Positions 1 to 64,000 of a DNA stretch of 64,000 nt are shown one piece after another. Position numbers and translations under genes: made by a program. Source of the stretch: a virus; the IMG/VR virus record IMGVR_UViG_3300046698_000540, positions 1-64,000 of that record. One strand, 5' to 3'. How positions within the stretch are numbered: position 1 is the stretch's first letter; each line of letters starts with the position of its first letter. Below the pieces are notes generated by a model, which was given only the letters and a program-made list of their open reading frames with translations, had not been told where the DNA came from and made no database searches.

Positions 1-157
1 CACATGCGACCGCGACCACGTTGGAGTGGCCCGTCGAAATGGTCTGCGAGAGAGTCAAAGTGCCGCTCTGGACATTGCCGAACGAGTTGGACACGTCAAG
101 TGGCGTGACCTGCCCCCACGCCGAAGCACACGCAAAAAGAAAAAGAGCAAGTCGCAT
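1..157 (-). CDS. 5' part of a secreted-type protein (runs off the window)
   Basis: My translation: MRLALFLFACASAWGQVTPLDVSNSFGNVQSGTLTLSQ... The ATG overlaps the upstream stop (TGATG). Sec-type signal peptide ending AWG-Q. Confidence 0.7.
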   Translation of the reverse strand, partial: MRLALFLFACASAWGQVTPLDVSNSFGNVQSGTLTLSQTISTGHSNVVAVAC

Positions 158-2238
158 CACATTCCCCCCTGAACGGAGAACGTGACCCCTATCAGGTCAA
201 AGCCGGCAGTCATGCTGTTGGTGTTCGTGTCGATCGAAAGTTTCACCAATGTGCGATTGCCGGCGGCACACGTCGGGGTGATCGTGCCCGTTGTGACCAC
301 CCGCCCGCTCGCTGCTGTGCCAGTGACGTTGACCGTCGAAACCGCCGTCCAGCTCGGCGCGTCCACCGTCGCGGTCGAGACGCAAGCCCACGATGGCGTG
401 AGAATCGCCGCATGGGTAGAGTCGGTAGAGCGAGACTCGATCGAATACGCAATGGCTGAATTGGAGACGTACCCGGTCGGCAGCACAAACGACCACCAGG
501 CATAGTATGTGGACTGAGCCGTCGGCCACTCCAGCACGGCCGCTGGATCGGTTCCTCCGACGCTGGTGGCCGCCGGCGCGCTGCTGGCCGGGAGATTGGC
601 CGAGAACGCCGGCATGCCAGCATAATAGACGCCCTGGTACGCCCACGTCCACGTTCGCGTAGTACCTCCGCCACCGTTGACCAGAAGCCATCCGGCAGTA
701 GCCACAGAGGTGCAGGCTGGAGCTGCTGTGCCGCTCGGGGCATTGCAAACGTACTCATTGTGGGCTGTGGTGTCAGTGTAGAAATCACCCGGTAGGTTGG
801 TCGCAACACTCCCCGGCGCCGCGCTCCCGAAGAACTTTTGCGCCACCAAAGTCGTACCTGCGCTTGGCACGCGGGAGTTCGTCATCCGCGAATCGTCCCC
901 CGCCGCCACCGTCCCCGCCGTAGTCCCCACGTTCAGCAGCGCCGCGCCGCCAAATGAAGGCCAGGTCCCCGGTGCCCCGCTGATAGGCGCCTGAAATGCG
1001 GACGATGCTGAAAATGCCGCTGTACCAAAAGCATGATCGGCCCCGCCATGCCATACGTGCATACTGGTCGCCGTCGAATCATACCCGAACATGCTGGATG
1101 CGGATGCGGTGAATCCCGCGCCGCTCGGCACCTTCCACGTTGCTGCGCTGAAGTCCTGAAGCCCGGTCGTGAAGGTGTTGGCCTGTCCCGCTCCCACCAA
1201 CGCTCCCGTAGGTGCGGTCAAGGAGGTTCCCCACGCACTTGATCCGCCATACACCGCGATGCCCGCCCCGGCCGGCCAGGTCATGCTGCCGCCGCTGCCG
1301 TTTGCTATCCAGCTCCTCACGCCCAGAGTGGTCGATGAGAGGACGTAACCGCTGACCGATGGGTTGCCAAGCGCCGGCTCAAAGTCCGTAGCCGCGTGCG
1401 AAGACGCCGTGCCCAGCGTCGGCTTATTCGCGATACTCGCCCCGCCGCTGGCAGCGCTCCAGTCCACGTACTGCGAAGTTAGGCCCCCCGCCGTTCCGGA
1501 CGTGTTCTGATTAAACGTTGGCCAGTTCGTCAGTAGGGCCGCGCTCACCGCCGGCAGTTGGGCGCTCCCGTTAAGTTGCACCAGATTGTTCGCCGCCGTC
1601 CCAACCGTGTAAGACGATCCCCACGCGCTCCCAGTCGAGTTTGGCACGCCCGCGGCAGGGTAAACCATACCCCCGCCTCCGCCGCTCTGCGCAACCCAAC
1701 TCCGCGCACCTCCAGTAGTAGATGACAGCACGTACCCGCTCACGCTCGGATTTCCGAGCGCCGCTTCGAAATCCCCTGCCGCGTGTGTAGATGCCGTTCC
1801 GAGCGTCGGCCAGGTCCCCGGCGCTCCCGAGATGGCCGTCTGGAAGTAGCTCGCCGCGTGGGTTCCCCACGTCCCCGTCCAGTCGCCGCTCGTGGTCGGC
1901 GGAAACGTCGATGGGTAGCCCGTCAGGCCAGAGATCGTGGAGTAGTTGGCCAGCGCCGTCTGTTTGCCGCTCAGGGCGCTGGCCAGGTCCGTCTGGTTGC
2001 TCAGCGTGCCGGTGATTGATCCCCATGCGCCTCCACCCCCCGTCGCCATTAGTACCCAGCCGCTGTTCACACATTGGTACATGCCGACTGCAGGAACAAA
2101 ATAAAACGGATAGAGGCCAACCGAAGAACACGTGGCTGGCAAAGAGTTCCCGCCCCGTGTGTACAAAACACGAGACACTGGTTGCGCGAACAAAACGCTC
2201 CAGGCCACCAAGATCAACCCCAAAATTCGTTTACTCAT
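157..2238 (-). CDS. Gly/Ser/Thr-rich tail-fibre-like protein with N-terminal signal peptide
   Basis: Likely start MSKRILGLILVAWSVLFA-Q. Fibre-type motifs WGSITGTLSNQTDL and VGTTAGTVAAGDDSR. Internal ~50-aa duplication (TLGTAS.HAA.DFE.ALGNPSVSGYVLSSTT). Confidence 0.6.
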   Translation of the reverse strand: MSKRILGLILVAWSVLFAQPVSRVLYTRGGNSLPATCSSVGLYPFYFVPAVGMYQCVNSGWVLMATGGGGAWGSITGTLSNQTDLASALSGKQTALANYSTISGLTGYPSTFPPTTSGDWTGTWGTHAASYFQTAISGAPGTWPTLGTASTHAAGDFEAALGNPSVSGYVLSSTTGGARSWVAQSGGGGGMVYPAAGVPNSTGSAWGSSYTVGTAANNLVQLNGSAQLPAVSAALLTNWPTFNQNTSGTAGGLTSQYVDWSAASGGASIANKPTLGTASSHAATDFEPALGNPSVSGYVLSSTTLGVRSWIANGSGGSMTWPAGAGIAVYGGSSAWGTSLTAPTGALVGAGQANTFTTGLQDFSAATWKVPSGAGFTASASSMFGYDSTATSMHVWHGGADHAFGTAAFSASSAFQAPISGAPGTWPSFGGAALLNVGTTAGTVAAGDDSRMTNSRVPSAGTTLVAQKFFGSAAPGSVATNLPGDFYTDTTAHNEYVCNAPSGTAAPACTSVATAGWLLVNGGGGTTRTWTWAYQGVYYAGMPAFSANLPASSAPAATSVGGTDPAAVLEWPTAQSTYYAWWSFVLPTGYVSNSAIAYSIESRSTDSTHAAILTPSWACVSTATVDAPSWTAVSTVNVTGTAASGRVVTTGTITPTCAAGNRTLVKLSIDTNTNSMTAGFDLIGVTFSVQGGM

Positions 2239-2545
2239 AGTAGTACACCAGCGGTTGGCTCCCTGCTCCTTTGATGAAGAAAATCTGCTCGCCGGGCCCC
2301 AATCCCGCCAAAGGCTTGCTGCTCGACATTTCGAACACAAAGGACGATTGTGCCTCCACCGTGTCTACTGAGCTGGCATCGCTCGTATCCGTGCACACGT
2401 AGATCAAATTGGAGCCGTCCAAGTTCCTCAAGACGATCTTGTGGCATTGATTCATGGAAGCCGGCGGGCACACTGGCGACCAGTTGATATTGTTCATTCC
2501 CGTAAACACGAGAATCTGAAACCTGCGCGGTGCTACTTGTCCCAT
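2231..2545 (-). CDS. hypothetical small beta-rich protein
   Basis: 104-aa ORF tightly coupled to its neighbours. Confidence 0.6.
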   Translation of the reverse strand: MGQVAPRRFQILVFTGMNNINWSPVCPPASMNQCHKIVLRNLDGSNLIYVCTDTSDASSVDTVEAQSSFVFEMSSSKPLAGLGPGEQIFFIKGAGSQPLVYYYE

Positions 2546-2949
2546 CAGGTCCTCCTACTGAACACTCTACCCCAATTTCCGGTCTGTTTCTGCTCCTTGC
2601 CGGCGTTTTTTGTCACGTGAAGACTCGACACGCGCCGGGCGCCTTCCTCCCGCAGGGATATGACCGGTTTCCCTTGGTGAAGAGCATGCTGCGCTTCGGA
2701 AAAAACGCCGGCCGTAACGTGGCCACGGGCGGGCTCGTCAAGCACCACAGCGTCCACCTGGTCCACAATCTTGAAGAATGGTTCCATGCTGTGGGCTTTG
2801 GCAGCATCCTCGCGGCACTCCCTACGAGAAACGATTCGAATTTCCGCACCTGGGAACATGAGGGCTACCCGGCGCAAATTTTCGCGATCGCGGGGAGTGC
2901 CCATCGTCTCGCGGGAGCGCGCGTAGTAGACAGATTTAACCCCAGGCAT
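2545..2949 (-). CDS. nucleoside 2-deoxyribosyltransferase-like (NDT/DUF4406-type) protein
   Basis: VYYARS ... VDAVVL ... TAGVFSEAQHALHQGKPV matches the NDT-like G(V)xxExxxAxxxGKPV signature. Confidence 0.55.
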   Translation of the reverse strand: MPGVKSVYYARSRETMGTPRDRENLRRVALMFPGAEIRIVSRRECREDAAKAHSMEPFFKIVDQVDAVVLDEPARGHVTAGVFSEAQHALHQGKPVISLREEGARRVSSLHVTKNAGKEQKQTGNWGRVFSRRT

Positions 2950-2979
2950 GCTTTCAACAATACTTGTAGCCGAGCAACC

Positions 2980-3156
2980 CTAGTGAAGCAACTTCACAAT
3001 GGTCGGCCACACGATGTAAAGAGCGAGAAGGAACATGGCCCAGTAGAACGCGGACCAATTATTCCAGGGAGCAACACCTGGTCCTCTCCACCACCAGGAC
3101 TGCCCAAGCGCGGCGAAGAAAAACAGCAGTAGACAGGCAACTGCGACTAACGGCAT
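2980..3156 (-). CDS. 58-aa two-TM membrane protein (holin candidate); absent from the ORF track
   Basis: MPLVAVACLLLFFFAALGQSWWWRGPGVAPWNNWSAFYWAMFLLALYIVWPTIVKLLH, preceded by SD GAGGTG. Confidence 0.6.
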   Translation of the reverse strand: MPLVAVACLLLFFFAALGQSWWWRGPGVAPWNNWSAFYWAMFLLALYIVWPTIVKLLH

Positions 3157-3188
3157 AATGCACCTCGACTCAAGTATAGGCCTTTGTT

Positions 3189-3479
3189 CTATCGGCCGTA
3201 GCCTGCGTGTCCCCCCGGCCGGCCGCTTCCAAAATCAGGACCACCACCCAAGACCTGCCGATCCGCCGCGGTGAACTGACGGTTCAGCGTGGATTCAGGC
3301 GCCGCAAAGGAGCCTGGGTCGATGACCGGATTGATGCGCTCGTGCTTCTCCTCTATCCGGTCGAAAATGTCTTCAATACTCTCGCCCACAAGCTGTTCAC
3401 CTGTGGCCCAAGGATGTTCGATGTCGTGTTGCACTTCCGCTCCTTTCAGCGGGGCGCCCCCGGAGGAGAGGCGCCCCAT
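3189..3479 (-). CDS. small protein with partial C-terminal PGGHAGYGR tag
   Basis: Ends ...GRPGGHAGYGR, like four head-region proteins. Confidence 0.7.
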   Translation of the reverse strand: MGRLSSGGAPLKGAEVQHDIEHPWATGEQLVGESIEDIFDRIEEKHERINPVIDPGSFAAPESTLNRQFTAADRQVLGGGPDFGSGRPGGHAGYGR

Positions 3480-3568
3480 CAGGGGCCTACCATATCCGGC
3501 TGCTGTTCAGGCCCTGATTCCTCCCGCAGAGCGTCCTCTACAGGGACCGGAAGAATCCTGCTACTCCT

Positions 3569-4360
3569 TCAGCGTACCGCAAGATCCTTATGCATTTGCG
3601 CCATGAACCGAACTTCCTCAAAACCCAGCGCAAGAACTTTTTTCCAATTCTCGCACTCCACATATTTCCGCATGACCTCTTTGAAGGCTGGCTTGCCACT
3701 GAACCACTCTGCTTGGAAATACAAAGGGATCGTTCTTCGCCGGTCCTCTGGGACATTGCGCTCGCACCAGGAGAGAATCGCTTCGAACATCTGCAAGGAT
3801 TCCACGACGAACTTGAGATGCATAGGCACCGAGGATGAAATCCACTTCTTGACCTCCTTCTCTCCATGCGCGGAAATTTTCGCCGCGGCAGTGCCCTCGG
3901 TGAAGTTGAGAAGCTGGCCCGTGGTCTCAAACTTTGGAGACATGGACAGGTACACTCGGTACTTCATCCCGGCCAGGTCGGGGACGAAGATGGCGCCGTT
4001 CGTCTCGATCGTGATGAGCCTTTCTTGATTGTTCCTGTGGGCGGCGTACTCGAAATCTTGCTGAATTCTGTCCTGCTCCCGGACCAAACCAATAATCTCC
4101 ATCAGGTGGTTCGCCTGCAAGGTGGGCTCGCCGCCAGTGAAGCACGCCGGCACCTGGATGGCGTGGCGCGTAATCAGCTCCGCGATCTCTTCGTTGGCCA
4201 TTTCGTAAAAGCGGAATTGAGGCCTGTCGGAAAGCGTGGAAGGGGAATCGCACCATGCGCAGCTCAAATTACAGGTTGCGAAACGAACGAACTGCATGGG
4301 CACTCCGGCGTACTTCCCCTCTCCTTGAAGCGAAAAAAAAGTTTCATTCAATGTCGCCAC
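3569..4360 (-). CDS. queE: 7-carboxy-7-deazaguanine synthase (radical SAM)
   Basis: [26 protein letters not shown] (CxxxCxxC), FTGGEP, IETNG, SPK, QMHK. Confidence 0.93.
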
Positions 4361-5141
4361 TTTTTTCCTCCCGCACGTTCACTGCGGTCGTCACCGTGAT
4401 ATCCTGTCCACTGGCCGTGTCCACACCTACAACCAGGTTTGCATCTTCCACCACAGCCGCAATTTCAGCCAGGCCAGGTGAAATTGCAAGCCTGCCAGAC
4501 ATTCCGCTTTTTTCACGATTCTGCTTCTCCTGGGAATACCTCTCCCACGCTTGCCGATTCCTTTCAAAGCGATCTGCATACTTGAGCTGCGCCGGCGACC
4601 GCGTGTCCACGATGTCTTCCTGAAGAGAAACCATCTCGATGCGGAATTCTCCCGGCCGCCAGGTGTATTTGCCTTCCCAATCATGCTTTTCTTGAAGGAG
4701 CTTTTCAATATCTGGGAACTCCGCGGAATTTGCCGCCTTCAACATCCGGATTTTCTTCGCGTCCGGCTTGGTAATAACGAGCTGCATCCAAGGCCAGTTG
4801 GGATCGTAGACCAGGACGTCGCCGCCCATCGCGGCGCCTGGCCACACGATCGTCTTGGTGTTCTCGAACACGCCGTCGATGAAGCGCCAGTTGCGGCACA
4901 CCATCACGTCCACGCCGGACATGTTTGGTGCCCGCTGGAAATTCTCTGGATGCTTGGTGAATCCACTGCCTAGCGCCAAGGCCAGCGTGTGCTTGAACTT
5001 GTACTCGCCCCTTGCCGGCACGCGCGGCATCCCGGCCAGTTCTTCTGTGTTCGGAGGCCTATAGGGCACCAGCACCTTGCACGTCTCCGCTGGCAGCACC
5101 TCCGAGGCGTACAGCACGGTCATGAATTTCGCGCTGTCCAT
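4344..5141 (-). CDS. hypothetical protein
   Basis: 265-aa ORF coupled to queE; no recognised motif. Confidence 0.7.
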
Positions 5142-5144
5142 GGT

Positions 5145-5597
5145 TCATCCTTCAGGCGGTGTTCCCAACTGCAAGTAGTTCAACAGCGGAGCGTCTGCGT
5201 CCGTGACTTTGGTCCATCGCTGGACGTTGGCCAGATAACCAACCGTGTCATTCTCGTTCGCCGGCGCCCAACTGGTGACGAGCGCGCGAAGGCTATCTCC
5301 CCGCGCGATGTCCGCCCAAAGCTGGCGGTAGCCCGCTGCGATGCCGTGAGCTAGCGTGTCGTACCGGGCGATCGCGTGAACCTTTTGTGAGGGCTCCACC
5401 GCTTTCATTGGCCAGCACAACGCTGGAACATTGCCCCCTGTTGCCCCACACCTTGGGCAGGCAGCCCCTATCTGCCCGGCGTAGCGCAAATCCAACGGAT
5501 TGTTCTGGAGCTTCGGCACGTCCTGGCCTGGGGCATATTCTCCTTCCTGGCGCGCAATCGCCGTGAACAGGATATCCACGAAGTCGTTAGACGGCAT
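5145..5597 (-). CDS. lysozyme-fold cell-wall hydrolase / endolysin candidate
   Basis: AIARQEG ... NNPLDL ... YDTLAHGIAAG ... SWAPANENDTVGY resembles the NNPGN/WAPxxENDT phage muramidase-like family. Confidence 0.7.
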   Translation of the reverse strand: MPSNDFVDILFTAIARQEGEYAPGQDVPKLQNNPLDLRYAGQIGAACPRCGATGGNVPALCWPMKAVEPSQKVHAIARYDTLAHGIAAGYRQLWADIARGDSLRALVTSWAPANENDTVGYLANVQRWTKVTDADAPLLNYLQLGTPPEG

Positions 5598-5868
5598 TGG
5601 GGCTCCCGTCATCTTTCCGGTACTTACCGTCTGACCGCGGCGCCAATACCACCAAATGCTCAAGCCCAATCAGAGTCCTGCCGGGCTGCGGCATGAAATC
5701 GTCGCGCTCCACCACGCACTCGATTGGCCGTACACCGTACAGCTTCATCAATGCGGCGGCCGGGATGAAGTGCTTCTGACCATCTGCCTGGCTGATAACG
5801 GGCCCAGGCCGCACCACGTACTTTTTCTGGAATTTTTTCGTGTCTTCAACCTTGGTTGGCATGTTCAC
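5587..5868 (-). CDS. hypothetical protein
   Basis: ORF with SD GAGGTGA, coupled to queD. Confidence 0.65.
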   Translation of the reverse strand: MNMPTKVEDTKKFQKKYVVRPGPVISQADGQKHFIPAAALMKLYGVRPIECVVERDDFMPQPGRTLIGLEHLVVLAPRSDGKYRKDDGSPNAV

Positions 5869-6326
5869 CTCAAACTATACTGCACCGAAGCCCAGGTGCT
5901 CCCGGTCTCGCTCACAGCCACTTCCAGCACACGCGCCGCGGGATTTTCTTCCGCCACCTTCGCCTGGAGGGTGTCTAGGAGGATTGATCCGAATACCTCG
6001 GCCGTCGTCTGATCGAAGAAATCGTTCAGGTTGTGGTGGTCGTACTGGTCCAGAATCGCCTTGACGTGCGTGAAGTCGATCACCATGCCCTCTTTGTTCA
6101 ACTTATCGGCCACAATCACCACGCGGATCCGGTAAGTGTGGCCATGCGGCTCGTTGCACTTCGACTTGTAGGGCAGCTTCAACTGATGCGCGCAGTCGAT
6201 CGACTCGTTGATGGTCACTGCGTACTTGTAGGGGCTCACTCCTGCCATAGGCAGCCCAGCGTTCAAAATGCTAAGCGGAGGAACACCTTGCCCCGGTTTT
6301 TTTGAGTCAAACGGAATTCCTGCCAT
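5865..6326 (-). CDS. queD: 6-carboxytetrahydropterin synthase
   Basis: CAHQL ... CNEPHGHTY ... GMVIDF ... DHHNLND ... TTAE ... VSET. Confidence 0.93.
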   Translation of the reverse strand: MAGIPFDSKKPGQGVPPLSILNAGLPMAGVSPYKYAVTINESIDCAHQLKLPYKSKCNEPHGHTYRIRVVIVADKLNKEGMVIDFTHVKAILDQYDHHNLNDFFDQTTAEVFGSILLDTLQAKVAEENPAARVLEVAVSETGSTWASVQYSLR

Positions 6327-6340
6327 GAATCACCTCCAAA

Positions 6341-6649
6341 TTATTGCGTTCTGTAATCTATATTCAATACATCCCCAGGCTGCAGCCCGCCGTATTTTGG
6401 CACAAACGTGATCGTAGCTCCGGACACTGTGTAATCAATACCTGGAGTCTGCCTCAGACCATTCCGGTATACCAACTGTGTGCCTGCCACCAAAGGATGT
6501 TTCAAATTGACGCTAGTCCCGTGGAGGGTGCTCCCCAAAACAGTGAATTCGTTATAAACCCACACCACAGGCACAGCCTGCCCATGTGAACCCCAGGTGA
6601 AAGCCAAAAAGCACAGTAAAAACGCAAGGGAAACTCCAACCGCTTTCAT
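6341..6649 (-). CDS. signal-peptide protein with a phage fibre/baseplate-type beta module
   Basis: MKAVGVSLAFLLCFLAFTWGSHG-Q then VYRNGLRQTPGIDYTVSGATITF ... GDVLNIDY. Confidence 0.65.
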   Translation of the reverse strand: MKAVGVSLAFLLCFLAFTWGSHGQAVPVVWVYNEFTVLGSTLHGTSVNLKHPLVAGTQLVYRNGLRQTPGIDYTVSGATITFVPKYGGLQPGDVLNIDYRTQ

Positions 6650-6650
6650 T

Positions 6651-7142
6651 CTACTTTCTCCCAAGGAATTGAAGCCGCTTGACGGCCGCGCCCGCCTTCA
6701 GCCTCCCGATCACATCCATCATGGATTCTCGCGGCCATTCGTGCATAAGCCGGATCAAGCTCCTGAACTCTCCATCCGTCATCTCCCCCTTCGCCAGATT
6801 GGCCGAACGGGAGCACACGATCAGGTTGTCGAAGCTGGAAACGCTGCCGCCGCGGTGGACTGGCATTGCATGATCGATCGAGAAGTTCCTGACGGTGAGT
6901 TTTTCTTCAGGCAGGTAGGGGCACACCCTCAAATCGTTGAGCGCGGTCTTGATCCGGCCACGGAGTTGCTCCAGCGTAAACGGCAGAATCGCCTTGCTCT
7001 GAATCCCGCGTATTTCCGCATCCCGCCTCTCCAGATTCCGATAAGCATGGTAGGAGCGGCGCATAAAGATCTGATGCCGGCGTTTTTCCAACACACCGGG
7101 CTTTTTTGCCAGCGCGTCCGCGCGAGGCGTGGGGTGTGCCAT
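6651..7142 (-). CDS. HNH endonuclease
   Basis: CPY ... SIDHAMPVHRGG ... NLIVCSRSANLAKG. Confidence 0.8.
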   Translation of the reverse strand: MAHPTPRADALAKKPGVLEKRRHQIFMRRSYHAYRNLERRDAEIRGIQSKAILPFTLEQLRGRIKTALNDLRVCPYLPEEKLTVRNFSIDHAMPVHRGGSVSSFDNLIVCSRSANLAKGEMTDGEFRSLIRLMHEWPRESMMDVIGRLKAGAAVKRLQFLGRK

Positions 7143-7168
7143 CTCGACCTTCTTTCTAATCGGCTTGA

Positions 7169-7489
7169 CTAAACCACGTAAGATTCCAAAACGATAGCGC
7201 TCCAGGTATCTCGCTGGTGCTCTTCCGGGATTTCCTCCCGCTTCGCGTCTTCGGGAATGGGCCGGTCAGTGAAGAAAATCTTCCACCGAACCTCCATGCC
7301 GACCGGAGCGAGATACTGGAGGGAACACGCCGAAGCCTTAACCATCTGGTTTATGGCACCGGCGCCTATGGCGACCATGCGAACTATTTTTCCGCGCTGA
7401 ATGTGCTTGGCGATTGACGCCGCCAGGTTCTTGACGTTCGTCGTCCTGGAGATCTGCATCTGTGCGATGTTGCCCTGCTCGACTGCCAT
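7169..7489 (-). CDS. SpoVS-family (Alba-like) protein
   Basis: ISRTTNVKNLAASIA ... AIGAGAINQMVKA ... YLAPVG matches SpoVS. Confidence 0.8.
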   Translation of the reverse strand: MAVEQGNIAQMQISRTTNVKNLAASIAKHIQRGKIVRMVAIGAGAINQMVKASACSLQYLAPVGMEVRWKIFFTDRPIPEDAKREEIPEEHQRDTWSAIVLESYVV

Positions 7490-7497
7490 TGTCGGTC

Positions 7498-8037
7498 CTA
7501 TTCCGCGGATACCTCCCTGGTGGAGACTACCCGACTGATCGTTGCATAATTGGCAGCACAATTGCTGCGTATAGCGTCAATCAGATTATAGACCGATTGC
7601 AGATGGTCTGTGCGGTTCTGGTGGAGCTGAGCATCGGGGTGCATTCTGGCGCGCGCCTTTTTTTCGGTTATCGTGCCTCCGGAAACCGTGGAAAGACGGG
7701 CATCCACGAGCTTATCCACCTGGCGTTTGTGCGCCTCCAAATCGTTCCAAACCAGAGTGGCCTGCTCGTTGGCGTAGGACTGCATGGCCGTCCAGTACCC
7801 TAATTCGTCGGCCAGATCGTCGGAACCCATCGAAGAAAGATTCGCCGGCAAGGTCCTGAACGAGGCAGGATCGTCCTTGTTGACAGGCTTTGGAAACGAA
7901 GGAAACCCATGCTTCAGAACAGAATCATACGCCTTGCGGCCTTCTTCGGTGGTGGGCGCCAGCGGAGGCTCGGGCGCTTGTTTCCTCAGTTCTGGAATTG
8001 GGTTATCCCCAGGCTTAAACGGAACTCTTTTTGCCAC
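7498..8037 (-). CDS. UvsY-like recombination mediator (tentative)
   Basis: Helical protein with TITEKKARARMHPD motif, in the RecA module. GTG start after AGGTGAAC. Confidence 0.45.
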   Translation of the reverse strand: MAKRVPFKPGDNPIPELRKQAPEPPLAPTTEEGRKAYDSVLKHGFPSFPKPVNKDDPASFRTLPANLSSMGSDDLADELGYWTAMQSYANEQATLVWNDLEAHKRQVDKLVDARLSTVSGGTITEKKARARMHPDAQLHQNRTDHLQSVYNLIDAIRSNCAANYATISRVVSTREVSAE

Positions 8038-8045
8038 GTTCACCT

Positions 8046-8939
8046 TCACTTGATCTGTACCAGCTTGGAATATGTGCTGGTAGCGAAGCATGTATTCACC
8101 CAAGGACATTCTTGTGCCCGTTGCACCACTCCCGAGCGGCAAATTCTTTCGGGCAGCCGCTTATCCTTGTGAGCCCGATCAATGTCCACCAGAATCTTTC
8201 GGAACTGGGCCCACTGATCGAGATCCAACCTCAGCACGATCTCCTTCACCAGTTGGGTGTTCTTGCACTCATAAATCAGGTGGCAGGCCTTCAGGTCCAA
8301 TCCCGCCATGTAGACGGTCATCTGGACAGCGTGCTCCGACTGCGGCTCGCTGTGAAGCATCCTCCAGTACTCATCCTTGATGGACTTGATGTCCACCAGA
8401 ACAGGCTCTCCAGCAAACCTCCACTGGCCGCCATTCGACAAAACTTTGAATACGAAACCACCGCTACTCGTGAACTTCGGTGTGCCTTCTTCGTAGTACT
8501 CCAGCTCAACCTTGTTGACCGCCTCAGGGTACACAATGGCATCGGCGTGCCCCAAGACGCCCAACTCTGGATCGTGAACTGGAACCTCCCACCCAACACC
8601 CTTCAACGGATTACAAATTCCCGCTTGAATGAGATAGGCTTGCCAACGGCGATGAACCCATTGGCCGTTGTCCACGATGCGAAAAAATCGCGGGCTGAAA
8701 TCTTCGTGAAGCAACTCTTTCGGCCACTTCTCTATGGGAGCGAACCGCGTGAAAAAAAGCTCCCGCGGACAGATATGCTCCCACCCCTTCTTCCAAGGAA
8801 CCATGGAGGAGGGGTGCAGCCACCCCTCCACTTCCGTGGTCGCCTCGTTGCGCTGAAGCAGCATCCGGTCAACACGAGAAAGAATCGCGTCTCCGGAGGA
8901 TGCCTTGAGCGAATCTATAATCGTTTTTAAGCCTGGCAT
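8046..8939 (-). CDS. Cas4-like PD-(D/E)XK exonuclease
   Basis: HPSS ... ICPR ... GHADAI ... VDIKS ... QMTVYM ... C..CPW...C (1+3 Cys arrangement). Confidence 0.8.
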   Translation of the reverse strand: MPGLKTIIDSLKASSGDAILSRVDRMLLQRNEATTEVEGWLHPSSMVPWKKGWEHICPRELFFTRFAPIEKWPKELLHEDFSPRFFRIVDNGQWVHRRWQAYLIQAGICNPLKGVGWEVPVHDPELGVLGHADAIVYPEAVNKVELEYYEEGTPKFTSSGGFVFKVLSNGGQWRFAGEPVLVDIKSIKDEYWRMLHSEPQSEHAVQMTVYMAGLDLKACHLIYECKNTQLVKEIVLRLDLDQWAQFRKILVDIDRAHKDKRLPERICRSGVVQRAQECPWVNTCFATSTYSKLVQIK

Positions 8940-8945
8940 TTTGGA

Positions 8946-9047
8946 AAGAGCGGCCAAGACAGAGCAGCGGAAATTAGCGATCCACTTCCCAGATCAAACG
9001 TACAGATCTTGCTTCAATGGGGCCGCTGCTCTGTCTTGACCGCTCTT
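8946..9047 (-). CRISPR. permuted single-spacer crRNA-like element 1 (type I-G/I-U-like half repeats)
   Basis: Minus strand: AAGAGCGGTCAAGACAGAGCAGCGG-CCCCATTGAAGC-[36-nt spacer 9010..8975]-ATTT-CCGCTGCTCTGTCTTGGCCGCTCTT. Confidence 0.75.
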
Positions 9048-9053
9048 ACTCCT

Positions 9054-9812
9054 CTAACGCTTCCTACCGGGCGCCTTTTTCTCCCCGCCCTTTGGCTTGC
9101 GGGGCACCAGCCTGGCCTTGCCCGATTTCGTAACCTTCACATCCGCTTCGCCGGTGTGAAGGACATGAACCACCTCCGCGCCGGTGGCTTCCTCCGCCTT
9201 GGGCTGTGCCCCGCGGCCGCGCTTCTTCGGAGGCGCCGGCAACCCCTTCTTGCGCGCCTTTTGTTCCTTGAACTCGCCGCAGGCGCACTCGGGATCAACA
9301 CATTCTTCCGTGTTCACTTCCGTCGTGCCTTCCTTGAACAGGTGAAGGTGCCCGCATGTGCATGCCAAACCCTGCTCCAAAGGCAACTCCTGCTGCAATT
9401 CCTCGATCATGAGACGGCCGCTCCAACCACGCACATCGTCCAGGAATGCGATGATCGCCTTGGCCAGGATGTCTGTCGTGATCTTGAAGGACACTGTGGC
9501 ACCGGAGCCGTCCAACTTCGTCGCCGCGAAACTTTTCACCGAACAGGACGGAATATGCAACAGCGCGTCTTTTTCCGCCGGTGTACCTGGTAGAGGATAA
9601 AACGAAACCCGCGCCGCCTCGATGTCGTGGTCAAAACCATGCGACGTAAATTCCGTCAGGGCGCCGTTTTTCCTGTACAGCTCCCCATTGCCCAATTCTT
9701 TGGCCAGCACTTCGCTCAATGCGCCCTCGATGGGAATCGAGCTGACCAGTTTCTCTCCTGTGCTCCTGAAACCCGTCGTACCTGTGACGGATGCTTCAAA
9801 AATTTCTAACAT
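9054..9812 (-). CDS. hypothetical protein with Cys cluster and basic tail
   Basis: CTCGH ... CVDPECACG; SD GGAG. Confidence 0.7.
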   Translation of the reverse strand: MLEIFEASVTGTTGFRSTGEKLVSSIPIEGALSEVLAKELGNGELYRKNGALTEFTSHGFDHDIEAARVSFYPLPGTPAEKDALLHIPSCSVKSFAATKLDGSGATVSFKITTDILAKAIIAFLDDVRGWSGRLMIEELQQELPLEQGLACTCGHLHLFKEGTTEVNTEECVDPECACGEFKEQKARKKGLPAPPKKRGRGAQPKAEEATGAEVVHVLHTGEADVKVTKSGKARLVPRKPKGGEKKAPGRKR

Positions 9813-9828
9813 GCGGTATTCTCCTTTT

Positions 9829-10371
9829 TCATTTCATTAAGCCGCGCGCCCTTAAAAGCGCCATGGCCCGTGTCTTGCCTGCTCCATGTCCGTTCTTGAA
9901 CTGTTCCTTCAGTTCCAGATCCTCACGTAACCGTTCTACGATAACACCAAGCAACCCAGGCGTACCTTCATCCTGCTGAACAATATCGAAAAGAGTCTGT
10001 AAAGGCGAGCCGCCAGCTACGTTATCTATGTAATTTCGCATACCTGGAACCTTCGTGGTCGCCAGGCCGTCCATGCACTGCTTCAAGTACTGGTCGATGA
10101 TGTGGATCTGAGGATGCTCGACCGAATCGATCTGGTCAACATCGTGTTCCTCCAGGAACTTGTTGCACGCGGCCATCCAAGGGAACATTTCTTCCGCAGG
10201 ATGCGTTTCAGGCACCTCGCTGGCGGCTGGTTTGCCGGATAGCTGTGTTGAGCGCTTTGTCTTTAGGTTCTCGCTTTTTCCGGGAGGCCAAAGCTCCTCC
10301 CATAGATCGTGATCTTCCGGTTTTCTTCCGGTTTTCTTCCGCGAATCTTCCGGACTTTTTTGTTTTGCCAT
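9829..10371 (-). CDS. hypothetical protein
   Basis: ORF with SD AGGTGGAG. Confidence 0.6.
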   Translation of the reverse strand: MAKQKSPEDSRKKTGRKPEDHDLWEELWPPGKSENLKTKRSTQLSGKPAASEVPETHPAEEMFPWMAACNKFLEEHDVDQIDSVEHPQIHIIDQYLKQCMDGLATTKVPGMRNYIDNVAGGSPLQTLFDIVQQDEGTPGLLGVIVERLREDLELKEQFKNGHGAGKTRAMALLRARGLMK

Positions 10372-10738
10372 GCTCCACCTTGCCGTCCAACTTGTACCTC
10401 ACCCGGATCTGCAAAAGGCCGGCCGGAATGTTCAATGAGATCGGCTGCTCCGCCAGGATCTGGTCCACAATCTCTTTCGGCGCGTCTCCCACCTTCTCCG
10501 GGTGCTCTCTTTCAAACCACAGATAGTAAGGGCACATGAACTGATCTGGAAGTTTGCAGGCGCCGTTGTCAAACCCGTGGATACACTTCCCGTCCTGAAC
10601 CTGAGGAGCACATGTCAGGGGGATTGGCAGCTTCTTCCGAGGCTCAACTTTTGGTGATGGCACACTCAGCCTCCTTGTCACCTTGCCATCTCTTCGTAGG
10701 CTTCTCTTGGTATACCAAAAGTCCGCGAATAAACCCAA
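10208..10738 (-). CDS. hypothetical Cys-rich protein (start uncertain)
   Basis: CIHG ... CKLPDQFMCPYY; overlaps neighbours. Confidence 0.4.
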   Translation of the reverse strand: MGLFADFWYTKRSLRRDGKVTRRLSVPSPKVEPRKKLPIPLTCAPQVQDGKCIHGFDNGACKLPDQFMCPYYLWFEREHPEKVGDAPKEIVDQILAEQPISLNIPAGLLQIRVRYKLDGKVEHGKTKKSGRFAEENRKKTGRSRSMGGALASRKKREPKDKALNTAIRQTSRQRGA

Positions 10739-10834
10739 TCAATATCAGCCCCCTCCTATGGAACTTTTCAAAATCCACAAGCCATCTCGCGGGAACGAAA
10801 TCCCGATCTTGCTCCAATTCCAATAAAGACCAGT

Positions 10835-11572
10835 TCATTGGACCCTTCCCGAAGGTTCTCCTAGCGGCCGCGGAATGACCTTGATCGTCAAGGCACCCTT
10901 ACCAAGACCATACTCTTCCAGCGCCTTCAACGCCTGCTTGCCCATCTCATCCTCCAGGCGGCCCGCCATTGCCAGCTCAGCGATCATCCAGTAGTCTGGC
11001 ACCTCCTTCTCGATCCTGTGCACCAGGCGCCCCAAAGACTCGCGGAGAATGCTGTTGGAACTGTTCCGAATACCGTCAAGCTGGACCAAAACCCATCGGG
11101 CTTGAGCATCTTTCTTTTTGCTGTCCTTCCACTTCTTCGCCCATTCCTCGACGTGGCCCTCCCATACCTCGTGCTTGGGATAAATCAACCTCTCCTGATA
11201 GGGGGGAACACACTTGGCGTCCAGGATCACCTCCAGGGCGCCATTCGTGTTGGCGAACTTGCACCATTGATCGTCTATGATTTGCGGAGGCCATTCTATA
11301 GGTTGCCCACCAAGGATCTTGCAAGCCTCGATCCTGAAATCCGCCGTCAAAACCAGCTCTGCACTTTCCACATGAAACAACACGGGTGGCTTTTCTTTTG
11401 GAATACCATCCTCGTCCAACTCGGCGCCTGCCGTGGCACCGGTATCATGCACTGGATAAGCGTAAGGATTGCCTGTCGCCCACGACATGGATAGATGCCA
11501 CCCACGGATCGGAAAGGGCTCCTCCTTCAGAGCTGTGAAGAGATCCTTTCTGACTTTGCTCGGCTGATTCAT
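10835..11572 (-). CDS. hypothetical protein
   Basis: Start MNQPSK after GGAGGAG; ATGA coupling. Confidence 0.65.
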   Translation of the reverse strand: MNQPSKVRKDLFTALKEEPFPIRGWHLSMSWATGNPYAYPVHDTGATAGAELDEDGIPKEKPPVLFHVESAELVLTADFRIEACKILGGQPIEWPPQIIDDQWCKFANTNGALEVILDAKCVPPYQERLIYPKHEVWEGHVEEWAKKWKDSKKKDAQARWVLVQLDGIRNSSNSILRESLGRLVHRIEKEVPDYWMIAELAMAGRLEDEMGKQALKALEEYGLGKGALTIKVIPRPLGEPSGRVQ

Positions 11573-11964
11573 CGCTCCTCCAATAATTGCCTGAAGATCT
11601 CGTATGGAACCAGGGCCCATTTCTCCGGCTCGTACATCATCTGCCCGGTCAATTCCAGCACCAGAGCGGGTTTTTTTCGCTGCTCGAATGCCTCCAGCTT
11701 CAGCTTGCGCAGCGTCTGGAGACTGAGAGAATACGAAAGCGCGCGGGTGATTTTGCTCTCCACCAGGAATTCCGCGGTGAGGACGTCGCCGCCCTTCCCG
11801 TCGAAGCACCCAGAGCCTGGCTGCTGCCGGCCGCCCAAGTCTTTAGCCAGATCCTTCTCCCGCCGGCGGCCTTGTTTCTGCGGAGTCTCGTTGCGGCCCG
11901 CCTTACTAAATGGTAGGGGGCGTTCCCTCGGGCCCGGCTGAAACCGGGGAGAATCTGATCTCAT
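11569..11964 (-). CDS. Holliday junction resolvase (Hjc-like PD-(D/E)XK)
   Basis: GRRREKDLAKDLGG..QPGSG ... GDV ... LVESK. Confidence 0.75.
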   Translation of the reverse strand: MRSDSPRFQPGPRERPLPFSKAGRNETPQKQGRRREKDLAKDLGGRQQPGSGCFDGKGGDVLTAEFLVESKITRALSYSLSLQTLRKLKLEAFEQRKKPALVLELTGQMMYEPEKWALVPYEIFRQLLEER

Positions 11965-12327
11965 AGTCCTCCATCAATCTCTTAATCTCCAAAAGCAAGC
12001 GCCCCGATGCTGTGGCCCCAAATTCCACAATATCCAGGTCGTTCCCCTCCAGAGTCACCCGTATGCATCCACCGGATAGGAGTTGCACTTCCTTGGCCCA
12101 CCAGAGCTTTTCAGCCACGAGGGCACCTTCGCATCTTCCATTCCATGATGTCCGCGATCTCAAGAAATTCATAAGTATCGCAGCACGTAAACGCCACAGC
12201 CGATGCTAACTGATCTGCGTTTTTTCGAATCATCTCCGCAGCTTCCCTATCCGCCATTGTTGCAGACCTGATAAATAGGGCATCCTTAGCCCGTCTTTGA
12301 ATGCAGCCGCGCAACAAGTCCCTCTTA

Positions 12328-13542
12328 CTACTCATGTTTTTCCTCCAACACCGGAGCAATCGCTGTGGCAACCACCAGGGAGCCTATCTCTTCCTGCGCT
12401 TTTTTCTGGACGACCGCGCGCAAGACTTCGAACTGATCCTGCTCGTACAGCGCCCCAAAGAACGCTTCCTCCCCTTGAGCCCTGACCTTACCGAAGCTGA
12501 ACCAAGAGCCGGCCTGCACCACAATGCCCCACCGCTTGGCGTAGTCGTAGATCGTAGCGTCGTTGTCGATCGACGCCTCACTGAAATTCACCTGGAAGGA
12601 GCCCATTCGCCGGGGACTGAACACCTTGTTCTTGACCGTCATAAAGTTGAGCCATACCGACTCCGCGGCGGCCTCGTGCGCTTCCTTATCACCGATCATC
12701 GTGAAATCGGAATTGGAAAAGGCCAACTGCAGCTCGATGCTGGCCATGTGCCGAAGCGCGTGGCCGCCAGGAGGCTGCGGAGGCATGGGGTAGCTGCTGT
12801 TGATGACATCGCGGAGCTGATTCAACGCGAAAATGGTGCATAGATTGTCCCACATCTTCGGCTGAGCCTTCCCATCCGGGCCTTCCTCTTTCAGCTTGGG
12901 GTGCGGCTGCTTCACGTTCAACCCAGCTTGCCATGCCCGCGTTCCTCTGGTGACGATTCTCGCCAAGGCGCCGGGGGAAAGCCCATCCGACGCCGATTTT
13001 TCAATCACCTCGGCTGGCGACATGGCAGCAATGGAGTCTATCACGATGATGCTGATCTCTGGACATCGCACCAGGCTGGAAACGTAGTCGATCCCTTCCT
13101 CCCCGAACTCGACCGGAACGTAAAGGAACAGGTCTGGGTCGATGTTCATTTTCTGGCGCCATTCCATCGAATCCGAATGCTCCACATCCACCCATGCCGA
13201 CGCGATCGGATCGTTAGCGCCACAATCGCAGCCTCCCTGCTTCACCAATGTGGTGCACCACTGGCAGAATTTTTGCGCCTCGGCGATTGCTTTGTACGAA
13301 AGGAAGGACTTGCCTGTGGAGGGCTTGCCAAACAGATGATTCAGCCGACCGCGGGGCCAACCTCCGCCAGTCTCCAGATCCAAGGCAAAACAGCCTGTGG
13401 GGATGCGGGGAACCCGCTTGAACATCATGCGGCTGCCCACCATGACCACTTCGGCCTCATACTCCTTGTTGATGCGCGCGGCTACGCGCTCCAACTTGGT
13501 GCGGACAATTCCCGCTTTGGAATTTTTTGACTGTTGCGCCAT
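12328..13542 (-). CDS. recA: RecA/UvsX-like recombinase with Cys4 insertion
   Basis: PTGCFALDLETGGGWPRGR, GKPSTGKS, VIDSIAAM, LNQLR, PGGHAL, VKNKV, GSWFSF. Confidence 0.92.
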   Translation of the reverse strand: MAQQSKNSKAGIVRTKLERVAARINKEYEAEVVMVGSRMMFKRVPRIPTGCFALDLETGGGWPRGRLNHLFGKPSTGKSFLSYKAIAEAQKFCQWCTTLVKQGGCDCGANDPIASAWVDVEHSDSMEWRQKMNIDPDLFLYVPVEFGEEGIDYVSSLVRCPEISIIVIDSIAAMSPAEVIEKSASDGLSPGALARIVTRGTRAWQAGLNVKQPHPKLKEEGPDGKAQPKMWDNLCTIFALNQLRDVINSSYPMPPQPPGGHALRHMASIELQLAFSNSDFTMIGDKEAHEAAAESVWLNFMTVKNKVFSPRRMGSFQVNFSEASIDNDATIYDYAKRWGIVVQAGSWFSFGKVRAQGEEAFFGALYEQDQFEVLRAVVQKKAQEEIGSLVVATAIAPVLEEKHE

Positions 13543-13544
13543 GT

Positions 13545-13745
13545 TCACTCCTGGTAGAATCCAACCTTGCCCACTGAGTTGCCGTTCACGTCGAGGATCT
13601 TCCGATCCTCACCGCTGTTTGCGATATTGTGAAGCCTTGTCCCTCCTTTGGCGACAAGTTGGACGAGTGCACGGCGCACATCAAACGCCGTCTTCATAGC
13701 TTCATTTCCCAACTCAATCTCGATCCGGAACACCGTTTTTGCCAT
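13545..13745 (-). CDS. small phage hypothetical protein
   Basis: FRIEIELGNEAM ... ILDVNGNSVG; SD GGGAG. Confidence 0.6.
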   Translation of the reverse strand: MAKTVFRIEIELGNEAMKTAFDVRRALVQLVAKGGTRLHNIANSGEDRKILDVNGNSVGKVGFYQE

Positions 13746-13816
13746 GTTCTCCCTCACTACTGCGGCGCCTAGAGCCTCAAACCCTAAGCGCCGCAAAGTC
13801 GCCCGGCGCCGGCGGC

Positions 13817-13996
13817 CTACTCGCCCGCCTCGGCCTGAGCCTCTCCAAGAGCATCGTTTAACTGACCTACGAGAAGAATTATCTTCTCCAGGATCTTCGG
13901 AATCTTCTTCGACCCCTCCACGCAAGCCTCCAGGCGGCCCGCGTCATCCGACAACTTGCCGATCAGCTTCACGACTTTCTGAATTTTCTTGTTCAT
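13817..13996 (-). CDS. hypothetical coiled-coil protein
   Basis: MNKKIQ start after GGGGGTGA. Confidence 0.55.
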   Translation of the reverse strand: MNKKIQKVVKLIGKLSDDAGRLEACVEGSKKIPKILEKIILLVGQLNDALGEAQAEAGE

Positions 13997-14159
13997 CGTA
14001 TCACCCCCTTTCCCAATGAAAACTTCGGAACACCGGGAGGACCGCACACCTCCCGGGTCCTGCCGGCCAGGAATTTTGGTTGTACCTATTCACCTTTCAG
14101 CTGGCCTTGACCGTGGGCCTCGACGTTGCGGCGTTGTACCCATTCCACCCGGCTCGAAC

Positions 14160-14381
14160 TTACTCCGCGGCCTTTTTCTTGCGCCCTTTGCGGGGCTTCT
14201 GTTCGGCACCCTCGGCCGGCAATTCTGCGCCCGCCATGTATTCCTGCTTGCTCTTTTGCTTGCGCGGCCGTTTGGTACCAAATTCCGCCACGGCCAAATT
14301 CAGAACCACCTCGCGCTTCTCCTTGGGAAGGTTGCGAAGCGATTCCATGATTCTCACTTCGTCAGAACTACGTCTCGGCAT
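14160..14381 (-). CDS. hypothetical basic protein
   Basis: 73-aa ORF with SD AAGGA. Confidence 0.6.
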   Translation of the reverse strand: MPRRSSDEVRIMESLRNLPKEKREVVLNLAVAEFGTKRPRKQKSKQEYMAGAELPAEGAEQKPRKGRKKKAAE

Positions 14382-14488
14382 AAATTCCTTTCAAAAACGC
14401 GCCGGAGGTATCTCTAGGCCGACTCGCACGGCTCCAGCGCCTCTGCCAGGGTGTTATCTTCAGCTCGACTCTCACGAGCCTGGCGAAC

Positions 14489-15304
14489 TCAGTACGCAAC
14501 TTCTGTAGTCGATTCCTCGCCGGCGCCGCCCTGCTGGATGTTCTGCGATCCCATCCAGGCCAGAGCTTCCGCCCGAGTCTTCGGCCGCAAAATCGCCGGG
14601 TAGTCGATCGGCTTCACCAGCGCCTTGAACTGCCAGTTGAGCTTCTTGCCCACTGCGGGATTCTGTGTATCCAGGATCGTGATTTCCCGCTCCGGCATCC
14701 CGGTCATCTTGACCTTGATCTTCTTCGTGGGCAGCCGCTCTACGAAATCGAACACGTTGCCCATGTTCGGACTCTTATCTCCCGACCGCGAAACCCTGAA
14801 CCAGCAGCCGGCCAGGTCGCCGCCGCGGGCGTCGGCCAAGATCCGAAGAGCCTTCAGTGCGTCGCCTTTCGCCGGGTACAACGTGGTCTCCCACCGGTGA
14901 ATGGTGCCGTCCTTGGCCTTCCACTCGGATCCATCCAGGACCGTGTAGGCGCCCACGAAATAGTTCTTGTTGCCGGCCTCGTCGAAGCAGCATTTTTCGC
15001 CGGTCCCGATCAAGCACGTATTCCAGTTGCGCCAATGGCCGTCCAGATAAAACTGGTGCTCACGATACGTGAACGGGATTCCGTCCACGAACACCACATT
15101 GTTCACCAGCGTCTTCGGAGGCGTGCCCGTCTTCTCGGGCATCCAATATCGCCGGATGGCGTTGGCCCAATCCTCGCGCTGTTTGTCAAGACGCTGAACT
15201 TCCTGGCCCACTGAATCGTAGCCAGTTTGAAACCACCCCCCGCCTCCGGCAGGAGCTTCGGCAGCGGGGCTACCACCGCCTTTTGTCGTCTGCTTTTTTG
15301 CCAT
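14489..15304 (-). CDS. single-stranded DNA-binding protein (gp32-like)
   Basis: YREH ... TCL ... CC ... AYTVLD ... FRVSRSG pattern, acidic tail, replication context. Confidence 0.65.
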   Translation of the reverse strand: MAKKQTTKGGGSPAAEAPAGGGGWFQTGYDSVGQEVQRLDKQREDWANAIRRYWMPEKTGTPPKTLVNNVVFVDGIPFTYREHQFYLDGHWRNWNTCLIGTGEKCCFDEAGNKNYFVGAYTVLDGSEWKAKDGTIHRWETTLYPAKGDALKALRILADARGGDLAGCWFRVSRSGDKSPNMGNVFDFVERLPTKKIKVKMTGMPEREITILDTQNPAVGKKLNWQFKALVKPIDYPAILRPKTRAEALAWMGSQNIQQGGAGEESTTEVAY

Positions 15305-15353
15305 ACTGTTTTTCCTTTGTTGTGAGTTGTCGTTTCCTACACTGACACTACCG

Positions 15354-15713
15354 TCAATATCTCCGCTTGCCGGTTTTTGCCTGCGCGCCTCCTTTGAATG
15401 TGGTCGATGCCGGTTGAGCCTCGCCGGTCCTCTCGTGAAGAGACCTGCGAACGTCGATCGACTGTCCTTCGATCTCGTGAGAAACGAAATCCTTGGCCCT
15501 GAGGAGGGCCTTTTCCAGGGTTTCGTCCGGTCGAACGTCCGTCGCCATTCCCGCGTCTACGCGAGCTGACTCATAGTTGCCGAGATTCAGAGTCAACCCG
15601 CATGAAAAGAAAACCCGATCCGGAATCCCTGTGTTCACGGGCCCCAAGCCGCCTTGCATGCGCAAACGCTCAGCCGCCACCAGGGATTCCTGTCCCGCCT
15701 TCGCTTTTCCCAT
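15354..15713 (-). CDS. hypothetical protein
   Basis: GLTLNLGNYESARVDAG, a motif common in phage hypotheticals. Confidence 0.65.
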   Translation of the reverse strand: MGKAKAGQESLVAAERLRMQGGLGPVNTGIPDRVFFSCGLTLNLGNYESARVDAGMATDVRPDETLEKALLRAKDFVSHEIEGQSIDVRRSLHERTGEAQPASTTFKGGAQAKTGKRRY

Positions 15714-16443
15714 GTTCACCTTTCCTTGCGTAACTTGGCACAGGCAAATTCGGTGTCACCCGCGCCAACAATCCATGTTCAGTAGAAACCGTATACAACG
15801 CCGGGTAAATCCCCAACGGCCGCAAATCGTCCCAGGATGCTTTCACCTGCGCGAGAAGCCCAATTTTCTCAAAGCTCACCGGAGGTCTCAAATCGAACCC
15901 GGCGAAAACTTTCATCAGCATCTCCACCTGATCCTGAGTCCAGAGGCGAGTCATGATGGCCCTCGCCCCTTCCTTACCTCGCCGGTCTTTGTACAGGGTG
16001 TCCGGGAGAACTCCGTCCCTCACCCAAAGCTGAACGGTTTTGGTTTGCTTTCCCAAGCGGCGCGCCAACTCCTTGATGGTGTACATCGCCACGGCATACC
16101 TCTTGCCGACCATTTTATAGATCGGCCGCGGAGGCTTCGGAATCGACTGCAGGCAGGTGGGGCAATACAGGTGACCTGGCGATCTGCTGCTCTTAGGCGG
16201 GGGAGGGCCTACCACCTTTCGGATTTCTTCCTCCAGCTTGCGGCGCCGCTTGTATGCCGCACCGGCGCGCTTTTTGGCCGCTTCCTTGTACGCGGGATCC
16301 GTTGCGTAGCGGTTTTTTTTCGCCTTCGACAGATCCTCGGCGTGCTCGTCGTTGTAATTCTTGTGATAATCGAGCATCTTCTTTCGGGAAGCATTCTTCT
16401 CGTCTCGCTCCTCCCGAACTTTCACGATATTGGGCACGGCCAT
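15670..16443 (-). CDS. MerR-like HTH DNA-binding protein
   Basis: YTIKELARRLGKQTKTVQLWVRDGVLP ... RLWTQDQV. Confidence 0.75.
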   Translation of the reverse strand: MAVPNIVKVREERDEKNASRKKMLDYHKNYNDEHAEDLSKAKKNRYATDPAYKEAAKKRAGAAYKRRRKLEEEIRKVVGPPPPKSSRSPGHLYCPTCLQSIPKPPRPIYKMVGKRYAVAMYTIKELARRLGKQTKTVQLWVRDGVLPDTLYKDRRGKEGARAIMTRLWTQDQVEMLMKVFAGFDLRPPVSFEKIGLLAQVKASWDDLRPLGIYPALYTVSTEHGLLARVTPNLPVPSYARKGEHGKSEGGTGIPGGG

Positions 16444-16452
16444 AAAAACCTC

Positions 16453-17088
16453 TTATTTCAGCAGCTTAGGCAGGAGAGCGTAGGTGGGGTCCGGCTTATC
16501 CAGAATCGCCTCCAACTCGGATGGAGATATCAATTGCGCCAGGCATAGACCGTCCACCTTATCTGAGTTGACCTCTTCGACGATCTCCACGCCCATGTCC
16601 CGCAATTGCTTGCGATTCTTCCACAGGAATTTCTGAAACAAATCCCCGCAAGTGGTGATACGCAAATCTACCGCAGCGTCCCACAGCTTCTTCTTTTTCA
16701 GAAGCGTTTCCAGCTTCTCCGGATTCGGCCGCCAGGACCTTTTCTCCTGAATCGTGAGCTGGCCCAGGCCGGGATACTCGAACAGCCTGTGCTGATTCTT
16801 GTCCCCTGTGGGGGAGCCTTCCTCCCGGCGCATTTGAAGGCCGTAGTTTTCCTCTTCCTTGTCCTTGATCTTTTCCAGGAGTTTTGCAATGCGCTTCGCC
16901 ATCGCATCGAGGACGATGTAGAGCGGCACCAGCCGGTTTGTGGGAATAACCGCGACCTCACCGGCCTCCACCAGAGCGATCAACTGCTTAGGCGTGGAAA
17001 CCAGAGCCACTTCCGCGCCGGTCCCTTTCAAGTCTTGAAGCACATCTTCAGACACAACTTCAACCGTCACTGCCGTTTTCTTTGCCAT
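16453..17088 (-). CDS. hypothetical protein
   Basis: Start after GGAAAGGTGAAC; first gene after a promoter. Confidence 0.7.
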   Translation of the reverse strand: MAKKTAVTVEVVSEDVLQDLKGTGAEVALVSTPKQLIALVEAGEVAVIPTNRLVPLYIVLDAMAKRIAKLLEKIKDKEEENYGLQMRREEGSPTGDKNQHRLFEYPGLGQLTIQEKRSWRPNPEKLETLLKKKKLWDAAVDLRITTCGDLFQKFLWKNRKQLRDMGVEIVEEVNSDKVDGLCLAQLISPSELEAILDKPDPTYALLPKLLK

Positions 17089-17203
17089 GTTCACCTTTCC
17101 TGCCCCCACCTTCCCGGCGCCGTTCGGAGTAAGCTGCCTCGAAGGGACGCGCGCTTCTAGCCCTACCGTTTGGCCCGGCACCAAGAAAATGGGGGGTAAT
17201 TTA

Positions 17204-17232
17204 ATGATAGTATATTCTGAAGCCTTTGTAAA
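17204..17232 (-). promoter_or_regulatory. sigma70-type promoter
   Basis: TTTACA-N17-TATCAT, preceded by GGCGACC. Confidence 0.75.
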
Positions 17233-17241
17233 GGTCGCCTA

Positions 17242-17598
17242 TCAATCCAGGTCAGAGCAACTGTCGCAGTAGCTCCGACCGGACTTCTCGTTGTACGATC
17301 CTTCGGAGTATGCATTGAAAATTGATTCACAGTTGAAGCACATTTCGTAACTGTCTGGAAGTAAGTGACAGGCTTCTTGAAGAAACCAGATCACTGTGAA
17401 CGCCTGCTTGGCAGTCAACTTCCGAAACCGGAGGACCCTATAACCTTCGGGGACATCTCCCTGGAGGAATCTGTAAAAGGTCCGAATCGCCCCGTATTCG
17501 CGCTCCTGTTCCTGCCGCTCTTTCTGGTGTTCTGCTCTCCAGTCACGAGCCGCAAGTGCTCGCTCTGCATTCTGTTTTTTCCATTCACGTGCTGTCAT
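17242..17598 (-). CDS. hypothetical Zn-finger protein
   Basis: CFNC ... CDSC. Confidence 0.6.
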   Translation of the reverse strand: MTAREWKKQNAERALAARDWRAEHQKERQEQEREYGAIRTFYRFLQGDVPEGYRVLRFRKLTAKQAFTVIWFLQEACHLLPDSYEMCFNCESIFNAYSEGSYNEKSGRSYCDSCSDLD

Positions 17599-17605
17599 AA
17601 TAACC

Positions 17606-19087
17606 TTACCGGAAAGATTCTCTGTAATCTACCACCATGACCTTGTAGCCTCGCTTGTGGAACTTTTTCAGCCGCGCTTGGGCTAACCTGTGCAACAGGG
17701 GAACATCGTCCACCAGATCCTCCGCAAGCGGATTTTTCTTCGGCACGTCCACCCGCTCAATGCGCCCTACGTTTTGTTCCACCGCCTGTGAGGGAAGCGC
17801 CCAAATCAGTGTGTCCAAATCCGGCTGATCCAAGCCCAGGCCGGCGATCTGCTCGCTGGCGAAGATCACTTTGCGCGTCGTCAGGATTCGCACCCGGTCG
17901 CCCTTGTTCTTCTCCGGGCCCACCACTGTTCCCATCTGGTCCACCGGCACGCCCTTCTGCATCGCCAGGTGATACAGTGCGCCCAAGTGCTGGACCCGCT
18001 TTGAAAGGATCAGGATCTTGCGCCCCGCCTTCCAACAGTTCTTCACTTCCTCGGCGATGATATTGTTCCGGCGATTGTCTTTCGCCAGCGCCGTATACAT
18101 GCGGCCAAAATTCGTCTTCCCATTCCAGGCGTTGGAAATCGCCTGTTGCGGAAGCTGCGTCCCGGTGAGAATCTGGTACACGGTTGGCTGTGAATCCAAT
18201 TCCAACATGGAGTACACGATGTCGCCAATGTGGAGCTTGAACGCCCGATGCATTCCGTCCGGGCGTTCTGGAGTCGCCGACAGACCCCATCGGTACATGG
18301 CGGGAAATTTCGGAACTACCTGAAGCCATGTGGCGGCCCCTATACGGTGCACTTCATCCGATATAAACACTCCGACAGACTTGTACAACTCCGGCGGATA
18401 ATTTTTCTGCGCCAGAGAGTGCACCATCGCCACGATGAATGGGCGGTTCCACTGGCACGTTTCCCCTTGCACCACGCCAATCTCTCCCTTGGTCAGGTTT
18501 GTGAACTGCTGGATGCGCTTGATCCACTGATCCAAGAGAACCTGAGTGGGGACCACCACCAGGGTCCGTCGGCCAATAGCGCACGCCGCATGAATCGCGC
18601 ATACGGTTTTGCCCTTGCCTGGACTGGCGACAAAAATTCCGCCCAAGGAATCCTGAAGCGCTTGAGAAGCTGCCAACTGGTCTTTCCCGGGTTCGTTGAT
18701 TAGCTTACCGTGGAACTCCATGTGCGTTGGGCCTGTGAACAACTGTGTACCACACCCGGTTTCTTCAGCGTGATACTGGCCTATGCCGGGTGACCGCGCA
18801 TCAATGACGTTCTCCCACTCGGCCGCGCCCGGCTCGAGCAGGTCCGCGATCCTCTCCAGGTAGTACCTGGGAACCCTCACGAACCCTTCGTCCATCTCGT
18901 AGCAGAACACGGATTCCTGGCTGTTGCGATCGCTGCCGGTGAAGTCCCTGGTATCCGCGGTCTTGAATACCAAGTCCTTCGCCAGACGATGGCGCAGGCG
19001 ATCCTCGTTCAACACCAGAATGCGGGGAATTTCCACCCAACCAGCAAGTCTCACGCGGGGTACTGTTTCTTCAATTCTTTTGGCCAT
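17606..19087 (-). CDS. superfamily 2 (DEAD/DEAH, UvsW-like) helicase
   Basis: SPGKGKT, DEVH, LSATPERPDG, GLDQPDLD, QNVGRIER. Confidence 0.9.
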   Translation of the reverse strand: MAKRIEETVPRVRLAGWVEIPRILVLNEDRLRHRLAKDLVFKTADTRDFTGSDRNSQESVFCYEMDEGFVRVPRYYLERIADLLEPGAAEWENVIDARSPGIGQYHAEETGCGTQLFTGPTHMEFHGKLINEPGKDQLAASQALQDSLGGIFVASPGKGKTVCAIHAACAIGRRTLVVVPTQVLLDQWIKRIQQFTNLTKGEIGVVQGETCQWNRPFIVAMVHSLAQKNYPPELYKSVGVFISDEVHRIGAATWLQVVPKFPAMYRWGLSATPERPDGMHRAFKLHIGDIVYSMLELDSQPTVYQILTGTQLPQQAISNAWNGKTNFGRMYTALAKDNRRNNIIAEEVKNCWKAGRKILILSKRVQHLGALYHLAMQKGVPVDQMGTVVGPEKNKGDRVRILTTRKVIFASEQIAGLGLDQPDLDTLIWALPSQAVEQNVGRIERVDVPKKNPLAEDLVDDVPLLHRLAQARLKKFHKRGYKVMVVDYRESFR

Positions 19088-19162
19088 ACTTTTTCCGAAC
19101 ACGAGGGCCAGCGCCGGCCGAAACCGGCGCCGTAAAGGTGCCCTCACGTCATGACAAAATCT

Positions 19163-19441
19163 TTATCGGCGGCGCGCCTCAGCTTCGTCTCGCGTCACTC
19201 CCGACACCAGTTGGGGGCGCTTTTCAACTCTCTCTGGCAAATTGAAAAAGCCGCTCTCGGGCAAAGACACGCCAATCGCTTCCACTAGAGACACTTCCAC
19301 CTTCGCCGTGTTGATGATCGTTTGCGCCACTTCACAGATCGCCTTCGCCCGGTCCAGGTCCATTGGCTTCTCCGGATCCTTCAGCGCTTCCAGAGTTTCA
19401 AACAGATGATCTCGAAGATCGTTGATCTTGTTCCTTGCCAC
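19163..19441 (-). CDS. phage hypothetical protein (partner of the upstream HNH gene)
   Basis: INDLRDHLFETLEAL ... RAKAICEVAQTIINTAKVE. Confidence 0.75.
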   Translation of the reverse strand: MARNKINDLRDHLFETLEALKDPEKPMDLDRAKAICEVAQTIINTAKVEVSLVEAIGVSLPESGFFNLPERVEKRPQLVSGVTRDEAEARRR

Positions 19442-20138
19442 TGAGACTCCTTATTTTCCGTTTCAGGACGCCTTGCAACTGAATCACTTCCGCCAATTCC
19501 TGAGGCAGCCGGCCCCACATTTTATTGCGGCGCGCGTTATCGGCCATGGACAGCAACTCTAGGTTCTCGATCACGCAATTCTCGCGCTTGCCGTCCTTGA
19601 AAATCACATGATGCTTCGGCGGAATCGGCCCCTTATGCTTCTCCCACAACCAGCGGTTGTACATCGGCCACACTTCTGAATTGCCATACCCTGTGGGCTC
19701 CTTGCCGGCAACCGCTTCCCTAACTTTGATCCGGCGATATCCTTCAGGATCTATACGAATGGACCCTATAGGAACCCAGTTCTTCGCAGCCCACCCTGAC
19801 CGAGCGCCTTTTTTGAACTGTGTCTCCGCCATGCGGCCTGGAGCATATCCCGGACACTTCACCCCTTTGTTCGCCGGCACGATGCCTTTTTTGAATTGCC
19901 AAGCAACCCCAAAGCTGTGCCCTTTGAATAGCCTACACCGATTCTTGGGATCTTTGACGTACTCGGCCGTTTTTTTCAACCCCAGTTTCCGGGCCTTCTC
20001 ATACACCTTTTGAAGAACACGACTCAGATGTTCCGCGATCGCCGGCGTCGAACCACTGGCATAGTGCTCCCGCAAGTACGCCTCTTCAGCGGAAGTCCAC
20101 ACCTGGCGGTTCTTGATGATACCGCGAGACTTCGACAT
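19398..20138 (-). CDS. HNH (HNH_3-type) endonuclease-like protein
   Basis: WTSAEEAYLREHY, FKKG repeats, WEKHKGPIP..HHVIFKDG ... NLELLS..NARRN. Confidence 0.85.
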   Translation of the reverse strand: MSKSRGIIKNRQVWTSAEEAYLREHYASGSTPAIAEHLSRVLQKVYEKARKLGLKKTAEYVKDPKNRCRLFKGHSFGVAWQFKKGIVPANKGVKCPGYAPGRMAETQFKKGARSGWAAKNWVPIGSIRIDPEGYRRIKVREAVAGKEPTGYGNSEVWPMYNRWLWEKHKGPIPPKHHVIFKDGKRENCVIENLELLSMADNARRNKMWGRLPQELAEVIQLQGVLKRKIRSLSGKEQDQRSSRSSV

Positions 20139-20351
20139 TTACAGACTCTCGGGACCTCTCCGCGATCGGGGCCCACAAAACTTATGCCATTTAGAGGGCA
20201 GAAACCCACCCTTTTCAATCCACTCATTCAGGGCAAGCACCAGCTCTGCAAGTCGCTCCGCTTTTTCCTGCCTATAAGCAAAGGGAACCGTTTCGCTAAA
20301 AAATTCCCGCGAAATTTCGAGCTGTTCTTTCAAATTAGCGTCTGGATCCAT
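20139..20351 (-). CDS. small phage hypothetical protein
   Basis: MDPDANL ... LNEWIEKGGFLP. Confidence 0.65.
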   Translation of the reverse strand: MDPDANLKEQLEISREFFSETVPFAYRQEKAERLAELVLALNEWIEKGGFLPSKWHKFCGPRSRRGPESL

Positions 20352-20352
20352 G

Positions 20353-22308
20353 CTATTTTCCCTCTCTCCATGTTCTGCACAGCTTGGGTTCGCATACCAG
20401 AGGCACCCTCAGCTTCACCACGTTCTCCATGACTTCCTTGACGGCGCCTACTACCTGAAGGGCGTATTTTTGAGTTCCCTCGATCTCCCCCACGATCTCA
20501 TCGTGGATCTGAAGGCATTGCTGAAACTCGGGCACGGCCCGATCCAGGTTGCGCTGCGCCATCTTCACGATGTCGCCGGCCGAACCCTGCCCGCACTTCG
20601 TGTTGAACGCCTGCCTCTCCTGGTGTCCTCGCATGTACTGATCGCCCACGTTTATCAGGGGCAACCGCCGCTTCCGGTACGCCAACGTCCGAACGAACTC
20701 ATCCACGTGCGCCGCGGCATGGACCGCGTTGGTGAACCTTTGCAGAACCTTATAGCGTTCCCGAAGCAGCGGCCACACTTCTTTCGCTTTTTGCTCTCCA
20801 AACTGCTCCACCAGGCTGTAGAACGACAGACCGTACGCCAGAGCGAAGTTGATAACCTTTCCTCCGGCCCTGTCGATGTCCAAGGCATTTGCTGTATCCT
20901 GATGGAGGTCCAAACCCTGCTGATAAGCGTTCACCAAAGCCGGGTCTTGACTGTAATGCGCGAGCAGCCTCAGCTCTAATTGGTTATAATCGCAAACACA
21001 TAAAAACTTTCCTGGCTTTGGAATCACCAGGCTACGGATGTCTATGAACAGCTTCTGCGAGATCAACTGAGCAACTGGCGCTGAATGCCCGCATCCGCAG
21101 ATATAATTGGCCACACCCGCCTCATCCTTCGATGTTGCTCCTGAAGCATACACTCCACAATGGGGGCAGAAAAAGAAGATGTCTCTCGGAACTTGCTGCA
21201 AATCTCCACTGAAGCGGCCGGATTTTGTACCACATTGCCAGAACGAAGGGTGAAAGCGGCCATTTGCGTCCACACCGTCCACGAACTTCATCAGATCCGT
21301 GCCGCGCTTTTTTTCCAGGTCGCCATACTCCATGTAGAACTTGGCGATCGGACACCCGATGCTGGCGAAGTGCTTCATCGCCACGTCATCCGTCTTGTAC
21401 TTCCCGGTGGGCGTCCTGTAGGGGACCATTTCCACTTCCTGGCCCTTTCGCGCGTAGCCCGCGGGCACTTGAAGCTCAGGATACCCCAACTCCTCAATGA
21501 TGATCTTGGCGAGCACCTGGCGCTGCCCCATGTCGAAGGGCCGACCCGCTTCCTTGATAATCAGCCCCTCCAGGATCGTCTGCCTCTCCGCGGCCGCCCC
21601 CAGCTGCCGGTGCGTTTCCTCCGTGTCGATCTGAACACCTCGGATCACCATGTCACGGAGAATGCGGATCATGGGCACTTCGATCTCGATGTAATCCTGC
21701 CAAAGGCCCTGCCGCTTCAACTCGGGCTCGCACCACTCGTGGAGCATGAGACAGTGGATCGTGTCGTCCGTGTTGTACAGCGTCATCATGTCGATGGGAA
21801 CGGTGCCATAGTCCTTCACCTTCCCACCCATGTGCTCCTCGACCGTCTTGATGGGGTGCCTAAGCAAGACTGGAACGATCTCCTTCAGCCGCAAAAAATG
21901 CGGCGGGGAAAGCCATGTCTCCTCGTCGTACAACCAGGTGGCTATCTGGGAACACCTGACGGAATCGCCCAACTCGATCCCGTGCATCTTGGAAATTCCG
22001 CTTTCCACCTCCATGGCATGTGCCACCTTGCGGATTTTTTTGTCCTCCAGGATCGGTTTCAGCTTCGACCAGACCAGCTCCTCCGAAAGATTCTGCCTGT
22101 CCAGAAGTCCTATGTCATGTCCAGTGGGACAATACCATCCGGTGTAGCCATTCTCTTCGTGAACAGCCACACCCATGCCGGCCATGCGCGGCTTGTATAC
22201 CCACCGCCCCGGCCGCGTCTCATAGTCCAGACCAATTTCTTCATGCTTGGAAAGCTGCTCGACCATGCGCGTGAGACCTTCTTCAGACTGCACGCAAATT
22301 CGTCTCAT
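20353..22308 (-). CDS. polA: family A DNA polymerase with 3'-5' exonuclease domain
   Basis: DYET (ExoI), YNTDD (ExoIII), GTKSGRFS, DYNQLELR (motif A), KVINFALAYG (motif B), QIHDEI (motif C). Confidence 0.93.
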   Translation of the reverse strand: MRRICVQSEEGLTRMVEQLSKHEEIGLDYETRPGRWVYKPRMAGMGVAVHEENGYTGWYCPTGHDIGLLDRQNLSEELVWSKLKPILEDKKIRKVAHAMEVESGISKMHGIELGDSVRCSQIATWLYDEETWLSPPHFLRLKEIVPVLLRHPIKTVEEHMGGKVKDYGTVPIDMMTLYNTDDTIHCLMLHEWCEPELKRQGLWQDYIEIEVPMIRILRDMVIRGVQIDTEETHRQLGAAAERQTILEGLIIKEAGRPFDMGQRQVLAKIIIEELGYPELQVPAGYARKGQEVEMVPYRTPTGKYKTDDVAMKHFASIGCPIAKFYMEYGDLEKKRGTDLMKFVDGVDANGRFHPSFWQCGTKSGRFSGDLQQVPRDIFFFCPHCGVYASGATSKDEAGVANYICGCGHSAPVAQLISQKLFIDIRSLVIPKPGKFLCVCDYNQLELRLLAHYSQDPALVNAYQQGLDLHQDTANALDIDRAGGKVINFALAYGLSFYSLVEQFGEQKAKEVWPLLRERYKVLQRFTNAVHAAAHVDEFVRTLAYRKRRLPLINVGDQYMRGHQERQAFNTKCGQGSAGDIVKMAQRNLDRAVPEFQQCLQIHDEIVGEIEGTQKYALQVVGAVKEVMENVVKLRVPLVCEPKLCRTWREGK

Positions 22309-22541
22309 CTGAGCCCAGACCTTACCTCTCCTGGTTTAAGCCCGCAGCCACAATTTTCCGCGCCGGCCTCCAATTTCAACCAGTGGATGTTCTTCTCGGA
22401 AATTCCTTCCTTCCAATTCTCAAAATCTTCCGGCGTGTGGACGTGGTGCTGCCCTTCGTAGGCACCCACCATGTTTGTAACGTGGATGGAACCGTCAGAA
22501 TCCTGGCTCACGTAGAAATGCATCGTCATACTCGACGACAT
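22305..22541 (-). CDS. hypothetical protein
   Basis: ATGA-coupled to polA. Confidence 0.55.
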   Translation of the reverse strand: MSSSMTMHFYVSQDSDGSIHVTNMVGAYEGQHHVHTPEDFENWKEGISEKNIHWLKLEAGAENCGCGLKPGEVRSGLR

Positions 22542-22543
22542 GT

Positions 22544-22768
22544 TTATCTCCCTGTTGTACGTCTCATAGGGGTCTTGAGACTATCCGGCTGAAACTCTCC
22601 GCTATCCACTCGCTCTTGCATCTTCACGAGAGCTTCCAAGGCGCTCAGATTTCCCAAGTTTCCCCCGCCACTTGGCGTAATATAGGTCGCTCCAAAACGA
22701 TCTGTGTAAAGATCTACCCAATGTTTACCTGAACGGGACTCCCAACGCTCTTGAAGAATCTTTTCCAT
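22544..22768 (-). CDS. hypothetical protein
   Basis: First ORF after promoter and structured leader. Confidence 0.55.
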   Translation of the reverse strand: MEKILQERWESRSGKHWVDLYTDRFGATYITPSGGGNLGNLSALEALVKMQERVDSGEFQPDSLKTPMRRTTGR

Positions 22769-22864
22769 ATGTTCACCAGTCCCCACCCAACCAAACCCCG
22801 TCCTACGATTCGGGGTCCCGGCAGGCTGGCGTAGGAACCAGTTGATGTGGGTGGGGATGATTTA

Positions 22865-22893
22865 AGTATATAGTATTCTGAACTTTTTGTAAA
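22865..22893 (-). promoter_or_regulatory. sigma70-type promoter
   Basis: TTTACA-N17-TATACT, preceded by GGCGACC. Confidence 0.8.
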
Positions 22894-22899
22894 GGTCGC

Positions 22900-24057
22900 C
22901 TACTCCTGCGTGTCCTTCAGAATCACTTGCGCGCCTTGGATCGCTTCTCTGATCGCTTCTGCCTCCATGCCCCCCGGATCTGCACCAGCTTGATTATCAC
23001 CGTAGCGCACACGATGAAACCTAACCCTACATCCGACCAGTTCATAAAGCTCTCTGTCTCCTTTTCTGCCGGCCTGGTCGTTATCCAGGAACGAAACGAT
23101 ACGACGATCCGCCGTCAGTCGAACCAACAGGTTAGCCTGCTCCTGCGAGGGCGAACTTCCGAGTAAGGCCAGCGGAAGAACCGGGAAGCCCATGCTGTCA
23201 CGAAAATCGCGTGTAGCCTGCCACACCATGAGGGCATCCACCACTCCTTCCACCACCACTGCCACGAACCCTGACGGCTGCTTCAAGTATGCCGCTTCCA
23301 ATTTTCCTGACTGAAACCAATGTGCTCCAAAAAGATGCTTCGCCTTCCGGAATCCTTCTTGCGCGTGCTCCCGGTCCACCTGAATTCCTCCACAGCTTTC
23401 ACAGCGGTACGTGTTGTTGTGGCTCTCCAAAGGATACCCGCATGAATGAACTCTGGACCAGAGATTCTTGTACTTTACATCGTGCTCGTGCATCAACCGG
23501 GTGGCTCCGCCCACGGTACCCACCAGTTTTCCCTCAGCATCCCTGACCGGGAATATAATCCTCTGCGTCTTCCTGTCGAAACCCAGACCCCAGGCCCTGC
23601 AGGTTTCCAACGTCACCCCGCGGTCTAAAAGCCTCTGCGCCACCCGGCCCTGGTAGGGGGCCAGCCAGGATTCCGGAAAAATCCGGTAAGGCTCCCGAGC
23701 GGCGCCGGCAAAATGGCTCTCAAAGGGGGGAACACTGGCGGCGATCGCCTCTGGATCCTGGTACAGCAGCGCGGCCAGGCGCTCCAGGGCCTTGGAGCAA
23801 TCGTAGCCTAGTTCTCGTTCCAGGAGGCGAAAGAAGTGCTCCACAGGGCCTTTCCGGCCGCAAGCCAGGCAATTCCAGGTGCCTCCGTTCTCCTCGTCGT
23901 CCGGTTTGACCCCGAGCGAGGGCGTCCGGTCCACCTGGTGGGAATGGCCGGACACCGCCGCGAAAGGACATCGCATGGTGACGTTACTCGACCGGATCAT
24001 ACCCGCCATGGGGGGATTTACCAGCGCCAGCAGCTCCACCACATCATCCACGTTCAC
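22900..24057 (-). CDS. DnaG-type primase (Zn finger + TOPRIM)
   Basis: CPF ... H ... D.TPS ... WNCLACG, RIIFPVRD, VVEGVVDA, FLDNDQAG, DPG. Confidence 0.88.
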   Translation of the reverse strand: MNVDDVVELLALVNPPMAGMIRSSNVTMRCPFAAVSGHSHQVDRTPSLGVKPDDEENGGTWNCLACGRKGPVEHFFRLLERELGYDCSKALERLAALLYQDPEAIAASVPPFESHFAGAAREPYRIFPESWLAPYQGRVAQRLLDRGVTLETCRAWGLGFDRKTQRIIFPVRDAEGKLVGTVGGATRLMHEHDVKYKNLWSRVHSCGYPLESHNNTYRCESCGGIQVDREHAQEGFRKAKHLFGAHWFQSGKLEAAYLKQPSGFVAVVVEGVVDALMVWQATRDFRDSMGFPVLPLALLGSSPSQEQANLLVRLTADRRIVSFLDNDQAGRKGDRELYELVGCRVRFHRVRYGDNQAGADPGGMEAEAIREAIQGAQVILKDTQE

Positions 24058-24067
24058 TTATTACCCC

Positions 24068-25870
24068 CTATTTCGCCGGGCGCGCTTTCTTGGTTTTGGA
24101 AGGTTTCTTGACGGCCTCGGCCTTTGTTTTCTTCGCCTTACTGCCGGGCGCTTCCTGTTTTTTTCCTGACTTTGAGGGCGACTCCCCGAGCCCAAGCCTG
24201 GACGCTGCGCGCTGCTTCCGGACACCGTACTTCTCCGCCAATGGAACCCACAGCTCCTTGAACTCCACACCCCGGTTTTTGGCTATCAGGTAGATCGGAT
24301 TTGGCTTCGAATACCTGTCCTTGGCCTCCTTGATCTCCCGGCTACGGCCAATATGATTGAACAACTGCAACTCCAGCAGGAACAGCGAGAGCGACACAGG
24401 ATCCTTCACCATCTCCTCGGCCCGCTTCTCGACGGCGCCTGCATAGTCCCGACCTTCCTTGACGCTCCCAATCGTGCCAGCGCCGAAGATGGCATCGCAG
24501 TACCTCTTCAGCATGTCGTGATAGGTTCGGGCAATGCACTCGTGAGCCACCAGCACCAGCTCATCCAAAGCAAGCCGCCCGGTCCCTTCCTTTATGGCCT
24601 GCACAAGGAAGGGCACGGCCAACATGTCCTCTTCGTTGTGCTGCTTCGTCTCCAGCTCGCGGTTTTTTTGCTCCAGGTTCGATTTCCTCGTCGTAAGGGG
24701 CTGGGAAGCCGCCGCGGAAGTGCCCTTCTGAGGCTCCCGAAACGAAACGATCTTGCCGATATCGTCACCGGCAACCACAATGCCTGACTTCACACCGGGC
24801 GCCTTTGCATCCTTGCCCTTGACGATCTCGTATTCGTCACAAGACAGAACACCTTTTACTGGATTTCTGTAGCGAACCGTGGACACGGGAACCAGTGCTT
24901 CTCCGTGATGAGAATTCAGCCACAGTTGCTTTGTATTGGCAATTTGCGTACCTACCTTTGCATCAAAGCACTTGGGGTCCGTGCAGGTGTCCTGCTCCTT
25001 GACGTCTGGGAACAAGAGCGTGTTCGCCCCTGTGCGCTTCGGACAAGTAGTGCACGGCCCCGCCGCGGGAATCAACTCAGCGTCCTCCAGGCTGAACGGC
25101 GCCTTCGTCAGTTGCAGATGAAAATTCCGCTGGATGAACTCCTTCAACCTGCGAATCGGTATCAGCCCGTCCCATCCCCCCGCGCACTCCTTCATCGTCT
25201 GTTTCTGCTCATCTTCCGTGAGCCTGGCGATCTCCAGAGCGTGCTCCAAATGGAGCTGACCTTTCCAAAACGCTTTCTTGGCCGGCTCGATCAGTTGATT
25301 AAGCTGCAACCGAAGCTTCACATAGGTGGGCTTTTTTCCCACCTTGCCGGCGAGAACTTCCATATCCTGATAGGTCTTGGACAACGCCAAATACCCTTCG
25401 GCCTCTTCCAGGGGATGCACGTCTTCCCGCTGAATGTTTTCGATCAGAATGATCTCGCGTGCATCGTCGTCGGATAAATCCCTGATGGAGGCGGGAATTT
25501 TCTCGAGACCTGCTATCACGGCCGCCTTCCAGCGCCGGTTGCCTGCTATCACCTGATAGCCTAGGACCTCCCGAACGTGCGACTCATCTGGACCCTCAAA
25601 AATCGGCCGCAAGACCAAATTCTCCAGAATGCCATGCGCCCGAACGGAGGCAACCAGGTCCTCCATCTTCTGCTTGTTGAACTCCCTGCGTTGATTCAAA
25701 CCCGACTCCCGCAGCAATTTGACTTCAACATCGTGCTGCCCGGACGCGGGTAGTTGTGTTACCGTCTGTGTGTCCATTTTCTGTCCTTTCTCGATGTAAT
25801 AAGCCGCATCCAATCTGCATCCTGGCGAGGCGGCGATCTCCGCCGAGGAAACTATTCGTGTTCTTACCAT
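24068..25870 (-). CDS. ParB/RepB/Spo0J-family protein
   Basis: HGILENLVLRP, IAGNRRWKAA, IENIQREDVHPLEEAEGY, HTH, CTTCPKR ... CTDPKCF. Confidence 0.88.
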   Translation of the reverse strand: MVRTRIVSSAEIAASPGCRLDAAYYIEKGQKMDTQTVTQLPASGQHDVEVKLLRESGLNQRREFNKQKMEDLVASVRAHGILENLVLRPIFEGPDESHVREVLGYQVIAGNRRWKAAVIAGLEKIPASIRDLSDDDAREIILIENIQREDVHPLEEAEGYLALSKTYQDMEVLAGKVGKKPTYVKLRLQLNQLIEPAKKAFWKGQLHLEHALEIARLTEDEQKQTMKECAGGWDGLIPIRRLKEFIQRNFHLQLTKAPFSLEDAELIPAAGPCTTCPKRTGANTLLFPDVKEQDTCTDPKCFDAKVGTQIANTKQLWLNSHHGEALVPVSTVRYRNPVKGVLSCDEYEIVKGKDAKAPGVKSGIVVAGDDIGKIVSFREPQKGTSAAASQPLTTRKSNLEQKNRELETKQHNEEDMLAVPFLVQAIKEGTGRLALDELVLVAHECIARTYHDMLKRYCDAIFGAGTIGSVKEGRDYAGAVEKRAEEMVKDPVSLSLFLLELQLFNHIGRSREIKEAKDRYSKPNPIYLIAKNRGVEFKELWVPLAEKYGVRKQRAASRLGLGESPSKSGKKQEAPGSKAKKTKAEAVKKPSKTKKARPAK

Positions 25871-25877
25871 GTTCACC

Positions 25878-26846
25878 TCAAAATGGAACGTCGTCATCGT
25901 TGGGATCGAACAACGGCGTTGCGGCTTGCTTCCTCGGCTTCGCCGGTTTCTTCTCCATCAGGAATTTGTCGTAAGGCGTCAACTGCACCACGTCCTTCAC
26001 CTTCTCCACGCCGTCTTCCCCTTCCACCTCGATCGACGTGATGTATTTGTCCTTCTGTGAGGCCAAAAGTTTCCCCGGTCGCTGGCTGTTCACCTCAGCC
26101 TCATGCTTCGCCGATTCCGACCGCGGCAATGGTTTGTCCGCCCAACCCCTGTCGGGGTCATAGACGAAATCGTGCTTTGACTTCAAATCCAGCTCGAAGT
26201 ACTCGCCGCACTTGCCGGCCAAATAATCTCGGGCCAGTTTGAAGTCTTCGTAAACCTGAGTCTTCATCTCGGCGTTTTCTTCCCTGAGCAGGTATGACGG
26301 ATGGTACGTGGCCAATCCAACCACTTCGCCATACCCGATCGTAAGAAATTTTCCGCGCACTGAACCAATCCGAAGAGTGGCGGGATCCGCGCCAAGCAAA
26401 CCATGCATCGCTGTGGACCCAACCGCCAGGATCAGCCTCTTATTGGGCAGAGCTTCCAATTGCCGGCGCAAAAATCCCGCGCAATTGCTGGATTCCTCCG
26501 CGGTGGGCGTCCTGTTCTTGGCCCAACCCGAGTCCATGATGTCGCAACAGCGGCATTTGCACATGTTCAGGAAATATGTGTTCGTCTCGTTGTATCCGAT
26601 CGACTCAAGACCCCTGTGAAGCAATTTTCCAGCGCGGCCGACAAATGGGATGCCCTGCTTATCCTCATCGTCTCCAGGGCCTTCGCCGAGAATCACCAGG
26701 CGCGCCAGGGGACTTCCCTTGCCGAACACCGAATGTTTCCGGGTGAGGGCGATCTGGCACTTGTGGCAACTGGCCGCCTCCCGCTCGATTTGCGTGAGCA
26801 GCTTCAACGTGCGTTTGCGAACCTCTTCTCCCGTTTCCATGACCAT
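25878..26846 (-). CDS. family 4 uracil-DNA glycosylase-like protein
   Basis: CHKC ... [18 protein letters not shown] ... KCR ... NRTP ... TYHPSYLLR. Confidence 0.9.
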
Positions 26847-27068
26847 GTATCCTTGCTAAGACCTGCAGGTGCCTGATTTCGCTGCGGAGATTTGCAATGC
26901 GCCGCTCCAAACGATACCTCTCGCCGCGGTGAAGCTGCTTTTCGTCCTCCACCTGTCTTTCCAGGTCACCTATCCGACTATGAAGTTTAGCTAGTGCCAC
27001 ATCAAAATCTTTGGACATCTGAACAGACGCCCTGGCTGCCTCGTTGATAATACCGCTCATAGATCTCC

Positions 27069-28334
27069 TCAGTATTTCATCTCGCTGGGGTCAATTCCCG
27101 AAGAATATCCGCCACCTTCTTCATCCTCCAGGGAATCGAACTCCATGCCTTCCAGGTCCCACTTGATACGGACCGGATAAGTAGGCAAGTCCTCTTCGCG
27201 GATTTTCAGGAACTGCGCCAGCATCTCTTTGTTGATCCGCTCATCAGAACCTTGCACCAGCTTCAAAGCCCAATCGCAGAACTGGCTGTAGGCATCCGAA
27301 TAGGCAGCGTTGTCCAAAGTGGCATTCCGCGGATCTTCTTCCCTGTTCAACTGGTTGTTCACCACCCATTTGGAGCGATCCTGCTTCGCGGCCGCTTTTA
27401 TTCCACGGGCAACCGACATGCGGCCTTCCCAACCGGTGAGGCCTTCGTCGTTGTCCACCAGATATACACCGTCGATCCCGATCCAGGTAACGCCGGCCTG
27501 GCGGGCCATGGCTTGAATCGAAAGAGGCGTGCAGGGGCCGTCGAACTCCGGAAAATACAACGACGCCATTCCTTCCATCTCGGAAAGCGCCTGGTAGTAT
27601 TGCTTTTCCAGAACGTTGCCAAGTTCACCGCGGCGAAACGCCTGGTAGGGAAGTTTCGCATGAAGAGCGTCGTACCGATTCTCCAACGCTAGGCGATCCA
27701 TTTCCCGGGAAACCAGCATCACGCGCTCGCCGGAAAGTTGCGCCGCGTGCGCCATCATCATAAGCTGCCAGGTTTTTCCGGTTCCCCGTTTGCCTAGAAC
27801 GTATCCGAAGTCCCCAGGTTGCACACCCAACGTCCATTTATCAAACCAGGCGAACCCTGAGGGTGTGCCATAGAGGTTGATCTTGTCTCTACGCTGCTCA
27901 TAGCGGAATTTTCTTTCCGCCATGTTTCGGGTGACGTCCAGCAGCCGTGTGGAGGATCTGAGCGCGGCGATCTCCATGCTGCCTTTGGCCAGGACGTCGG
28001 CCGCCAGGTCCACGTCATCCACCTTCATGGCGGCGCCCATGGAGGCCATGATGCCGGAAATCCGGTTGTAACGAGTCCTCTTCCTCAGCTCCTCCACTAC
28101 CCACTCGGGCTGCTCCTTGTGATGTTCCAGCGCATAGCTGGCATGTTTCCTGCGGATGATCGACTCTGCCGGCAGCTTGCCGTGAAACTTGGGATTCGCC
28201 CAATAGGCCCAGATGAACGCGGCGACTTCCTTCATAGGCCCCTGGAAATCCTCAACTGTGAGTCCACCGGAGACGAAGGGTTCCAGCTTCCCCTCCGTCA
28301 GGATCACGTCTATGGCTATCTTGTCAAGATCCGT
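27069..28334 (-). CDS. DnaB-like replicative helicase (start uncertain)
   Basis: GKRGTGKT, VSREM, IGIDGVY, NQLNRE, AYSDAYSQFCD, KIRE. Confidence 0.88.
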   Translation of the reverse strand, partial: TDLDKIAIDVILTEGKLEPFVSGGLTVEDFQGPMKEVAAFIWAYWANPKFHGKLPAESIIRRKHASYALEHHKEQPEWVVEELRKRTRYNRISGIMASMGAAMKVDDVDLAADVLAKGSMEIAALRSSTRLLDVTRNMAERKFRYEQRRDKINLYGTPSGFAWFDKWTLGVQPGDFGYVLGKRGTGKTWQLMMMAHAAQLSGERVMLVSREMDRLALENRYDALHAKLPYQAFRRGELGNVLEKQYYQALSEMEGMASLYFPEFDGPCTPLSIQAMARQAGVTWIGIDGVYLVDNDEGLTGWEGRMSVARGIKAAAKQDRSKWVVNNQLNREEDPRNATLDNAAYSDAYSQFCDWALKLVQGSDERINKEMLAQFLKIREEDLPTYPVRIKWDLEGMEFDSLEDEEGGGYSSGIDPSEMKY

Positions 28335-28516
28335 GGCACACCTCCCGGACCAACAGGCACCTTCACCATGGCGAGATCCGCCGGCGCCCCGCAATGATCG
28401 CAGTGAAACACCACGCCATCGAACAGACTTGAGAGACAGTACCCCGTGAGCATGAGCGGATGATATTGGCAGCAACAGGTCATGCACCAATCCTGATAGG
28501 GGCTATTTTGCGCCAC
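28316..28516 (-). CDS. small Cys-rich protein
   Basis: CMTC ... CDHCG. Confidence 0.5.
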   Translation of the reverse strand: MAQNSPYQDWCMTCCCQYHPLMLTGYCLSSLFDGVVFHCDHCGAPADLAMVKVPVGPGGVPRILTR

Positions 28517-28979
28517 TGAAATACCTCCGCAGAATGGCGCTCACCTGTCCTTTCCTTGCTTCTCCCGGAGGCGGCAGCTCGTCTTCTGAAGGGAACAACA
28601 CCTTGCAAATTTCTTCCGTAATGTCATCAAAGCTGTCGTGCTTCCGACTTAAAATCTTTCGTATCTTAGCCATGTTCCCCCTCAATAAATCGCCGTTACC
28701 GCGCAACCTCGACCGTGCCTGGACGCCACCTGAAGGAGGTTCATCTTCTCGGGCGGATTTCCGGCGCCATTGTTGATGAGCACGTAACAGGAATCGTCCA
28801 CGAGGATGTCATTCTTGGGATCTGAAATTCCCAGGAACGCCTGCGGAGGCATGGCGTCCGGCTTGTACGCGTAGATGCAGAAGTTTCCATCCGGATCTCT
28901 TTGCGCACCCAAATAATCCAGCGACTCCAGGAGCTCCTTCTGCGAAATAAGCCGGCCTTGCCGGAGTGGTGGCAGAGGT

Positions 28980-29249
28980 TTACTCAAGGCCGTCTCCTTC
29001 CTTCGGTAAATCCGCGATTTTTCCGTGTTTGGAAGCCCACGCCTCCATGCGGTCCGCCTGCCGCATTGCTGACGACGTGCATACATCCGAACCGCCGTTG
29101 ACTTTGTTCAGATGTGCCCACGCCCTAACCGTCGCGGCACCCACCATATCCCGGCCCAGAACCAAAAACACTGGCTCCTCGTCCGGAATCAGGTGTGCCG
29201 AATCCTGGATCCGTTCCGTATAGTCTTTTCTCGCGTGCTGCATGTTCAC
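28980..29249 (-). CDS. phage hypothetical protein
   Basis: DEEPVFLVLGRD ... AATVRAWA motif. Confidence 0.65.
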   Translation of the reverse strand: MNMQHARKDYTERIQDSAHLIPDEEPVFLVLGRDMVGAATVRAWAHLNKVNGGSDVCTSSAMRQADRMEAWASKHGKIADLPKEGDGLE

Positions 29250-29439
29250 TTCCTCCTGATCTTTTGGCTGCTCACCAACTCGAAAGACTCGACCTTGACG
29301 TCCACCCCCGCCACATCCGCCATTTCCAACTGCTTTCGCAACTGGCCCTCTTCCGAAGGCTTTTCGCCGGCGTCAACGAAAGTTTCCTCTGTCAGAAGCA
29401 CAACCGCGCGATACTTCGTAACTAAAACGTTTTCCATGT

Positions 29440-29613
29440 TCACCTTTCCATAGCGCAGGCAGGACACCTGTACTCAATTATCTCCTTGCCATAACCTAAG
29501 GGCACCACAACAGCACAAGTGTGACCACACTCCAATTCAAGAATCACCGCCTCCTGGTCTGGAGCCATAATCCCTAGGGGGTCTCCTTTAGACCTACGCA
29601 AAACTTTCTTCAT
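29440..29613 (-). CDS. 57-aa Zn-ribbon protein; absent from the ORF track
   Basis: MKKVLRRS ... LECGH ... YRCPACAMER, SD AAGGAG. Confidence 0.55.
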   Translation of the reverse strand: MKKVLRRSKGDPLGIMAPDQEAVILELECGHTCAVVVPLGYGKEIIEYRCPACAMER

Positions 29614-29835
29614 TGGATTGCTCCTTCTACCTTTCCATGGTTGACCCGATCAAAATACCTAGTACGAGAGCTTGGTGGATCTTAGCTGCCAGCCCTGTGG
29701 TGGCATTATCTATGAGAGCCAGGGTCATAGTCAGAACCCAAGTTTCCCTTCCGAGTTCTTGAAACGACTCAACTATCGCAGGATCTTGCGCGGCGAATTT
29801 TTCGAAAATAGATGTGCCTGCTTCTTCCAAAGTCA

Positions 29836-30345
29836 TCATCGAAGTATGCTCGCATCCCACTGATCCACGTATATAACCAGCGACGTGGGCAGGTACTTGG
29901 CCAACTCCTTGTCGCGCGTATAGAAGCGCAGCGCGCGCTCGCCTCGGCAGTATTGGTGCACGTCCATCGCCTGTCCTCCATAGTCCGGCGAAGGCACCAA
30001 ATGAAATCCGCTGTTGGGGAACTCTCCTAAGACGTACTCCACCGCCTTGACCAAACCGGCCGCGTAGGGCGCCCGCACAAGAACTTCAATACGAAGGCCC
30101 TTGTCCAACAGCCACCAGCCTGCCGTTTCCGCTTCCTTGGTGAGCTTGTACCTGGCGATGTAGAAAGGCAGCAGTTTCCGGAACAACCAACGAGTCCAAC
30201 GGTGATCTCGGAGCCATTCGTAAATCTTGAGGCCCCAACCTGGCTCTGGCGCCTTAACCAGAGCATCGAAGTCTATCACCACCAGGGGCGCCAACTTGTT
30301 GGAAATATCTCTACGCATCATAAGGCACCAGAGCGTGCGAACCAT
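29836..30345 (-). CDS. hypothetical protein (degenerate HAD-like?)
   Basis: LVVIDFDAL motif; start uncertain. Confidence 0.5.
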   Translation of the reverse strand: MVRTLWCLMMRRDISNKLAPLVVIDFDALVKAPEPGWGLKIYEWLRDHRWTRWLFRKLLPFYIARYKLTKEAETAGWWLLDKGLRIEVLVRAPYAAGLVKAVEYVLGEFPNSGFHLVPSPDYGGQAMDVHQYCRGERALRFYTRDKELAKYLPTSLVIYVDQWDASILR

Positions 30346-30482
30346 TGCTCGAATTAGGGCACTTCGTTACCTTATCGACCTGACTGAAAACTTGCAAGCA
30401 TCGGACGCATTGAATAGCCTTAGCATATTGCAATGCCACCAGAGCGTAGGCATAATCCTTTTCTTTCACTTAGCAGTCTCCT

Positions 30483-30520
30483 AAAAGGAGGGCGCGGCGA
30501 TACTCTGTCGCGCCCTTTTT
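30483..30520. terminator. hairpin with A/T tracts on both sides (intrinsic terminator candidate)
   Basis: aaaagg-agggcgcggc-gatactct-gtcgcgccct-tttt. Confidence 0.55.
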
Positions 30521-30717
30521 CGCCCGACTAAAGGGTACGGGGGCTATGGTCTGCCGAGTCAAACTCCGAAGAGCGCCCGTTCCAAACCGAATCTGCCGGG
30601 GCTCGCCATTCGATGTGCGCCCCCAATCGGATCCCCTGGCCTCGGTCATCTCCCGTATCGAGACTCCTCAATGGCACTCAGGTTTTCCTTTACAGAGTTC
30701 TTACGCCCCCGATAAAT

Positions 30718-31821
30718 TCAGGCGGCTACAAGTTCCTGCCAGTCGCGCTGGCTCAATTCAATCACCTGGCCGCCGGCGCGTTCCAAATCCACCGAGCGCT
30801 CGTAGGAAACCGACTCGTCATTCGCCACGGCCGTTATCGCTTGCGCAAGGCCCCACTGGGATAAATCTCCCCCCTGAATCAGATTCTTCAGGATCGAGTC
30901 CCCTTCCGTGTCGGTAAACCCGTACTTGGACTGCACCACTTCCTGAACTTCCTGAAGGGATGCGCCACCTTTGGGGATCTGGTTATCCGCCGCGGCGCGC
31001 ATTTTCTCGATGAACTTCTGGAAGTTGGCTTCATCGAAGCTGCCGCGCACCACGTCCACCACCTTGCGCCAGAATGCATTGTCGTCGGCCCTCCGCGTGG
31101 CGTCCGTGAAGAACTCCTCGACGCCTTCCATGTCCCCAACGCCGCGGCCTACATGGCGCCGCTTCAGAGAAGAGTCTGGACGGATCATCCCGTTGTAGCA
31201 AACCAAGCGGTAGAACGCCGGCTCGATCGAGATCTGCGAGTGGCCCACTTCCGAATTGGTGATGACCACGCCGGCCTGCACCACGTCGTTCAGCTTCACG
31301 GCCGCGGTGAGCCTGCTGGTGAACGCCTTGATGAAAAACCGCGTCTCGGTGATCTGAATGGACTCGATCCTCATGCCCTGCGCGTGCTCTCCCATCAGCG
31401 TAGGCACCACCGCTTTGAACAGGTCGTAGTTGTCGAGCGGCCGATACTTGTCGCCAAGGTACGCCCGAGCCTGGCCATCTAGAGTCCTGACCAAGCGCGT
31501 TTCATCCTGGTGTTGGAACCAGTAGTTCACGTTCAGAGGGACCAGCTCCGGACCGTTGTCCATCATGCGCTCGTAGTACTCCCATCGAATTTTGGTGCGC
31601 TCCGCGACCTGTTGGTGCGCCAATCTGCGCATAGGAAAAACACCCTGATCGCCTATGCTGAGAGCATATTTCATTTGGAACCCTTCCGGCGACTGCACCA
31701 CCTGGTAAGGATCCAAAACCTGGACTTGGAGTTTCGAGGACGGAGCCTTGAAATCCCGCTTAGTGTCCGCTTGCCTTTGAACTTCTTTAGCGAAATCGCC
31801 TAATGCCATTCCTTGTTTCAT
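30718..31821 (-). CDS. DUF932-family protein
   Basis: RLVRTLDGQARAYLGDKYRPLDNYD ... GVVITNSEVG ... RLVCYNGMI ... RRHVG. Confidence 0.85.
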   Translation of the reverse strand: MKQGMALGDFAKEVQRQADTKRDFKAPSSKLQVQVLDPYQVVQSPEGFQMKYALSIGDQGVFPMRRLAHQQVAERTKIRWEYYERMMDNGPELVPLNVNYWFQHQDETRLVRTLDGQARAYLGDKYRPLDNYDLFKAVVPTLMGEHAQGMRIESIQITETRFFIKAFTSRLTAAVKLNDVVQAGVVITNSEVGHSQISIEPAFYRLVCYNGMIRPDSSLKRRHVGRGVGDMEGVEEFFTDATRRADDNAFWRKVVDVVRGSFDEANFQKFIEKMRAAADNQIPKGGASLQEVQEVVQSKYGFTDTEGDSILKNLIQGGDLSQWGLAQAITAVANDESVSYERSVDLERAGGQVIELSQRDWQELVAA

Positions 31822-31846
31822 GTTTCTTCTCCATGTTCTGTTCTCT

Positions 31847-31960
31847 TGATTGGGCTTCTTCGACTCATTGAAGCGGAAATTTTGCTTGCTCGCCTATCAA
31901 AACCGGAGCCACAGCCTTGCTTCAATGGGGCCGCTCCAATGAGCCGAAGAAGCCCAACCA
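31847..31960 (-). CRISPR. permuted single-spacer crRNA-like element 2 (type I-G/I-U-like half repeats)
   Basis: Minus strand: TGGTTGGGCTTCTTCGGCTCATTGGAGCGG-CCCCATTGAAGC-[38-nt spacer 31918..31881]-ATTT-CCGCTTCAATGAGTCGAAGAAGCCCAATCA. Confidence 0.75.
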
Positions 31961-32106
31961 TTTTCCTGACCGGAACCGCCAGCCTACCGGGGGCTACCAA
32001 GCCCGAATTTTCCCACAAACGGGGCACCAGGAGTGCCCATCATCGTGAGGCCCTGCCGAAACACGGGGATGCGTAAAAGCGCACACCCACCAAAACCAAA
32101 ACTTTT

Positions 32107-32763
32107 TCATCCTTTCACCCCCGATCTGTCCAGGAGTTCCTGCCGGCCTTCCCGGCGCCGATCCGCCCCGGTCATCGAAATGGTCACCATCCCCTGCTGA
32201 AGAAGGCTGGCAAACCCTTTGCCATAGGTTTCCTGAAGCTGCTCCGTGTTCATGTTCGTGGTCAACACCGTAGCGCGCTTGTAAGTAATTCGGTACCTGA
32301 TGAGGTTGACCAGGTTCTGCTCACTGTACCCGGATCCGCTACCCCGGTACTCCTGGCCGAGATCGTCAACCACCAGCAATCGACGAGTCCGGAAGGCGGC
32401 CGCCAGAGTGATATCGTCGTCGAACATCCAGTCGTGAATGTAGGCTTGCACCACGTCCGGCGCCGAAATATAAAGAACGCGGGCCGTGAAATCCAACACA
32501 CTTTTAGCAAGAGCACACGCCGCGAATGTTTTTCCCACACCGTTGGGGCCTACCAGGAGAAGTCCGACACCCTCGGACACATTGAGAACGATCTGGGAAA
32601 CATAGCCGGCGATCGCGCCGCTGGTGGGAAGCTCCGCGCCCCAATACAACGGAGGAATGCGCGCGTGCCTATACAGCTTCGTGGGATCTTTTGAGCGGTC
32701 CTTCAAATAGGCGGTGCCGTCCTCAGGAGACTGCTTCGGTGTACTCGCCTTCGACTTCGCCAT
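32107..32763 (-). CDS. DnaC/IstB-like AAA+ ATPase (helicase loader)
   Basis: GPNGVGKT, LLVVDDLGQE, TTN. Confidence 0.85.
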   Translation of the reverse strand: MAKSKASTPKQSPEDGTAYLKDRSKDPTKLYRHARIPPLYWGAELPTSGAIAGYVSQIVLNVSEGVGLLLVGPNGVGKTFAACALAKSVLDFTARVLYISAPDVVQAYIHDWMFDDDITLAAAFRTRRLLVVDDLGQEYRGSGSGYSEQNLVNLIRYRITYKRATVLTTNMNTEQLQETYGKGFASLLQQGMVTISMTGADRRREGRQELLDRSGVKG

Positions 32764-33301
32764 TCCAGTGTCCTCCCCATTTCCGTGTCTTCCCGACCTG
32801 CTGCATCCGCTTGTAAAAAACCCGGCGAAAGCCCCAAATGATGTTCATGGTCGGATGCTCAGCGTCTATCTCGAACTCTTCCTTTAGGGGCTCCCACATG
32901 CGAACCGCATAAGCCACGATCTGCTCACAGATCTGATGGCCGTCCGCACGAAGCCATTCGAGAATTTTGGGGCGGAGGTAAAACGGGAAGGGGAGGGACG
33001 GGGTCTGCTGTCTGAAGTGCTGAGCCATGCAAGCTCGCCAGAGCTGCACCAGGTCCTCGACCCGGTACACAGTTTGGACAGGAAAGCCGGCGTTATACCA
33101 GCCTCCTGTCATTACGACAGTTTCACGTTGGGGGGATTTCCTGCGGGGCCTGTGGTGGGATACTTCTGCTGTGGACCTTGCCAAAGCGCTTTGAAGCCGC
33201 TGGCACTTCTGTGTATGAGGGGCGGCCTGACGGTTGAATTCTCTTCCGCGGGCCGGTTGAAGGGATGCTGCAAGCGAACGCAGCTTCGTTGACTTTTCCA
33301 T
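32723..33301 (-). CDS. hypothetical protein (possibly replication initiator)
   Basis: Directly upstream of the DnaC-like gene. Confidence 0.55.
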   Translation of the reverse strand: MEKSTKLRSLAASLQPARGREFNRQAAPHTQKCQRLQSALARSTAEVSHHRPRRKSPQRETVVMTGGWYNAGFPVQTVYRVEDLVQLWRACMAQHFRQQTPSLPFPFYLRPKILEWLRADGHQICEQIVAYAVRMWEPLKEEFEIDAEHPTMNIIWGFRRVFYKRMQQVGKTRKWGGHWNGEVEGEYTEAVS

Positions 33302-33303
33302 GT

Positions 33304-33816
33304 TCAGTGGATTCCTTTCGCCGCAAAATTGACTTTATTGCCATGTTCAAAACCTGAATAATAGCGCTGTTCCGCTATCTCACGTTTTTTCCATGCGCCA
33401 TATTCACTTAAGGCAGTACCCAAGTGGATGTGCCTACCATCAACATGGATGTAAGCCCTCCACCTGTGCGTAGACTTGTGCCAAGACACTCCTCGAAACT
33501 GAGAGGATCCTTCCTGTTTTCTGCTGTTGAAGCGATTCTGACTCTTGCTCGCCGGCCGCAAATTTTGGCGCCTATTATTCAGACCGTTTCCATCCTTATG
33601 GTCTAGGCGACCACGCAATCCCGGCCTAATGAGGTTGTGCATAAGCCCGCACAATCTGCTTGCTGCATACCAGAGGTCTTTACGATATTGCTGAGCATGC
33701 CAACGATACGCTGCAACAAGGGGGTAAGCATTCGTATCGATAATTGCAGTCTTGCCTTGGGTGAGTTGGATTTCGGTAGTTCCATCAGAACGATGGTTGA
33801 CTTTGTTGAGAACCAT
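33304..33816 (-). CDS. HNH-AP2 homing endonuclease
   Basis: IQLTQGK.AIID, DHKDGNGLNNRRQNLR, SQFRGVSW ... WRAYI ... HLG. Confidence 0.88.
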   Translation of the reverse strand: MVLNKVNHRSDGTTEIQLTQGKTAIIDTNAYPLVAAYRWHAQQYRKDLWYAASRLCGLMHNLIRPGLRGRLDHKDGNGLNNRRQNLRPASKSQNRFNSRKQEGSSQFRGVSWHKSTHRWRAYIHVDGRHIHLGTALSEYGAWKKREIAEQRYYSGFEHGNKVNFAAKGIH

Positions 33817-34009
33817 GTTCCTCTCCGTAAAACGGTCCCGGGGCACCCCGAAAGGCGCCCCGGTGGTGAACATGGATGTGAGAAGCCGTGCCGCTGCGCG
33901 ACCCGCCCTCATCTGAACTATAGCAAGAATTGTCCGCTAAAGCAATATCCATGTCCTTGATCCGTCTCACCAAACTCGAAACCCCCTGGTGAGGGAGGGG
34001 TAAAGAATA

Positions 34010-34039
34010 AGTGTAGAATACCTGGAGCGCCTTTGTAAA
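34010..34039 (-). promoter_or_regulatory. sigma70-type promoter
   Basis: TTTACA-N18-TACACT. Confidence 0.55.
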
Positions 34040-34119
34040 GGAGCCGTCTCTCCAAGCCGTCCGACCGCGTATAAATAGTAAAGAGAAATCAGGAGAGAAG
34101 ATAAAAAGGAAGTGGTTTT

Positions 34120-34148
34120 ATTATATAGGATCGAAAAATCTTTGTAAA
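34120..34148 (-). promoter_or_regulatory. sigma70-type promoter
   Basis: TTTACA-N17-TATAAT in the AT-rich gap between structural and replication modules. Confidence 0.85.
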
Positions 34149-34171
34149 GGGCGCGCTTTTCCGATCAAGGG

Positions 34172-34594
34172 CTAGCTCAAATCGTTTAGGCTCTTGAGTT
34201 GAAACGTCTTCTGCCAGACGACAGAACTGTTGTTGTATGGAATCGTGGCCCGAGCAAGGCCTTGGGTTGGATCCACACCTGGAGAAGTTGCTTCCAGCAG
34301 AGTGGTGTCGAACTCGAAGACGTAATGGCCGGGCACGGGAACGCCTTCCAGTTCCATCTGCGTGGCTACCCCCTGAGAAACGGGATCCGTTTCGGGCGCC
34401 GCCGAGGCCACGCGGTACACTTCCACGAAGATAGATCCGTCCGGATCGTAAGGTTCCCCATCCAGATCGCGGATTTCCATTTGGATCGCGACCGTTGTTC
34501 CAAGAAAAATCATGTCGCCTTCCAGCATATAGAATGTCACCTCAAGTGCCGGCTGCACCACGAAATCGAGATCGAGTTGTTGCCCGCGGCTCAT
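34172..34594 (-). CDS. hypothetical tail-region protein
   Basis: Beta-rich ORF ending the tail module. Confidence 0.6.
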   Translation of the reverse strand: MSRGQQLDLDFVVQPALEVTFYMLEGDMIFLGTTVAIQMEIRDLDGEPYDPDGSIFVEVYRVASAAPETDPVSQGVATQMELEGVPVPGHYVFEFDTTLLEATSPGVDPTQGLARATIPYNNSSVVWQKTFQLKSLNDLS

Positions 34595-34596
34595 AG

Positions 34597-35325
34597 CTAC
34601 CCCTCGTCCCAAGCCGCCCGGTAAGTGGATGGGGTCAACAGCGCAAATGCTTGGATCTGTGCTTCCGTTGCGAGCGCCGCTGGTGGAACCCGCGCCGTGT
34701 AGAGCCACTGAAGCGCTATCAGGTTGGGCACTGGTCCGGCGACCTTCAGCGGGCCGCCATAGATCAGAACGGGATCTGTAGGCGCGGCGCCATACACGTG
34801 GCTGCCGTCCGACGCCCACGGAGTGTCATCGGCCGGCGAATAGCTGGTCGCAACCTGGTACTGGTCAAAAATCCCGGCCGGCAGGGGTTGAGTGCGGGAA
34901 AAACGCACGTTTGACACCGAATTTGAGGGTGAAGTGACCAAATTTACCCTTAAAACCTTGGAAAACGAGGCCAAAACCTTCAGCATGAGCGATCCCGCAG
35001 GATGGCTCCGCCGAAAAACCGCCGTAATGGAGCCGGCAAGAGGTACAGCAGTCGCCAAAATCACCTCCTGGCGGGCCGTTCCAGGCTCCACAATCGCGTA
35101 GTCGCTGGCTGCGAGGGCTGTGGTGGTCAGAAGCGTGAGAGCCACGTCCTGGGGCAGTGTGGCTCCAGTGATGGCCGGCGTAGTCGCCTCCACGTCTGGA
35201 GGCAGGGTAATCGGCGCGCCTGTGTCCACGCCGCTGGTATCGTCGCTGCGAAACCGCACGGCCACCACTGGAACCACTGTGGGACCGCTACCTTGCAAAT
35301 GCTCGAGCTGCACTGTAGCAGGCAT
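34597..35325 (-). CDS. hypothetical tail-region protein
   Basis: 242-aa beta-rich ORF in the tail module. Confidence 0.65.
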   Translation of the reverse strand: MPATVQLEHLQGSGPTVVPVVAVRFRSDDTSGVDTGAPITLPPDVEATTPAITGATLPQDVALTLLTTTALAASDYAIVEPGTARQEVILATAVPLAGSITAVFRRSHPAGSLMLKVLASFSKVLRVNLVTSPSNSVSNVRFSRTQPLPAGIFDQYQVATSYSPADDTPWASDGSHVYGAAPTDPVLIYGGPLKVAGPVPNLIALQWLYTARVPPAALATEAQIQAFALLTPSTYRAAWDEG

Positions 35326-35327
35326 AC

Positions 35328-38300
35328 CTATACTGTAAACCTCTTGGAGACCCTTCCGTAACGGAAATGATGAAACTTGCGAATCTCATTGGGGTCGATC
35401 TGCGTTCTTGGAATGGGAACTGGTATGCTCATGAGACAGAACTGATCCAAGGCCCAAAGAGCCAAGGAGCCTGTACCCACCCCTAGCACAGATTTTCTCC
35501 AAGCCCAAAATTCCGTTTGCACGGGCGCGCCTGGAACATAAATCCCCTGAAGGAAAGCACATTGCCCTACCGGCCGGCCCAAAACGCTGTAGGGGTACAA
35601 TGCAGTGACCATGGCCTGCGCGATATTGTGCTGCACCACATCGTAGTCGTAACCCTCGACCCGAAAATAGGCGATCCCGCTGGCGTTTGTTTTCCACTGA
35701 TCGGGAAGATTCACGTAATCGTTGAGTTGCCTGTAGCCCGTCAGGCCGACACCAGGCCCCTGGTTGGCGTCCCGCGGCCACAGGACCTCGAACTGCGCCG
35801 CGGGGTACACGGCTTGGACTGCGGCCATCACGTAGGAGCAATATGCCCAGATCCGGGCTTTCAGGAAATCCGCCGTTTCATGAGCGTGCGAGGGGTCGCC
35901 GGACGGATTATCTGTGTTCGATACGAACGGCCAGATCTGATGCCCTTTGGCGGCCAAAAAATCCGCAATGGTGCTGGCATCGTAGTATGGCATACCTCCA
36001 CTGGCATCGACCGCGGTTTCCGACATGTTTGGGGTGTGCTTATCGTCGTCGTACCACCACTGGGTTTCCCCAAACTGAAGAACGATCGGGGACATTCCCC
36101 CGGCCGCGATTTGAGCTGCCGCTTCCAGGTACATTGCCGCCATGTAGGCTTGCACCTGTGAGCCGAAGTGCATCTGGTAGTCGGGAACGCTCGACAGGTA
36201 CACGTCACTGCCTGGGGAAACGACGCCCCCCGAATTGTGCAAAAATTTCGCGCGCATGGCGGCCGGAGGAAGGTAGCACTCCATGGAGAACGCCCAACTC
36301 GCGGGGATCCCTGCTGCCACAAGTTGGGCCGCCAGGTCCTGGAACCAATCCCGAGCACCCTGGGTCATGACCGGCGTAGCTGTATCCAGCATTTGCCAGT
36401 CTCCGTCTGCCCCCATCGTGGTTCCGTTCAAGTCCGGAGAGCCTGCTGTTTTGGTGACTACCGAGCCGCCACTCACCGAAACCGTGACTGCAAAATTCCA
36501 GGCGGGGGCCCGGGATTTGATCGTCAACGTGGTGCTCGTGTTGAAAGCGTTGTCGCACCACACCGTACCAAACGCCGCATTCAGATTTGCGCGCATGGCG
36601 CTGCATACTGACTGTGGCGTTTCTCCGTACCCCACGGCATGCTGAACAAGAGTCGCCCCCACGTGAATCGTGATGATGTCCCCTGGCACTACGGACGTGA
36701 ACGCTATGGCGCAACTTGGATACGTGGCGTTCACCCGGCGCCTTTTGTTGTTCCAGAATACCCCCATATAGACGTCGGCCCGGCCCAGAAAGCCGAGCTT
36801 TTGCAGAACCCATGCCACCCAAAAGGGCGGTTTTTTGATGCCATGGTCGGTATCGAAGTCCAAGGCCAGTCCTACATTGAAAAGCGTCCAGGGTGCATCT
36901 GGAATATCTTGCTGTACCAAAGGCCACAGGTAGTCATAGTAAAAGTAGTAACCACTCGACGCGGAATTTTTCGCGAAAAGAGCTTTCAGGGTGACTACGT
37001 GTTTGCCGCCCGTCAAGCCTGTGCGCACCAGGAGCATTCCGTTCGATTCGTTGCCGGGATTCGTGTTCAGGAACAGATCGTGAACCGTGGGGGTATCGCC
37101 GTCCACCGAAACCTGAAGGTGGCCGCAATTTTCCCCAAACTGAGTTCCTACCACCAGATCGTGCGTTCCATTCTTTGTATAGGTGACTACGACCTGGCGC
37201 ACGTCTCCTGAGCTGGCCGGCGCGGTTCTTTTTGCGTATCCACCGCTCCACCACCCGACCGGCGCCGTTTCCCAATAACCGGTGTAGATCGCATTTTTGC
37301 TCTCCTCCAGGCGGTCGTTTTCTCCAGGTCCTCCCACTTTCAAAGCCGGGGAAGATCCCGTGAGCGTGATGTTGGAAACTGTGACTTTCCACTCCGTATC
37401 TGGTGTGAGGGGGACCGCCCCGCTACCTTCCAGGTTGGCCTCTTCATTTTCAAATCGTGGCGTGAACGCCATGGTGATCTTGCGCACGTCCGTCATGCCG
37501 GCGCTGGTGGTTACGCCATGCAGTACCACGCCTGTGTCTAAAGGGGACTGTCGGCCGATCATTGTGTTGAAGGGAAGCACAACCCGGTACACACTCGTAT
37601 CGTCGCCACCCGTGAAGCGTACACCTGCGCCCTCCGTGCCATTGGTCCATGCCCATCCAGCCCAGTCACTCGACGTGAACAGTCTATCTCTGCTGCCGTC
37701 CTTTCCAAACCCCACAAAAGTGACTACCAGAGACCCTGCCCCCGCAGATGCGGAAATCCAATTGAGCCCGGCGCCTCCGTAATCTGTTCCGTTACCCATG
37801 TAGATGGATCCGTGCGCCGCCACTCCGGTATTGATCTGCGCTGCAAACTCTTGTGCGACCTGAAGAGTTGTTGGACCTCCTACCCATGTGCTGGTGTCCA
37901 CCACGTAGCGATTTTCTCTGAAGTACAAATACAGCAGGCCACTTGCTCCACTACCTGCAAACGTCATAGTGGCCGTTGCGTCCGTCTCAGCCCCAGACAA
38001 TACTGTGGCATAATCGAGCAACCTGACCATCCAAGGATCCAACGTGGGGCCAAAATAAAAAATCATGGAATCCCACGCGATCGTAGGATACAACATGCAC
38101 CCCAACCTGGTGTTGCCGTCCAAAGTGTGGTCAACTTCGATGTCAAATTGAAGAGTGATACCCGACAGATCTGTTCTCGGCAGAGGTTTGAATCTCAGGT
38201 GGTTGTAAAAGTCGTAAGCGTTGTGCCACTCCAGCACGGCGAAATCTTCCGCCCCCTGAAAAATTCCGGAAATGACGAAGCCTGTCTCTGTAGCGCTGGT

Positions 38301-38384
38301 AAGCGTGGTGGTCGCCGCGCGCTCGCTAAATCCCCCGAGCTGCATCGTTTTGCGCGGATCGAACAGGTGAATCGCTTCGCTCAT
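35328..38384 (-). CDS. large minor tail protein with C-terminal TIM-barrel/glycoside-hydrolase-like region
   Basis: 1018 aa; DFDTDH, LQFGETQWW, FEVLWP.D, NLP..W motifs; position after the tail tip. Confidence 0.65.
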   Translation of the reverse strand: MSEAIHLFDPRKTMQLGGFSERAATTTLTSATETGFVISGIFQGAEDFAVLEWHNAYDFYNHLRFKPLPRTDLSGITLQFDIEVDHTLDGNTRLGCMLYPTIAWDSMIFYFGPTLDPWMVRLLDYATVLSGAETDATATMTFAGSGASGLLYLYFRENRYVVDTSTWVGGPTTLQVAQEFAAQINTGVAAHGSIYMGNGTDYGGAGLNWISASAGAGSLVVTFVGFGKDGSRDRLFTSSDWAGWAWTNGTEGAGVRFTGGDDTSVYRVVLPFNTMIGRQSPLDTGVVLHGVTTSAGMTDVRKITMAFTPRFENEEANLEGSGAVPLTPDTEWKVTVSNITLTGSSPALKVGGPGENDRLEESKNAIYTGYWETAPVGWWSGGYAKRTAPASSGDVRQVVVTYTKNGTHDLVVGTQFGENCGHLQVSVDGDTPTVHDLFLNTNPGNESNGMLLVRTGLTGGKHVVTLKALFAKNSASSGYYFYYDYLWPLVQQDIPDAPWTLFNVGLALDFDTDHGIKKPPFWVAWVLQKLGFLGRADVYMGVFWNNKRRRVNATYPSCAIAFTSVVPGDIITIHVGATLVQHAVGYGETPQSVCSAMRANLNAAFGTVWCDNAFNTSTTLTIKSRAPAWNFAVTVSVSGGSVVTKTAGSPDLNGTTMGADGDWQMLDTATPVMTQGARDWFQDLAAQLVAAGIPASWAFSMECYLPPAAMRAKFLHNSGGVVSPGSDVYLSSVPDYQMHFGSQVQAYMAAMYLEAAAQIAAGGMSPIVLQFGETQWWYDDDKHTPNMSETAVDASGGMPYYDASTIADFLAAKGHQIWPFVSNTDNPSGDPSHAHETADFLKARIWAYCSYVMAAVQAVYPAAQFEVLWPRDANQGPGVGLTGYRQLNDYVNLPDQWKTNASGIAYFRVEGYDYDVVQHNIAQAMVTALYPYSVLGRPVGQCAFLQGIYVPGAPVQTEFWAWRKSVLGVGTGSLALWALDQFCLMSIPVPIPRTQIDPNEIRKFHHFRYGRVSKRFTV

Positions 38385-39628
38385 ACCACAATGGTAATAA
38401 CCAGCGTGTCACCAGGAGACGTGGAGCCCACCTGGGTAACGTCCACCCCTACCAAAGTGCCGGCGGGCATTCTCGGGAAAGGAAATTCCATGCCGTAGGG
38501 AGAATTCGTCACAGACGGATCCGTGCTCTCGGCCGCGTAGCTGTTCAAATTGCTGTCTGTGATCTCCAGCGTGTGAGGAGTGGGTGTGCCTGCCAGAACT
38601 GTCCAAGTTGTTCCATTGTCCAATGAAATGCGCACATCAATCAGAATCGGGGATCCTGTGGGGGCACTTAAAACCTCTGCGTACAGTACTCTCGGTGTGG
38701 CATCGAAATTCAACCGATATTGCGTGTCTGCATCCGTGGCTACAGCCAAAGTGCCGGGAACCCTGAACCGGATCTCTCCACCTGAGCAAGTTCGGATTCC
38801 CAAACGAGTCTGAGTGACCAGGCCGTAGTAGGGAAAATCAGAGTACCCCAACCTGTTGGCCAGGCCTGCCAGCACAAAGGCGACCATGGCATTGGGTTGA
38901 ATGCAGTCGTAAATGGGGGCAATCTGATTGGTTAGATCGAAAGCGCCCGGCTGCGTCTTGAAAATGTGGTGCCCCAGCGTCAACTTGAAAAAGTTCTTGC
39001 CTATTGCGTGGGCATTCAAATAGGAACCGAACGTCGCCCGATCGGGGAGCCCTTCCCCTGGATACACCCTCTGAATATTCACCACCCCGCCTGTGATGGG
39101 GTCACCTGCACTTCCTGGACCTGTGATCTGAACCGCTTCGTATCGGCGCCAACCCGCCGGGTTGACTCCATATGGCTGCCCGTAGCTGGGAACCAAGTCC
39201 TCATCGTTAAACACCAAAAAATCGCCGACGTGAAACTGCCAACCATCCGCGATTGCCTGTGCAGAGTACGAAAATCCGAGATCGCTGATCGAAGCCGCTC
39301 CTACAGCATAGGGACTTTCCATACCTATCACGGCCGTTAAGGTGCCGAAATATTCCGTGGCCAGTTCATCCACGAACACCAGCACCCCGTGGAATTCAGT
39401 GATGCCGGCCATATTGAGGTTGTCGAACACCGAGACGTCGGAAAACTCCAACTGGCCGTAGGTCACCAACGCAGGCGTGAAGATGGGATAGCCGGGCGCA
39501 TCTGTGTCCAACGTGTTATCTGGTCCCACCACCTGGATGGATTGACTGGCCGATTTTTGCCCTGGAATCCCCGTCAGGTTCACAGGAACCAACCAGTACC
39601 ACCAAGTCTCCTTTGTATGGACTGCCAT
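38381..39628 (-). CDS. minor tail protein
   Basis: Position; C-terminal APTGSPILIDV ... VDVTQVGSTSPG.TLVITI module. Confidence 0.65.
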   Translation of the reverse strand: MAVHTKETWWYWLVPVNLTGIPGQKSASQSIQVVGPDNTLDTDAPGYPIFTPALVTYGQLEFSDVSVFDNLNMAGITEFHGVLVFVDELATEYFGTLTAVIGMESPYAVGAASISDLGFSYSAQAIADGWQFHVGDFLVFNDEDLVPSYGQPYGVNPAGWRRYEAVQITGPGSAGDPITGGVVNIQRVYPGEGLPDRATFGSYLNAHAIGKNFFKLTLGHHIFKTQPGAFDLTNQIAPIYDCIQPNAMVAFVLAGLANRLGYSDFPYYGLVTQTRLGIRTCSGGEIRFRVPGTLAVATDADTQYRLNFDATPRVLYAEVLSAPTGSPILIDVRISLDNGTTWTVLAGTPTPHTLEITDSNLNSYAAESTDPSVTNSPYGMEFPFPRMPAGTLVGVDVTQVGSTSPGDTLVITIVV

Positions 39629-39636
39629 CTGATTTC

Positions 39637-42561
39637 CTACGTTGTGGTGCTCGAAGTCGTCGTGCTGGTCGTTGTCGTTTCCTCCCACGGATCCATGTAT
39701 TGCGTGGCTGAAACCAGAGCTTGAAGCTGGCTAGGGTGCGGAAGCTGGTCCAACAACGAAATACTGGCGATCTGATCGTACTTCAAATGAGGTTCGGCAT
39801 TCGTGCTGTTGTACCCGCGTGTCACCGTGAGCGTTGCGGTACCATCGCCATGCCACACACAATTAGTGGCCAACACCTGTTCCGAGCCTACCTGATAAAC
39901 ACTTCGCGTTCCTATTCCTGTGACGTCGAAATCGTCCCAGGTGTTGTCCACCGTCCAAGCCGTCGCTGAAGCATCCACATCCGCGAGTAAAAATCCGCCG
40001 GCCGCCAGGTTGTTATCTGGAGTTCTGAAAATCTGAACCGCTTGCAGGAGTTTTTGCTTGCTCAGATCACTATATGCCTGCCAGGAAAGGCGCACGCCCA
40101 CACTGGGAAGCGAAACACAGGGATTTTGTGCCGCCCAAAGCAGAGCGGGCAATGGGGGATACACGAAACCCTTTGATCCGCGGATGTACACATTGCGCGG
40201 AAATCTCGCCAGCTCAACGAAAGGATCCCCTGAAAGAATATCGTCGTACTCACTCGATCGCCAGGAGCGAACCTTGAAAGTCATGCCCCAATCGTCATTG
40301 AGCGCTTTTTCTTCGATCCTGATCCAATCTCCACCGTTAGGCATGAGCGTGTGGGCCAGGTACGTGATGTCGCCCACTTCCAGCTCATCCATGAGGAGAG
40401 TGCTGTCCAGCTCAACATTGCGAACTTGCGCCCATAATTGGGGACTGGTGCCACCCAATTCATGGCGCAGCATCCTGAGGCCGAGGCGCGCCGCCTGTTC
40501 CGTGAAGCAAGTTCCCACCAGGTTGTAGCTCTGCGCCATTTTGAACGGATAGCCATTCAATCCGATCAACTTCTGGTAGTCGATCGAATAAACCGTCGCC
40601 ATGTTCTGCTGGAAATCGAAGTCGTGATCGGCGAAGTTCAAATCCAGTTCATTATAGGAGGGCGTGGGAATGTCCGGCTTCAAGCTGTTGTGCTTGACGT
40701 TGACGAACTCTTGAAAGGCCGGCCTTACTGTGGCATCCTGACATGCGCTGAATTGCCGGACCGCCAGTTTTCCATTGCGGAAAAATCGGAATCCGTGGCA
40801 ATCCCTGAGCGCCGAATCGATCTGATCCATTGCCGGCGCCAGTTCACTGAACTGCCCAGCAAACTGGTAGCGCTGCACCGTGCTTCCGTCCAGGCCCGTG
40901 ATATTGTCCGCGGCATAAGTCGCAAAATCTATGAAACTTTGAAGGTCTATGAACGTGGCGTGCGTTGCGATCGACGTGTACTTGATGTTGAACGCTTCCA
41001 ACACCATGTCCAGGATGATCCACACGGGATTGCCGCTTCCGCCGTAGATCCCGCCAACGCCATAAACTCTGCTGGTTGTGCTGCCGTACTGCCATACCCG
41101 GCGGCCTGCCGCCAGGTTGGCATAAACCGAAGGAGCCGAGCTGGCGCCTGTGCTTTTGCTGGCATCTGGGCTATTCACACCCGAGCTTGTGTCCTTCACC
41201 CGAGCAAAAAATCCGGCCCTGGAGGAAATATAAACCTGTGGGTCTCCTGGGGAATCTGTCTGAAGCATGTCCCCTTCGATCTGCGTCCACACATGAGGCT
41301 CGCCAATACGACCGGGGGATCTGCCTACTCCCTTATCGCAACCCGGCGCCGGCCAAGCCGGGGCGGGAAATTCCCCGTTGGTAGGAAGCAGGCTGTTGAC
41401 CTGGACATCTTGAATGGCCCCAATGTTCACATCTCCGCTGGCGGCCGGGGCATTTCCCAACACCCCTTCCCCAACGATGCACTCTACGGACACATAATCC
41501 GATTCTGGCCGCCATTCCAGAATCAAGGGCGTGCACGTGAATCCTGTAGCGGCGCCGGCATACACCAAGGGCACGGCCTGATCGAAGATCGTGGAAGTCT
41601 GAGAACTATAGGACGTGTAGGGGTCGCCGCCGCCAAGAAACCTGGTCAAAAAATTTCCGCCCAAATAGCCTGTGGCCCAAGAACAAACATACCTCTGACC
41701 ACCATAGAACCGGGCCATTCCGCGGCCAAGGCAACCCGTAGCCGGCCCCACATAGCTCCAATATGTGGGCGAAGAATCCGGCTGGTGCTCGTTATTGGTC
41801 ACCGAAGCTTGCCAAATTCCGCCATTCTGGTAAACTTGGCTTCCTGCCTGATACACCACGGAATGAAACCATGAGGAAGGTCCGAACGTCTTGTCGCACG
41901 TCGTTAGATAGGGCCGGCCTTTATACCCCTCTGTGGAACTTATGTCGGGTCCGAAGTCGTCAGGTACGCTTGCCTCTCCGAGAACTCCCAATATTTCAGG
42001 GATGGCCACACGCGGCCCTGCGCCTGCGCCTGTGTACCCGAAGCCGGAATAGGGGCAGTACAGCCCGTCGTCGAACTGAAGATCGCAGTTCCTGCTGAAT
42101 CGCCGCCGCGGAAGTGGCAAGGTCAAATCGAATAGACCGTCCTTACAGGAGAGCGAAAATGTCTGCTGATCGTAGGGCGTTTTGTCTATGAAGCCGATCC
42201 ACTCGATGCGCGTGGCGTCCGCGAGGGAACCTCCACCGGTCACCACGTCGGGCATGTAGACTTTGAACACAACCACGCCGCGTTGGAACATGTGATCGCG
42301 CGCCGCCAATTCTAGAGTGCGATCGACGTTGGACAAAGTGAACGTGGCCGTGGAACTGGATCCTGTGATATTGGAACTGATGGGCCCCCACTTCACCAGG
42401 CGCGGCAAATAAAGATGCCCGCCAATACCCGTCAGATCGACCCGGCGATCGCTCATGTACCCTGTGGCGCCGTCCACCAGGGTTACCTCCAGCAGAGGTA
42501 CAGGCTCCACCGTGCGCCCGCGGACGGCATTCCAATACGCGGTGCTGGGAAACGGGTTCAT
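39637..42561 (-). CDS. tail tip / baseplate hub protein
   Basis: PRRRFSRNC ... CPY ... CDKT ... C ... FYGG, VPLVY, GNPVWIILD, YNELDLNFAD; Thr tail. Confidence 0.8.
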   Translation of the reverse strand: MNPFPSTAYWNAVRGRTVEPVPLLEVTLVDGATGYMSDRRVDLTGIGGHLYLPRLVKWGPISSNITGSSSTATFTLSNVDRTLELAARDHMFQRGVVVFKVYMPDVVTGGGSLADATRIEWIGFIDKTPYDQQTFSLSCKDGLFDLTLPLPRRRFSRNCDLQFDDGLYCPYSGFGYTGAGAGPRVAIPEILGVLGEASVPDDFGPDISSTEGYKGRPYLTTCDKTFGPSSWFHSVVYQAGSQVYQNGGIWQASVTNNEHQPDSSPTYWSYVGPATGCLGRGMARFYGGQRYVCSWATGYLGGNFLTRFLGGGDPYTSYSSQTSTIFDQAVPLVYAGAATGFTCTPLILEWRPESDYVSVECIVGEGVLGNAPAASGDVNIGAIQDVQVNSLLPTNGEFPAPAWPAPGCDKGVGRSPGRIGEPHVWTQIEGDMLQTDSPGDPQVYISSRAGFFARVKDTSSGVNSPDASKSTGASSAPSVYANLAAGRRVWQYGSTTSRVYGVGGIYGGSGNPVWIILDMVLEAFNIKYTSIATHATFIDLQSFIDFATYAADNITGLDGSTVQRYQFAGQFSELAPAMDQIDSALRDCHGFRFFRNGKLAVRQFSACQDATVRPAFQEFVNVKHNSLKPDIPTPSYNELDLNFADHDFDFQQNMATVYSIDYQKLIGLNGYPFKMAQSYNLVGTCFTEQAARLGLRMLRHELGGTSPQLWAQVRNVELDSTLLMDELEVGDITYLAHTLMPNGGDWIRIEEKALNDDWGMTFKVRSWRSSEYDDILSGDPFVELARFPRNVYIRGSKGFVYPPLPALLWAAQNPCVSLPSVGVRLSWQAYSDLSKQKLLQAVQIFRTPDNNLAAGGFLLADVDASATAWTVDNTWDDFDVTGIGTRSVYQVGSEQVLATNCVWHGDGTATLTVTRGYNSTNAEPHLKYDQIASISLLDQLPHPSQLQALVSATQYMDPWEETTTTSTTTSSTTT

Positions 42562-42749
42562 TGCACGGAAACCTTCAGGTCGCAGAAATGAGGCGCACAG
42601 GACTTACAAAAATAATATCTGTGAAGCTCTTCACAGCATGGTAACTTTAGCATGTAGCATACCTCTGCAACATTGTTGCAAGGTTGCATGTTCTCTCGGG
42701 TGTCCCCACAAGTTGCCTCGCATATTTGACCAGCAGGAACTTCCATCAT
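42558..42749 (-). CDS. small Cys-rich protein
   Basis: Cys-rich 63-aa ORF coupled to both neighbours. Confidence 0.5.
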   Translation of the reverse strand: MMEVPAGQICEATCGDTRENMQPCNNVAEVCYMLKLPCCEELHRYYFCKSCAPHFCDLKVSVQ

Positions 42750-43222
42750 CCGGGAAAACCTCCAATTTTCAACTGAGCTTTTCGCAACTTGTACTCGAAT
42801 AGCTCCACGCTCATCTCATCCTCGTCGAACAACGCGACGTAGCGCCCGAGCGTGGCGTGTGAGGGGTGCGTCAACCTGGTGGTGGGATCGTCGCGGTAGG
42901 GGTTCGGATACGTGGACCAAGGAACCGGATCGTAGTACCAGAAGGAAACCGCCCGGCCCTGGTGGTCGTTGAAAAATTTCCAGAGAATGCCCGACCGGCT
43001 GGCGATGATATCCGTCAACTCCCCCTTCAGGACGTCGAAGCCTATCTCGAACGTGATGAGCGGCGATCCTCCAATCACGAAGCGCTGCTCGAGAATCGGA
43101 GAGAACTGGTGAACCTTGTTTTCCCATTTCCGGCCACGCTTGAAATTGTAGTCGGGATCGAACGGAAAAACCCCGACAGGAGTGTATGCTGGAACGGGCT
43201 CGCCGAACAAAAAATCGCTCAT
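42746..43222 (-). CDS. minor tail protein (lambda gpM/DUF2460-like)
   Basis: EQRF ... LWKFFNDHQGRAVSFWYYDP. Confidence 0.7.
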   Translation of the reverse strand: MSDFLFGEPVPAYTPVGVFPFDPDYNFKRGRKWENKVHQFSPILEQRFVIGGSPLITFEIGFDVLKGELTDIIASRSGILWKFFNDHQGRAVSFWYYDPVPWSTYPNPYRDDPTTRLTHPSHATLGRYVALFDEDEMSVELFEYKLRKAQLKIGGFPG

Positions 43223-43707
43223 GTCGTTGTCGTGGTCGTGCTGCTCGTGGTGATGTTCTCCACATACACAGGATACGCCGCATCGTTGTCGATCGAGTTG
43301 TCGATGTCCCCGATCGTAACCAACACCAGCTCCCCGGTGCGCAGCGTGGCGGCCGGGACGGAGTACCCTTGTGGATCCTCCTTGAACCGGACGTTGTACA
43401 TCGTGTCGTCGTCCGGCGCGAAAAACTGGAAAGGGTAAGCGGACCCCTTCAGGGTGTCTATGAAGGTTTCCAAGGTGGCAATGTCGTTTGTCGTCCATCG
43501 GTCCATCTTGATCGTGAACTCGTACATCGCCACGATCTGGTTGGGCATCAGCTCAAACGCCTGGTCCTTGTATCTCTGCACCACGGTAACCCACTTCACC
43601 TTGCGGCTGAAGCTGTAGTCCATCTTGGTGAAGACCAGCTCAGGGCCCGGCGTTTGCGGGAGGAGCTGGTAGTTCGCAACCGAAGCAGTGGGAGCCGGAC
43701 ACATCAA
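43219..43707 (-). CDS. distal tail protein-like (gpM/DUF2460-like)
   Basis: LETFIDTLKGSAYPFQFFAPDD ... YNVRF; follows the tape measure; Thr tail. Confidence 0.7.
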   Translation of the reverse strand: MMCPAPTASVANYQLLPQTPGPELVFTKMDYSFSRKVKWVTVVQRYKDQAFELMPNQIVAMYEFTIKMDRWTTNDIATLETFIDTLKGSAYPFQFFAPDDDTMYNVRFKEDPQGYSVPAATLRTGELVLVTIGDIDNSIDNDAAYPVYVENITTSSTTTTTT

Positions 43708-46700
43708 ATGCCTCCGTTCCCGAGTGCGCGCCCCATTGCCTGCCGATTCACGTTTTGCTGCGTGGCCGTGGTGACGGCGCCGGCGACGGCCCTGTTGTAC
43801 GTGGCCGTGTTTTTCAAGAACCCGCTGGTGGTCAAAGTGTTCAAAGCGCCCGCGTCCAAAACTGTGGAAGCATCCACGGACACCACCATATTCTTTTCGT
43901 TGGCTTTCTGCAACTCCGTCAACTGCTGCCGAGCCAAGCCGATCATGACCTGGCCACTCTCGTTCTGGACTTTTTGAGCGCCCCTCAAATTTTCCGCCAG
44001 GCGATCCGCAAGAAGAGTTGGCATGGAGCGCGCCTGGCTGTTCTGCTGCTGTGAGGACTCCAGCAAATTGGTATTGATCGAAGTAAGAATGCCCGCATAC
44101 TGGACAGAATGCTGCCCTTCTGCGACCAGGTAGGTACTCAGGTTGTTGAACAACTGATTCATCTGCCCGGGTTGAAAACCCGCCTGTGTGCGCCGCGCCA
44201 ATTGATCCGCCAACTGGTCGGCAAAATTCCGGTCGCCTTCGCTACGGGATGCCGCCAGCATGTTGATGTCCTTCACCATCTGGAACATCTGCGCGCCGGT
44301 TTTGTCGTAGGCCTGACCGGCGTACTGCATCACGCGGTTGTTCACCACCAGGTTGTCGTTGAGCTTGATGATGTTGTCCTCCATGGCGGTCTTGGTAGAC
44401 ACGGGCGCTGGCGTTCCTACGGCCGTGCCTCTGGAGCCCGAAGCAGCTCCGCCACCTCCGCCCCCTGCTGCTCCCGATAGAACTCCTCCAGCAAAGCCGG
44501 CTGCCGCTGCCGCAGCGGTCCACAAAGCAGCTGCTCTATACTCCCCAGCAGCTGCTGCCGCGGTAAGAGGACTGGAAGCGTCGGCAAGCCCTGCCATGAG
44601 ATGTATTCCCGCCTGCTTCAAGCAGTATTTAGAGAGCGCCTGTAACACCTCCGCGCCCATGTTCTCCACGAACTGCGCCATGGCCTTCCCAACATTTCCG
44701 CCCGAGCCAACAGCCTTGCCTAAAGCATTGGTCGCCTGTACCGCGAGATCCATACCGGCCTTGTAGGCGCCCATCGTGGTAAGAGTGCCCTCAAACAGGT
44801 GGTTCAAGGCCTCCGCCGTCGTTTCCAATGGCTGCGTGAGATCCCGGACGGCGCCGGCATACTTTTGCCACGTGATCGTGCCTTCCTCAAGCTTCTTGTT
44901 CAGCTCCTCAATCTGGCTCTGAACGGGAGCCAACCGAGCCGTCAGATCCTCCATGATTCCCGAAACTGCTTTCGTCGAAGCGCCATACTCCTGCGCTGTT
45001 TTTGCGGCATCCAACTGCGCTTGCCCTTTTACATCTCCGCCGACCAACCGCTGAGCTTGTGCCTGCTGCTTCGTGATCTCGGCGAGTTCTTTCTGATAGT
45101 CTAGCCACTTCTTGACCTGATCCGCGGTGAGCGTGGTATTTTTCAAGAGGTCCAGGGCTTGCACGCTCGAATCCCGTCCGGCCTTGTTCCGGGCGGCTTC
45201 TTCCGCGGTTAATTTCCCCTGAGCCACCGAAGTTTGTTCCAGAATGTCCAACTCCCGATTCCGCATCGTGAGGAGAGCGGTTTCGGTGGTGAATTGCAAA
45301 TCGGCAATCTGCCGCTGCGCCGCGAGCCTCAGTTCATCCTGGCGTGCTTGAATTTCCTTATCGGCCGCCTCAACGGAGCCTGTCTGCTTGATGAGCGCGA
45401 GTCTGAGAGCCGCATCCTTTCCCAGGGCTTGCGCTTGTGCTTCCGCCAGGGAGGTAATGGCCCTCTTTTGCTGATCTACGTTTTCGAGCTGCTTCGAAGC
45501 GTTCGTATTTTGAACCTCAATCAGGTGCAGCTCCCGATTGAAACGGGCTTCATCCAAGGATGCTAGTTCTGTTGCGCGTTGCACTCGGGCCTGGAAGACG
45601 GCTGTGTCGGCCTCTTCCATTTTTTGCGCGACCTGCGCTTCCATCAGAACTTTATCGGCCGTGGTGTTGCGAATCAAGTCGATTTCGTTCTGATACCTCC
45701 TCCGGATCGCCTCTTCTTCCTGATCGTACGTTTGCCCGGTGCGCTCCGCGATCGAAGTCTGCGTAGCGAGTAAAATTTCCTGAACCTGCAAAACTGAGTC
45801 GAGGAGGGCTCGTGCATGTTCTATTGCTGCCACTTGCGCCTGCGAAGCTGCCGTGGTCAAGACCGTTTTGGCGGCCCAGGCATCCTGCATAATCACGATG
45901 GCAGTTTGCAGATCCGCGATCTTCCCCTCGTTTTTGTAGATCGTCTCTATGTCCGCGGCCGTCTTGCTGCGAGCGCCCAGCAGAGCGTTTTCCGCTTGCA
46001 ACCCTTGGATGTCGTTGTTGATCTCGCGTACCTGGTTTTCGACGATCTTCTGATGCGTCGAAAGTCTCATCTCCTGCAAAGACTGAAGGGCTTGCTGTAC
46101 CCCCTCGACGACATTCTGATAGATCAAAGCGTTTTCGCCGGCCTTGGCCAAACTCGTGGCAATTTTTTCGACCTGCTGGGCCAGCAGAGCGGAAGTTTCC
46201 TGTGCAGATTGTGTTTTGGCCCCTAAAGCGGCAGTGAACTCAACAGCTTGCTGTGCAAAATCTTTCTGATCCTGGTGGGCGCGAGCGACCATAGTCTCTG
46301 TCAGATTGAGTTCTTTCCGTCTCTGGATAACATTGGTAAGGTTTCGGTCCAAATCGGCATAAACCGTCGTGACTGCCTGTGCCGCCTGCAATGCGGCCGT
46401 CTTATCCACGTCCGTGACTTTTATGTGCGCGCGCATCAGCGCTTCGTTGGTGGAGATCGCCGACGACAGGCGCCCCAAAGCTCCTATGGTCACATTCAAA
46501 TCGACGGGAACTAGCTGCACGCCACTGGCCGAGTGCTTCAAGCCTTCGATCTCCTTCTCCAAAGAAGCCACGCCGGCCTTCAAGTTCTCTATCTGTTTGG
46601 TGGACTTTTCCGCCTCATCCCCGTAGCTGCTAAAAAGTCCTCTGCTAACCGTAGGATGCGCAAGAGGAGAAGCTCCGCCCGCCGCCAATTTTTGCAGCTT

Positions 46701-48269
46701 CTCATTACGAGCTTGTTCCGTCTCCAGAGCTTGTTTTCGCAAATCTAGGTCATGCTCAAGACCCGGTATGGCTGCGGCTGCTTTTGCTTGCCTGTCGGCT
46801 TCTACGCTTTTTAGCCGCTCCTGGAGAGCCAGAATGTTTGTGACATGATTGCCCTCTTTGTCCAAGAGATCGTTGATGTCTATCTTTGCTTGTTTAGCCT
46901 CCAATATACTTCGTGCTTCCGCTCCCTGGGCATTTGCAATCATGCGCTCCAAAGCGAGCTGGTTCTTTTCCTCCGTGGAAATAAAGTGGTACACGCCCAA
47001 CTCGGCTTCTGTAAACTGGGACTTCCCGCTGCGAATATCTTGCAGGCGCGTCTGCAAGTCGATCATGTTCTGAACTTCTTTTTCCAGATCCTGGGTCAAT
47101 GCCACGCTGCCCTGCAACTGCTGCGCCAAGGTAATCAGCGCTTTCGTTTCTCCCGCGGTGTGAATTTCCCACGCGGTAAATGCGGAAACGACCGTGAGCA
47201 CCGCCATCGCCGCCAGAACATAAGGGTTCGTCGCCATGAAAACGCCTAGAGCTCTGAGCTTCAGCAATGTGGTGGCGCCTTCAAACCCGAGGACGGTCAG
47301 GCCAACGGATAGAGCTTTGACGGCCCCTAGAAAGGCCATCGTGCCTGTGATCGTGGCTACGAAAGATCCTCCCACAACATAGACCCAGGGGGGAATGCTT
47401 TTCAGAATCGCCGCCAAACCTTCAAGAGCTTTGATTCCTTGCAGCATCACCGGAACAAAACCCTGCCCGATCTGTTCCTGGACATCCTCTACCAGTCTTG
47501 GAAGGGACGTTATGCGCTTGCCCGCGTCCTCCATGGCGGTGGTGTATGCACCCGAAACCTTCCCGGCCTCCACCAGAATCACATTGAGAATGGCTTGGCT
47601 TCTCTCCAACTGCGTAAGTGAATCCGCCGTCCGGTTTATGGACGAAGCGTATTCCTCAAAAATCGAAGGAAGGTTCTTGACGATTCCGTACTGCCGCAAC
47701 TGCATCACGTAGTTCGTTTGAATCGCATCGGTCAAGGTTCCCAGGGCCTGGGAAGTATCCTCTCCGGAAACCACGGCAAGATCCCGCGCTGCCGTCGCCA
47801 ACTTGGTAGCATCCGTAAGCTGCAATTGCGACCTGATAAATTGCAGGGTGATATCGATCGATTCTTTGTGTGTGATGTTCAAAGCCCGCAAACCTGAGAT
47901 TTGCGCCTGCGCCGCGCCTGTGGAATAGTTCATGGTCTGCGCCGTCAGACCCATGACCGTATTCAGCACTTCGATTCGAGCCGCGAGAGCCGTGGACTCG
48001 ACTATGGTGCTGTGGATCATCTCCTTTACACCGTGAAGAGCCTCCCCAAGCAGTTGAGTTTGGGCATACAACTTCAACCAGCCCCCCGCGGATTTTTCCG
48101 CTTCCTGGCCGGAATCAAGAGCAGATTGACCCAGCCCCTTCAAGTCCTTGGACACATTCTGGATTGTGACCTGGCCGGTCTTGGCGTCCACCGCAATGGT
48201 GAGCTGGATCGTGCTGCCGGGCCCGCCACTACCAGGCGGAGGGGTTGGGGTCGTTGGCGCCACCGTCAT
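43704..48269 (-). CDS. tail tape measure protein
   Basis: 1521-aa Ala/Gln-rich helical protein with a hydrophobic segment, after the tail chaperones. Confidence 0.9.
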   Translation of the reverse strand: MTVAPTTPTPPPGSGGPGSTIQLTIAVDAKTGQVTIQNVSKDLKGLGQSALDSGQEAEKSAGGWLKLYAQTQLLGEALHGVKEMIHSTIVESTALAARIEVLNTVMGLTAQTMNYSTGAAQAQISGLRALNITHKESIDITLQFIRSQLQLTDATKLATAARDLAVVSGEDTSQALGTLTDAIQTNYVMQLRQYGIVKNLPSIFEEYASSINRTADSLTQLERSQAILNVILVEAGKVSGAYTTAMEDAGKRITSLPRLVEDVQEQIGQGFVPVMLQGIKALEGLAAILKSIPPWVYVVGGSFVATITGTMAFLGAVKALSVGLTVLGFEGATTLLKLRALGVFMATNPYVLAAMAVLTVVSAFTAWEIHTAGETKALITLAQQLQGSVALTQDLEKEVQNMIDLQTRLQDIRSGKSQFTEAELGVYHFISTEEKNQLALERMIANAQGAEARSILEAKQAKIDINDLLDKEGNHVTNILALQERLKSVEADRQAKAAAAIPGLEHDLDLRKQALETEQARNEKLQKLAAGGASPLAHPTVSRGLFSSYGDEAEKSTKQIENLKAGVASLEKEIEGLKHSASGVQLVPVDLNVTIGALGRLSSAISTNEALMRAHIKVTDVDKTAALQAAQAVTTVYADLDRNLTNVIQRRKELNLTETMVARAHQDQKDFAQQAVEFTAALGAKTQSAQETSALLAQQVEKIATSLAKAGENALIYQNVVEGVQQALQSLQEMRLSTHQKIVENQVREINNDIQGLQAENALLGARSKTAADIETIYKNEGKIADLQTAIVIMQDAWAAKTVLTTAASQAQVAAIEHARALLDSVLQVQEILLATQTSIAERTGQTYDQEEEAIRRRYQNEIDLIRNTTADKVLMEAQVAQKMEEADTAVFQARVQRATELASLDEARFNRELHLIEVQNTNASKQLENVDQQKRAITSLAEAQAQALGKDAALRLALIKQTGSVEAADKEIQARQDELRLAAQRQIADLQFTTETALLTMRNRELDILEQTSVAQGKLTAEEAARNKAGRDSSVQALDLLKNTTLTADQVKKWLDYQKELAEITKQQAQAQRLVGGDVKGQAQLDAAKTAQEYGASTKAVSGIMEDLTARLAPVQSQIEELNKKLEEGTITWQKYAGAVRDLTQPLETTAEALNHLFEGTLTTMGAYKAGMDLAVQATNALGKAVGSGGNVGKAMAQFVENMGAEVLQALSKYCLKQAGIHLMAGLADASSPLTAAAAAGEYRAAALWTAAAAAAGFAGGVLSGAAGGGGGGAASGSRGTAVGTPAPVSTKTAMEDNIIKLNDNLVVNNRVMQYAGQAYDKTGAQMFQMVKDINMLAASRSEGDRNFADQLADQLARRTQAGFQPGQMNQLFNNLSTYLVAEGQHSVQYAGILTSINTNLLESSQQQNSQARSMPTLLADRLAENLRGAQKVQNESGQVMIGLARQQLTELQKANEKNMVVSVDASTVLDAGALNTLTTSGFLKNTATYNRAVAGAVTTATQQNVNRQAMGRALGNGGI

Positions 48270-48648
48270 CCTCCTTCTTGATGGGGAAAGTAATCGAGTG
48301 CACCAGGTTCACCTTGTCGAGCACGTCGGTGTGCTGTTCCTTGGGCACATCCATGCTCTCCATTACCTGGTAAATCGCGCTGATGTTGATGCCAAGGACG
48401 GTTCCCAGACCTGCGACGATTACTTGATTCCAGCACCTGGCGTAGACTTCCCATGCCACGATATTTCCGGGCATCAGTTCCACGGCCGGGCAGTCTGCGC
48501 AGCGCTGGAACTTCGCGCTTTCCACCGCTTGGGTTTCGCCCACGGCTATGAGCTGGCTCCTGCACTGCTCGAAGATCTCCTGGCAGATTGCGCACGTTTT
48601 TGCGTATCCGCCCTGCTTCTGCCAGCGGGCGAACGCGGTCAGTTTCCC
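48229..48648 (-). CDS. -1 frameshift extension of the tail assembly chaperone (gpT-like)
   Basis: Slippery G GGA AAC at 48648-48642; -1 frame reads KLTAFARW ... LMPGNIVAWEVYARCWNQ. Confidence 0.8.
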   Translation of the reverse strand, partial: GKLTAFARWQKQGGYAKTCAICQEIFEQCRSQLIAVGETQAVESAKFQRCADCPAVELMPGNIVAWEVYARCWNQVIVAGLGTVLGINISAIYQVMESMDVPKEQHTDVLDKVNLVHSITFPIKKEDDGGANDPNPSAW

Positions 48649-49100
48649 AGTTCGGCGGCCTTTTTCTGCTCGTTGAAGGTATCGACCTTCTGCGTCACCG
48701 AGGCGAGCCACTGGTCGAATTCCAGGCTGTGCTCGATGAGCATTTCCTTGTTCTCGTCCGTGCAGGGAACTTCCAAATCGCCGGCCAGGGAAGAATCCAA
48801 CTTCAGAATCACCATGCTGCGCAGGACATCGATGGTGAGCCCCTTCCACTCCTGAATGACCTTGCGGGCATAGAGCTTCCGGAACTTCAACTTGTCCATC
48901 TCCTCCTCTTCCCGGAGGGTCCGCATGTTCAGCTTCGTGGTCTTGGCGGCCTCGAACATTTTCTGCATCTGCTGCTTGCCGTAGTAGGTGACTCGCAACC
49001 AGAACGGCGTATTTTGATACTGAACCCACACGCCTTCGTTTTCGGGGCGCGCGGTGTCAATGAGATCGGCTAATCGTACAGCTTGCTGTTGATCGTTCAC
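48639..49100 (-). CDS. tail assembly chaperone (gpG-like)
   Basis: ENEGVW ... IQEWKGL ... ends ELGN; between tail tube and tape measure. Confidence 0.85.
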   Translation of the reverse strand: MNDQQQAVRLADLIDTARPENEGVWVQYQNTPFWLRVTYYGKQQMQKMFEAAKTTKLNMRTLREEEEMDKLKFRKLYARKVIQEWKGLTIDVLRSMVILKLDSSLAGDLEVPCTDENKEMLIEHSLEFDQWLASVTQKVDTFNEQKKAAELGN

Positions 49101-49233
49101 GTGAAAAAGCCTCCTGATTCATTCTACATGGGAGGGGCGCCTATCCTGACGCCCCTCTCCCCAGGGTTCACGCCCTGGCACGTTGCCTGGCACCGGGAAA
49201 GGATCGGCCCAGGCGCGCGGACGCGGGGTATAC

Positions 49234-50550
49234 CTACGAATGCGATACGGTCGTTGTCGAAGAAGTGACCGTGCTCGAAGCCGCCGGCGCGAACATGAGC
49301 GCCGCCTCATCGTCGTACGACGGGCTGGCCGTGCTCTTGAACGAAATGGTGGCTGTCTTTTCGTCTTCGCCCGCCACGTTGGGGGATCCCCACTCGACCC
49401 GCGGACAGTGAATCTCGGCCAGGCGCCCGGTAGTTGCCGAACGATCCTGCATCGGGATAATCACGTAGTCCTGGTAAAGCGGATCGCGCAAAGCCTTGTA
49501 CATGAAGACAGGCAAATCGCGGTAGGCAAACACCGTGATCTCGCCTTCACAGGTCCTGGCCGCCGGCCGAACCACTTCCGTGGGATAGGGCTGGTTGTCT
49601 TTCAGATCGGCGTGGTACTTGTAGTTGTTGGTGATCGTCACCCTGGCCGACTGGATGATGTACGGCGTCGTAGGCAGGCTGGCGATCGCCTTCGTGGAGA
49701 TCGTGCCGCCGATGCGCATGATGCCGTACTTGCCGTACATCGGGATGCCCACTTCCGTGCCAGCGGGGAGGTACGGCGCCACGATGTCACCGCTTCCACG
49801 TGTGGCTGTGCTCGCCAGGGTGAGGATATTGTTCACGTAGTCTACCGCCGTCACTGTAGCCGTCGCTCCAAGCGCGCCTGTGGCGTATGTGATGAACTGG
49901 ATCATGAACTGGTCACCAGTCTGGCTGAGGAAGAACTTGCTGGCGTTCTCCACTTTGAGAGATGTGCCTGAGCCGGAATCCGCGGCGGTTACGGCATCCG
50001 TGCCGCAGAAACCATGCCGCATGAACTCGCCGGAAAAATTCGCCTTTGCCAGGTCGTTGCCCGCGCAGTTGAACTCTCCGACATTGGTGGTGGCTCCGCA
50101 GGCGTAGTACATCATGTGGCCCACTTTGAACCACAGCGTGAAGGTGAGGGGGACGGTGCCAGCCGGTGAAACCGACTGCAACAGGTATGCCCGGCTGTTG
50201 GCGCCGAACCAGGCGGTTTGCGTGGTGTCCGCAATTTTTCCAAACAGGCTGGCCAGAATGGGGTCCAATTCCGGAGCCGCCGGCGTTCCTGATGCGGCTA
50301 CGGTTTTGATAACCGCGGGGAAACTCCACTTGCCGACGTCGAACGATCCTGGGGTTGGGTCCAACTTCGACAAGGTGTTTCGGTATTGCGGGTCGTCAAC
50401 CATCCGCATCAACTGCTGTACCGATCCGGCGCCCGCCGCGAGAATGAGATTCATGCCTGACGCATTGGGAAGCACCTGTGTGCCGGGCGTCGTTTCCAGA
50501 CCGGCAAAAAGCTTGGTCTCCCGTGCTACTGCTACTACTAAGTTGTTCAA
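49234..50550 (-). CDS. major tail (tube) protein
   Basis: LETTPGT ... SFTLWFK-like segment ... YACGA ... ITNN ... RTCEGEIT; position; Ser/Thr tail. Confidence 0.75.
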   Translation of the reverse strand: MNNLVVAVARETKLFAGLETTPGTQVLPNASGMNLILAAGAGSVQQLMRMVDDPQYRNTLSKLDPTPGSFDVGKWSFPAVIKTVAASGTPAAPELDPILASLFGKIADTTQTAWFGANSRAYLLQSVSPAGTVPLTFTLWFKVGHMMYYACGATTNVGEFNCAGNDLAKANFSGEFMRHGFCGTDAVTAADSGSGTSLKVENASKFFLSQTGDQFMIQFITYATGALGATATVTAVDYVNNILTLASTATRGSGDIVAPYLPAGTEVGIPMYGKYGIMRIGGTISTKAIASLPTTPYIIQSARVTITNNYKYHADLKDNQPYPTEVVRPAARTCEGEITVFAYRDLPVFMYKALRDPLYQDYVIIPMQDRSATTGRLAEIHCPRVEWGSPNVAGEDEKTATISFKSTASPSYDDEAALMFAPAASSTVTSSTTTVSHS

Positions 50551-50565
50551 TGTTTTCTCCTTTCT

Positions 50566-51561
50566 TTAACCGATCAAGAAACTTTGGATGTACATAATCT
50601 GCAAGTCCAATTCTACGTCCACCACGGGGTACTCGCAACGATCCGTGCGAATCGCCAGGATGTCCACAGTTGCCACGCGGCCCCCCAAATCGGCATTGGT
50701 GCCCAAGCAGCTCTTGAGAGCCGCCACCCAAGTATCCACCGAAGCTGTGAATGTGGCCAGGTTCGTGTCCACTGCCAGAAGCCTTGTCGTGATGAACAGG
50801 GTCTTCTTGGTGTCCATCGAACCCTGGTACTGATACGGCTCGTTCGTGTCCTTGAACCAGATGCCGGGCGTGTAACGCGCGGAAATCTGCTCTGGGGAAA
50901 TGGGCCAGTTCCGCGCTTTTTCCACCCATACCAAGCTGGGAATGGCCCTGAAAGCGTTGCCCAGTGCATTGACGATCGTCTCCCTCCAAGGCTGCGTAAA
51001 AGGACCTGAAGGAAGCGCGCTTGTTGAGTCGGTGGAAAACGCGGCCGGAAGGGTCACTGTTGTGCCGGCGCCGGAGTCCACCACCTCGATATAGTCCGCC
51101 TCGTAGAGCACGGCAAACGCCGGGCTCTCATCGTCGGTGGATGTGTCTGCTTCGAGCCGGGTAATTCTTCCGCGGCGGGAAAGGCCGCCCCAGGTGGGAT
51201 CGGAGACCAGGACGGCGCGGGTATCGTCTATCAGGTCATCAAGCTGCACCACGGCGGATTTTCCCGTGCGGCCCGTGTCTTGCCGCGTGGGGACTTTAAC
51301 CTCGCCGGCGACGGTCATCTGGACCGTCTGCTGCAAGATGTCGGCCAGCATATGCCGGCCGCTTTCGACCGGATCCACCAGAAAAAGGCCGGGAAACTTG
51401 TCGTCGGAGATGCCGAACATCGAACGGTTCACGCTGCGCACAGTCGAGAGAAAGATGTGGGCGCTCCCGGAGGCGAGATTCGGGACGGGATTGCCGGCCT
51501 TGATCTTGCCCAAGGCCGTCTCCACCGCCTCAATAATCAGCGTGCGCGTTGACTTCGGCAT
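50566..51561 (-). CDS. tail completion/terminator-like protein, apparently two tandem domains
   Basis: Both halves read R..I...L..I ... P ... L..D..(W/L)GG; lies before the tail tube. Confidence 0.6.
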   Translation of the reverse strand: MPKSTRTLIIEAVETALGKIKAGNPVPNLASGSAHIFLSTVRSVNRSMFGISDDKFPGLFLVDPVESGRHMLADILQQTVQMTVAGEVKVPTRQDTGRTGKSAVVQLDDLIDDTRAVLVSDPTWGGLSRRGRITRLEADTSTDDESPAFAVLYEADYIEVVDSGAGTTVTLPAAFSTDSTSALPSGPFTQPWRETIVNALGNAFRAIPSLVWVEKARNWPISPEQISARYTPGIWFKDTNEPYQYQGSMDTKKTLFITTRLLAVDTNLATFTASVDTWVAALKSCLGTNADLGGRVATVDILAIRTDRCEYPVVDVELDLQIMYIQSFLIG

Positions 51562-51737
51562 TTCAACAATTCTCTGCGCAATTCCTCTGTGGTCATTGCC
51601 CGGTCCAGGTCCACGTAATAGTGGTGACCCAAAACGGCGTCTTCCACAGCGATCGCCAAAGGGCCTCCGTTGCTCAGAGCCTTGCGGACTTCTCCGACAA
51701 GAACATATTCCGAGGAGCTGGGTTCCACGTGCTTCTC

Positions 51738-52100
51738 CTACATCGAACGACCGTAGCCGGCATGGCCGCCAGGAAGCGCCGCGTGACCAAGGATGTTGAA
51801 ATCCTGGCCGGACTTTTTTCCTTTTCCTTTTCCATGGTGGGGGGTCCTCCATCCTCTGAATCCACCACCTTTGGCACCTGAATTGTCTCTTTCCAATTCA
51901 CTGATGTGCCCCAAGTGATGCAAGGATCCCCCGTATTTGCTTTTCTGGTACACATTACCTGTGGGCTTATGCAAAAACTGGCCGCCGGGATGACTTTTAC
52001 CCTGCTGCTCAAACTCATGAGCGGGTAACATCTCGCCGCCTTTTCCGTGACCGCTACCTTGGACGTGGTACTCGTTTAATTTACCTCTTGGAAATCCCAT
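51738..52100 (-). CDS. small basic His/Gly-rich protein with SGQDFNILGHAALPGGHAGYGR tag
   Basis: Shared C-terminal tag; N-terminus duplicated with 53167..53553. Confidence 0.8.
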   Translation of the reverse strand: MGFPRGKLNEYHVQGSGHGKGGEMLPAHEFEQQGKSHPGGQFLHKPTGNVYQKSKYGGSLHHLGHISELERDNSGAKGGGFRGWRTPHHGKGKGKKSGQDFNILGHAALPGGHAGYGRSM

Positions 52101-52129
52101 TTCAAACCTCCAAAACCATTGTGTCGGCC
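52061..52129. repeat. direct repeat, copy 1 (with 53502-53582)
   Basis: 49-bp identity 52081-52129 = 53534-53582, plus flanking similarity. Confidence 0.9.
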
Positions 52130-52131
52130 CG

Positions 52132-52644
52132 CTAGGCCGGTCCTACTACCGTCTTCTCCGAAGCCAGAGCCTCGGCAATTCTCTTCTTCAACCTGGTCAA
52201 CTCCGTCTGCACTTCCCGGTCCATTGCCACCTTGTCCACGGACTTTTTGGCGCCAGGGTGCCTCACTCGCGGCCCAAAAAACTGATCTCCGCTGGCGAAC
52301 TGGAAAGCCAGCACCTTGGCATGAACCGCCTGGATAGCGTGCCTTTTGGTCCCACTCTGCAACAGCGGCCAAATTTTCGCCGCTCGTGGGTCAATGTTCC
52401 GAATCAGGATCTTCAGCTTCGCGTGCGGCTCGTCCGTCTCCACTTCGCCTTTCCACCCGGCGCGCAATTTTCCCGGCGAAGGCTGGTTGGGATCCTTCGA
52501 CACCGGCGTATATTTCCGGTAGAGCTTTTCCAGGATGGCTGAGGACTCGACGGCGACACCCTTCAGCCGGGTGAACTTCAGCATGTTCTCCATCCGTTTC
52601 AGAACGGCGTCCATGCTGACCGAGATTTTGATGCCGTCGATCAT
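52132..52644 (-). CDS. HK97 gp10-like neck protein
   Basis: YTPV ... GKLRAGW ... GTKRHAI ... KVLAF ... VRHPG. Confidence 0.75.
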   Translation of the reverse strand: MIDGIKISVSMDAVLKRMENMLKFTRLKGVAVESSAILEKLYRKYTPVSKDPNQPSPGKLRAGWKGEVETDEPHAKLKILIRNIDPRAAKIWPLLQSGTKRHAIQAVHAKVLAFQFASGDQFFGPRVRHPGAKKSVDKVAMDREVQTELTRLKKRIAEALASEKTVVGPA

Positions 52645-52645
52645 T

Positions 52646-53170
52646 TCAAACCTGCGCGATCGCGGAAAAATCTTTGACTGAGTTCATGGCCGCCATGGCT
52701 GCCGGCGTAATGGCGTCCGTGTTGCCGCTCCACCACCAGTCCCAGGCCATGCTGGCGCGCATCGCAGCGATAAAAGAAAAAGCCCGCTCCTTCACCGCCG
52801 CTTCTTCCAAACCGAAGAACGGGTTGCTGTGAAGAACATCGCCGTCAAGGTTGGCGTATTCCTCCACCGATCCGAGCAGCCAGCACCTGAACGTCTTGCA
52901 TGTGGGCGGTTTTACGCCTTGAATTTCACAGGAGTGCTTGCCTTCCGTTCGGCTCAAAAAAGCGCAGCGCCCGTGAGACCTGGTGTTAAGAACCGGCAGA
53001 CTACCCGGCCTGTCTTGGGCTACCTCCACAGCCTCCACTCGGAGCAAAAAATCCGCTGTGGTGTTCAGGTGATCTGCTACCTCTTCCAAGTTGGGAACAG
53101 GAACCCCGTGCGCTACGTAGCAGCAGGCTCCGCACTGCTGGCAGAGTTCTTCGGTCCAGGGGAACTTCAT
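52646..53170 (-). CDS. YkgJ-family CxxCxxCC cysteine-cluster protein
   Basis: CQQCGACC ... CAFL ... CEI..VKPPTCKTFRC. Confidence 0.85.
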   Translation of the reverse strand: MKFPWTEELCQQCGACCYVAHGVPVPNLEEVADHLNTTADFLLRVEAVEVAQDRPGSLPVLNTRSHGRCAFLSRTEGKHSCEIQGVKPPTCKTFRCWLLGSVEEYANLDGDVLHSNPFFGLEEAAVKERAFSFIAAMRASMAWDWWWSGNTDAITPAAMAAMNSVKDFSAIAQV

Positions 53171-53553
53171 CGGCCGTAACCCGCATGCCCACCGGGAAGC
53201 CCCGCATGACCCAGGATGTTGAAGTCCTGACCGGATTTGCGACCAAATGGATTGTGCCCCGGCTTGCTGTGCGATTTGCCGGGATGTTTTTTGCCAAACT
53301 TGCCATGCTTGCCACCGGCGTTATGGTCGCCTGTTACCGGATCGAAGGTGCCTCCGTTCATAACATCATTGGTATAGTAGTGACCTAACTCACCGTGAAT
53401 GGTGTACCTCTCACCCGAGGAGTTTGGCCCAAAGTACTTTTCTGCTTCCTTATGCGAACCGAATGAGGGAGTCCCCATAGGCCCGTGCTTACTACCGCGT
53501 GGGACGTGGTACAAGTACTCGTTTAATTTACCTTTACCTCTTGGAAATCCCAT
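53167..53553 (-). CDS. small basic His/Gly-rich protein with SGQDFNILGHAGLPGGHAGYGR tag
   Basis: Shared C-terminal tag. Confidence 0.8.
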   Translation of the reverse strand: MGFPRGKGKLNEYLYHVPRGSKHGPMGTPSFGSHKEAEKYFGPNSSGERYTIHGELGHYYTNDVMNGGTFDPVTGDHNAGGKHGKFGKKHPGKSHSKPGHNPFGRKSGQDFNILGHAGLPGGHAGYGR

Positions 53554-53582
53554 TTCAAACCTCCAAAACCATTGTGTCGGCC
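53502..53582. repeat. direct repeat, copy 2
   Basis: See 52061-52129. Confidence 0.9.
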
Positions 53583-54469
53583 AGCAAGTCGATGAAGTTC
53601 TCTACCTTCAGAGAAACTGGATCGCTCATCGCGGCCAGCATGTTCCAGTTGACCGCCGCCAGGATGAAGTACCACGTCCCGGTCGGCAGCAGAGTGTACT
53701 CCATCCACAATTCGTTCTTGGCCATCTGCGCTTCCCCTGTCGAAATCCAGGGGCCTGAAACGCGCTCGAAGGCCAGCGTGTCGGAGTAATAGTCGTAGAT
53801 CGTGCGGATCACCTGCCAGGTTTCAAGAGGCGCCCGTGGATTCTGCGAAGCGTAGAAGCGAAGGTATGCGAGATCGCCTGTGTCCATCCGGGCCCAGTCC
53901 AAAACCAGGCGCCCGAAAGGAACGGCGATGTTCTGGAATCCTCCTGTGTCGGCCGGCGGATTCACCCTGGCGTTCGGATAGTAGAGGTAGGAAACCGACA
54001 GGAGTTTCGGCTTCGGAGGCGGCGGCGCAATCTGCACGGGAACCTTGGCGTGAATAAGCCTACTGTCCCGGACCAGGTTGCCAATCACGATGTCCCCGCT
54101 CACATTGTCTTGTGCGGCGATGCGATCGCGCTGGTAGTCGTACTCGTCCCGCAGCTCGTTAGCGGCGGTAATGAGCATCTGTGAATTGCCCGTCTTGTCT
54201 GCGGAAAAATTCGCGCCTACGGAAACTCGGGTATCTAGAGCATATTCCAGCGCCTTATCCCGGGCGATGCGGACCTTCGCCAGCAGCAGGATGAGCTGTT
54301 CTTCCTCCACGGGAACTGTTGCCCACGTGTAAGACTTGTTGTGCTGGCGAAGGGCCTCGAACAGGGCCTCGTTCAGGAGAGCATTGTCGAAACGCCGCTC
54401 TCCCGTGAGCCAGGAGATGTCTCCAAGCTGGCCCCGCATCGTTTCCCGTAATGCTGAAATAGTGGCCAC
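53555..54469 (-). CDS. head-tail adaptor-like protein with C-terminal Fn3/Ig-like domain
   Basis: LRETMRGQLGD ... FDNALLN; position after capsid genes; GTWYFILAAVN ... S.PVS. Confidence 0.6.
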   Translation of the reverse strand: MATISALRETMRGQLGDISWLTGERRFDNALLNEALFEALRQHNKSYTWATVPVEEEQLILLLAKVRIARDKALEYALDTRVSVGANFSADKTGNSQMLITAANELRDEYDYQRDRIAAQDNVSGDIVIGNLVRDSRLIHAKVPVQIAPPPPKPKLLSVSYLYYPNARVNPPADTGGFQNIAVPFGRLVLDWARMDTGDLAYLRFYASQNPRAPLETWQVIRTIYDYYSDTLAFERVSGPWISTGEAQMAKNELWMEYTLLPTGTWYFILAAVNWNMLAAMSDPVSLKVENFIDLLADTMVLEV

Positions 54470-54481
54470 TGCACCATCCGA

Positions 54482-55078
54482 TTATTCGTAGTACGGGTAA
54501 GCCAGTTCCTCCCGTATCAAGCCGTCGCGAACACTCTTCGGCACCTCGCACACCACGTCCTTCGTGAAGTAGTAGCGGTACGGCCCAATGAACCTGCTGC
54601 CGGTGAACCTGGGCCTCACCTTCACTACCTTTTCCTCCGAAACCAGAGCCTCATCGATGGGGCCAATCTGGATCTTCGTGCGAAGGTCCGCCCTGGAAGC
54701 CGGCCCGACCGGGGGAGGAGCTTGTGTGCTTGGATCGGTGAACACCGGCTTGGGCGCCGGCGGAGGGTCGTTGTAAAGGTTGGACGTTGTCGTAAGGCCC
54801 TGCGGAGGAAGCGGGATGTCGTTTGCCCGCGCGCCTTCGGCGAGCTGATCCATAACCGAACTGTTGAAAGCGGCCGGGGGGACTTCTCCCTTGAACGGCT
54901 TGCCTTCCTCGGTCTTTCCCGTGATTTCCCGCCCTCTTACAGAGTGTGACGTATCGGGTTCAGAATTCGTGTTTCTCGTGCCAGCAGGCAGCGGAACTTC
55001 AATCATTCGTTTCGGCTGCGGAAGTTTTGTCCGCTCCGGAACTGCCTCTGGAATATCCAGCGTTGTGTTCTTTGCCAT
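54482..55078 (-). CDS. hypothetical head-region protein
   Basis: Pro-rich; C-terminal YYFTKD ... VPKSVRDGL. Confidence 0.6.
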   Translation of the reverse strand: MAKNTTLDIPEAVPERTKLPQPKRMIEVPLPAGTRNTNSEPDTSHSVRGREITGKTEEGKPFKGEVPPAAFNSSVMDQLAEGARANDIPLPPQGLTTTSNLYNDPPPAPKPVFTDPSTQAPPPVGPASRADLRTKIQIGPIDEALVSEEKVVKVRPRFTGSRFIGPYRYYFTKDVVCEVPKSVRDGLIREELAYPYYE

Positions 55079-55159
55079 GGTTTTACCTTTCCTCGTTGCA
55101 ATCACCGCCCCTTTCGGGCGATACCTGATTGTACCGAAGCAGTGTTCAAGTTTGCGCTG

Positions 55160-55618
55160 TTACGCGCGGATGCGAATGCGCACGGCCATCTGAGGCGTAG
55201 CCACTCCGCCAGCGGAATGCTCGACGGAGAAGGTCAACACATCGTTCAGTTTGGGTGGCGCCTTCGTAGCGTCCAGTGTGAGAGTGAACGGAACGTACGC
55301 AGCCTGTGACACGGAGGCCGTGGTCAGGGAAGCCAGAACATCGGTCCCTGTGCCATCGCCCTTCCGGTTATACAGCTTGAACGTAACGTAGTTCGATCCA
55401 TTTGCGGCGATCGCAGCCTGCGCAATGACCTCAACCGAATCGATCTGAATGGGATCCGCGGCGGCGCCGCTTCCCTTCAGCATTTTGTCAAGGACCGTTT
55501 CCGCATCCGTGCCCGCGGTTCCCCGCGCGGCGATGGAATACTGCTTTTCTATGAAGTTGCGAACGGCCCCCTTATCGACAGGAACCGTTCCGACATAACC
55601 GAGTGCACCTATAGGCAT
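55160..55618 (-). CDS. capsid decoration-like protein
   Basis: Beta-rich 152 aa directly after the major capsid gene. Confidence 0.55.
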   Translation of the reverse strand: MPIGALGYVGTVPVDKGAVRNFIEKQYSIAARGTAGTDAETVLDKMLKGSGAAADPIQIDSVEVIAQAAIAANGSNYVTFKLYNRKGDGTGTDVLASLTTASVSQAAYVPFTLTLDATKAPPKLNDVLTFSVEHSAGGVATPQMAVRIRIRA

Positions 55619-55663
55619 TTTTCTCCTTTCATTTCGACCAGACTTTGACCAAACGCCCTGGCG

Positions 55664-56605
55664 CTACGCCGACACGATCGGCAGAATGTTGTCGCCGTTG
55701 ATGATCTTCGACCCCATGATCGAATACCACCCAAGCGAATGCTTGCGGCCGAAGTCCTCGACGCCGTTGTCCCGCATCTCGACCGGAAGCCCGACCGCCC
55801 ATGCGTAACTGTTGTCGCCCATCAGGACCGCTTTGTACAGATTGACGGAGCCTGCGCCGGCCGTAACCAGGGTGGCATCGTAAGCCGGATCGGTGGAGAG
55901 AACCGCGCCATTGTTCATGTGCCCGGTGCCCACAAAACGAACATCGTCGAAGCGGCCGAGTTCGCCGCGGAAGAGCTGTTCGGTGGCGCCGTAAGTCGAA
56001 GCCGACACCCATTCCGGATCGCGCTTCAGGCTGGAAGCCTGATGCGGGTGAACGAAACAGGCGAAAAAGTCCCCATTGAACTTGGGAACGTTGAGGGTGT
56101 ACAGACGCTCGACACCGGCGCGCAGGTCGTCGATGCGCAACGGCTGGGAAATGCTGGACAGCGGCCAGGCGCCGCCCGAGCCGATGGAGTTTGCCGATGC
56201 CATCACAGCATTGCGCAACAGCAAGTCGGTGACACGGGCGTAGTCGCGCCCCAACTGGTACGCGGCCTCGGTCAACACATCGTCGTATGCGGACTGGAGC
56301 AACAGTTCCGAAATGGCAATTGCGTTGCCATACTCGGTCACCGTTACAAAGACCTGCGAGGCGGTCATGGCCTGCGTGGTCATGTTGACGCCTTCGGTGA
56401 GGGGTCCGCCGAGCGCCAGGTTCTCGTAGATCGTGAAATAAATGGTCAGGCCGGGCTGCCGGGTCAGTTCGTCCTTGATGACGGCGAACTGCTCGAACCG
56501 CATGGCCGGAAGCGCGCGGTGCTGAATTTCGCGCGAATAGACGTTCAGAATTGCTTGCGGCAAACCGGTTACCACACCGGCTGTCGCCGTACCCGTAAGT
56601 GCCAT
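55664..56605 (-). CDS. major capsid protein (N4-gp56-like)
   Basis: RFEQFA ... PG.TI.F..Y.NL ... LTEG ... EYGNAI ... VHPHQ ... GELGRFDDVRFV ... DFGRKHSLGWY. Confidence 0.9.
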   Translation of the reverse strand: MALTGTATAGVVTGLPQAILNVYSREIQHRALPAMRFEQFAVIKDELTRQPGLTIYFTIYENLALGGPLTEGVNMTTQAMTASQVFVTVTEYGNAIAISELLLQSAYDDVLTEAAYQLGRDYARVTDLLLRNAVMASANSIGSGGAWPLSSISQPLRIDDLRAGVERLYTLNVPKFNGDFFACFVHPHQASSLKRDPEWVSASTYGATEQLFRGELGRFDDVRFVGTGHMNNGAVLSTDPAYDATLVTAGAGSVNLYKAVLMGDNSYAWAVGLPVEMRDNGVEDFGRKHSLGWYSIMGSKIINGDNILPIVSA

Positions 56606-56638
56606 TGACGTAGCTCCTTAAGCAAAGTCCTGCGCCTT

Positions 56639-57382
56639 TCAGCGCGGCTGCTTCATTGGGAGCCCTGCATCCTGGAAAATCTTCGCTTTGATATCTTTCT
56701 TTTTCTGATCCCACTCTTGAGGGGACATGTCCCGCCAAGCTTCTAACCCGCCTGCTGTTACGGCTGCGTCACCTGAGGGTGTGCCCGGAAATACCGGTTT
56801 TGGCAGAGCTTCACGAAGTGGCGCCCCAAGTTCCTTTCTTACGCGCTCAGCTTCTCTGTCGGCGATTTCCTTGTACTTCGCCTTCGCGCGCTCGAAACTT
56901 GCCTGTAGCTCCTCGGGTGTGTTGCCGGCCACCATTTCCGGGATCAGCTCTTGTGTACTCTGGAGGAGGCCCGTGCGCTGCGCCTCAAGCCGATCTCTGC
57001 GGCGCTGCTCCTCATTTTCCTTGCGCTGATTGTCCAGCGCGTCGTCCATTGCCTTACTGAACTGGTCCGTCATGCTGGAAACCTGGCCCGTGAGGGCCGC
57101 GATTTGTTGTTCCAGCGTCTGAGCTTTCCGGCTTCCATCCTGCGCGGTCTCGAGGGCCGCGCGGGCGTCCGCCAGTTCCCGCTCCTTTTTCTGCAGGTCG
57201 GCTTTGTGACGTTCGATCTCGGGATAAAGCTTGGCCTTCTCATCCCGTCTGGCTTCTGCAAGCCTGCGTTCTACCTCTTCCGCCGAGATGCCCCCATTAC
57301 CGGCTGCTGCCTGATGCGGCGGGGCTCCTGCGGGTGATCCTGGTTGTTCTCCGGCTGCTGGTGTGACCTGTGATGTTGCCAT
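56639..57382 (-). CDS. scaffolding protein
   Basis: Coiled coil ARRDEKAKLY ... LIPEMVAGNTPEEL, directly before the major capsid gene. Confidence 0.8.
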   Translation of the reverse strand: MATSQVTPAAGEQPGSPAGAPPHQAAAGNGGISAEEVERRLAEARRDEKAKLYPEIERHKADLQKKERELADARAALETAQDGSRKAQTLEQQIAALTGQVSSMTDQFSKAMDDALDNQRKENEEQRRRDRLEAQRTGLLQSTQELIPEMVAGNTPEELQASFERAKAKYKEIADREAERVRKELGAPLREALPKPVFPGTPSGDAAVTAGGLEAWRDMSPQEWDQKKKDIKAKIFQDAGLPMKQPR

Positions 57383-57422
57383 GGTTTCCTTATCCTTCGT
57401 GAAAATTCTTCACCTAGCTGAA

Positions 57423-57608
57423 CTACGCCAGGCGGGGATCCACTGCCACCCGAACCAGGGCGTCCGGATCGAGCGAGTTGGTGGTGGCCCGCGGAGTGGC
57501 GTCCGGGCGATACCCGGTCTTCCGCTGACTCTTGTTGGCGCCCGCTTCCACCCCGATGCCCCGTTCGTCATTCACGCGGCCCGGCTGAGGGTTAATCGCT
57601 TTCTGCAT
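57423..57608 (-). CDS. small hypothetical protein
   Basis: SD AGGAGG; between portal and scaffold. Confidence 0.6.
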   Translation of the reverse strand: MQKAINPQPGRVNDERGIGVEAGANKSQRKTGYRPDATPRATTNSLDPDALVRVAVDPRLA

Positions 57609-57666
57609 GTTGCCTCCTTACTGTTCATACACCCTTTCGGGTCCAAAACACAACTTCATGCTACCA

Positions 57667-59241
57667 CTACACTCCCGAGGCCTGCGCTCCTGCCTGTTTT
57701 TCGGCTTTGGCTGAGGACTCCTCGGCTGCCGCCGCCTCTGTCTTTGGCGGCTTTTTTCCGGGCGGCTTGGGACCTCCCGCACCGCCTGCTCCACCACTCA
57801 CACCAGCTTCCTGAAGATTCACGGCGTGGTTCAACTGCAACTCGTTTTCTTGCTCTGTTGCCTTTTGAAGCTCTTCGTCCACTTCGTCCAAAACCTTTTG
57901 TGCGTCGCTCACATCCAACTCGGCTGGCGCGATGTCATCGTGGATCAATTCCCGCAAGATCATGGCCCGGGAAAGCAGTTTCATCTGCTGCATGACGGTC
58001 AGCTCGTTCAACCGAAGCTGCTTGTCGCGCGGCAGGGGGTCCGGCCACTTCACGCCGCTGTAGTAAGGCAGGGGACGGCCATTGGCCTTGTAGTCTCCCA
58101 AAATTTCCCGGACGCGGAGAATTTGGTAGTTCACGTACTGGATGCCCTTCGTATACGTGAGCCGCTTCTTCTTCATGTGCTCCAGGATCGGAGCGAACTG
58201 GATGGCCAGGGCAACGCCAGACGTATTCGAGATCGGAACGTCGCCCCCAAAGGCAACCTTCGGCATGGAGCCAAGCTGGAACAACGTGTCCTTCAGATTC
58301 ATCAGGTACTCGCGTGCCGCCGCCAAATCGCCCTGCAGCTCCAGGTTCTCCACCCTGGCGTCCTTCGGCAGACCACTCCACACCTTACGGGCGCCTTTTT
58401 GCAGCGTGGAAGCCTTCGCGCCATAAATCACGGTCACCGGCGCCGCGTGGTAGTTGATGATGTCGCCCAAGTCGGTGGTCTTCTCGTTGAACTCCCGATT
58501 CGAGTCCACCACCTGGCCGATGTCCGACATGCCGAAAAATTCCGTGCCCACCATCAGGTTCGGAATATGCGTGAACGGAATTTCCCCCAAAAGGTTCGGC
58601 TTGGAATTGCTGATGGGCTGGCCGTCCCGCAGTTCCCAAACCTCATCCTTCGTCCAATACTGCCCCGCGACGTAGGTCCGAACCCTGACGCGGCCGAAAG
58701 CATTGCTCACCACTTCCGATTCGGGCCACTGCACCAGCAAACCGGAAAATCCGCGGTCGGAATTTCTGAAAAAAATCGGGAAAACAAATTCGCTTGGAAA
58801 GACGGTCAACTTTACGCGATCGCCAAAGACCGCATCGTTGTCGATCCCGACGTTTACCCAACAGTCGCCTGTCACCCCTCCGACTTGGCCCATCTGGAAA
58901 CCAAGCTGCCCAATGTGGTTTTTTTCCCACTCCTCGTTCAACAGGTCTTCGGCTGCCTGATAGGCGCTGCCGCGAAAATTCGCGTGGATCGTGAACTGAT
59001 TGCCGAACAGATATTGCGAGTGCTTGTCCACGAAAAGCTGCACGAAGTTCGCGGTGGTCACAGGCTCGCCGGCCTCGGGAACATAGTTCCAGTGGTTGCC
59101 CTTGTAGAAGTTCCAGAGCCTGCCGTATTGCAGAATGCGGGCGGCGTTCTGATGCCAGATGTCTATTTCGTGCCCCGACGTGATCGGGTAGTCCCGGTTC
59201 ACGCGATTCAGCGTGAACCTGGTCATGTCGCCCATGCTCAT
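57667..59241 (-). CDS. portal protein (SPP1-like)
   Basis: WNFYKGNHW ... N.LGEIPFTHIPN ... GMSDI ... NTSGVAL ... WPDPLPRD. Confidence 0.9.
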   Translation of the reverse strand: MSMGDMTRFTLNRVNRDYPITSGHEIDIWHQNAARILQYGRLWNFYKGNHWNYVPEAGEPVTTANFVQLFVDKHSQYLFGNQFTIHANFRGSAYQAAEDLLNEEWEKNHIGQLGFQMGQVGGVTGDCWVNVGIDNDAVFGDRVKLTVFPSEFVFPIFFRNSDRGFSGLLVQWPESEVVSNAFGRVRVRTYVAGQYWTKDEVWELRDGQPISNSKPNLLGEIPFTHIPNLMVGTEFFGMSDIGQVVDSNREFNEKTTDLGDIINYHAAPVTVIYGAKASTLQKGARKVWSGLPKDARVENLELQGDLAAAREYLMNLKDTLFQLGSMPKVAFGGDVPISNTSGVALAIQFAPILEHMKKKRLTYTKGIQYVNYQILRVREILGDYKANGRPLPYYSGVKWPDPLPRDKQLRLNELTVMQQMKLLSRAMILRELIHDDIAPAELDVSDAQKVLDEVDEELQKATEQENELQLNHAVNLQEAGVSGGAGGAGGPKPPGKKPPKTEAAAAEESSAKAEKQAGAQASGV

Positions 59242-59250
59242 ATTAGAGCC

Positions 59251-59670
59251 TCACTGTCCGTATCCTGCGTGCCCGCCTGGAAGTCCTGCGTGACCTAAGA
59301 CGTTGAAATCCTGACCAGACTTGTGCGTTCTGCTCCCTCGCTCGCCTATGACAACTGGCAGTTTTGCCATTCCCATCTCGCGTCCTATAGCCAGACGGTG
59401 GTGCCCGTCTTCTATATGGTAGTGTCCTTCACCCTCGTGGCGCAGAATGATAGGTGCCATACCGTGCTTGCGTACGTGCTCCTTGAACTTTTCCAAATAG
59501 GGGCGCTCGAATTTCTGAATGGAAGCGACCCTACCTGCATCCTGCAACTTCATCAGGTGTGCCTTGGTGGCCATAAAGCCCGAGGCACCTTGAGACTCGT
59601 GGATTGCTCGAGCAGCTCTGTGCGCTTCGCGCCGCTCGTGATCATCCCGTGCTTCTTCATCAACCGTCAT
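59251..59670 (-). CDS. ParB/Sulfiredoxin-like domain protein with SGQDFNVLGHAGLPGGHAGYG tag
   Basis: HGMAPIIL ... IEDGHHRL ... G...LPV; shared tag; ATGA coupling to the glycosyltransferase stop. Confidence 0.8.
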   Translation of the reverse strand: MTVDEEARDDHERREAHRAARAIHESQGASGFMATKAHLMKLQDAGRVASIQKFERPYLEKFKEHVRKHGMAPIILRHEGEGHYHIEDGHHRLAIGREMGMAKLPVVIGERGSRTHKSGQDFNVLGHAGLPGGHAGYGQ

Positions 59671-60905
59671 TTCCGCACTGTCTCCGTGAGGATAGCTTGC
59701 TCGATCTGACTCCAGACCGCTTCCCATCGGTAATGCTGGCGGTAGAACGTCTTAGCCCGAAGAACGTGGTTCGACTCCATCGTGTGCACGATGATCTTCG
59801 CCATGTCCCGGAAAAAAGCCGCCTTGTCTGGCATCTCCACCTGCTGCTGGTAGCTGCCGAACGTGAAATGCAGAGCGCTCCCTGGGCCGGCGATTTCCTG
59901 GAACATGGGCAGATTTTGGTTCAGCACCAAAAGCTGTCCACACAGAGCCGCCTCTGCGGGCGCGTATCCAAAAGATTCTGACTTCGATGGGCAAATAAAA
60001 AGGTTGCCTATCTGCATCAAATCGTGCACCACGGCCTGTGAAACTCCAACCTCAAACTCGGGATCGAACCGGCTGGTGAAAATCACTTCCCGGTCAGTGA
60101 GCCCCTGGTCGAACGCGTGGTTGATCAGAAACTTCACGTCGGCCCGGCGCTCATCCGTGTTGCACCAAGCGTTGCAGAAAATCAGGCGCACGCTTTTTCC
60201 GTGGCGTTTCAGTTGGCCGAACAACTCGATCACTTCCTTGGCGCCTTTTGGCTCGTAGCGATCGGTGGGGATCGGGTACACCTGAATGATGTCCGCCGCC
60301 AGCACGTCGTACTCGGTCACCAAACGCTCCGCCAGATCGGTGCGGAACATGTACTCGCGGGGATCTTTTGAATGCGGAATTATCAGCACGTTCTCCTGCC
60401 AGGTCCGAAAATGTTCCGCGCATCGAATGCGGTCCTGGTGGTTCGGATAAACGAGCTTCCCGTTGGGTGGCACCCGCCAGTAATCGCGCATGCCTCCACC
60501 CGGAACGGAATGCACCCAGTGAAAATGCGGAAAAGGCCAGAACGTAGCCGCTTCCTGCATTCCCAGGTTCAGCGGCAAATTCCAGCCCGTGAATAGAATG
60601 TCGTGCGAGAACAGGGCGTTCAGATCGCCGAGGCTGCCGGCCATCCACCGGCAAGCTGCTCTGCCCACGTCGATATGCTCCATGGGCAGTTCCGAAAGGC
60701 TTTTGTAATCCTTCTTGGCCCAAACAGGCAGCCCGGCGCGGATCTCAACCCAATCCGGCGCCTCGGGCCATTTGAAATCTTCAAGCCCAATCAATACGGG
60801 CGTGTGACCAGCGTGGTGAATCATCCGCAACTGCCCGAGCACCACAGCGGTTAAGCTGTAGTGATCCAACATTGCGGAGAAGGCCGTCAAAAGTCCAATT
60901 TTCAT
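59667..60905 (-). CDS. GT4 (GT-B) glycosyltransferase
   Basis: MKIGLL ... WVHS ... K ... LFICPSKSESFGYAPAEAALCG (EX7E) ... YRWEAV. Confidence 0.85.
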   Translation of the reverse strand: MKIGLLTAFSAMLDHYSLTAVVLGQLRMIHHAGHTPVLIGLEDFKWPEAPDWVEIRAGLPVWAKKDYKSLSELPMEHIDVGRAACRWMAGSLGDLNALFSHDILFTGWNLPLNLGMQEAATFWPFPHFHWVHSVPGGGMRDYWRVPPNGKLVYPNHQDRIRCAEHFRTWQENVLIIPHSKDPREYMFRTDLAERLVTEYDVLAADIIQVYPIPTDRYEPKGAKEVIELFGQLKRHGKSVRLIFCNAWCNTDERRADVKFLINHAFDQGLTDREVIFTSRFDPEFEVGVSQAVVHDLMQIGNLFICPSKSESFGYAPAEAALCGQLLVLNQNLPMFQEIAGPGSALHFTFGSYQQQVEMPDKAAFFRDMAKIIVHTMESNHVLRAKTFYRQHYRWEAVWSQIEQAILTETVRK

Positions 60906-60974
60906 GCCTCTCCAATCGAATGCGGGCGGCGCTTTTTTGGGGCGCCGCCTACACGGAGGTTAGCAGGTTTTCGG

Positions 60975-61913
60975 TCAGATGACCGGGCCATGGTAGCTTC
61001 GCCTGCGAACCGACGACGCTACTTCTTGCTGAGGTTCCTCGACCAGCGGCCCATCTTCAACGTAGGGGCCCACCAGAGCCATCAGGATCTGGGTATTCAC
61101 ATTGCCCAACCCCAACAGCTCGAACAGCTTGCCGTAGTTGATCTGCCACGGCTCATTCTCCGGAACAGGACCGCCAACAACAACGGCTTCCGGATAGCGC
61201 TCGTAAACTTCTTGCGCGAGAAGACCCACGTATACTTTCTTTTCGAGGTCGGCCTTGAAATAGAACGCGTACACGTTCAAGCCGAACACCTGTGCGATCT
61301 TGGACAGGATCTCCTTCAACCGGGCATCCGAGGTCGTGGTAGTCGTAGTGGTTGAAGTCGTAGTGGTCGAAGTCGTAGTGGTCGTGCTGGTCGAAGTGGT
61401 GCTGGAACTGGTCGTGCTCGTCAACCCGGTGAACGTGTTGACGAAAACCGCCAGCCAACTGCCGCCGCGGACATAGTTGTCAACCAGCTTTTTCGCCAGC
61501 CATTGGGAAATGTCCGGCGAAGGAATCATCGCGTATGCTCTTTCCACGATGTCCCTTTGGCGCACGATGCACGTGTAGGTGACACCGCCGATGGTCCCCG
61601 TGATCTGCACCCGGTCGTAGCCTGCCACCAGGGAGTAGCACGTCGCCTTGTTGCCAAATGTCACCGCAACCTGCGTCGTCGAACGCGGGTGTGTGATGTT
61701 GACCGTTCGGCTTGCCACGAGATTGTTGATGAGCTGGTCCATGCGGGCCCAGTCATCCAAGAACGCTTGCGCCACGCTGGTACCCGTCAGTTCCGTGGGG
61801 TTGAAAGGCTTGGTCCATTCCATCAGATGCGAATTGCCGTCAACCGTACCCGACAAGAGCCAGGAGCCTTCGGCATCGAAAGGAACAGCCGCTGTAATAA
61901 TCACTGTAGACAT
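60975..61913 (-). CDS. protein with Ser/Thr tract and C-terminal intramolecular chaperone (peptidase S74)
   Basis: TS-DARLKE ... GLLAQEV ... YPEAV ... INYGKL. Confidence 0.85.
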   Translation of the reverse strand: MSTVIITAAVPFDAEGSWLLSGTVDGNSHLMEWTKPFNPTELTGTSVAQAFLDDWARMDQLINNLVASRTVNITHPRSTTQVAVTFGNKATCYSLVAGYDRVQITGTIGGVTYTCIVRQRDIVERAYAMIPSPDISQWLAKKLVDNYVRGGSWLAVFVNTFTGLTSTTSSSTTSTSTTTTTSTTTTSTTTTTTTSDARLKEILSKIAQVFGLNVYAFYFKADLEKKVYVGLLAQEVYERYPEAVVVGGPVPENEPWQINYGKLFELLGLGNVNTQILMALVGPYVEDGPLVEEPQQEVASSVRRRSYHGPVI

Positions 61914-61950
61914 GGTTTTCTGCTTACCTCCTCTTTTCGTCAATGAAGCG

Positions 61951-62154
61951 CTATCGTGTTTCGGTGTCCACGCGGGTACGCTCCTGGCTCGCGCGGTTCT
62001 GATCGCCATGCCCTCCCGGAGGGGGACCTTTCCGCGGACTTCCTACTCGGGAGCCTGGAGGAACGCGGGGATTTCCGGGCGGCGTAGAAAAACCGCGGCC
62101 GGAGGTATTGTCTTGCGAGAATGCGCCCTCGCCGGGGCGCGCTTTGACTGCCAT
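61951..62154 (-). CDS. small Pro/Gly-rich protein
   Basis: SD GGAGG; fills the gap between neighbours. Confidence 0.5.
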   Translation of the reverse strand: MAVKARPGEGAFSQDNTSGRGFSTPPGNPRVPPGSRVGSPRKGPPPGGHGDQNRASQERTRVDTETR

Positions 62155-62157
62155 AGC

Positions 62158-62355
62158 TTATTCCTCCTTGGCGCCTTCGTGCTCTTCCTTGGCGGCCTGC
62201 TTGTGCTTGTGGTGCTGGGCCAGGTGGTGCTTGTGCTTCGCCGAGTGGTGCTTCTCTTCGTCCCACTCTCCCTGTTTGGCCGCTTCGTCCGCCAGGCCTT
62301 TGTGATGCTCCGCGAGCTTGCCGTGCATATCTGCTTCGTCACAATGAGAACACAT
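62158..62355 (-). CDS. small His/Lys/Glu-rich protein
   Basis: SD GAGGAGG; 65 aa. Confidence 0.6.
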   Translation of the reverse strand: MCSHCDEADMHGKLAEHHKGLADEAAKQGEWDEEKHHSAKHKHHLAQHHKHKQAAKEEHEGAKEE

Positions 62356-62364
62356 GGTTCCTCC

Positions 62365-62826
62365 TCAGAAACTTCCGGTATACCCAGACAGTGGGCCGGT
62401 CAGGCTCTGCTTCGCCAGCAGGGCGAGGATCTGTGCCACTCGCTGCGTGAAGAGCGGCGTCGTCATCAGCGACCAGTCCAGGAAGCTCACCGTGCTCATG
62501 GTGATCGTGAAGGACGTGCTGTACACCGTGGCCGTGATCGACACCTGACCGTAGCCCGGATTCGTAACCGGCGATGCACCAAATGTCACCGTTGGTAAAT
62601 CCGGCAGATTGGAAACCGTAACCACCTGATTCGCCAACTGCGCGATCGCCGCAAGGTAGGCCGCGATTTCGGCCAAGACCATGGCGGCCAGTTTGGACGC
62701 CGGCATGGAGATTTGATCGAGGGCCACGTTGTCTTTGGCGTACAAATAATTGGTCACCCCGCCGCCCGTTGCTTTCACGTAGAGCCGGTTCAGATCCGGG
62801 TCCACGCTGAGACTCGTTACTGTCAT
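62365..62826 (-). CDS. hypothetical protein (possible paralog of the 60975..61913 N-terminal region)
   Basis: VTFG ... GYGQVSITATV versus VTFG ... GYDRVQITGTI. Confidence 0.65.
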   Translation of the reverse strand: MTVTSLSVDPDLNRLYVKATGGGVTNYLYAKDNVALDQISMPASKLAAMVLAEIAAYLAAIAQLANQVVTVSNLPDLPTVTFGASPVTNPGYGQVSITATVYSTSFTITMSTVSFLDWSLMTTPLFTQRVAQILALLAKQSLTGPLSGYTGSF

Positions 62827-62835
62827 AAAACGCTC

Positions 62836-63165
62836 CTATTGACTGATTTTTCCGCGCGCCTCGGCGCGGCGTTGCTGAAACTCGCTGCCCCGGTACTCTT
62901 CCCGGCCGTCGTGCATCTCGTGGGTCGCCGCCGGCGCATGGCCCGGTTCGCCAAGCACGAAGTGATCCTGGAAGGAAATAGCCGTGCCCACCTTGGCCAG
63001 ACCTTGAACAGCACCTCTCACAGACCACTTGTGCGGGGTTTTATCCAGATGTCCAGGGGCTTTGTGCTTGTGCGTTTCGACCAGACCACAATCCGTGCAC
63101 ACCCTTGGTTCGGGGCTGCCCGTCATGAAATTTGCGAACTTTTGACCTTTGCTTCGAATGCTCAC
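62836..63165 (-). CDS. small basic protein with CxxC-H motif
   Basis: CTDCG ... H ... H; ATGA coupling. Confidence 0.6.
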   Translation of the reverse strand: MSIRSKGQKFANFMTGSPEPRVCTDCGLVETHKHKAPGHLDKTPHKWSVRGAVQGLAKVGTAISFQDHFVLGEPGHAPAATHEMHDGREEYRGSEFQQRRAEARGKISQ

Positions 63166-63461
63166 ATGGACCTCCCGTAGCCGGCGTGCCCGCCCGGCAA
63201 CGCGGCATGGCCCAGAATGTTGAAGTCTTGACCGGACCGCTCTAAACTGGATTTGGCGCCTGTTCTGGCAAACTTCAACTGGGAATGCGTTTGCCTGTGC
63301 GGGCCGAACCGCGGTTCTGCGCCGGCCTTTTTCGCCTTAGCACTCCAGTTCTTTCCGTGGTGTGCCTTCAGCATTTTCTTGTGCTCTGGGGTGGCTCGAC
63401 CTTGTGCATGAGCCTCTTCCGCTTCCGTTAAAAAATCCGCTGTTCTGGACATGGCCCTCAC
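63162..63461 (-). CDS. small basic protein with SGQDFNILGHAALPGGHAGYGR tag
   Basis: Shared C-terminal tag; coupled to the terminase stop. Confidence 0.8.
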   Translation of the reverse strand: MRAMSRTADFLTEAEEAHAQGRATPEHKKMLKAHHGKNWSAKAKKAGAEPRFGPHRQTHSQLKFARTGAKSSLERSGQDFNILGHAALPGGHAGYGRSM

Positions 63462-64000
63462 AATCTATGAAACGGCATTTCACGATCCGACGCAAGTCCT
63501 CGCTGGTGGCGGCCCTTGCCGGGATTCAGGAAGAAGTTGTCGTGCTCCTCGATCTCCCTGTTCTCATCGGCAACAAAGTCGCACGCCAAACAGCCAAGCA
63601 TCAAGCTGGAACAGAAGTCCTTATAGGAGGTCTCGTCCCCGGCCTCCACGGCCAAATAAGCGCCACGGTAGACCTTTTGCAGATTCGTCATCTGCGAGAC
63701 GAAATTGCGCTGCTTCTGGCCCTTTCGGGCTCGTTCGCTGTTGGGGTATTCGAATCGTTCGTTCTGCAGGTCCGCTAGAAGGCGTGAGTAACCGTCGTGG
63801 TTGGTCGATTGGTCCGCAATGAACCGTATCAGCTCCAGCTCGTTCGCGGCAATTTGCGCCTGGAAATAATTCTCCAGCATATCCGCCATTGCCTCGCCGA
63901 CGCCCGTGGCGTCGATCATGATCCGCTTCAATCCCCGGTAGTTGACCAAGAAGTCCCGGATCTGGCTGAACTGCGCGACATAATCGTCGCCAGTGATCTG
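63458..64000 (-). CDS. terL: terminase large subunit, C-terminal nuclease domain (partial)
   Basis: Frame open to the window end (QITGDDYVAQF...); IDATGVG ... KDFCSSL; upstream of the portal. Confidence 0.8.
   Translation of the reverse strand, partial: QITGDDYVAQFSQIRDFLVNYRGLKRIMIDATGVGEAMADMLENYFQAQIAANELELIRFIADQSTNHDGYSRLLADLQNERFEYPNSERARKGQKQRNFVSQMTNLQKVYRGAYLAVEAGDETSYKDFCSSLMLGCLACDFVADENREIEEHDNFFLNPGKGRHQRGLASDREMPFHRL

What the first reader, a model, noticed from the sequence alone, without database searches (positions are those of the whole stretch)
31847..31960. Element 2: 38-nt spacer AAGGCTGTGGCTCCGGTTTTGATAGGCGAGCAAGCAAA in a 30-bp stem
Arms 31960-31931 and 31876-31847 have three mismatches, all G-U on the minus RNA. 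It lies upstream of the DUF932 gene, ~2 kb downstream of the strongest-looking promoters, so early expression is plausible. Both spacers begin AAG and share loose CTGT...TTTGAT..GG words, which could be common ancestry, constraint or chance.
Basis: seen in the sequence. Interest (0 to 1): 0.85.

Follow-up and report, generated by a model that had tools for sequence, protein, structure and literature searches.

The report
Inside-out CRISPR guide gene in phage
A peat-soil phage carries a small RNA gene in which the two halves of a bacterial type I-G CRISPR repeat are swapped around a single 38-letter guide and zipped together by a 30-bp stem. This unusual layout probably lets the phage load the host's own CRISPR machine with an RNA of the phage's choosing.

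Summary
Arms 31960-31931 and 31876-31847 pair over 30 bp, with 27 Watson-Crick pairs and 3 G-U pairs on the minus RNA, around a 54-nt loop.

The loop is not random. It reads CCCC-ATTGAAGC, then a 38-nt insert, then ATTT. With the stem base (CCGC/GCGG), these are the 3' and 5' halves of a 36-nt CRISPR repeat. I found that repeat in over 100 arrays next to type I-G cas genes. Element 2 is therefore a circularly permuted single-spacer unit, and element 1 (8946-9047) is its sister.

About 25 further viral contigs carry the same layout. Their stems differ in sequence but stay paired, and their inserts are 36-42 nt (one is 49).

New here: three bacterial I-G loci carry the same permuted unit, namely two Alicyclobacillus species and one Vulcanimicrobiota MAG. 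Their guides match TTC-flanked sites upstream of cas3g or cas7g. Guide and target co-vary between the two Alicyclobacillus species, so the layout encodes working guides.

No target of E2 was found, its expression is unresolved, and the host is unknown.

The scan had already reported this layout on other phage DNA (e1-5920094, e1-5920087). I did not find it in the papers I searched.

The parts
31931..31960 (-). 5' arm of element 2 (30 nt). Its last bases, ...GAGCGG, stand in for the 3' strand of the I-G repeat hairpin.
   Evidence: the stem base matches the array repeats
31927..31930 (-). CCCC, the 4-nt linker between the stem base and the predicted Csb2 cut (between 31927 and 31926)
   Evidence: PMC9638904 reports that Csb2 cuts 4 nt 3' of the hairpin base. 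The cut site here is inferred, not shown.
31919..31926 (-). ATTGAAGC, the 8-nt 5' handle, identical to the 3' end of the I-G repeat family
31881..31918 (-). 38-nt guide ('spacer'); target unknown
   Evidence: The length falls in the I-G array range, mode 36-37 nt. No match was found.
31877..31880 (-). ATTT, the first four bases of the I-G repeat (5' flank of the hairpin)
31847..31876 (-). 3' arm of element 2 (30 nt). It begins CCGCTT..., standing in for the 5' strand of the repeat hairpin, and ends 26 nt before the DUF932 start codon.
31983..32030 (-). Upstream module shared with element 1: CTGGTGCCCCG (32030-32020), 27 nt, then CCCGGTAGG (31991-31983). It may be a promoter or processing signal, or a remnant of a duplicated cassette.
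   Evidence: The 11-mer occurs only at these two places in the 100-kb record.
8946..9047 (-). Element 1, the sister unit: 25-bp stem, CCCC-ATTGAAGC, 36-nt guide (9010-8975), ATTT. Its arms and guide are unrelated to those of E2.
32107..32763 (-). Upstream gene: DnaC/IstB-like helicase loader
   Evidence: Pfam PF01695; PHROG 50
30718..31821 (-). Downstream gene: DUF932 protein
   Evidence: Pfam PF06067; PHROG 1362

Best explanation
Element 2 is a phage gene for a crRNA-like RNA aimed at the host's type I-G CRISPR-Cas system, built in a circularly permuted form. Read on the minus strand, it contains the back half of an I-G repeat (stem strand, CCCC, ATTGAAGC), one 38-nt guide, and the front half of the repeat (ATTT, stem strand). 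The two stem strands pair across the guide. This rebuilds the junction that the Cas5-Cas6 fusion Csb2 recognises in a normal repeat, except that the helix continues for 30 bp where a normal repeat has a small loop.

Inferred steps:
1. Host Csb2 binds the stem base and cuts between 31927 and 31926.
2. The product has an 8-nt handle, the guide, and a 3' duplex that replaces the usual 3' hairpin.
3. Cas7g and Cas8g then assemble on it.

The phage would thereby fill host Cascade with its own guide. By analogy with the bacterial permuted units found here and with published viral crRNA-like regulators, the favoured use is to sit on a host promoter, of cas or another defence gene, while also competing with host crRNAs. 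Attack on a rival mobile element is the other possible use. The repeat origin and the architecture are shown. Processing, loading and the target are inferred.
For: 1. The flanks of the 38 nt are identical to a 36-nt repeat of the form [A/G/C]TTTCC-GCGGnn-loop-nnCCGC-GGCCCCATTGAAGC. This repeat occurs in over 100 arrays with up to 80 repeats.
2. Genes next to those arrays are Cas4g/Cas1g, Csb2, Cas3g, Cas7g and Cas8g1, all type I-G.
3. The geometry fits published I-G biochemistry: a 36-nt repeat, a cut 4 nt 3' of the stem base, an 8-nt handle, and Csb2 staying on the hairpin (PMC9638904).
4. The guide length of 38 nt (36 in E1) lies in the array spacer range.
5. E1 and E2 share only the repeat-derived parts. 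Their arms and guides are unrelated, yet both arm pairs are complementary, and every mismatch is G-U on the minus RNA.
6. About 25 more units on 23 viral contigs have the same layout. Stem pairs 1-4 are mostly CCGC/GCGG. Pairs 5-11 use all four Watson-Crick types, with at most one non-pairing unit out of 27 at any position. Inserts are 36-42 nt, with one of 49.
7. Bacterial I-G loci hold the same permuted unit with a demonstrable target.
- Alicyclobacillus sendaiensis: TTC PAM, 16 of the first 18 nt match, about 400 nt upstream of cas3g.
- A second Alicyclobacillus species: the guide differs at positions 1, 3 and 14, and its target differs in the same way.
- A Vulcanimicrobiota MAG: TTC PAM, 20 of the first 21 nt match, upstream of cas7g-csb2.
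8. No Csb2 or Cas7g match was found in the 100 kb of the phage record held, which is about 80% complete, so the element most likely relies on host proteins.
9. The element is co-oriented with its flanking genes.
Against: 1. No target was found for the E2 or E1 guide. I searched the phage itself, IMG/VR, JGI metagenome contigs (only chance-like hits without extension) and 174 bacterial I-G loci.
2. Transcription and a discrete processed RNA are not shown.
3. The consensus scan finds no sigma-70 promoter or intrinsic terminator at E2.
4. The host is unknown, and no array spacer among the 2058 I extracted matches this phage.
5. Whether Csb2 accepts a helix without an apical loop is untested. So is whether Cas7g can load a guide whose two ends are held together by 30 bp.
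6. The 30-bp stem is the longest in the family and could serve another purpose.
Confidence: 0.65

Rival explanations
1. E2 is an RNA decoy (Racr-like). It binds Csb2, and perhaps Cas7g, and withdraws them from host crRNA maturation. The 38 nt guide nothing and serve only as a linker of the right length.
For: No target was found for either guide. The very long stem could trap Csb2 on a product that cannot be stretched along the Cas7 backbone. One viral relative (L005) keeps both flanks and the stem but has only about 8 nt between them. RNA anti-CRISPRs that mimic repeats are established (PMC10651486).
Against: Insert lengths in about 25 independent viral units cluster at 36-42 nt, like real I-G spacers. 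A decoy does not need that. Bacterial units of the same layout have PAM-flanked targets that co-vary with the guide, so the layout can deliver guides.
Confidence: 0.15
2. E2 is a weapon against rival mobile elements. It is a fully matching guide that makes host I-G Cascade-Cas3 destroy a competing phage or plasmid, as proposed for virus-borne mini-arrays.
For: The handle and flanks are a perfect, undegenerated copy of the repeat, unlike the degenerate handles of the bacterial regulatory units. The guide is full length. Viral mini-arrays with the normal layout of this same repeat exist on 17 viral contigs. The two units carry different guides.
Against: No full-length protospacer exists in IMG/VR or the JGI metagenome contigs for the patterns searched. 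The best extension was 28 of 38, and it lacks a TTN PAM. Most spacers never find a match, however, so this is weak evidence.
Confidence: 0.25
3. E2 has nothing to do with CRISPR function. It could be an mRNA-stabilising or processing hairpin, a dead relic of recombination with a host array, or the coding sequence of the 69-aa ORF 31818..32027.
For: E2 lies inside an operon-like run of genes, 26 nt before a start codon. It lacks its own consensus promoter or terminator. An ORF does span it.
Against: The match to both repeat halves is exact, and it is kept in two units whose arms and guides have fully diverged. Stems co-vary across 27 units. The ORF has no Pfam match and is low-complexity. E1 has no spanning ORF. 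A relic would not keep 27 Watson-Crick plus 3 G-U pairs.
Confidence: 0.05

Closest known systems
Canonical type I-G CRISPR repeat-spacer unit (pre-crRNA processed by Csb2; PMC9638904)
   Same: The repeat-derived sequences are identical (ATTT, the CCGC/GCGG stem base, CCCC, ATTGAAGC). The 4-nt distance from the stem to the predicted cut is the same. The guide length is in range, and the strand logic is the same.
   Different: The repeat halves are swapped around the guide, so one composite hairpin replaces two full repeats. The helix is 30 bp and open-ended, where a normal repeat has 7-9 bp and a small loop. There is no array, leader or cas genes, and the element sits on a phage.
Virus-borne mini-CRISPR arrays (repeat-spacer-repeat; reviewed in PMC11656645, discussed in PMC10120712)
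   Same: Both are a single guide, or a few, with host-type repeats on a virus that has no cas genes, and both depend on host Cas proteins. Normal-layout mini-arrays of this very repeat occur on 17 viral contigs.
   Different: Mini-arrays keep direct, complete or degenerate repeats. E2 has only half-repeats in inverted relation and needs one cut rather than two.
Viral crRNA-like regulators 'Cracr' and host CreR/CreA (bioRxiv 10.1101/2024.10.29.618823 and 10.1101/2023.03.10.532045)
   Same: These are crRNA-like RNAs outside arrays that load Cas effectors and sit on promoters through PAM-proximal pairing. Phages copy the host device. The bacterial permuted units found here behave this way: TTC PAM, 16-20 matching PAM-proximal nt, upstream of cas genes.
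   Different: The reported cases are types V-A, I-B, I-C, I-E and I-F with a psiR-psiS-psiR layout. The Cracr preprint and the mini-array survey I text-searched hold no permuted form, and the Cracr preprint does not mention I-G. For E2, no PAM-proximal match to a cas promoter or to a host regulatory guide was found.
RNA anti-CRISPRs (Racr; solitary repeat units; PMC10651486)
   Same: Both are phage-encoded repeat mimics that engage Cas6-type and Cas7 proteins.
   Different: Racrs are single intact repeat look-alikes without a guide. E2 is a split repeat around a guide-length insert.
Phage permuted or split-repeat I-G units reported earlier in this scan (e1-5920094, e1-5920087)
   Same: Same architecture and same repeat family, also on phages without cas genes.
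   Different: Those are on other genomes with shorter stems. This phage carries two units 23 kb apart, with the longest stems seen (25 and 30 bp) and a shared upstream module.

Membership tests
Type I-G CRISPR repeat-spacer unit | 3' part of the repeat: ...GCGG-CCCC-ATTGAAGC | tested here: met
   It is identical in E2, in E1 and in the consensus of over 100 arrays.
Type I-G CRISPR repeat-spacer unit | 5' part of the repeat: [A/G/C]TTT-CCGC... | tested here: met
   ATTT-CCGCTT follows the guide. Many arrays begin ATTTCCGC.
Type I-G CRISPR repeat-spacer unit | Repeat family is linked to I-G cas genes | tested here: met
   Cas4g/Cas1g flanks the arrays in 32 loci, Csb2 in 21 and Cas3g in 12. Cas7g and Cas8g1 are also present, named by NCBIfam.
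Type I-G CRISPR repeat-spacer unit | Hairpin base 4 nt from the cut, giving an 8-nt handle | tested here: met
   The geometry is read from the sequence and compared with PMC9638904. The cut itself is not shown.
Type I-G CRISPR repeat-spacer unit | Spacer length typical of the family | tested here: met
   E2 has 38 nt. Of 2058 array spacers, 1740 are 35-38 nt.
Type I-G CRISPR repeat-spacer unit | Two or more complete direct repeats (an array) | tested here: not met
   Only half-repeats in inverted relation are present, with no direct repeat nearby.
Type I-G CRISPR repeat-spacer unit | Adjacent cas genes | tested here: not met
   The 100-kb record has no Csb2 or Cas7g. The only related gene is a phage Cas4-domain exonuclease next to E1.
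Type I-G CRISPR repeat-spacer unit | Protospacer with a TTN PAM | tested here: inconclusive
   None was found in the phage, IMG/VR, the JGI metagenome contigs or 174 I-G loci.
Type I-G CRISPR repeat-spacer unit | Processing by Csb2 and loading into Cascade | not testable with these tools
   This needs biochemistry or small-RNA sequencing.
Viral crRNA-like regulators (Cracr) / CreR-type RNAs | At least 9 PAM-proximal nt match a host cas or toxin promoter, or a host regulatory guide | tested here: inconclusive
   Nothing exceeded the shuffled controls in 174 sampled I-G loci. The true host is unknown.
Viral crRNA-like regulators (Cracr) / CreR-type RNAs | psiR-psiS-psiR direct layout | tested here: not met
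   E2 has the permuted layout.
RNA anti-CRISPR (Racr, solitary repeat unit) | One intact repeat look-alike without a guide | tested here: not met
   The repeat is split, and a 38-nt insert lies between the halves.
Permuted type I-G unit (family defined in this scan) | arm / CCCCATTGAAGC / 36-42 nt / nTTT / complementary arm beginning CCGC | tested here: met
   E2 fits every part. 25 viral units (E1 and E2 among them) and 2 of the 3 bacterial units were tabulated with covariation.

The most novel reading that the evidence does not exclude
The permuted unit is the native way in which type I-G systems encode regulatory guides. It packs promoter, half repeat, guide, half repeat and, in many copies, a U-tract into one hairpin that serves as Csb2 site and terminator at once. 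Phages such as this one have copied the design to make host Cascade silence host defence promoters. E1 and E2 would then be two such silencers aimed at different host loci.
Probability: 0.3. Interest if true: 0.85.

Novelty: new variant of a known kind. Interest (0 to 1): 0.8.

Why it matters
CRISPR guides are normally cut out from between two complete direct repeats. Here one composite hairpin built from two half-repeats appears to do the job, on phages and in bacterial I-G loci.

- **Reach of viral mimics.** If confirmed, this extends viral crRNA mimicry to type I-G, the least studied type I system, which is common in soil phyla.
- **Missed by searches.** It shows a layout that repeat-based searches for mini-arrays and solitary repeats would mostly miss or record as a lone partial repeat.
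- **A testable circuit.** It gives an autoregulatory circuit in a cultured strain, Alicyclobacillus sendaiensis NBRC 100866.
- **Guide design.** It suggests a very compact single-cut guide cassette for I-G genome tools.

For this phage, it points to a host that carries a type I-G system.

Tried and rejected
- **Rfam.** No family matched at gathering thresholds over the window, and only chance-level hits appeared around E1 and E2 at E up to 10.
- **Cultured phages.** blastn of the E2 region against cultured phages found no match.
- **Relatives through the DUF932 protein.** None was confirmed in IMG/VR, so conservation of E2 in syntenic relatives could not be examined.
- **Protospacer searches.**
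  - The first 29 nt of the E2 guide, with every sixth base free, gave 0 hits in IMG/VR.
  - The 23-nt version gave 3 hits in the JGI metagenome contigs. They extend to only 23-28 of 38 and lack a TTN PAM, so I treat them as chance.
  - PAM plus 16-17 nt seeds for E2 and E1 in IMG/VR gave 26 and 4 hits, none extending.
- **Self-targeting.** No site in the phage record scored above shuffled guides.
- **Host I-G loci.** E1, E2 and the other viral guides were scanned against 174 bacterial I-G loci, and nothing exceeded shuffled controls.
- **Array spacers against the phage.** The 2058 spacers I extracted gave only chance matches of 18 nt or less, so no host could be assigned.
- **Sequencing runs.** Three peat RNA-library runs hold scattered short contigs of this region. 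None of the listed pieces spans E2, and contigs cannot show RNA ends or strand, so there is no verdict on expression.
- **Promoters and terminators.** The consensus scan found nothing at E2, and only one weak plus-strand terminator-like site near E1.
- **More bacterial units.** None turned up in 20 Acidobacteriota I-G loci.
- **Sequence search in papers.** A full-text search for the repeat sequence returned only unrelated primer hits.
- **Ideas considered and dropped.** I set these aside because the flanks match the I-G repeat exactly:
  - retron msr-msd;
  - integron attC site;
  - single-strand promoter of a conjugative leading region;
  - small self-cleaving ribozyme.

Full report
**The observation**

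The arms are 31847-31876 and 31931-31960, each 30 nt, with 54 nt between them. On the minus-strand RNA the stem has 27 Watson-Crick and 3 G-U pairs, which on the plus strand would be C-A mismatches. The minus RNA folds at -67 kcal/mol (z = -5.7, no shuffle as good), against -55 kcal/mol for the plus RNA. In 64 kb only one other inverted repeat has this size and loop length: element 1 at 8946-9047. The full 100-kb virus record holds no third copy.

**What the loop contains**

On the minus strand, E1 and E2 share no arm sequence and no guide sequence. They share exactly the inner parts...GCGG-CCCC-ATTGAAGC before the variable 36 or 38 nt, and ATTT-CCGC... after it.

Over 100 of the loci held regular arrays of up to 80 units with a period of 71-76 nt. 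At least one hit, L056, is a repeat inside a protein-coding gene rather than an array. The hosts include Planctomycetota, Acidobacteriota, Verrucomicrobiota, Myxococcota, Chloroflexota, Nitrospirota and some archaea.

The per-array consensus is a 36-nt repeat:
- four bases such as ATTT or GTTT;
- a 7-9 bp hairpin whose base is CCGC/GCGG and whose upper part differs from array to array;
- then CCCC-ATTGAAGC.

Proteins encoded beside these arrays cluster into a few families. NCBIfam names them Cas4g/Cas1g, Csb2, Cas3g, the Cas3g extension protein, Cas7g, Cas8g1 and Cas2. The repeat is therefore a type I-G repeat.

The published I-G biochemistry fits the geometry. It reports a 36-nt repeat and a Csb2 cut 4 nt 3' of the hairpin base that leaves an 8-nt 5' handle. 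It also reports that Csb2 stays on the hairpin and that the PAM is TTN (PMC9638904). In E2 the four C's lie between the stem base and ATTGAAGC.

**The architecture**

A normal unit reads: repeat (ATTT, arm, loop, arm', CCCC-ATTGAAGC), spacer, repeat. E2 reads: arm', CCCC-ATTGAAGC, 38 nt, ATTT, arm. It holds the stretch that would lie between the loops of two successive repeats. The two stem strands now pair across the guide, and the stem is lengthened to 30 bp. The local junction that Csb2 would see is unchanged: the stem base, ATTT on one side and CCCC-ATTGAAGC on the other. One cut would yield handle, guide and a 3' duplex in place of the 3' hairpin. That cut is inferred, not shown.

**The family**

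I searched IMG/VR for the handle, then 25-55 nt, then TTTCC, a pattern that places no condition on the start of the guide. It returned 49 loci. After setting aside normal mini-arrays, about 25 units on 23 viral contigs have the permuted layout.
- Stems are 10-23 bp, so those of E1 and E2 are the longest.
- Inserts are 36-42 nt, with one of 49.
- Array spacers peak at 36-37 nt.

I tabulated 27 units from the loop outward. Pairs 1-2 are always or almost always C-G, and pairs 3-4 are mostly G-C and C-G. Pairs 5-11 use all four Watson-Crick types, with 23-27 of 27 Watson-Crick, up to 3 G-U, and at most one non-pairing unit at any position. Several units are followed by a T-run and preceded by a -10-like box (read), so some look like self-contained small RNA genes. 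One contig has two units 100 nt apart (L161). One variant has only about 8 nt between the flanks (L005).

Scanning the bacterial loci for handles outside arrays gave a permuted unit in a Vulcanimicrobiota MAG (L013) and one in Alicyclobacillus sendaiensis NBRC 100866 (L128).

In L013:
- The unit ends in a T-run.
- Directly after it lies a TTC-flanked site that matches 20 of the first 21 guide positions.
- The site is about 370 nt upstream of cas7g-csb2.

In A. sendaiensis:
- The guide matches a TTC-flanked site on the other strand in 16 of its first 18 positions.
- The mismatches are at position 6, which is flipped out in type I complexes (PMC9638904), and at position 8.
- The site sits beside a TTGACT box, about 400 nt upstream of cas3g.

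A second Alicyclobacillus genome (G407, L244) has the orthologous unit behind a TTGACA-17-TAGCAT promoter. Its guide differs at positions 1, 3 and 14, and its TTC-flanked target upstream of cas3g differs at the same three positions. The mismatches at positions 6 and 8 are kept. This guide-target covariation is the strongest evidence that the permuted layout yields functional I-G guides. These bacterial units behave like CreR-type autoregulators. No further units were found in 20 acidobacterial I-G loci, so the device is occasional, not universal.

**What E2 does**

The held record has no match to Csb2 or Cas7g, so the element most likely depends on host proteins; the record is about 80% complete. 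E2 lies in the replication module, on the same strand as its neighbours. These are the DnaC-like loader upstream, DUF932 downstream, and a DnaB-like helicase further on.

I found no target anywhere I could search. The choice between host-promoter silencing, attack on a rival element, and pure competition for Cas proteins therefore stays open. I favour a guide over a pure decoy, because insert length is conserved and the bacterial units have targets. Silencing and interference I rate about equal; my best-explanation statement leans to silencing only by analogy with the bacterial units. The perfect, undegenerated handle and full-length guide of E2 lean towards interference. The bacterial precedent and the published viral regulators lean towards silencing (bioRxiv 10.1101/2024.10.29.618823).

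**The ORF test**

The 69-aa ORF 31818..32027 has no Pfam match and an Arg/Gly/Pro-rich product. E1 keeps the same conserved nucleotides with no ORF across it. Those nucleotides equal a CRISPR repeat, so coding does not explain the element.

**Expression and habitat**

The stretch is present in at least 17 peat-metagenome DNA runs. Three RNA-library runs hold short scattered contigs of the region. None of the listed pieces spans E2, and contigs cannot show RNA ends. Expression is unresolved.

**Known or new**

The papers I could search describe RNA anti-CRISPRs (PMC10651486) and mini-arrays and repeat-like regulators (PMC10120712). The latter lists I-G loci with 46% repeat-like sequences but only 4% mini-arrays. 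They also describe CreR (bioRxiv 10.1101/2023.03.10.532045) and viral Cracr RNAs for types V-A, I-B, I-C, I-E and I-F. I text-searched the Cracr preprint and the mini-array survey for a permuted or inverted layout and found none. The Cracr preprint does not mention I-G; the survey mentions it once, in a table.

Earlier reports of this scan (e1-5920094, e1-5920087) describe the same layout on other phages. My analysis was done before I read them, and it agrees with them. I class E2 as a new variant of a known kind: a viral crRNA-like RNA with a new architecture, aimed at a new subtype.

Noticed in passing
L128 about 3480-3570 (minus strand) with target near 4310; L244 about 1500-1590 with target near 1293; L013 3438-3515 with target at 3522: Bacterial type I-G loci (Alicyclobacillus sendaiensis NBRC 100866, a second Alicyclobacillus species, and a Vulcanimicrobiota MAG) carry permuted units. 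Their guides match TTC-flanked sites upstream of cas3g or cas7g. Guide and target co-vary between the two Alicyclobacillus species.
   Followed up: yes
window 32030-31983 and 9110-9063 (minus strand): Both elements are preceded by the same two boxes, CTGGTGCCCCG and CCCGGTAGG, exactly 27 nt apart. Box 2 ends 15 nt (E1) or 22 nt (E2) before the 5' arm. The 11-mer occurs nowhere else in the 100-kb record. In E1 the boxes lie in the last 18 codons of the 252-aa ORF 9054..9812; in E2 they lie in non-coding DNA. They could be a promoter or processing signal, or the trace of a duplicated cassette.
   Followed up: partly
L009 about 5960-6100 (minus strand of the locus): This viral permuted unit sits directly after a tRNA gene. 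About 30 nt of its 41-nt guide is a 93% copy, in the same sense, of the ribosome-binding site and start of the next gene 50 nt downstream. The PAM-proximal part does not match. This is unexplained.
   Followed up: partly
L161, two handles 100 nt apart (minus-strand reading positions 5028 and 5128; guides at plus-strand 4501-4538 and 4402-4438): Two permuted units stand in tandem on one viral contig, each with its own arms and guide.
   Followed up: no
L007 2110-2290: A viral mini-array in the normal layout has three repeats that keep the flanks (TTCC ... GGCCCCATTGAAG). Each repeat has a different short hairpin capped by a GAGA, GTAA or TTCG tetraloop.
   Followed up: partly
L005 about 1160-1225: This variant has both repeat flanks and a 16-bp stem but only about 8 nt between them, followed by a T-run. 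It may be a guide-less decoy or a terminator form.
   Followed up: no
window 8046-8957 (minus strand): The gene right after element 1 is a Cas4-domain PD-(D/E)XK exonuclease with a C-terminal Cys cluster (PHROGs 1706, 2506 and 1990). It had no Pfam or NCBIfam hit at the thresholds used. It is probably part of the recombination module, along with the RecA-like gene at 12328-13548.
   Followed up: partly
window about 32107-31985 (minus strand): A 40-codon ORF starts at the stop of the DnaC-like gene. Its product has a Trp/Phe-rich N-terminus and a CPVCG motif. It overlaps upstream box 1 in another frame.
   Followed up: no
L226, L227, L228 (Acidobacteriota I-G arrays): The repeats of these arrays have the stem base CCGCTT/AAGCGG, like the inner stem of E2 (CCGCTT/GAGCGG). 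Most arrays have CCGCGG instead. Together with the peat habitat, this is a weak hint that the host may be an acidobacterium.
   Followed up: no
L003, L004, L008 and window E1, E2: Several viral units have guides that begin AAG, and some continue AAGCAAGCAA. All came from a search that included AAG, so the enrichment is uncertain. In arrays, AAG starts 1.8% of spacers.
   Followed up: partly
window 5865-6326, 7169-7561: These are a QueD-type 6-pyruvoyl-tetrahydropterin synthase gene and a SpoVS-like gene in the early region.
   Followed up: no

What the first reader, a model, noticed from the sequence alone, without database searches (positions are those of the whole stretch)
51738..63461. Shared 22-aa C-terminal tag on unrelated small proteins: candidate capsid cargo-loading signal
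Seen: SGQDFN[IV]LGHA[AG]LPGGHAGYG[RQ] ends four proteins (tag DNA at 63162-63236, 59251-59319, 53167-53235, 51738-51812). PGGHAGYGR also ends a fifth far away (3189..3479). Copies differ mainly at synonymous sites (GHAGYG = GGG CAC GCC GGC TAC GGG / GGG CAC GCA GGA TAC GGA / GGG CAT GCG GGT TAC GGC / GGC CAT GCC GGC TAC GGT), so selection acts on the peptide. Protein bodies are mostly basic and His/Gly-rich, and one is ParB/Srx-like. Established: T4 internal proteins use an N-terminal capsid-targeting sequence and encapsulins use terminal cargo-loading peptides. Inference: a modular system that packs interchangeable effector proteins into the head.
Basis: partly seen in the sequence, partly recalled or inferred. 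Interest (0 to 1): 0.8.

Follow-up and report, generated by a model that had tools for sequence, protein, structure and literature searches.

The report
Shared C-terminal tag, phage head-module genes
An uncultivated soil or peat phage and its close relatives end many unrelated small proteins, encoded among the head and neck genes, with the same about 22-residue peptide; it is most likely an address label that brings them to one common partner, perhaps the assembling capsid, but that partner is not identified.

Summary
Five minus-strand genes end in ..GGHAGYG[RQ]. Four of them carry the full motif SGQDFN[IV]LGHA[AG]LPGGHAGYG[RQ].

Between the copies, synonymous sites are saturated (pS 0.78) while pN is 0.05-0.13. 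Selection therefore acts on the peptide and not on the DNA or RNA.

A profile of the tag finds 43 distinct protein clusters among 1.84 billion representatives:
- All are small (56-196 aa).
- Their bodies are unrelated: basic His/Gly-rich, DUF6496, ParB_N-like and HAD-like.
- In 38 of 44 tagged sequences the core lies within 4 residues of the C-terminus.

In seven metagenome contigs and one IMG/VR relative, the tagged genes fill variable slots between conserved head and neck genes, namely after TerL, before the portal, and around the adaptor and Neck1. They are tightly packed with their neighbours.

I found no prohead protease. The capsid protein is an ordinary N4-gp56-type HK97 fold. The tag is absent from 78 more distant relatives, from cultured phages and from 185k prokaryote genomes.

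The capsid-loading reading fits the context and parallels the T4 CTS/internal proteins and encapsulin cargo peptides. No receptor or packaging evidence exists, so I give it about 0.35.

This scan has noted comparable shared tags on other phage DNA before, mostly N-terminal ones. Later checks of those kept the observations but rated the capsid reading low.

The parts
63162..63461 (-). Tagged gene in the slot directly after the large terminase (99 aa from GTG; a source calls a 70-aa form). The tag is at 63171-63236, followed by Ser-Met and the stop.
   Evidence: The GTG start overlaps the TerL stop, and its ATGTGA end overlaps the next gene's GTG. The homologue L021:370-711 shares only the last ~33 aa plus the tag.
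59251..59727 (-). ParB_N/Srx-like tagged gene directly upstream of the portal gene. The likely true start is the ATG at 59670 (139 aa), in an ATGA overlap with the GT4 stop. The tag is at 59254-59319.
   Evidence: Pfam PF02195, E=4e-6. P0013 matches the 139-aa form.
53167..53553 (-). Tagged gene (128 aa, basic, Gly/His-rich) between the 304-aa adaptor-like gene and a CxxCxxCC gene. The tag is at 53170-53235.
   Evidence: It has a strong SD (GGAGGTTTGAAATG), and its stop overlaps the next start as ATGA. The ESM Atlas model has mean pLDDT 0.39.
51738..52100 (-). Tagged gene (120 aa, basic, Gly/His-rich) after the Neck1-like gene. The tag is at 51747-51812, followed by Ser-Met and the stop.
   Evidence: An identical protein is on L019, and a different tagged body occupies the same slot on L016 and L018.
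3189..3479 (-). Fifth gene (96 aa, acidic) carrying only the core half of the tag (..PDFGSGRPGGHAGYGR*, core at 3192-3218). It lies just downstream of the QueE-like radical-SAM gene.
62836..63165 (-). 109-aa gene with an internal, decayed tag-like stretch (SFQDHFVLGEPGH..) followed by a second conserved C-terminal module, EYRGSEFQQRRAEARGKISQ. It looks like a fusion of two genes that are separate in relative L021 (708-920, fully tagged, and 922-1275).
   Evidence: Alignment A3. In L020:8990-9385, L006:1700-1933 and P0042 an intact or nearly intact tag lies upstream of a linker and the same module.
53533..53588 (-). 56-nt direct repeat (second copy at 52080-52135, 96% identical). It carries the end of the upstream gene, the SD and the codons for MGFPRGK. 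It is the footprint of duplication or exchange of a tagged cassette.
   Evidence: family D3; upstream sequences.
55664..59241 (-). Head core around which the tagged slots lie: portal 57667-59241 (SPP1 Gp6-like), a 61-aa ORF, scaffold-like gene 56639-57382, and major capsid protein 55664-56605 (N4-gp56 family, HK97 fold).
   Evidence: AF2 model pLDDT 79; best PDB matches are Pan3, P-SCSP1u and N4 capsids.
52132..52644 (-). Neck1/tail-completion-like gene, flanked on both sides by tagged-gene slots.
   Evidence: phrog_5, E=1.5e-4. The same arrangement is seen in L018 and L016.

Best explanation
The peptide is a portable C-terminal address label. Its consensus is [KRH][KR]-S-G-Q-D-x-x-[IVL]-L-G-x4-[PA]-G-G-H-A-G-[YF]-G-x-COOH. 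The minimal element is the GGHAG[YF]G end. The upstream SGQDxx(I/V)LG half is a second, separable element.

A narrow clade of uncultivated myoviruses attaches it to a fast-changing set of small proteins. These phages have an N4-gp56-type capsid, a portal-scaffold-capsid gene order and no detectable prohead protease. The tagged proteins are mostly basic and apparently disordered, plus a few small enzymes.

The genes are cassettes inserted between conserved head and neck genes and are translated together with them. Most likely the label docks all these proteins to one site of the assembling head: the scaffold core, the inner capsid surface or the portal. They would then be enclosed in the particle, uncleaved, and leave with the DNA at infection.

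- **Shown:** the tag, its peptide-level selection, its terminal position, its modularity and its gene location.
- **Inferred:** docking, enclosure and ejection.
For: 1. **Selection on the peptide.** pS 0.78 against pN 0.05-0.13. No Rfam element lies in the window.
2. **Modularity.** There are 43 distinct 50%-identity clusters with the tag among 1.84e9 representatives, all 56-196 aa. Bodies are unrelated and include ParB_N, DUF6496 and HAD-like proteins.
3. **Terminal position.** 29 of 44 have exactly one residue after the core, and 38 of 44 have four or fewer.
4. **Location.** Four of the five window copies lie within 12 kb of head and neck genes. All seven metagenome contigs found through the tag alone, and the IMG/VR relative, place tagged genes next to TerL, portal, capsid-adjacent, adaptor or Neck1 genes. 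Which slots are occupied differs between relatives.
5. **Co-expression.** Tagged genes overlap or abut structural genes (ATGA, GTGA) and have no promoter or terminator of their own.
6. **No prohead protease.** No Pfam prohead-protease family matches. This fits an uncleaved tag.
7. **Precedent.** T4 internal proteins are diverse small basic proteins that share only the CTS (PMC3012670, PMC9026906). Encapsulin cargo carries short C-terminal peptides (PMC8346489). P1 DarA/Hdf bind the inner capsid (PMC12810830).
Against: - There is no direct evidence of binding or of presence in virions, and no receptor is identified.
- The fifth gene lies ~48 kb away, next to DNA-modification genes.
- The 78 relatives with 45-54% identical capsid proteins have no such tag and no other shared tail. 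Loading by a terminal tag is therefore not a property of this capsid family.
- The capsid model is an ordinary phage HK97 fold without encapsulin-specific features.
- The tag has no resemblance to any solved peptide.
- Three clusters carry the tag internally, 32-48 residues from the end.
- Analogous 'shared tag means capsid address' readings elsewhere in this scan were rated low on later checks.
Confidence: 0.35

Rival explanations
1. The tag is a short linear docking motif for a common partner that is not part of the head. That partner could be a host hub (chaperone, protease, polymerase or clamp, ribosome) or a phage-made assembly or condensate. The tagged proteins would then act in the infected cell and would not be packaged.
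For: - The modularity, terminal position and selection fit any hub-binding motif equally well.
- Some proteins carry two tags, or an extra internal SGQDxx(L/I)(L/F)G copy (P0016, P0019, P0020, P0036), as multivalent SLiMs do.
- The fifth gene lies outside the head module.
- The tag is His/Tyr/Gly-rich. From my own knowledge, this resembles sticker motifs of coacervating proteins.
Against: - Gene location and tight coupling to head and neck genes hold in every context seen.
- No cellular genome among 185k species carries the motif, so it does not mimic a host motif.
- No phage clamp or PDZ domain was found.
- The spacing Q-D-x-x-hydrophobic-L does not fit the bacterial clamp-binding pentapeptide (own knowledge).
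Confidence: 0.25
2. The tag anchors variable proteins to the outside of the particle, on the capsid surface, neck or collar. They would be exchangeable decoration or adhesion modules.
For: The late, head-neck location is the same as for the best explanation. Slots around the adaptor and Neck1 would suit neck-attached proteins. Basic, sticky bodies could bind anionic polymers.
Against: Small enzymes (ParB_N-like, HAD-like) and disordered basic peptides are unusual as decorations. A candidate decoration gene (152 aa, 55160-55618) already follows the capsid gene. There is no Ig-like or lectin-like body among the 43 clusters.
Confidence: 0.1
3. The tag is a recognition or processing site. Possibilities are cleavage after the Gly-Gly, a modification of the Tyr or His (for instance by the conserved neighbouring GT4 glycosyltransferase), or a two-histidine metal site.
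For: - The invariant core GGHAG[YF]G is more tightly conserved than simple docking usually requires.
- GT4 is conserved next to the pre-portal slot in all four contexts that cover it.
- A radical-SAM gene sits beside the fifth gene.
- Bodies are His-rich.
Against: - The radical-SAM gene pairs with a QueD-type PTPS gene, so it is most simply a 7-deazaguanine pathway enzyme.
- The residue four before the Gly-Gly varies (L, K, V, R, I, T, C, H), unlike Gly-Gly protease sites.
- No protease was found.
- GT4 more plausibly serves the adjacent Ser/Thr-tract fibre gene.
- CxxCxxCC is absent from relative L018.
Confidence: 0.1
4. The tag acts in cis as a nascent peptide, a ribosome-arrest or termination-pausing sequence that tunes translation of the coupled downstream structural gene.
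For: A ~22-aa peptide conserved at the amino-acid level just before the stop codon, with irrelevant upstream bodies and tight coupling to the next gene, is the layout of the arrest peptides SecM, MifM and TnaC (own knowledge).
Against: - The same downstream genes (adaptor, Neck1, portal) lack a tagged gene upstream in some relatives, so they do not depend on it.
- Bodies include real domains.
- Tandem and internal tags exist.
- Synonymous sites are saturated, so no conserved mRNA switch accompanies the tag.
Confidence: 0.04
5. There is no common function. The tag is only the slow-evolving remnant of one ancestral small gene that duplicated and recombined, and its bodies diverged beyond recognition.
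For: There are duplication footprints: a 56-nt repeat and a shared MGFPRGK N-terminus. Bodies are mosaic between relatives.
Against: The tag is joined to three independent Pfam-type domains. Synonymous saturation alongside a near-invariant peptide requires continuing selection on each copy.
Confidence: 0.05

Closest known systems
Capsid targeting sequence (CTS) of phage T4 internal proteins IPI, IPII, IPIII and Alt
   Same: A short terminal peptide is the only thing shared by a diverse, fast-changing set of small, mostly basic proteins. Their genes vary between related phages (PMC3012670, PMC9026906). Cassette-like exchange is also seen here.
   Different: The CTS is N-terminal, about 10 residues long, targets the scaffolding core, and is cut off by the prohead protease gp21. 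Here the tag is C-terminal and about 22 residues long in two parts. No prohead protease is detectable, and there is no sequence similarity. Packaging is proven for T4 and is unproven here.
C-terminal cargo-loading (targeting) peptides of Family 1 encapsulins
   Same: A short, uncleaved C-terminal peptide on unrelated cargo proteins, read by an HK97-fold shell (PMC8346489). Both peptides are Gly-rich with a small hydrophobic pair.
   Different: The shell here belongs to a complete tailed phage with terminase, portal, scaffold and tail. The capsid protein is PF25209/PF13252 (N4-gp56 type), and phage capsids are its best structural matches; an encapsulin appears only at rank 33. The motif differs from the TVGSL type. 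The N-terminal-helix binding pocket of encapsulins could not be assessed, because residues 1-31 of the model have low confidence.
Phage P1 Dar proteins (DarA/Hdf) and other head-internal or ejected proteins (T7 gp6.7/gp7.3, P22 gp7/16/20)
   Same: Non-essential or accessory proteins are built into the head and released at infection. P1 DarA-Hdf sits on the inner capsid surface (PMC12810830). From my own knowledge, T7's small basic head proteins are encoded next to the portal gene, as here.
   Different: Those proteins carry no common portable tag shared by unrelated bodies. Their incorporation depends on individual protein-protein contacts.
MuF-domain polymorphic toxins of temperate phages
   Same: A constant head-associated module is joined to variable effector modules.
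   Different: The constant part there is an N-terminal MuF domain of more than 100 residues. No MuF domain is present in this record, and the constant part here is a 22-residue C-terminal peptide.

Membership tests
T4-type capsid targeting sequence (CTS) | N-terminal position of the targeting peptide | tested here: not met
   The tag is C-terminal in all five window genes and within 4 residues of the end in 38 of 44 tagged sequences.
T4-type capsid targeting sequence (CTS) | Removal by a prohead protease (gp21-type, S77) after targeting | tested here: not met
   No PF03420, PF04586 or PF00574 match in the 100-kb record. The record is about 80% complete, so absence is not absolute.
T4-type capsid targeting sequence (CTS) | Shared by otherwise unrelated, variable small proteins | tested here: met
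T4-type capsid targeting sequence (CTS) | Confers packaging into the head on a foreign protein | not testable with these tools
   Needs an expression and packaging experiment.
Encapsulin Family 1 cargo-loading peptide | Short C-terminal peptide on cargo proteins | tested here: met
Encapsulin Family 1 cargo-loading peptide | The shell is an encapsulin (Linocin_M18-type HK97 protein without portal, terminase or tail) | tested here: not met
   The capsid protein matches PF25209/PF13252. Terminase, portal, scaffold and tail genes are present. The best structural matches are phage capsids.
Encapsulin Family 1 cargo-loading peptide | Peptide binds a pocket formed by the shell protein's N-terminal helix and P-domain | tested here: inconclusive
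   The AF2 model has low confidence for residues 1-31. No complex prediction was possible with the tools.
ParB/Srx-like (ParB_N) domain, for the body of gene 59251-59670 | Match to Pfam PF02195 above the gathering score | tested here: met
   27.2 bits against a cut-off of 26.3, E=4e-6. This is marginal. The single-sequence AF2 model is too poor to confirm the fold.
MuF polymorphic toxin | N-terminal Phage_Mu_F domain | tested here: not met
   No PF04233 match in the record. No Pfam hit on the tagged proteins apart from ParB_N.

The most novel reading that the evidence does not exclude
A true tailed phage uses an encapsulin-style, uncleaved, two-part C-terminal cargo-loading peptide to fill its head with an interchangeable arsenal of small effector proteins. 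These genes are swapped as cassettes between head and neck genes and the proteins are injected with the DNA. It would be the first C-terminal, protease-independent capsid-address system in a phage, and a possible functional bridge between phage capsids and encapsulins.
Probability: 0.25. Interest if true: 0.8.

Novelty: new variant of a known kind. Interest (0 to 1): 0.55.

Why it matters
If the tag does load proteins into the head, it would be a second, mechanistically different solution to the problem T4 solves with its N-terminal, protease-trimmed CTS. This one would be C-terminal, uncleaved, and present in a phage without a prohead protease. That would match how encapsulins load cargo.

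It would mark about 40 unknown small protein families as candidate injected effectors, such as anti-defence or DNA-binding proteins. It would also give a 22-residue handle for loading foreign proteins into capsids.

Even if the partner turns out to be something else, the tag defines a previously undescribed, strongly selected docking motif that links many orphan phage genes to one process.

Tried and rejected
The long contigs behind the more distant tagged proteins and the 64-73%-identical capsid relatives could not be read.

**Searches that found no tag**
- Tag patterns in genome contigs: none.
- IMG/VR: only the phage's own lineage. The other PGGHAGYG matches were chance.
- Cultured phages: no tag.
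- The nearest cultured capsid relatives, BCD7 and BRock, show no shared tails among their small head-module ORFs.
- 78 IMG/VR loci with 45-54% identical capsids have no tag and no other shared tail. They share only TerL, portal, scaffold and capsid with the window, so a presence/absence hunt for the receptor failed.

**Structure and look-alike searches**
- PDB profile search with the tag: nothing.
- ESM Atlas look-alikes: nothing usable.
- AF2 of the ParB-like tagged protein from a single sequence: pLDDT 41, uninformative.

**Family searches in the record**
- Rfam: nothing in the window.
- No prohead protease, PDZ, beta-clamp or MuF family.

**Ideas rejected**
- Scaffold mimicry. The scaffold C-terminus (..IFQDAGLPMKQPR) shares QD..AGLP with the tag, but the matching L/P positions are variable in the tag.
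- RiPP-type maturation by the nearby radical-SAM enzyme. That gene pairs with QueD.
- An adenain-like or double-glycine cleavage site. The upstream positions are not conserved.
- An RNA or DNA element. Synonymous sites are saturated.


Full report
**Setting**

The window is the first 64 kb of a 100,369-bp linear IMG/VR virus record, about 80% complete by CheckV. GC is 56.5% and nearly all genes are on the minus strand.

| Window region | Content |
|---|---|
| 64 to 33 kb | Structural block: large terminase, SPP1-type portal, scaffold-like gene, N4-gp56-type capsid protein, adaptor-like, Neck1-like, sheath-sized and large tail genes |
| 32 to 7 kb | Replication genes: DnaB-like helicase, a 609-aa ParB-like protein, family A polymerase, helicase, UvsX-like recombinase |
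| 6.3 to 3.5 kb | A QueD-type PTPS gene and a QueE-like radical-SAM gene |

**The observation**

Four carry the full 22-residue tag SGQDFN[IV]LGHA[AG]LPGGHAGYG[RQ]. In two of them Ser-Met follows the tag. The fifth, 3189-3479, carries only the second half (..RPGGHAGYGR). The other 36 kb of the record holds no further copy.

By Nei-Gojobori counting, the four window copies differ at 78% of synonymous sites, which is saturation, but at only 5% of non-synonymous sites. Across 13 unique copies, relatives included, pN/pS is 0.17. The repeat is therefore kept by selection on the peptide, not by recent gene conversion and not as an RNA or DNA element. Rfam finds nothing in the window.

The bodies do not match each other, apart from a shared N-terminus of genes 51738 and 53167. 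That shared N-terminus lies in a 56-nt direct repeat that also carries the ribosome-binding site.

**How wide the tag family is**

A word-based search and then an exhaustive profile search with 16 aligned tags against 1.84 billion cluster representatives gave 44 hits at E<=1e-3.
- 43 are real, and 19 of them have E<1e-8.
- All are small, 56-196 aa.
- Their bodies are unrelated.

The invariant core is GGHAG[YF]G. Upstream lies a second element, [KRH][KR]SGQDxx[IVLM]LG.
- In 29 of 44 tagged sequences exactly one residue follows the core. In 38 of 44, four or fewer follow.
- Two proteins carry tandem tags.
- Two carry an extra internal copy of the first element.
- HAD-like proteins and the window's fifth gene carry the core alone. 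The core is therefore the minimal unit.

Bodies include a ParB_N-like domain, DUF6496 and a HAD-like fold family. The tag has thus been joined to independent domains.

**Where the genes lie**

Scanning for the tag's degenerate DNA pattern returned seven metagenome contigs and one IMG/VR relative. Every one places the tagged genes among head and neck genes. The slots are:
- directly after the large terminase;
- directly before the portal, where L020 has two tagged genes, one of them HAD-like;
- between the 207-aa gene and the adaptor-like gene (L015);
- between the adaptor-like gene and Neck1;
- after Neck1.

Which slots are filled, and with which body, differs between phages whose capsid proteins are 94% identical (L006/L008). 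Bodies are also mosaics. The window's post-terminase protein shares only its last ~33 residues plus the tag with its L021 counterpart.

Tagged genes have strong SD sequences, or overlap their neighbours as ATGA or GTGA. They have no promoter or terminator of their own. They are therefore made together with the head proteins.

**What is absent**
- No prohead protease family.
- No PDZ, beta-clamp or MuF domain.
- No tag in 185k prokaryote species genomes or in cultured phages.
- The nearest cultured relatives by capsid protein are Bacillus BCD7 at 45% and Streptomyces BRock at 39%. Both are myoviruses with the same terminase-portal-scaffold-capsid order. They show no shared tails.
- 78 IMG/VR loci with 45-54% identical capsids have neither this tag nor any other shared C-terminal tail.

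The tag is thus an innovation of one narrow clade.

**The capsid protein**

The capsid protein folds as an ordinary HK97 phage protein (pLDDT 79). It is closest to the Pan3, P-SCSP1u and N4 capsids. An encapsulin appears only at rank 33.

**Interpretation**

The data show a portable, strongly selected, almost always terminal peptide on a polymorphic set of small proteins. These proteins are co-expressed with the head. That pattern points to docking on one common partner.

The gene location, the small basic bodies and the cassette-like turnover parallel T4. There, internal proteins are diverse and share only the capsid targeting sequence (PMC3012670, PMC9026906). A C-terminal uncleaved tag in a protease-less phage recalls encapsulin cargo peptides (PMC8346489). 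P1 shows that accessory proteins can sit on the inner capsid wall (PMC12810830).

I therefore rank head loading first, at about 0.35. No receptor, binding or virion evidence exists, and several rivals fit the same facts:
- a hub-binding motif acting in the cell (0.25);
- an external anchor (0.10);
- a processing or modification site (0.10);
- a relic without common function (0.05);
- a cis-acting arrest peptide (0.04). This last one is weakened because the downstream structural genes lack a tagged gene in some relatives.

Earlier notes of this scan report comparable shared tags in other phages. Later checks of those kept the observations but gave the capsid reading low odds, and this tempers my estimate.

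**A linked oddity**

One conserved gene after the terminase slot has a tag-like stretch in its middle. A linker follows, and then a second conserved C-terminal module, GE[YF]RGSEFxxRRAxAxxIS[QET]. The window's version, 62836-63165, looks like a fusion of two genes that are separate in L021, and its tag-like part has decayed. This shows that the tag tolerates an internal position. It also links the tag to a second unexplained terminal module.

**Limits**

Single-chain folding could not test a tag-capsid complex. The single-sequence model of the ParB-like protein was uninformative.

Noticed in passing
window 62836-63165; L021:922-1275; L020:8990-9385; L006:1700-1933: A second conserved C-terminal module, GE[YF]RGSEFxxRRAxAxxIS[QET], ends a gene with variable N-terminal parts. 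In three relatives an intact or nearly intact copy of the tag sits upstream of it, joined by a Ser/Thr/Gly/Pro linker. The window's gene appears to be a fusion of two genes that are separate in L021.
   Followed up: partly
window 62158-62355: A 65-aa, very His/Lys/Glu-rich ORF beginning MCSHCDE... is conserved in L021 and partly in L020. It may bind metal, and the tagged bodies are also His-rich.
   Followed up: no
window 59667-60905 and 60975-62009: A GT4 glycosyltransferase is conserved next to a fibre-like gene. That gene has a long Thr/Ser tract followed by a Peptidase_S74 intramolecular chaperone. This suggests O-glycosylation of a virion fibre.
   Followed up: no
window 52646-53170: A CxxCxxCC (PF03692) putative Zn/Fe-binding protein is inserted in the neck module. 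Its start overlaps the stop of a tagged gene. It is absent from the same slot in relative L018, so it is a moron-like insert.
   Followed up: partly
window 3569-4360 and 5865-6326: QueE-like radical-SAM and QueD-type PTPS genes suggest that this phage makes a 7-deazaguanine DNA modification. In relative L017 a QueD-like gene follows the post-terminase tagged gene.
   Followed up: no
window 2231-2545 versus L006:2645-2965: The 104-aa gene at the far end of the window has its homologue inside the head module of relative L006. This indicates a module rearrangement between close relatives.
   Followed up: no
window 24068-25897: A large (609 aa) ParB-like protein sits in the replication block. It is separate from the small tagged ParB_N-like gene.
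   Followed up: no
L017:183-437, L006:1467-1703, P0016, P0028, P0033: The post-terminase slot is often filled by a DUF6496-type body (motif MHE[FW]KxGxLxS...AIAI[GA]LS) joined to the tag.
   Followed up: partly
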